A stretch of DNA of 20,000 nucleotides. It comes from an uncultured virus (IMG/VR IMGVR_UViG_3300045738_001977) (taxonomy: Duplodnaviria; Heunggongvirae; Uroviricota; Caudoviricetes). The notes beneath the pieces were generated by a model. That model searched no databases. It was not told the DNA's origin and saw only the letters and a program-made list of their open reading frames with translations. Position 1 is the stretch's first letter. Each line of letters begins with the position of its first letter. The translations under genes were made by a program, and so were the position numbers. The DNA lies in IMG/VR virus record IMGVR_UViG_3300045738_001977; one strand, given 5' to 3'. Shown here piece by piece: positions 1-20,000 of the stretch.

Positions 1-2
1 TT

Positions 3-3000
3 TCCCTTAATGACAAATACGGCAACATTTATACAAATAAATCAGCAAAAACAGGACAAAGATTTACCGCGTTCTCCCCAGACGGCAAAGCAATAGGGAT
101 GTATGAAGTAGTTCCCAGTGTTGGAGAGGGCTTCAACGAAAAAACCGGGAAGGGAACATCAAGGCTACAAGCAGTTCAGGGGTTAGGCAAAGGCCCCGGC
201 ACGTTACCACCCGGAACGATACTAAGAAATATTAACCGCATGGCAGAAGAAAGCCAAGAAAAAAGCGCAGGAAAAACAGAGGGTGCTACTTGGCGATCAG
301 ATAAACTACAGGAAACTAAACCTGTTCTTGCGGCCAAGCACATACCCACGCCCGCCGCACCTGCGCTCGCCGCACCTGCACTCGCTACTGTAGCTACGCC
401 AGCCGACGAGTCAAAAGCCGATCGCAAAAAGCGCAAACAAGGTCGCCGAAAGAAACGGGCTGAGAAAAAGGCTGGCCAAAACATACCTCCATCGACCGCG
501 CCCCTTGTTCCAACTAAATCGCCACCAGAGAGCGGGCATGTGATGAATTATGATCCGAAAAGCGGCAGCTATTTAATTACAAACGGTAGCTTGGGTGACG
601 TCGGTCAAATCATTGGCCCAGATGGAAAAGTGTTGGGAGAAATAACGGTAACAGGAGAACACTCTAAGCGGAAAGAAGGAAACCTCATGACCGTAGCAAC
701 ATCGACCATGCCGCCGGGCACAGATCCAACCGGATCAATTGTTCGTTGGGGCAAAAAAGAAGCAAAATATTCCGGCTTTGTTCCGAATTTTTCCACTGGT
801 TTAGAAAGAGCAATTAAAGCTGAAAACAAAGCAACGGGTGGACAAGCAGAAGTCAGAACAAGCCCCACCTTACATGTCGCTGCAAGGGGGCAAGAAAAAT
901 GGCCATTCGCAAAGAGTCATCCCGAAGGAATACAAGCTGCCATAGCTAATTCTAAGGCAACTCAGATTCCAAATTTTGCACCACCAGCCAAACCTGACGG
1001 AGCAACAACTGCGCTGGCGAAAGTAGAGAAAGATTTAGCAGATAAAATCAAAAGATTAACAAACACACTATCGACGACGGGTGAAAGGTTACTACCAGTC
1101 GGTGACGGATTAAGCCAATTAGCTACTATAGAAAAAGGTCAAATCAAAGCGGTACAAAAATCTACCAACGCATACCAAAAAGCCGTAAGGAACAAAGCTA
1201 GCGCCGTCGACATTGCCACAGCTTTCAAAAACGCTCAAAAAGCTCAAACCGAGTTATCACGAACACAGACAGACATAACAAGCATAAAAGAAATAAAAAG
1301 ACTGGAGAAAATTGACAAAAAATCCGGCCAAGCCAAAATAACAGGCGCCACCACTATACAAGGCGTATCCGCACAACGCGGATTAAAGGGGACTGTCATT
1401 GATCCAACACGAGCAAGAGCAAAACCAAAAGCAGGACCAACTAAAACCGGAGGATGGCAAAACATAGTACCCGGGGCCGGAGCAGGTTCCGGAGGAGGAG
1501 CGTCAGGAATCCCCGGGGTTGTAGGCAGAGCGCACTCTGCGTCAGCAGCGCTTGGACGACGTCACCCAAGGCCAGCTCCAACCGGAACAACGTATAGTGA
1601 TCCCAGCGGCGTTAGAATTACAAGACCCTCTGTTACCGGACCAACGCCCGCCGCTACTGGAGCTGTCACTCCACCCACCGGTACACCCACGTTCACAACA
1701 GCGCCTCCAACAATTCGTCCCGCTGCGGCTCCAGCGCCACCCGCTCGCGCGGCGCCGCTTGAAGACCCAAGATCATTTAAGGGAAAAATGCAACGAATAC
1801 GGCTCCAAAAGCAAGCTGAAAAAGATGCGCAAGCTGCGGCTAATAGAGCGTCAAGAGGACCGGGAGGCCCCGCTGCACCCGCTCCCCCTACCGGAATGGG
1901 TGGCCCCCCGGGAGGACAAGTTCAACGCGAAGATCAAGAAGTTGATTACGAAGTAGAACAATCTACGGAAAATCTACTAAATATTAAAACAACAATAGAA
2001 CAACTTACAGCCCAAGCAAAACAAGACAGGTCAGATATGGGCGCAGGCAAGGCTGGAGCATCCGCAAGGTTTGCTCAAACCCAAGCAGAATTAACCAAAG
2101 CCATAGAAGAGCGAGAAAAAGCGTGGAGAAAAGACGAGAAACTTAAATCACCCGAGGCGAAAAAAGCAAGAACGCTCAAGAAAAGATTAGGAAAACATGC
2201 GAAACCGTTAACATTTGAAAGAACTGGTGAAGATACCGAAGGCGCTAGCGCCATGATGCAACCGGCTTTCGGAGATCCTCTAGGCTCAAGATTTAACACG
2301 GCAGGCGGTGGCGAAGGGGTTGGCCAACAACAAACGTACAACCTTGGAGATGGAAGGACAATTAACCTCGGCGCCGGAGGGTTGTCGTCTGCGGCGGCAC
2401 TTGCAATGGTCCCGGGCATGGCGACAGGAAGCACCAGTGGTCCTCGCGGCGGAGCCCCCGGCGTTTCAGCCACAACTTCCTCGACCACAACTGGGATGCC
2501 CCCCGGCGTTTCGGCCACAACTTCCTCGGCCGCAACTGGGATACCCGCTCTAACTGGTCAAGCAGCCATGGTCCAAGGTTTACCCGCTGATACGAGCGAC
2601 CAACGTGAAACACGCGAACGAGCTCTTAGGGCAACGTATCCGGATAGAGACCCAGTGCGCGCAGGTGGAGAAACAGGCAATGCTGAAGGCGACGGAGAAA
2701 GGATCGTAAAAGCAATGACAGACGCTATCAACGCGTCTTTCGCGACGAGCATACCGAAATTTGCCGACGCAATGAGCGCTAAGATTGGCGAAATATTCTC
2801 AACAAATAACAAACCAGAAACCGGTGGTGACGCTGAAACACCAACAGAGTTTGTTAGCACTGGTGGAGATGAAGGCGCCATATCTGGCACAATAAAACAC
2901 GATCTAGGAGAACTTGATGGTCATTTCACAATGGAAATAGGCGGAAAACTTGAAGGAGTAGGTTTGTCGGCGGAAGAAATAAATAATTTAATTATAGCTA

Positions 3001-3074
3001 AAATCGGAGAAGAATTTGAAAAACTAGGAATAGAATATACAGCGGCACCGCCAACTAATATACAAAACGTATAA
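3..3074 (+). CDS. C-terminal part of a very large tape-measure-like / internal virion protein (5'-truncated by the window)
   Basis: The frame of the ORF-track call 99..3074 is open back to position 3 (SLNDKYGNIYTNKSAKTGQRFTAFSPDGKAIG-M), so ATG99 is probably internal. The protein is Ala/Gly/Lys/Gln-rich with helical, coiled-coil-like stretches, no Cys, and two PNF[S/A] motifs (783-794, 969-980). It lies immediately upstream of tail/baseplate-like genes, the usual tape-measure position. The function is inferred. Confidence 0.6.
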   Translation, partial: SLNDKYGNIYTNKSAKTGQRFTAFSPDGKAIGMYEVVPSVGEGFNEKTGKGTSRLQAVQGLGKGPGTLPPGTILRNINRMAEESQEKSAGKTEGATWRSDKLQETKPVLAAKHIPTPAAPALAAPALATVATPADESKADRKKRKQGRRKKRAEKKAGQNIPPSTAPLVPTKSPPESGHVMNYDPKSGSYLITNGSLGDVGQIIGPDGKVLGEITVTGEHSKRKEGNLMTVATSTMPPGTDPTGSIVRWGKKEAKYSGFVPNFSTGLERAIKAENKATGGQAEVRTSPTLHVAARGQEKWPFAKSHPEGIQAAIANSKATQIPNFAPPAKPDGATTALAKVEKDLADKIKRLTNTLSTTGERLLPVGDGLSQLATIEKGQIKAVQKSTNAYQKAVRNKASAVDIATAFKNAQKAQTELSRTQTDITSIKEIKRLEKIDKKSGQAKITGATTIQGVSAQRGLKGTVIDPTRARAKPKAGPTKTGGWQNIVPGAGAGSGGGASGIPGVVGRAHSASAALGRRHPRPAPTGTTYSDPSGVRITRPSVTGPTPAATGAVTPPTGTPTFTTAPPTIRPAAAPAPPARAAPLEDPRSFKGKMQRIRLQKQAEKDAQAAANRASRGPGGPAAPAPPTGMGGPPGGQVQREDQEVDYEVEQSTENLLNIKTTIEQLTAQAKQDRSDMGAGKAGASARFAQTQAELTKAIEEREKAWRKDEKLKSPEAKKARTLKKRLGKHAKPLTFERTGEDTEGASAMMQPAFGDPLGSRFNTAGGGEGVGQQQTYNLGDGRTINLGAGGLSSAAALAMVPGMATGSTSGPRGGAPGVSATTSSTTTGMPPGVSATTSSAATGIPALTGQAAMVQGLPADTSDQRETRERALRATYPDRDPVRAGGETGNAEGDGERIVKAMTDAINASFATSIPKFADAMSAKIGEIFSTNNKPETGGDAETPTEFVSTGGDEGAISGTIKHDLGELDGHFTMEIGGKLEGVGLSAEEINNLIIAKIGEEFEKLGIEYTAAPPTNIQNV
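354..383 (+). repeat. 15-bp tandem duplication encoding AAPAL x2
   Basis: gccgcacctgcgctc / gccgcacctgcactc (14/15 identical), in frame within the first CDS. Confidence 0.8.
2455..2544 (+). repeat. 45-bp in-frame tandem duplication (PGVSATTSSTTTGMP / PGVSATTSSAATGIP)
   Basis: cccccggcgtttcagccacaacttcctcgaccacaactgggatgc vs cccccggcgtttcggccacaacttcctcggccgcaactgggatac: 41/45 identical, all mismatches A<->G. Confidence 0.9.
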
Positions 3075-3104
3075 TAAAAACACAGGAAAAAGGAAAAAGG
3101 AAAA
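3064..3104 (+). promoter_or_regulatory. Candidate promoter/RBS region: AAAACGTATAAT overlapping the stop, followed by (AGGAAAA)x3
   Basis: TATAAT at 3070-3075, double stop TAA TAA, and a perfect 7-nt tandem repeat AGGAAAA at 3084-3090, 3091-3097 and 3098-3104 running into ATG3104. Confidence 0.45.
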
Positions 3105-5671
3105 TGCATGACCATACAGTATATACGGGGAACCCCCAGCAGCCCGGTGGAGGATGGCCTAATCCAGCCACAGACCCCAATAATCAAATGCATCCTCTTC
3201 CTTGGGATATAGACTGCATAAAAACAAGAGGTATTAATATAAAACAAAATTGGTTGGGGGAAATTATACATTTCCAAAACGTAACCACTCAAACATTTGA
3301 AATATTTTTTGTAAATCCTGCCACCCAAAAAGATTTAGAAAAATGGATAGCAAAAATAAATGAATATGAAGACGTTGGTGGATGGAGAGATGAACTTAAT
3401 CTTTATGGAATAATAATTGAAAACTGTAGAATCACCAGTATAACCGCGCCGACAAGTGAAAACCGAATGGAAGACGCCGTAGGCCGTGGGCGAATAGATA
3501 TAACGGTAGAGCAAAGGAAGTGCGGCGGTGATGTAGAAAGCGGCAGCTTAGCCGCTAGAGAAAGAGAAGTGGTGCTACCGTGTTACGAATGCACGAAAGA
3601 CGGAGTGGTCACGGGTGATTATGTAGAGGGCGCGGGAGCGCTAGACCCTCACGGTGTAGCTATTCTGGCGTGCGAAACATTGTTGGCTGCTGCCGCTCCC
3701 AGCGGTACATCAACAACGGCAGCACCAAGCTCCGCCGTAATAGGGGCAGTTCAAACAAGCGACGTAAATTGCGCCGGTATGACAACGCCAACCTCAGTAT
3801 ATGATTACGACGGATCCCTCTACCCCGGCGACAATGATTTCGGGTTAACTAGCTTATTAACAGACGCTTGTCCTTTTATAGATGATATTCAAGAAGATTT
3901 TAAATTTAATTATGGCAAGGGGAATAGTCTTGATTTTAGTCATTCAGTAAGTATTAAATTATTTGATAGCTGCCCGAAAGGAGTTGATCCAAGCTGCGCG
4001 GGTTTAGGAACCAGTACGACAGCGCATCCACCGGGTAATTGTGGTCCGGGTACCCCGGGAAGCAAGGTTCCTAAATTTAACGAAGGTACCGCTCCCGGAC
4101 AATACCAAGGGGATGACGGAGATAAGACTGATGGCAAAAGTATTTGTAGACCCGGACAATACAATGTTGACCAAGCGCTACGGCTTGCTAGGCATATGCT
4201 AGATAAAAATACTCCACACTTTGGGATAGCATTTCACCCGGGAATTTTACGAGACGTGGATGATCCCACGGGTGGACATGCTGTCCAAGCTCCACTTGAT
4301 GATGAGCGCGTTATCCCCTATTACACAGAAACTCAAAATCTAATTACGGGTGAAGTCTCTATGGTAAAAAGGTTAACGATCCTAAAAGAGAGGGACGATA
4401 TGCTAAATTATTCCGCAGACTATAGTCATTCTTTACGAGTGGACGGGGGAGGTATAGTAACGGTAACAGAAAAGGGGAAAATTAGAGGCAACAAAAAACA
4501 ACCATTAGCAACCAACGCATTAAATCCTTCAGGAGTATCAGACGACGCATACAAGCGCGCTAAGGAAGGAATGGATGATTTACTGGGGGCAAATTTTTCG
4601 AAAGCCGAAACCAGATGCGTAGATTTCTGGGGGGCTCATAGAGAATTTTATAAAAATTATTTTGATGGCCTTGGCGAACCGCTTAAAAATGATCCGAAAT
4701 ACGGTTTAACAGGTCTCGTGTCAGATTTAAAAGTAGAACACCCTATGCAAAAAACCAGAAACTTCAACGAAGTAACTAGAGAATGTTCTTATTCTATAAC
4801 ATTTTCTACTGCAACAAATATGTTTGAAAATTTCATGGCGAACAGAACCTTAACCGCTTCTAGGGGTAAGTTCGGCTCAATAACCATAAAAGAAAAATCA
4901 GACTTAACCTCATACGTCCCCAAGGGGGAAGATCGAAAAAAAATAGACCCCGCCACAGGAGGCATAATAAACGAAGCAGACGACCTTACAGACCCGAGAG
5001 ACCCCACTAAAATGGTTGTTGATAGTCCAATTGAAATAATATTTCCAGAAGATTACAGGGGTAAACGTGACCCAGTAACTAACGCGCTCGACGCAACCAC
5101 CGGAGCAAAAGCAAGGGTAATGGAATTTTATAATGACCTGTTAGCTAACACGGTAGATTTTAAAGCTCCAAACCCACAGGGGTGCGCAGACCCATTAAAG
5201 CTATGGTCAAGGAGCGTGAACTGGAGCCCAAGCGGTCGAGGTTTAAGTTACACCGTGCAATTTACCACGGACAAAACAGTTTCGTGTGAATATCCAGACA
5301 AGCACGGAATAAGAAAAACAGAAGTATCAACAAACGATAACTTGCCGAAAAGAATGCACAAAGAGCATCCTATCGTTAATAATAAGGTATTAGTTCATGA
5401 CCCAAAACAAAGCAAGCTAGGGTCGAGAACAGTAACTTTAAATATAAGTTTAGAAAGAGTACCAAAACGCAATATGTTAAAAGACCCGCTACTTCCAGAA
5501 GTGGCGTTAAAAGAATTAATGACTAGAGCAAAAGCTGAAATATTAAAAGTATTTACTGATTATGATGATCTCGTTGCAGACGACATGCATGTGAAGCTGT
5601 GTAAGTATACATTTGATTCAAAATGGAAAGCAACAGTGACAGTCGCGGTAGATTATTTACAAAAGAAATAA
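3104..5671 (+). CDS. Putative phage tail structural protein (855 aa) with tandem tail-tube/Dit-like beta domains and Cys-rich inserts
   Basis: Long ORF with a purine-rich AGGAAAA x3 leader. Recurrent strand patterns: IENCRITSITAP..GRIDITVE; TETQNLITGEVSMVKRL; KTRNFNEVTRECSYSITF; SRSVNWSPSGRGLSYTVQF. It sits directly after the tape-measure-like gene. The CDS is secure; the product is inferred. Confidence 0.55.
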   Translation: MHDHTVYTGNPQQPGGGWPNPATDPNNQMHPLPWDIDCIKTRGINIKQNWLGEIIHFQNVTTQTFEIFFVNPATQKDLEKWIAKINEYEDVGGWRDELNLYGIIIENCRITSITAPTSENRMEDAVGRGRIDITVEQRKCGGDVESGSLAAREREVVLPCYECTKDGVVTGDYVEGAGALDPHGVAILACETLLAAAAPSGTSTTAAPSSAVIGAVQTSDVNCAGMTTPTSVYDYDGSLYPGDNDFGLTSLLTDACPFIDDIQEDFKFNYGKGNSLDFSHSVSIKLFDSCPKGVDPSCAGLGTSTTAHPPGNCGPGTPGSKVPKFNEGTAPGQYQGDDGDKTDGKSICRPGQYNVDQALRLARHMLDKNTPHFGIAFHPGILRDVDDPTGGHAVQAPLDDERVIPYYTETQNLITGEVSMVKRLTILKERDDMLNYSADYSHSLRVDGGGIVTVTEKGKIRGNKKQPLATNALNPSGVSDDAYKRAKEGMDDLLGANFSKAETRCVDFWGAHREFYKNYFDGLGEPLKNDPKYGLTGLVSDLKVEHPMQKTRNFNEVTRECSYSITFSTATNMFENFMANRTLTASRGKFGSITIKEKSDLTSYVPKGEDRKKIDPATGGIINEADDLTDPRDPTKMVVDSPIEIIFPEDYRGKRDPVTNALDATTGAKARVMEFYNDLLANTVDFKAPNPQGCADPLKLWSRSVNWSPSGRGLSYTVQFTTDKTVSCEYPDKHGIRKTEVSTNDNLPKRMHKEHPIVNNKVLVHDPKQSKLGSRTVTLNISLERVPKRNMLKDPLLPEVALKELMTRAKAEILKVFTDYDDLVADDMHVKLCKYTFDSKWKATVTVAVDYLQKK

Positions 5672-5677
5672 AAAATT

Positions 5678-8600
5678 ATGGCACTAACAACGGCATTAGG
5701 AGCAGGGGCAGTTCAAGTCCAATACGACGGTAGAACGCCGTGGGGCGCAGCTCCGCCTTATGTTTCTATTGATCGGGAGCCAATATTTTATGGAGGAAAA
5801 TGGGGTCAAGTTGCAAAAATAACCTTAACAGGCGAGATAAGTCAATACGCTTATCTTTATGATTTAATTAAAATGGGGGCGTGCGATCCAACCGTCCCCG
5901 CTTCCCCCGGTTGCTTTTTCACAGACGGAAGCCCATTTGAAATTACGCTAGAATACCCCAAGGGTTTAAAGAATTTAGAAAAAATAAGAGACGATATTAT
6001 TGAGACTTTCAGCAATAGTCTTAGGACATTTGAGTTCGAAGACACTCAGGTTCCACCTAATAAAATGGAGTTTGATAACGTTATTGTGGAAAGCGTTGAT
6101 TTTCCTCCGTCTGGCTATTGGGGGCTATTAAATTATTCTATTTCATTAAAATGCTATGAGCAGGATTATTTTATGGCTCAAGGAATAGTGGACGCTGTTG
6201 ATGAATTTCAAACAACTGAAAATGAAAACGGTACATTAAGCGTAAGCCATAGAATTTCAGCCAGAGGGGTTGATTATACTGACGAAGCAGGAGTCAGGCA
6301 ACATGGCCTTTCCAACGCGATTACTTGGGTAGATTCCAGAAAGGGAACTCAATATAAATCTGAAGAAGGAATATATAAAGCATGGTGGGGCGGAACAGGC
6401 GTTGAGGGGGATATGGCTGTGGAACCTTTTGGACCTACGCAAGAAAACGAAGACGTGGGCGCGGTTTGGTTGGCTACATCTGAGCCGGTTAAGGCGATTA
6501 AATTAATTTTATTAAACCAAGATGAATCAATCAACAGACTTATTGGCACTTACGCGGTTTCAGAAAGCTTTATTGGTTATCTTGATATTGATAACAACAG
6601 GTCTGGACTACCATTTGGAAGAAAATTTTCGGTAAACATAAATGAATCACTAACATCGGACTTTAATGTTGTAACAGTTACGGGGGAATACGTCGGAGGA
6701 AAAGATACCACCCTAAAAGAATTAAGAGACGGGTTCGTAAAAGATGGCTGGACGGACACTTCTGTGAGTCCGCCGGTATTTCATCCTAACGAGCCAGAAA
6801 CAATGCTTTTTGAAAAAGCGAAAGAGCTCTCGGGGTTTGACGGAAGCTTACTAAAGCCCCCTCATCCTGACGCGGGAAAATACCATAAACCATTATTATA
6901 TAATATACCTATGGGATTTACGGTTGAAGAAAGCGAAACAGATAAAACAATAAATATTAAAGCCACATTTGATACAAACCCACTGTTTGTTGATGACGCC
7001 GGCAACCCAACTAGACATTTCTTCAACCATAAAATATCTGTCAAGATGGACGAACTTACAAATGTTGCGACAGTATCAATCGATGGGCAACTACAGATAA
7101 GAGGCCTCGCGGCAGAAAAACAATTCTATTTAAAAGAATTTTTAGAAAATCTAGATGTAATGGATTTCTTGTGGAAGAAAGCCGACCATCAACACGCAAA
7201 GATAGGAAACACTTGTTGGGAATGCACTGGTGGTAAATATCCAACGGGTCATTCTCTCGTCGGTCAACCCGTTTATGGAACTGGTAACTATTGGATAAGG
7301 GCAGATATAGGAGATTTATACGATGAGGCTAAGGACATTTGTAGCAATCATCCCTATGCAGGAAGTTTGCCCGCTGGAGCAACTCCAGACAGGTGTCACG
7401 ATCTAAACCGTAGCGCAAAATCTTTGTCCATAGTTCAAAACACGGCCAAAAACACAGCGGCGTTAACCGCTTCTTTTAGCGATGAAGACACTCTACCAAT
7501 TGAGCTACAAAATCCTGATGATGGTACTTGTTTTCAGTGCGAGGTTATGGGCAACAATTCAGATCTTGGAATTTTAGGTGATCTAGTTGCTGTCGTTTTT
7601 GTTTCTTTACCCCTACCGCCAAATCCCATCGACGCTGCTACGCTCTTGTGTCCTGATTCTTATGACGCTGCGACAAATCCAAGCGGTACACAGGCGGTTG
7701 CCTGTCCTGCAAGCGGAATAAATACGCTTTCGCCAAGCCCTCTGTTAGACACGGGCAAAGACTACGGAAGAGCCGGGTTTAATATAGATGTAACATCTCC
7801 AGTTGATTACGCAAAAACAAACGCATCGGCGCAAGCAAAATACAATGGTCATTGGGCAATACAAAAATTCGGCATCAAGACAAGAGAAAAATCAAACGTT
7901 AAAGTTGATTTGCAATTTAGAGAAGACGCAGGCGTACCTCAAAGACTCATGGAGCCAGTGTTAAGAAAACAAGCTAAAGATATACAGGAAACTTTAAACA
8001 GCATGCTTGATCAAGGTGGAGGTGCCGCGCAAGGAGTAAGCCCGGTTTACGACATCGCTGAGCGCGTCACGCATAAAGAGTCTAAAGGAGATAAAGTTGG
8101 TCACGCGTTACAAAGAAGCTATGCGCCTGACGCAGATCATACAATTTGCGTAGATATCGATCCGATTGGCGATCAAAAAAATTGTTTTGTGTGTGTTGAC
8201 GCAAACGGAGTTATAGCAGTTTCTCCCACCATGGGAGACAAAGTTTATGCTTATCCGGAAAACTCTGTAACTACAACCCCTGCTACCGGTGCAACCCCAG
8301 CCGCCAGTGCAACGGTCGCCCAACAACTATGTGATCAATTGGGTTTAAGCATTGGAATTGATCCCTCTGACCCCTCCACTGGATTACCTTTAACCCCGGG
8401 GGATTGTGGATATTGTTATAAATGTATTGATGGGTACGAAGTAATTCACTCAGAGGTATACGCTGAAAGCATTGAAGAAGCTCAGGTTAAATGCGGTGGG
8501 GGCGCGATTGGGGTGACAACAACCTCGGGAGGAGTAACTACGACAAGTGATCCTATGAGGTACCAGCTTGCTTGGTCTTGCGACGACAGACCTCCATCAA

Positions 8601-9028
8601 TTTGTTATCAATGTATACATCAAGGCCCGGACTCAGGTGGAACTGTTCCGCCTCCAACAATTCTTTATCCTGCGGCGGGAGGTTTTAACACTTTCGACCC
8701 ATTTTTTGCTACCGACATTTGTGTCCATGAATCTAACGGCGGCGCATCGTTTACATTTGACACAAGTGATGCCGAGTATATGGTGCAAGAATGTCCCGAA
8801 TTAGTAAATACCTGTTGGACGTGTTATTTTATGGGGGAAACTTTTGGTTTTGTAATGGCAACTGATGAAACTGACGCGAAAAACGAATGCTCGCTAATCA
8901 CTGGGGTTCCCCCGGTAATTGCCTCCTCAGACCTCTTCTTGCAAGTATGGAATTACTGCGATTTTGACGATTTATCTACCACAGCGCCGCCAACGACAAC
9001 AGCGCCTACACCCCGTTACTCGCCATGA
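5678..9028 (+). CDS. Putative phage tail structural protein (1116 aa), likely paralog of 3104..5671, with six copies of a 4-Cys module and a Thr/Pro C-terminal tail
   Basis: Long ORF 6 nt after the previous stop. Similar repeated strand patterns: FDNVIVESVDF..YSISLK; NQDESINRLIGTYAVSESF; GFTVEESETDKTINIKATF; SLSIVQNTAKNTAALTASF. I count 28 Cys, 24 of them in six C[YWF]xC..AxxxC..C modules. Its TGA stop overlaps the next ATG (ATGA). Confidence 0.55.
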   Translation: MALTTALGAGAVQVQYDGRTPWGAAPPYVSIDREPIFYGGKWGQVAKITLTGEISQYAYLYDLIKMGACDPTVPASPGCFFTDGSPFEITLEYPKGLKNLEKIRDDIIETFSNSLRTFEFEDTQVPPNKMEFDNVIVESVDFPPSGYWGLLNYSISLKCYEQDYFMAQGIVDAVDEFQTTENENGTLSVSHRISARGVDYTDEAGVRQHGLSNAITWVDSRKGTQYKSEEGIYKAWWGGTGVEGDMAVEPFGPTQENEDVGAVWLATSEPVKAIKLILLNQDESINRLIGTYAVSESFIGYLDIDNNRSGLPFGRKFSVNINESLTSDFNVVTVTGEYVGGKDTTLKELRDGFVKDGWTDTSVSPPVFHPNEPETMLFEKAKELSGFDGSLLKPPHPDAGKYHKPLLYNIPMGFTVEESETDKTINIKATFDTNPLFVDDAGNPTRHFFNHKISVKMDELTNVATVSIDGQLQIRGLAAEKQFYLKEFLENLDVMDFLWKKADHQHAKIGNTCWECTGGKYPTGHSLVGQPVYGTGNYWIRADIGDLYDEAKDICSNHPYAGSLPAGATPDRCHDLNRSAKSLSIVQNTAKNTAALTASFSDEDTLPIELQNPDDGTCFQCEVMGNNSDLGILGDLVAVVFVSLPLPPNPIDAATLLCPDSYDAATNPSGTQAVACPASGINTLSPSPLLDTGKDYGRAGFNIDVTSPVDYAKTNASAQAKYNGHWAIQKFGIKTREKSNVKVDLQFREDAGVPQRLMEPVLRKQAKDIQETLNSMLDQGGGAAQGVSPVYDIAERVTHKESKGDKVGHALQRSYAPDADHTICVDIDPIGDQKNCFVCVDANGVIAVSPTMGDKVYAYPENSVTTTPATGATPAASATVAQQLCDQLGLSIGIDPSDPSTGLPLTPGDCGYCYKCIDGYEVIHSEVYAESIEEAQVKCGGGAIGVTTTSGGVTTTSDPMRYQLAWSCDDRPPSICYQCIHQGPDSGGTVPPPTILYPAAGGFNTFDPFFATDICVHESNGGASFTFDTSDAEYMVQECPELVNTCWTCYFMGETFGFVMATDETDAKNECSLITGVPPVIASSDLFLQVWNYCDFDDLSTTAPPTTTAPTPRYSP
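8183..8959 (+). repeat. Four tandem protein-level copies of a 4-Cys module at the C-terminus of 5678..9028
   Basis: CFVC..AQQLC..C (8183-8407), CYKC..AQVKC..C (8414-8581), CYQC..ATDIC..C (8603-8794), CWTC..AKNEC..C (8813-8959). No obvious DNA-level identity between copies. Confidence 0.8.
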
Positions 9029-11097
9029 ACATTGACCAAGGCATACTAAAGAAGAGAGTGTATCCGCTGGAACCGGTGGTTATTTATGATTTTGCACTTC
9101 CTAATCACCCAGATGCAGCGGCAATAGCGGCGGGAAATAAAATAGTTTTTAACTCTGTGCATGATGTGCCCAGTCATTTAGCTGGTGGGAGCAACATATT
9201 GAATATCTCTGCCGAAGCAATGCCCGGAATTTTAGTAGGACAACAAGACAATGTATTGAATTCAATTTTAGCTCAAGAAAATAAAGGAAGCTTCTTGGGG
9301 GAAGATATTATTTATGTGCCGAATACTAAGTCTCTCAAAAATTGGACTGTGTTCTTTGACGCAGAAATTAATTTTACCGGCGACAAGCAGAAGGCGGTCC
9401 CGTTGATGACAAACAAAGAGAAGGTAGATGATGCGGGTTGGGCAATTTTTATAGATGGTGGAGGATTTTTATCCTACGAATATAATAATACAAATGGAGA
9501 AAAAATAGGACATACACTCCAAGTATCTCTTCCGGAAAAATCTTTCATGGCCGCTTCAAAGGGCGATGATTTGATGTCGCTCTATGTATATGATACGGTT
9601 ACCGGAAAAATAAAAGGGGAAAAATCATTCGCAATAGATGAGCCCCCGTCAGCTAGAAATTGGACGATAGGTGGGCCAGAAAAACATTTTGAGAGTTTGC
9701 TCTCGTTTGATCCGTATACGTGGAATTGTTATAGGTGCCTTGATCAATATCAAAACTTCCTTAACTGCTTGTGGGCGCCTTCCGCGGACCACTTGAACCC
9801 TCTGGGATTGGCTCTTGGGACTACTCCGGATCAATGGGCGCTAAGCAATTGTCAGGCAAGCTCGGGTGATCTGAACGCCTCGGTTGAGCCTGACCTATCT
9901 GGGGCGTGTTGTGCTGACCTTAATCCTTACGAATCAGCAGGCGGAACGACAACAACCGCAGCAGGCACAACAACAACGACGGCGGCTCCCAACTTCGAAT
10001 ACGAAAGATTTTCGGGAGACATGAATCATATTATGATTTTTGATAGCTATATGAACGGGCAAACAGCGTTGGGCGTTTTTGAATCATTTCTTTTAACCGA
10101 ATACACGCCAGAACAAATCAAAGATGTTGCGACGCCATTCCAAAAACCCGGAGAGTATGTTGAAACTAAGGTCAGGGACGGAGTTGAGATTGATAGGTAT
10201 GAATATGTAAAAGAACAAATCGGAGATGCAGATATATATAACAAAGTGCCCGTTTACAAGCCTAAGTACAAAACGGTTAATCAATTTATAAACGCAGAAG
10301 GATTCATGACAAAAATGATTCCCACATTAATACCTGAGTCAAAAATCAAAGACAATACTTATGCCGCAAGCTATCACTCAGATAAATGTATTTCGTTAGA
10401 CTACACAACAGACACAGCCGAATACGTGGAGATTTATTCATGCGACGAAAGCTTTGGTAACACAAGCAAGAAGGCTGTATTCCAGCCCGGTGATTCAACT
10501 TTTAAATTAGACAAGGTATATGACGAAAACGAAATACAAGTATACCTAAATGGGCCTTCCGGCAAACAGGGGCTTCTAGAGCTTGGGGTCGATTACGAAG
10601 TGGTGGGCGGTCAAAAAATAAAAAAACTACAAACATCATTTGTAGAAATAGACGAATTAATATACGACATATATGAAGCTAGCAAACTGTATTTAGATTT
10701 CTTTGGGTATAGCGGTAACGTTTATATGTTTGGCATGAACGGTCAAGATGTATATCTAGACGGAAAAAAACTTATAAAAGATATAAACTACGAAGATACA
10801 GTAATAAATGGATACAATTACCTAATGATTCACAGCGCAGGATTATCTGCCGGAAGATTGGGGATTGTGGGAAGATATAATAATATAAACATAGATAAAA
10901 CATTATATTTTATGGGAAAATATCTACATTGTATAAGTTATGGGATTGTTGAAGAAATAACTTGGGTGGGAGGCAAAAGGGTTGTTAAAGAAAATGGTTA
11001 CGAATTAACGCATTCTGGTAATTTAAATAACTCGGAATACGCAGCCCCACAAAAAACAACGTTAATTTACAGCAATGAACAAGAAAATTTCTCATAA
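9025..11097 (+). CDS. LamG / concanavalin-A-like domain virion protein (690 aa) with C-terminal VYL[ND]G repeats
   Basis: N-half has LamG-superfamily hallmarks: 'VVIYDF', 'NWTVFF', 'GWAIFID', 'MSLYVYD', 'WTIGG' and 'FSGDMNHIMIFD' (cf. F-x-G-x-I-D-E-[LV]-x-I-[YF]). C-half has three VYLNG/VYLDG/TWVGG..Y repeats typical of phage structural proteins. Starts by ATGA overlap. Confidence 0.6.
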   Translation: MNIDQGILKKRVYPLEPVVIYDFALPNHPDAAAIAAGNKIVFNSVHDVPSHLAGGSNILNISAEAMPGILVGQQDNVLNSILAQENKGSFLGEDIIYVPNTKSLKNWTVFFDAEINFTGDKQKAVPLMTNKEKVDDAGWAIFIDGGGFLSYEYNNTNGEKIGHTLQVSLPEKSFMAASKGDDLMSLYVYDTVTGKIKGEKSFAIDEPPSARNWTIGGPEKHFESLLSFDPYTWNCYRCLDQYQNFLNCLWAPSADHLNPLGLALGTTPDQWALSNCQASSGDLNASVEPDLSGACCADLNPYESAGGTTTTAAGTTTTTAAPNFEYERFSGDMNHIMIFDSYMNGQTALGVFESFLLTEYTPEQIKDVATPFQKPGEYVETKVRDGVEIDRYEYVKEQIGDADIYNKVPVYKPKYKTVNQFINAEGFMTKMIPTLIPESKIKDNTYAASYHSDKCISLDYTTDTAEYVEIYSCDESFGNTSKKAVFQPGDSTFKLDKVYDENEIQVYLNGPSGKQGLLELGVDYEVVGGQKIKKLQTSFVEIDELIYDIYEASKLYLDFFGYSGNVYMFGMNGQDVYLDGKKLIKDINYEDTVINGYNYLMIHSAGLSAGRLGIVGRYNNINIDKTLYFMGKYLHCISYGIVEEITWVGGKRVVKENGYELTHSGNLNNSEYAAPQKTTLIYSNEQENFS
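10540..11001 (+). repeat. Three protein-level VYL[ND]G..L....Y repeats at 70-aa spacing
   Basis: VYLNG..LLELGVDYEV starts at 10540, VYLDGKKLIKDINYE at 10750, TWVGGKRVVKENGYE at 10960: exactly 210 nt apart. Confidence 0.7.
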
Positions 11098-11180
11098 AGC
11101 TAATAATTATTAATAAATATACGAGGAAACATAAAAAATGATTTTTTAAAAAAGTGTAATTTTAAGGGGAAAAGGCGATA
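11098..11180 (+). promoter_or_regulatory. AT-rich 83-bp intergenic region with candidate promoter AAAAAGTGTAAT and purine-rich AAGGGGAAAAGG leader
   Basis: Longest non-coding gap in the window. GTGTAAT at 11154-11160, AAGGGGAAAAGG at 11164-11175, a 12-bp palindrome TAATAATTATTA at 11101-11112, and an AT-only inverted repeat at 11132-11148. Confidence 0.45.
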
Positions 11181-14100
11181 ATGATCAAAAATATTAGAGG
11201 AATCAAGTTCTGCGGCACAAAAGACTGCAAGACTGTTACAGAGATGGGAGAGGCCTTCGGCGGAGGCATCTATAGCGCGTCATGTACTATTGGTTTTTCT
11301 AATGCTCCAACTAAAATTACTCTTAATATCGTAAGTGAAAATTCAGATTACACCATCGATCGCGACAAACACCTGAACGTAACAGACACGGGGGCAAACA
11401 CGATACAAATAGGGGGAGTGACCTCGGCCACGGGACCGGGTGGGGCGGCCGTGCTAACAGGCGAAGTAACATTTCGCAGGATGTATTTGTATTCTTTTAC
11501 TAAGAATAATAACCCCGGATCAAAAACTCTTTCTGTAAATTTTGTAGATCATTCCATTATGTTGGATAAAATCTTTGTTGGATTAATTGGCAGGCATGGC
11601 ACAAGAACCAACATACTCAATACAACTGACACTCAATATAATCCAGCTAACGATGTACAAGTTACGCCCGTCTCTATGACGTTTGGTTTCAGGTTGCACT
11701 GCTTGGAATGCAATGAGCTCAGGCCATCATCACTACTAACCCCTCCTTCGTCTGAACCTCCACACAAGATAACAAGGCTTGCTTACATGGCGGGAACCGG
11801 GGTGAAGTGCACCGGCGGGAAAATACCACTTAGAACTTATATTAATGTAAAGCCGGGAAAAGAATCCGTTAACGGTGGGTATATATTGTTGGGCCAAGAG
11901 CAATTTAAAGAAACGGAATGTGAAATACCAAGAGTCACATACACATTTGAAGATCTTTGTAATGCGCTTGACTATATTTTAGGGGGAGATCCCGAAGACT
12001 GTACTAGCGGCGGTGATACGGACAAAATGCACCATCACAATTTAAGAGACTTTAACAGGTCAATAACATATGAAGCAAATTATACAGGGACATTGAGAGA
12101 AGTGCTCAGCGCTTGGGCTGCAGATTTTAGTTTTGATTTTACATTTGATTATGAATCTTCTGACATAAGAGTTATTGGAATTGATTTAAAAGAAGCGATT
12201 GATCTAACAGACGTAAAACAAGCGATTGAAAGTGGGTTTGGTCCTGATTCAAAAGGAGGACTAATAAGAACCCACACAGAAACGAATAGTTTAGAAAATA
12301 CATATTACCAAACCCCCCTTGTTAAATTCATTAAACCGCCAAGGCCCTTCTCAAGGCAAAAAATTCATTATCAACCAAGGATAGGAAAAGTATTAACACC
12401 TAGGGAAGCTATCGGAAGTTCAGCCAACTTAGGAAGAACAGATGATGAAATGCACGTCAGCATGGCGTTGGCTAAGTATAGTCCGGAAGCAAGATTAATT
12501 TGGTTAAGCGACTTGGCTAGACGAAAGTCTGAAGACGTACATTGGTGTAACAAGTTTCACGCTGTAGGCGCAAACGTACCGTGGCCTCAAGCGAATGGCA
12601 GTTACATCCCCGCCAAAGATTACTCACAAGCGGGATATATCGGTGGTGGTTGGGGAAACCCGGACCCCGGCCCTGTCGGTGGCCCCCCACCCGCAGATTA
12701 TGTGGGCGTATCTGCCTCAATGCCGAGCGTAAACATAACACCGCTGGAATTCGAGAAGTACGCCGGAATTGACGTGCCCGATGCATTGGCCTTGTCGCAG
12801 CAATTCAAGGGTGGGTGCGCTCCCAATTCTCAATCTTGTACGCATGATGATTGTCTTGATACGAACATCGTTACCGCAGCTACCGATTCACCATGTAAGT
12901 GTCCGAAAACCGGCGCCTTCGATCATCTTTTCAACCCCTTTAAGCATGGGTATTGTAGTAACCCAAATTATTCGTCAGCATTTAGTTGTCTGTCTATCAA
13001 AAATCATATCGGAGGAGTCTCGATACCGATGTATAAGTGGACTCCTAACGTAAATGATATAAAGCTTCAGGCGGAAACTCCTTGGCCCGCGTTAGGATTT
13101 TTTCCCTCAATCAACTTTAACAAATTCATTGATAAAACAGTAACTGTTCCACACAAGGGATATCAGTTGATAGAAAATCCGTCTGGCAGCGCTGGCACAC
13201 CGTCCGAGGCGCAGTGGATTGCTGCTGATCTGAAGCCGGTGGCTGCAGGGGTAGCAGTAGCAACAGACCCAGCCGTAATTGCAGGCATGGAAGGTACTGA
13301 TCCCGGTGTGCTCGAATTATGGAATCCAGCCTATCTTGTGAAGGGCACTAAGAGGCCAGACGTAAGGTACATTAATCCGGCGCTGAAGGCCGACCCATTG
13401 ACAGGCAAATTAGTTTTTGCTACTTCCCTCGACGCCAACAACAATGCAGTAATAAATGGTTGCACTCTAAAAGACCCCGGGTTTCTTTATCCAACTTATA
13501 GAGCGAATCCTCCGGAAAAATCTGAATGCATTAACGAAGGAAATTGTTATCATTACCACGAAAGAAATAGGAATGGCGCGGCACATTTTGAGCTTAGGAC
13601 AGATCTAGCCGCAAAATACGATCTATGCACTAAGCAGGCTCACCCCATCTGGTGTGATGCGGGCAAGTTTTCTGTCTACTTAGGGATATGGAGCGAGACT
13701 TATCAAGATGCTACTGGAGAATTTGACAAAGAATTAGCAGATAATTTCTTGGGCAAATACGGGTATTGGTATGGCAACAGAACTTCTGACGATGAGGTTG
13801 AGTTAGGAATCTTTAATGAAGGCCCGATGAATCCACCCCCGGATGAAAGACAATGCCCCAAAGTTACTTTCGATCTGGAAGGATGCCAACAGCACGCTTT
13901 GTATAAATACGAACACAGAATAAGCACTCTTCCAGAAAGTAAAATTTATTCAGGGCACAGTTATCCATTTGATAATATACTCAGAGCGCATGGAGGATTT
14001 TTCGCTTTACCCCAAGGAGAAACAGATACAGATCCGCATTGTACTTATTGCCCGCAAAGATCAATTTTTGAGATAGAAGATAACGCTTGGGGAACGCCAC

Positions 14101-15917
14101 CCGATCAAGTGACGGCAATGCTAAGAAATAAATACATAATCGATTCAAAAGATACAACTTTTTACAAAGATCCAAATGTTATATCTGACTTAGGTATATA
14201 TAGACCAAAATACGCAAGGATTGACAGACTGAAGCAGGGGGTTATAAACCATTATCAAACCATCGTAGGACTTGAAAACTGGAAAGATTCTATAATGAAG
14301 CCAGAATATATGAAGTCTGGATATGCACCCGGCATAGCATTTATCCCTCATTTGGATAAAATGACGATCGACAACAACATTGGAGGTGCCACACCCCAAA
14401 TAGAACCTCTATTAAAATTAGACTACGATCATTGGACATGCACCAAGCGACAAGTTGAAGGCGCTGAAAACGCAGACGGAAAAATCGTGGGAACTTGTTC
14501 TGATCCATTTTACTCAACCAGTGCAGACTGTATAACGCACGGACATTGTTCTAACGCGGCGTGGCATACGAAAATTGAATGCGAACTTCCCGCCAACGCT
14601 ACTGTGACAAGCGCAGATGATTCGACGGCAAAAGTTGGAATATGGTATCCAAACACGTGGACACCTAACGTCGGATGGACCGCCGCGCATGATCATTGGT
14701 GTTACACAGGCGCTTGCGTGTCGACGGCAATAACCACGACCTCGGCACCCCTTCCAAAAACATGCTATATATGTCTAGAGGCAGGGGAAACAATTTCTAC
14801 AACACCGGTAAAATGTGTTTATACTTCAGCTACACCTTCCGTCTCCCCCTCGATATGTAGCGATGATATATTACAGGAATGTTCAGGTACATATACCAAT
14901 ATATCTAGTTACGCGCCAGACGCCGCTGGCGCATGCTCCTGTCCGCCGTGTTGCCCGGCGACGACAACGGGAGCCCCAGTGACAACAACATCATCGTCAT
15001 CTGCGACAACGGCCGCTCCGTCGGGAACAACAACAACAGGGGCGCCGGTGACAACAACACCATCGTGCGCTGTCGATGTGGGAGTAACCAATAAAGGATC
15101 AGAAGTATTTGGCGCTTTTGTATATAGCAATTACGCAAGAAGAAAAGAAGAGTCCAGAATAGGTTCCCCCAAAGAATGCATACTATATTGCGAAGAAGAT
15201 ATAAAATCTGAAATTTGTGATTGCCCCGATATAGAAGAACCCATTCACCAATTTCAAAGTTGGGCATCAAAATACCTAAAAATTACGCACATAACTGACG
15301 TAGTAAATATTCTGTACCCAATCGAACATAATTACAAGGGGTTCTGGGTGTCAGAACAAGAAGAAAAAGGGACAACCATGAAAAAACAAATAGTCATGGG
15401 CGAGCCACCAGTTCCGGATCAATTAAAATCAGCAAACGTAATGGCAACAAGAATTATTGACATTGACGCAACTCCGGAGCTTGACGCTCTTGAAGCTACA
15501 ACTGCAGGAAAATTTGAAGAACGGCTCGTCGTTACCAATAGTCATTTGAGCCCTCCGCAACCAGAGGTGGTTTCTTTACCTCAGTATTATACGTTCGTTC
15601 AGGGGATAGCGCAAAGCGCGGATCAGCCGGGAGAAACAATAAACGTAAAATTAGATGGCACCGAATTTGATACATTTCGAGAAACTTTACCCGACGGTAC
15701 ATCAGTAAATCTTTTAACTCCCGCGAATGGCTTGGCTACGTTTACCATTTCGTTGGACGGAGAAGGAATAAGCACGAGTTTATCATTTAGGTCTAGGCCC
15801 AAAAAGCTTCCCAAACGAGATGTATTACTGCAAAAAATAGGGCCAAGGGCTCTAGAGGGACAAATGTCGAAACCAACAACTAACCAAACAAGGTACCGAG
15901 CACTACCAAAGTCATGA
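11181..15917 (+). CDS. Large putative baseplate hub / tail-tip protein (1578 aa) with extensive Cys-rich and Thr-rich insertions
   Basis: Long ORF with an AAGGGGAAAAGG leader. The N-terminal 'GGIYSASCTIGFSNAPTKITLNIV' and 'YTGTLREVLSAWAADFSFDFTFD' segments and the C-terminal 'FTISLDGEGISTSLSF' strand resemble the layout of gp27/gp44/Tal-like hub proteins (pattern recognition only). Confidence 0.45.
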   Translation: MIKNIRGIKFCGTKDCKTVTEMGEAFGGGIYSASCTIGFSNAPTKITLNIVSENSDYTIDRDKHLNVTDTGANTIQIGGVTSATGPGGAAVLTGEVTFRRMYLYSFTKNNNPGSKTLSVNFVDHSIMLDKIFVGLIGRHGTRTNILNTTDTQYNPANDVQVTPVSMTFGFRLHCLECNELRPSSLLTPPSSEPPHKITRLAYMAGTGVKCTGGKIPLRTYINVKPGKESVNGGYILLGQEQFKETECEIPRVTYTFEDLCNALDYILGGDPEDCTSGGDTDKMHHHNLRDFNRSITYEANYTGTLREVLSAWAADFSFDFTFDYESSDIRVIGIDLKEAIDLTDVKQAIESGFGPDSKGGLIRTHTETNSLENTYYQTPLVKFIKPPRPFSRQKIHYQPRIGKVLTPREAIGSSANLGRTDDEMHVSMALAKYSPEARLIWLSDLARRKSEDVHWCNKFHAVGANVPWPQANGSYIPAKDYSQAGYIGGGWGNPDPGPVGGPPPADYVGVSASMPSVNITPLEFEKYAGIDVPDALALSQQFKGGCAPNSQSCTHDDCLDTNIVTAATDSPCKCPKTGAFDHLFNPFKHGYCSNPNYSSAFSCLSIKNHIGGVSIPMYKWTPNVNDIKLQAETPWPALGFFPSINFNKFIDKTVTVPHKGYQLIENPSGSAGTPSEAQWIAADLKPVAAGVAVATDPAVIAGMEGTDPGVLELWNPAYLVKGTKRPDVRYINPALKADPLTGKLVFATSLDANNNAVINGCTLKDPGFLYPTYRANPPEKSECINEGNCYHYHERNRNGAAHFELRTDLAAKYDLCTKQAHPIWCDAGKFSVYLGIWSETYQDATGEFDKELADNFLGKYGYWYGNRTSDDEVELGIFNEGPMNPPPDERQCPKVTFDLEGCQQHALYKYEHRISTLPESKIYSGHSYPFDNILRAHGGFFALPQGETDTDPHCTYCPQRSIFEIEDNAWGTPPDQVTAMLRNKYIIDSKDTTFYKDPNVISDLGIYRPKYARIDRLKQGVINHYQTIVGLENWKDSIMKPEYMKSGYAPGIAFIPHLDKMTIDNNIGGATPQIEPLLKLDYDHWTCTKRQVEGAENADGKIVGTCSDPFYSTSADCITHGHCSNAAWHTKIECELPANATVTSADDSTAKVGIWYPNTWTPNVGWTAAHDHWCYTGACVSTAITTTSAPLPKTCYICLEAGETISTTPVKCVYTSATPSVSPSICSDDILQECSGTYTNISSYAPDAAGACSCPPCCPATTTGAPVTTTSSSSATTAAPSGTTTTGAPVTTTPSCAVDVGVTNKGSEVFGAFVYSNYARRKEESRIGSPKECILYCEEDIKSEICDCPDIEEPIHQFQSWASKYLKITHITDVVNILYPIEHNYKGFWVSEQEEKGTTMKKQIVMGEPPVPDQLKSANVMATRIIDIDATPELDALEATTAGKFEERLVVTNSHLSPPQPEVVSLPQYYTFVQGIAQSADQPGETINVKLDGTEFDTFRETLPDGTSVNLLTPANGLATFTISLDGEGISTSLSFRSRPKKLPKRDVLLQKIGPRALEGQMSKPTTNQTRYRALPKS
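14961..15065 (+). repeat. Duplicated TTTGAPVTTT unit in a Thr/Ser-rich tract
   Basis: acgacaacgggagccccagtgacaacaacatcatcg (14961) vs acaacaacaggggcgccggtgacaacaacaccatcg (15030); period 69 nt, differences mostly synonymous. Confidence 0.75.
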
Positions 15918-17317
15918 TATTTAAAGGATCCAACACCAGACTATTGACAGGGCAGAAAAATATATCATTTCTGTTAAGTAAGTCTTCTGTTAACAATACC
16001 ACAGGAAGCGTGCACTTTGGGTTTAGTGGGGAAGGTGAATCAATTCAATTTATATTTAAAAAAGGTAGGATTTATGATTTTAATAATAAGTATGTTCATA
16101 GTTATAGTCCTTCTGAAGAATTTATATTGTCTGGAGATATATCAGGAGATTATTACAATTATTCAATTAACGGGGTAGACATAGTTACAGGAAAAAACAA
16201 AAAGAATTTTAAAATTGAAAACTTTTTTATAAATACTGATTCCTGCGAATTAGAAGCATCTTTATTTATTTATTCTGATGGAATTGATCATACGTTCACA
16301 CTTCCAGACAAAATGCTTCGTGGAGATAATGTAATTGCTCAAATGACGAATAACTCCCCCGATGGGAATCTACACATATATAGCGCCACGCTAAAAGGGG
16401 AAACAGATACAAACTATTCTGTCGTTTTATATCCGACAGATATAGGGCCGACTGAAACAGGAAATTTTGAATTTAGTAACTTGGATTTAAGTTCGGGGAA
16501 TAATTCTTTTGAAATGGAGTTAGATACAAATGTAGGGAAAATTTACATAGCCGACTCAATACAAGTTACCGACCCCGAGCAAGTGTCTGCAATAAATACA
16601 TTAGAAGAGCTCACAACTAACGCAAGCGAAGTTTTAACTTTTGACACAATAAATAGCGAAGAGTTCGTTTATTATGTTTACCGTTCGTCAATATTTGCGG
16701 CATCTTATACGCCTCAAGAGGTTGTAGTAAGTCTCGGATACGAAGAAGGAAATGTAGGAACTTATCACAGGGTAACGGAAATAAGTATTACTGACTCTGG
16801 AACAGGATATACGGAAGCTCCAATCGTAACTTTCAGCGCGGGGCAAGGGAATGACGTGCAAGCCGAAGGAATCGCGGTTATAACAGACGGTGGGGTTTCC
16901 AGCGTAACAATAGAAAATTCAGGAGTTTATTATAACGCCGCTCCAACTATGTCGTTTTCTGGTGGGGCACCAGACCCGTACACAATAACGCCTGCTCAAT
17001 TCTCCGTAACGACAGAAACGTATGAAAAAACTTTTACAGAATGTTTTGCTATTGCCACGGGGATAGCATACGAATCATTAACGAGCTATGACTCACTGGC
17101 ACACCTAAATGAAGGGCCCATTGGCCCCTACTATAGCAGTATAACTCCTACCTCCCTGTTTAGTGATCAAAATTTTTATATACGAATAAAGGGCAAAACC
17201 TTTTATGACTTTGATACAATCAAAGCAAAATTAACAATAGCAGGAATCTTGGAAGACTCCAACACAAACAGGCAAATAGAAGAAATAATAATTTCTTCCG
17301 GAAACACAGCGGCATAA
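15914..17317 (+). CDS. Putative baseplate/tail structural protein (467 aa) with GxGY..AP.V beta repeats
   Basis: ATGA overlap with the upstream gene. Acidic and beta-rich. Contains VTEISITDSGTGYTEAPIVTFSAG..AEGIAVITDGGVSSVTIENSGVYYNAAPTMSFSGG (16772-16966), the repeat familiar from baseplate-wedge, sheath and VrlC-like proteins of T4-like phages. Confidence 0.55.
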   Translation: MIFKGSNTRLLTGQKNISFLLSKSSVNNTTGSVHFGFSGEGESIQFIFKKGRIYDFNNKYVHSYSPSEEFILSGDISGDYYNYSINGVDIVTGKNKKNFKIENFFINTDSCELEASLFIYSDGIDHTFTLPDKMLRGDNVIAQMTNNSPDGNLHIYSATLKGETDTNYSVVLYPTDIGPTETGNFEFSNLDLSSGNNSFEMELDTNVGKIYIADSIQVTDPEQVSAINTLEELTTNASEVLTFDTINSEEFVYYVYRSSIFAASYTPQEVVVSLGYEEGNVGTYHRVTEISITDSGTGYTEAPIVTFSAGQGNDVQAEGIAVITDGGVSSVTIENSGVYYNAAPTMSFSGGAPDPYTITPAQFSVTTETYEKTFTECFAIATGIAYESLTSYDSLAHLNEGPIGPYYSSITPTSLFSDQNFYIRIKGKTFYDFDTIKAKLTIAGILEDSNTNRQIEEIIISSGNTAA

Positions 17318-20000
17318 TGGCAAACTCAATTACCATATGGGATGAGATAACGGATACCGGCCCGGAAAATAGACGGGTTAAGGTCATCGGTTTGCACGAA
17401 GATAGCGGATTCGTTGGCGCTTTTTGTAAGGACGTAGCTTTATATAGCAGGCTTCTTCTTGTCGAAGATATTAAAACGGGCGCACAGTTTCTAGTTGAAA
17501 GACCCAGACATTTGTGGGTAAGCAATGCTTTCGATCAAGAAGGAGGCTTTATTATGAATAACCAAGTTCGTGTTGACTTGGGTAATTGTAGTGGTCACCT
17601 TAATTCTGGGTTGGATGTCATAGATAAGGGCGGTATGGCTGAGCCGGGGGGCGCGAGCCAAATAACCGTACAACAACACGGTGGTCATTTTTGTAGTGAT
17701 AAAGAGCACGGTTTTGAAAGTGGCGAGGCCGTGGAGCACTGGTTCTTAGATGCTCTTGGCAATGAAATACTTCCAGACTTTACTAGCGCTGATACTTTTG
17801 CAAAAACCTCCCTGAACGTGGGAACCACTTCTACAACAACAACCGCTGCGCTAACTACGACAACTTTGGCCCCCTTCGCTACAGTCGACGGAAGAAGGTG
17901 TGGATTTGCTCCGGGTGATCCGCTCGGGATGTGCTGTATTAATAACTTCATTCCATTGGAAGGTGGAAAAGTATATGAACTTTTGCTTCCCGCTGGCGAG
18001 GGCGGGTCTAGGTGCGCTCTGGTCACCACCATTGACGGCGTTCCTACTGATTGCGTGGACAACATCGTCCTCCCGACATATGACGTCGTCTCTCCGGACC
18101 CCGACATGGTTCACCCCATGGGAGGGTGCGGTGATGCAGTATGCGACGCCTTAGCCACGCCTGATCCAAACTTAAAAGTTTATGATGCTACGCTTTGCGG
18201 CGGCGGAGGCGTATGCGTGCAGATTAATACTTCAACCTTTGGGGATCCAGTCGGCGAATTGTACACGTTCGGTCCAGCGACAGGCGGAACAAACTGCGCC
18301 CTCATCCTTGCGGAGACCGGTTCTTGTTCGGGTCCACTTGTTGCCGGCGGCATCCCAGTTCCTCCGTCGCTAGGTGACTGTAGTGCTTCGGTTTGTGATC
18401 CGAGCGCAAGAATAAGTGGCGCAAGGGGCTATGGTGATTACGCAGAGTGGAGACACAGTATTGGAGAAGTGCAGACCCCCGCCTCAAATATCCATATAAA
18501 AAAGCTTACAAGCCTTTACTCTCACGGAGATAGGGATGGATATGGTGGCGAATCTAAAATTGTTTATGTCGATGATAACGGCAATCAATTGGCAACTAAA
18601 GAATCTAAGGCTGAAGATAAAAAGAATTTATTTGTTCATGTCGTAAATTGTTTTTGTTTTAGCTTGCACGTTACGCAACAGGAAGCGATCGACGGAAAAA
18701 ATCCATTGTTTTACAATCTTAAGAACGTGCCTGAAATTTTCAATGCAATGATTCTTTCTCCGTGGAAAAGGGCGGGGTGGATAGATAGTAGTACGCCACC
18801 TAAAATTTCTTCCGGAACTTCTTCTCTTGGGGATAATCCAAAGAGTGCGTATAGAGAGGATTACGAAGGCCATTCAAGATGGATTAAAACAAGCTCTTCC
18901 ATCAGCGGCGGCTTCGACGAGCCGGAAGCATTCTCCGGAGCCCTGTCAGTTAGTGGAACGTCTTCTGGAACTACTTCGGCCCCCGGCAGCTGCGCTTTCA
19001 TTTCTCGTGGAGGGGGAGTATCAGGACTGGAGATTACGTCCTGCGTCACAACAGATTTACAGGTAGGGCAGCAAGTATGTGTTAAGGGAAAAAACCGACT
19101 CGAAAGCGCAGGATCACTAGAAGATATTTATGATACTGGGGTCGTAACACTTAGTGACTCCAGTAAAATAATAATTTATATACATCAGCCTTTCATTGAG
19201 ACAGAAGGTATTGAAGTAAGCAAAGGGTCATGTTGCGCTTGTGAATATTTACACAGTAGTTCTCATTGGGGAGGCGACCTAGGTCCGATTGAACCCGCGT
19301 ATAAAGTTGGAGACATTATTGAGGTTGCTCCAAAGAAAAATACTATTTTTGTAAAAGACGATATAGCTATTAAAAAGATTAAGGGTGAAAGGTTTGATAT
19401 AAATGAAAATGTAAGCCAATTTTCTCACTCAAAAAATATATTATGGGACACAGAAGAATTGGATTACTTTTCCACCTATTGGCGCAAAAATATAAGTAAA
19501 AACGTAAGCATGTTTTCGGTTTGGCGTTCGGAAGTAATGCTTAAAGCGCCGGGTGTTGCCGCTGGCTCAGCGCCTTCCTCGGGCATGCCCACTACCACTA
19601 CGGCGGCAGGGACAACGACGTCAGGGACATCTGCGCCTCGTTACTCGGGCTTTTCAGGTCACTCCGCGACGACGGGTAGTCCTACCGGCACAACGGGTGC
19701 TCCCGGTGGCGGCACAGGCTCTGTTGTTGAAATAGCCTTATGGCCGTCACTCCCGCGCTATATTTCCGCTGATCCATTGAGCAACCCGTTCACTATCGTT
19801 CAACAAATTCATGGTTGTGGTGATTTCAATACGAGCTGTTTCGTGGGTGACCCGGCGGGCATTGCGAACGCATCAGTCTACGCTTCGTATTCAGGCATCC
19901 CCAACATGTCAGTGCAATACAAAGACATAAATATTGAAAGCAGGAAAAGAAGAAATTTCTTATGTACGAGCGGTGATGGAATGTTTAGTGATCCCATGAC
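17317..20000 (+). CDS. Large Cys/Thr-rich putative virion protein, >894 aa, 3'-truncated by the window (absent from the ORF track)
   Basis: ATG at 17317 overlaps the previous stop (TAATG). Manual translation MANSITIWDEITDTGPENRRVKVIGLHEDSGFVGAFCKDVALYSRLLLVEDIKTGAQFLVERPRHLW...FLCTSGDGMFSDPM shows no in-frame stop up to 20000. Same style of Cys-rich and TTT-rich inserts as its neighbours. Confidence 0.9.
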   Translation, partial: MANSITIWDEITDTGPENRRVKVIGLHEDSGFVGAFCKDVALYSRLLLVEDIKTGAQFLVERPRHLWVSNAFDQEGGFIMNNQVRVDLGNCSGHLNSGLDVIDKGGMAEPGGASQITVQQHGGHFCSDKEHGFESGEAVEHWFLDALGNEILPDFTSADTFAKTSLNVGTTSTTTTAALTTTTLAPFATVDGRRCGFAPGDPLGMCCINNFIPLEGGKVYELLLPAGEGGSRCALVTTIDGVPTDCVDNIVLPTYDVVSPDPDMVHPMGGCGDAVCDALATPDPNLKVYDATLCGGGGVCVQINTSTFGDPVGELYTFGPATGGTNCALILAETGSCSGPLVAGGIPVPPSLGDCSASVCDPSARISGARGYGDYAEWRHSIGEVQTPASNIHIKKLTSLYSHGDRDGYGGESKIVYVDDNGNQLATKESKAEDKKNLFVHVVNCFCFSLHVTQQEAIDGKNPLFYNLKNVPEIFNAMILSPWKRAGWIDSSTPPKISSGTSSLGDNPKSAYREDYEGHSRWIKTSSSISGGFDEPEAFSGALSVSGTSSGTTSAPGSCAFISRGGGVSGLEITSCVTTDLQVGQQVCVKGKNRLESAGSLEDIYDTGVVTLSDSSKIIIYIHQPFIETEGIEVSKGSCCACEYLHSSSHWGGDLGPIEPAYKVGDIIEVAPKKNTIFVKDDIAIKKIKGERFDINENVSQFSHSKNILWDTEELDYFSTYWRKNISKNVSMFSVWRSEVMLKAPGVAAGSAPSSGMPTTTTAAGTTTSGTSAPRYSGFSGHSATTGSPTGTTGAPGGGTGSVVEIALWPSLPRYISADPLSNPFTIVQQIHGCGDFNTSCFVGDPAGIANASVYASYSGIPNMSVQYKDINIESRKRRNFLCTSGDGMFSDPM
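17899..18399 (+). repeat. Two tandem protein-level copies of a Cys-rich module in the last CDS
   Basis: Copy 1 (17899-18147): CG..CCIN..GKVYEL..GGSRCAL..C..MGGCGDAVCD. Copy 2 (18196-18399): CG..CVQIN..GELYTF..GGTNCAL..C..LGDCSASVCD. Confidence 0.75.

Follow-up and report, generated by a model that had tools for sequence, protein, structure and literature searches.

A small four-cysteine domain recurs in tail-tip proteins of uncultured marine tailed phages that belong to a single clade, and we read it, with a probability of roughly 55%, as a disulfide-stapled accessory domain added on to these proteins. Comparison of the sequences identifies seven copies in the DNA analyzed here as one real domain family; ORF B has six of them, and ORF A has the seventh. 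The analyses established this family, the class of its fold, its dispersal among genes, and its gain and loss site by site. Accessory tail domains are a known theme; what is new is a very small four-Cys fold family that Pfam, PHROGs, and NCBIfam do not list and that matches no PDB entry by sequence, so that the module is indeed not a named family, as an earlier note on this DNA had supposed.

The window, the whole 20,000-nucleotide stretch that was analyzed, represents 20 kb of a 76.8-kb contig from an uncultured virus (IMG/VR IMGVR_UViG_3300045738_001977) and holds seven large ORFs (Table 1). All nine motif segments described by the earlier note translate in frame, and they lie in four consecutive plus-strand ORFs, A to D. 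Judged by its position, ORF 0 would be a tape-measure-like protein; it gave no Pfam, PHROG, or NCBIfam match. ORF A sits between ORF 0 and ORF B. ORFs A, C, and D carry no annotation and are assigned to the tail module on the basis of their position. The large proteins of this tail module have no family match except for the weak tail-fiber match of ORF E: searches of Pfam, PHROGs, and NCBIfam gave no match for ORFs A to D, and nothing had an E value below 0.4 when profiles of A, C, and D were compared with PDB sequences. No recognizable module was found in the portion of ORF F inside the window, while orthologues of ORF F contain modules together with collagen-like repeats.

Table 1. Genes, module copies, and candidate copies in the window
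Feature	Coordinates	Strand	Length or residues	Remarks
ORF 0	3..3074	+	1023 aa, 5'-open	No Cys; low-complexity, Ala/Pro/Lys-rich
ORF A (P0001)	3104..5671	+	855 aa	Unannotated tail-module protein (by position); one module
Module copy in A	3581..3772	+	aa 160-223	C160, Y161, E162, C163, A186, C190, and C223 invariant in 4/4 syntenic orthologues
ORF B (P0002)	5678..9028	+	1116 aa	Dit/tail-tube-like N-terminal domain (aa 4-168) and conserved core; two inserted and four C-terminal tandem modules
B module 1 (M1)	7214..7396	+	aa 513-573	Inserted in core loop; pLDDT 93-97
B module 2 (M2)	7529..7705	+	aa 618-676	Inserted; pLDDT 50-71 (low)
B module 3 (M3)	8183..8407	+	aa 836-910	Opens C-terminal tandem array; 11.7 bits against B-orthologue HMM
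B module 4 (M4)	8414..8581	+	aa 913-968	25.6 bits against B-orthologue HMM
B module 5 (M5)	8603..8794	+	aa 976-1039	C976, C979, A1011, C1015, and C1039 invariant in 14/14 orthologues
B module 6 (M6)	8813..8959	+	aa 1046-1094	Copy folded alone; 26.3 bits against B-orthologue HMM
ORF C (P0003)	9025..11097	+	690 aa	Unannotated
Lineage-specific insertion in C	9691..10035	+	~115 aa, aa 223-337	Candidate module and Thr-rich linker
Candidate module in C	9727..9912	+		Two extra Cys; only CYRC head aligns to family profile
ORF D (P0004)	11181..15917	+	1578 aa	Unannotated; large lineage-specific Cys-rich insertions
Hypervariable region of D	14364..15095	+	aa ~1062-1305	Candidate module and Thr/Pro linkers
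Candidate module in D	14763..14954	+		Extra Cys; lacks Ala at position -4
ORF E	15914..17317	+	467 aa	Weak tail-fiber-like match to phrog_5342, E = 1.3e-10; no module
ORF F	17317..19998	+	894 aa, 3'-open	Cys-rich

Each of the nine segments opens with a C[YWF]xC head, and this head accounts for 9 of the 13 CxxC motifs present in the seven large ORFs. When the seven window proteins were shuffled 2000 times, the head motif occurred 0.29 times on average and 3 times at most, compared to 9 occurrences observed; the full pattern, which was observed 7 times in its strict and 9 times in its loose form, never occurred more than once, and the observed counts were reached in 0 of the 2000 shuffles. The consensus module is 34 to 80 residues long and consists of C-[YWF]-x-C followed by a β-hairpin and a helix with A-x3-C at its end; a variable loop then leads to a short strand and the final C. 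The Ala located four residues ahead of the third Cys, claimed for 8 of 9 copies, was confirmed from the translations, the exception being the copy in ORF D.

An HMM trained only on 59 copies from B orthologues matched copies in other proteins, namely, A, D, and F orthologues, at 18.7 to 31.4 bits. In the relative L002, the F orthologue scored 31.4 and 24.6 bits, the A orthologue copy 30.0 bits, and the D orthologue copy 27.4 bits, with the A orthologue copy of L004 at 18.7 bits; against an HMM built from all copies, the L002 D protein (P0168) scored 37.7 bits. An alignment of 32 copies, drawn from A, B, D, and F proteins in this phage and in its relatives, has C, C, A, C, and C as its sole invariant columns. 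A second, A6-derived HMM had no window sequence in its training set, and the best shuffled window protein scored 6.4 bits against it. By this measure M6 (24.5 bits), M4 (20.9 bits), and M3 (11.2 bits) are recognized directly, M2 (6.7 bits) and the A copy (6.4 bits) are borderline, and M1 and M5 taken alone score 1.3 bits or less. Orthologous copies of M1 scored 41.1 and 32.7 bits against the B-orthologue HMM, those of M5 scored 44.9 and 40.1 bits, and that of M2 in L001 scored 27.5 bits. We count M1, M2, M5, and the A copy as members of the family because their compact positional orthologues reach 41.1, 27.5, 44.9, and 30.0 bits, respectively. Mutual HMM similarity, proposed in the earlier note for all nine copies, therefore holds directly for M6, M4, and M3 and by way of orthologues for M1, M2, M5, and the A copy, but not for the copies in ORFs C and D.

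For these last two copies, the alignment to the family profile is confined to the 9- to 12-residue CYxC head, with hhalign probabilities of 29% for the ORF C copy and 9% for the ORF D copy. The insertion that holds the ORF C copy is missing from all seven orthologues of C, and the corresponding hypervariable region of D contains a clean module in L002 and none in L004. The two are candidate members, as yet unproven. The earlier note had described a nine-copy module in four tail genes; the in-frame pattern does recur far beyond chance, and seven copies are homologous, but since the ORF C and D copies fall below significance, nine copies in four genes are not established for the window.

The fold was predicted with AlphaFold for M6 as a single module (pLDDT 78.9; strands at residues 2 to 8, 11 to 18, and 46 to 48 and a helix at residues 21 to 32) and for full-length B (pLDDT 79.7), in which all six copies follow the order strand-strand-helix-strand. 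This agrees with the β-β-α order proposed before and adds a closing strand. In the models, C1 and C2 are three residues apart inside strand 1, a spacing that should point them to opposite sides; the helix contains C3, and C4 lies just past strand 3. The securely assigned copies have exactly four cysteines, an even number, in 32 of 32 aligned sequences. Two intradomain disulfides, C1-C4 and C2-C3, would staple such a fold. Copies with pairwise loss of cysteines, sought as a guide to the pairing, were not found, as every detected copy keeps all four. The arrangement differs from that of cysteine-stabilized alpha-beta (defensin-like) domains, in which a helix CxxxC is combined with a strand CxC, whereas the module has a strand CxxC and a single helix Cys. 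It resembles the designed disulfide-constrained EEHE mini-protein gEEHE_02 (PDB 5ji4), with strand-strand-helix-strand in ~37 residues (Z 2.8, rmsd 2.8, 35 of 37 residues); the match is weak and, unlike the module, 5ji4 is artificial, so the similarity indicates that the topology is viable as a disulfide-stapled scaffold and does not imply kinship. Foldseek returned 0 matches at E ≤ 0.001 for the single module against the PDB. PaaB, the best VIA-align match among 48,161 chains, was rejected as a fold relative, since its Z score of 5.7 is within the common range of the tool.

A possible, if doubtful, alternative is that the four cysteines bind one zinc tetrahedrally, in a zinc-knuckle-plus-helix domain, akin to treble clefs or zinc ribbons and equally modular, whose folding would take place in the host cytoplasm. 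The cytoplasm in which virion proteins fold and assemble is reducing, so that four cysteines would more naturally bind zinc there, and the module shares with Cys4 zinc ribbons and treble-clef fingers a small size and the classic signature of a CxxC and two further invariant cysteines. Three zinc-finger families are among the weak Pfam matches (each with 1 of 32 members, E values of 0.047 to 0.12), and an archaeal-virus zinc finger appears in the fold list with a Z score of 2.3. However, the AlphaFold models place both cysteines of the CxxC within a β-strand rather than at a knuckle turn, and C3 in the final helical turn rather than at the helix N terminus. Zinc ribbons and treble clefs have two CxxC-type pairs, or a knuckle and a Cys pair at the helix N terminus, whereas the module has one CxxC and a fourth Cys that follows a variable loop, with a C3-C4 spacing of ~6 to 40 residues. 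Matches to any one zinc-finger family were limited to a single member of the 32, always with an E value above 0.04, and no PDB zinc domain stood out in the fold searches.

The four-Cys domain is not a constant part of the proteins that carry it. In a library of 1.84 billion proteins, we found 264 relatives of B. Approximately 55 distant homologues of B (517 to 689 aa, typically ~550) have no module at any site. In these homologues the M1 site is occupied by 0 to 18 residues in most and by 28 to 48 in three longer ones, the M2 site is essentially empty (0 to 6 residues), and the C-terminal array is missing. Modules 1, 3, 4, 5, and 6 are positionally fixed in all 14 close B orthologues, M2 is missing from 3 of them, and extra copies are found near the N terminus of P0017, in P0014, and at the C terminus of 5 of the 14. 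Orthologues of F have a module copy where ORF F of the window has a Thr-rich linker. Together with the absence of the ORF C segment noted above, these differences bear out the predicted presence or absence of modules at individual sites, and the sequence comparisons support the "plug-in" behavior that had been ascribed to the module. It had also been thought to have spread between unrelated virion proteins. The module does occur in the A, B, D, and F proteins of the clade, but "unrelated" goes too far, as a fold assignment is available for B only. The spread between genes, whether by duplication or by recombination, is ancient, because the copies share no similarity at the DNA level.

We consider it improbable that the segments are instead fixed, integral parts of each host protein, with a convergent Cys pattern providing local surface-loop staples rather than one movable domain. 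Such a view would fit the lack of a significant score for M1, M5, and the window copies in C and D taken alone, the lack of DNA similarity, and the constant position of five B modules in the close orthologues, but profiles derived from B match copies in A, D, and F at the scores given above, the five invariant positions and the order of secondary structures recur across the aligned copies, and whole modules have been gained or lost in B, C, F, and the variable region of D.

Identity outside the cysteines is 20 to 38% in the modules compared to 57 to 64% in the core, and the modules have more gaps. Their loops cover an approximately 2-fold range of lengths and evolve about twice as fast as the host core, consistent with the variable loops that had been claimed. 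It is nonetheless highly implausible that the modules serve as the variable component of an active and targeted diversification process, such as DGR-like mutagenesis or cassette switching, by which the tail would be retargeted. Between orthologues, both the length and the sequence of the loops are hypervariable, as is the module-bearing region of D, but the 20 kb of the contig contain none of the template/variable repeat pairs that, with a reverse transcriptase, characterize a diversity-generating retroelement, the sole DNA common to the copies is Thr-codon linkers, the seven large ORFs gave no reverse transcriptase or recombinase match, and the variation, being between distant orthologues at 36 to 56% identity, is explained by ordinary divergence. 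The "diversification system" of the earlier note is not upheld within these 20 kb.

Among the host proteins of the module, the one with a fold assignment is ORF B. Its residues 4 to 168 aligned with an 80alpha baseplate chain (Z 10.3, rmsd 2.6, 108 residues aligned), with SPP1 Dit (Z 9.4), and with the phage p2 baseplate (Z 8.4); among the matches listed, 50 of 50 were phage tail or neck, GTA, CIS, tailocin, or T6SS Hcp proteins. B thus has the N-terminal tail-tube-like belt domain expected of a Dit protein, and its BFVD matches include Dit-like entries. With full-length B, Foldseek gave 0 PDB matches at E ≤ 0.001, and 15 distant B homologues gave nothing usable in Pfam or PHROGs. In the protein atlas, the B core falls with unannotated viral clusters (best 0.89), and the tandem array had no usable match. 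The Dit-like fold of B is also found in tube, tube-initiator, and hub proteins. A Dit protein would further be expected to assemble as a hexameric ring and to be encoded immediately after the tape measure gene, whereas here ORF A separates B from the tape-measure-like ORF 0.

Evolved Dit proteins of lactococcal and Lactobacillus siphophages carry inserted carbohydrate-binding modules. Like them, B combines a Dit/tail-tube-like N-terminal domain with a core whose accessory inserts are missing in module-less relatives. Unlike the β-sandwich carbohydrate-binding modules of ~150 residues, however, the inserts described here are four-Cys strand-strand-helix-strand units of 34 to 80 residues, and they occur in addition as a 4-fold tandem C-terminal array and in the neighboring A, D, and F proteins; carbohydrate binding would be putative at most. 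Ig-like, FN3, and BACON-type accessory domains are reportedly scattered over phage structural proteins and are thought to provide weak surface adhesion. The module resembles them as a small autonomous domain that takes varying positions in different virion proteins and is present or absent between relatives. It differs from their β-sandwich in being a mixed alpha/beta mini-domain with four invariant cysteines and no Pfam model: Ig-like and FN3 domains have ~80 to 100 residues and match the Pfam Ig, FN3, or Big models, whereas the module, with its predicted strand-strand-helix-strand order, can be as short as 34 residues.

On the preferred reading of a disulfide-stapled accessory domain, copies would have been inserted over evolution into surface loops of conserved cores (M1, M2, and the A copy), strung in tandem at the C terminus of B (M3 to M6), and gained or lost site by site in A-, B-, D-, and F-type proteins. 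The C1-C4 and C2-C3 bonds would staple the tiny fold, the invariant Ala may allow the helix to pack closely on the sheet, and the stapled scaffold would tolerate long, fast-evolving loops that are often rich in Thr, Pro, or Ala. The modules are probably exposed on the outside of the tail tip, where they could stiffen and extend it in oxidizing seawater and might play an adhesive role through low-affinity contacts with the host surface, like other accessory domains of phage structural proteins.

If the module is disulfide stapled, it would be a compact natural scaffold that tolerates a 2-fold expansion of its loops, of relevance to protein engineering and to virion stability in seawater. The module also illustrates clearly how a domain can be inserted into a Dit-like core in nature, and it offers a handle for annotating the tail-tip proteins of this marine phage clade. 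A bolder proposal, which at present we regard as unlikely, is that the module serves as a display scaffold of ~35 residues, naturally evolved and stapled by disulfides, a phage counterpart of knottin-like mini-binders, mobile between tail-tip proteins and carrying long hypervariable loops that dictate host recognition or make it broader across a widespread clade of marine phages that is wholly unannotated. Were this true, gain and loss of modules would be a main route of host-range change in the clade.

In favor of the disulfide reading, a study of the cyanophage Pam3 baseplate reports intra- and intersubunit disulfides, shown by mass spectrometry and DTT treatment (PMC9942802). Pam3 is likewise a case of an aquatic phage tail tip with cysteine-rich regions, but its cysteines are in loops of the wedge proteins, where they link the fibers to the wedge, and it has no repeated autonomous four-Cys domain (PMC9942802); no sequence relation to the module was found.

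The literature searched contained no description of such a four-Cys module. None of the Pfam, PHROG, or NCBIfam matches of the seven window proteins covered a module; when the 32 copies were scanned singly against Pfam, no family matched more than one member (best E value, 0.022), and the module profile gave a single match to PDB sequences, at an E value of 1.3. Neither the DNA nor protein B had a match in a phage collection, IMG/VR scanned with B and its alignment yielded no relative, and among proteins sharing 5-residue words and a further 174 proteins scanned, no copies were found outside the close clade. A scan of genome contigs recovered one 1.8-kb fragment only. A profile search for longer module-bearing proteins returned only the same clade and the chimeric-looking P0021, whose Pfam match to Zf_WRKY19 was discarded as a lead on the module, as it falls in an unrelated N-terminal part of that protein.

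Seven large, tightly packed ORFs occupy the plus strand of the window (0 and A to F), of which A, B, C, D, and F are Cys-rich (1.3 to 3.0% cysteine). ORFs 0, A, B, C, D, and F have no match in Pfam, PHROGs, or NCBIfam, and a phage collection gave no match to the window DNA or to protein B. The nine four-Cys segments described in the earlier note are all in frame and all open with C[YWF]xC, and the Ala four residues before the third Cys is kept in eight of them, as it had reported. The seven ORFs contain 13 CxxC motifs, 9 of them with the aromatic residue. In 2,000 composition-preserving shuffles, the head motif occurred at most 3 times versus 9 observed, and the full pattern at most once versus 7 (strict) or 9 (loose) observed.

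Coordinates of the ORFs, module copies, and other features in the window
Feature	Coordinates	Strand	Description
ORF 0	3-3074	+	5'-open, 1,023 aa, zero cysteine
ORF A	3104-5671	+	855 aa
ORF B	5678-9028	+	1,116 aa
ORF C	9025-11097	+	690 aa
ORF D	11181-15917	+	1,578 aa
ORF E	15914-17317	+	467 aa
ORF F	17317-19998	+	3'-open, 894 aa within window
A copy	3581-3772
B module 1	7214-7396
B module 2	7529-7705
B module 3	8183-8407
B module 4	8414-8581
B module 5	8603-8794
B module 6	8813-8959
C candidate	9727-9912
D candidate	14763-14954
ORF 0 tandem repeat	2455-2544		45-nt direct repeat, 91% identity
B two-Cys loop	5879-5917		aa 68-80 (C68...C80)
ACN-rich linker	8513-8544
ACN-rich linker	9946-9982
ACN-rich linker	14961-15066
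ACN-rich linker	17833-17864
ACN-rich linker	19591-19627
D short Cys motif	12954-12989	+	aa 592-603
D short Cys motif	14496-14531	+	aa 1106-1117
D short Cys motif	14547-14582	+	aa 1123-1134
D Cys-rich insertion	12552-13055	+	aa ~458-625
D Cys-rich insertion	13113-13580	+	aa ~645-800

Module 6 of B, modeled with an alignment of 32 module copies, was predicted to fold as strand-strand-helix-strand (E2-8, E11-18, H21-32, E46-48; pLDDT, 78.9). The same order appears in all six copies in a full-length model of B (78 sequences; pLDDT, 79.7), where confidence is 93 to 97 for module 1 and a poor 50 to 71 for module 2. These predictions recover the beta-beta-alpha scaffold proposed from the sequence alone, with an additional closing strand. 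Numbering the four Cys in order, C1 and C2 are predicted three residues apart in strand 1, C3 late in the helix, one turn past the invariant Ala, and C4 right behind strand 3. Because two disulfides, C1-C4 and C2-C3, suit this arrangement better than one tetrahedral site does, we infer that the Cys would pair in this way; a structural Cys4 zinc site is a possible, somewhat unlikely alternative. Foldseek returned no PDB match to the module at an E value of ≤0.001, and the best VIA-align match in PDB (Z, 5.7) was not meaningful; a designed disulfide-constrained EEHE mini-protein bears a weak likeness to it (Z, 2.8; 35/37 residues). We favor, with a probability of roughly 55%, an accessory mini-domain held together by disulfides and serving to decorate and extend tail-tip proteins. 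Its copies would have been inserted into loops and also appended in tandem, and would probably serve stability and weak contact with the host surface. Published work on the aquatic cyanophage Pam3 offers an experimental precedent for a disulfide-bonded baseplate (PMC9942802).

In an alignment of B with 13 close orthologues from marine metagenomes (BLASTP identity, 36 to 51%), C, C, A, C, and C are invariant in all 14 sequences for each of modules 1, 3, 4, 5, and 6. A metagenome scan yielded four loci, L001 to L004; of these, L002 and L004 are syntenic with the window, sharing its gene order 0-A-B-C-D-E-F. An HMM trained on 59 compact B copies (≤50 residues) from orthologues alone, with no window copy, matched the L002 orthologues of F (31.4 and 24.6 bits), A (30.0 bits), and D (27.4 bits) and the L004 orthologue of A (18.7 bits); the best score among 1,400 shuffled window proteins, obtained with a related HMM rather than this one, was 6.4 bits. 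In the window, scores were strong for modules 4 and 6, weak for module 3, and no more than marginal for the A copy. The A copy is the positional orthologue of the L002 and L004 A copies, and its five key residues are invariant in 4/4 sequences. Across the 32 aligned copies, which come from proteins A, B, D, and F, five columns and no others are invariant (C, C, A, C, and C). The cross-protein matches, the A-copy orthology, and these columns therefore place seven of the nine window copies (A and six in B) in one family, and convergent local staples are an improbable source of the similarity. In this clade, members of the family occur in at least four different tail-module proteins. The kinship claimed for all nine copies was not recovered for the C and D candidates, which align with the family profile over their first 9 to 12 residues and nothing beyond (hhalign probability, 29% and 9%, respectively). 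With HMMER, the D copy scored 1.6 bits and no match was listed at the C copy; both carry extra cysteines and may be degenerate members.

Module presence varied by site among orthologues of B, C, D, and F, in keeping with the idea of a plug-in unit. With B as the query, exhaustive HMMER searching recovered 264 relatives, most of 520 to 650 aa with few cysteines; 78 were aligned, and residues were tallied at each module site. The short, distant homologues number ~55. In these, 0 to 18 residues and at most one Cys occupy the module 1 site (sole exception, P0047, with 28 residues and 2 Cys), 0 to 6 residues occupy the module 2 site, and there is little or no sequence alignable to the C-terminal array; core blocks flanking the modules (aa 576 to 606 and 700 to 815) are present in all. 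Two longer homologues have 36 (P0028) and 48 (P0034) residues at the module 1 site. Within the 14 close B orthologues, module 2 is absent in 3 and a seventh, C-terminal module is present in 5. An additional module lies behind module 3 in P0014 and near the N terminus in P0017, where window B has a two-Cys loop; this loop, opposite a complete four-Cys module, could be either what is left of a module or a precursor site for one. In C, the ~115-aa segment bearing the candidate is missing from all seven orthologues, and the D region is hypervariable, with a clean copy in L002, none in L004, and a divergent Cys-rich stretch in the window. Both F orthologues (L002:13581-16547 and L004:16203-19289) have copies where window F has a Thr-rich linker, and several four-Cys modules near their C termini, a part that in window F falls past the window end. 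In a 592-aa metagenome protein, P0021, the C-terminal half of a B orthologue is fused behind an array of Zf_WRKY19-like repeats at the N terminus (PF24906; five stretches; E, 6.8e-14); this protein has the look of a chimera produced by assembly or gene calling.

Outside the shared Cys, pairwise identity among the 14 B sequences is 20 to 38% in modules versus 57 to 64% in core blocks, and gapped positions make up 13 to 35% versus 0 to 8%. Module lengths range, e.g., from 34 to 56 or 40 to 64 residues, the window copies being among the longest. This pattern is consistent with loops that are exposed and under loose constraint, carried by a fixed scaffold. Within the window, the copies share no DNA similarity besides Thr-codon linkers, so their spread is old. 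These Thr/Ala/Pro-rich linkers with ACN-rich repeats, often within or adjoining module loops, are the sole DNA-level repeat common to the tail genes. With neither a repeat pair nor a reverse transcriptase in the 20 kb, an active form of the diversification system raised as a possibility in the earlier note is highly improbable.

Searches of Pfam, PHROGs, NCBIfam, and PDB sequences gave no match to the module, which bears out the impression that it belongs to no named family, and a full-text literature search found no such module described. Phage structural proteins with accessory domains at scattered positions are a known concept, as are evolved Dit proteins into which binding modules have been inserted; the domain itself has no counterpart in these databases.

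B aa 4 to 168 resembles Dit/tail-tube proteins (80alpha baseplate, Z 10.3; SPP1 Dit, Z 9.4; p2 baseplate, Z 8.4), and all 50 matches listed are phage tail or neck, GTA, tailocin, CIS, or T6SS Hcp structures. The best BFVD matches for B are uncharacterized Caudovirales proteins of 580 to 650 aa (E, 1e-10 to 3e-9), with several Dit-like entries lower down. Together with a weak PHROG match of E to tail fiber and collagen-like G-Y-Q repeats in the F orthologues, this supports a tail-module reading for B, E, and F. For 0, A, C, and D, this reading is positional; of the four tail genes designated in the earlier note, B gains structural backing. ORF 0 is low complexity and, by position, tape-measure-like, with a tandem repeat.

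D, ~400 aa longer than its relatives, has two big Cys-rich insertions missing from both syntenic orthologues. It also carries three occurrences of C-S-[DN]-x-x-[YW]-x-[ST]-x-x-x-C, a 12-residue Cys-to-Cys loop separate from the four-Cys module. F (27 Cys in 894 aa) has a dense Cys-rich region at aa ~195 to 370 that lacks C[YWF]xC, with several Cys invariant in a three-way alignment (e.g., C195, C246, C271, C300, and C327); it is another uncharacterized Cys-stapled region.
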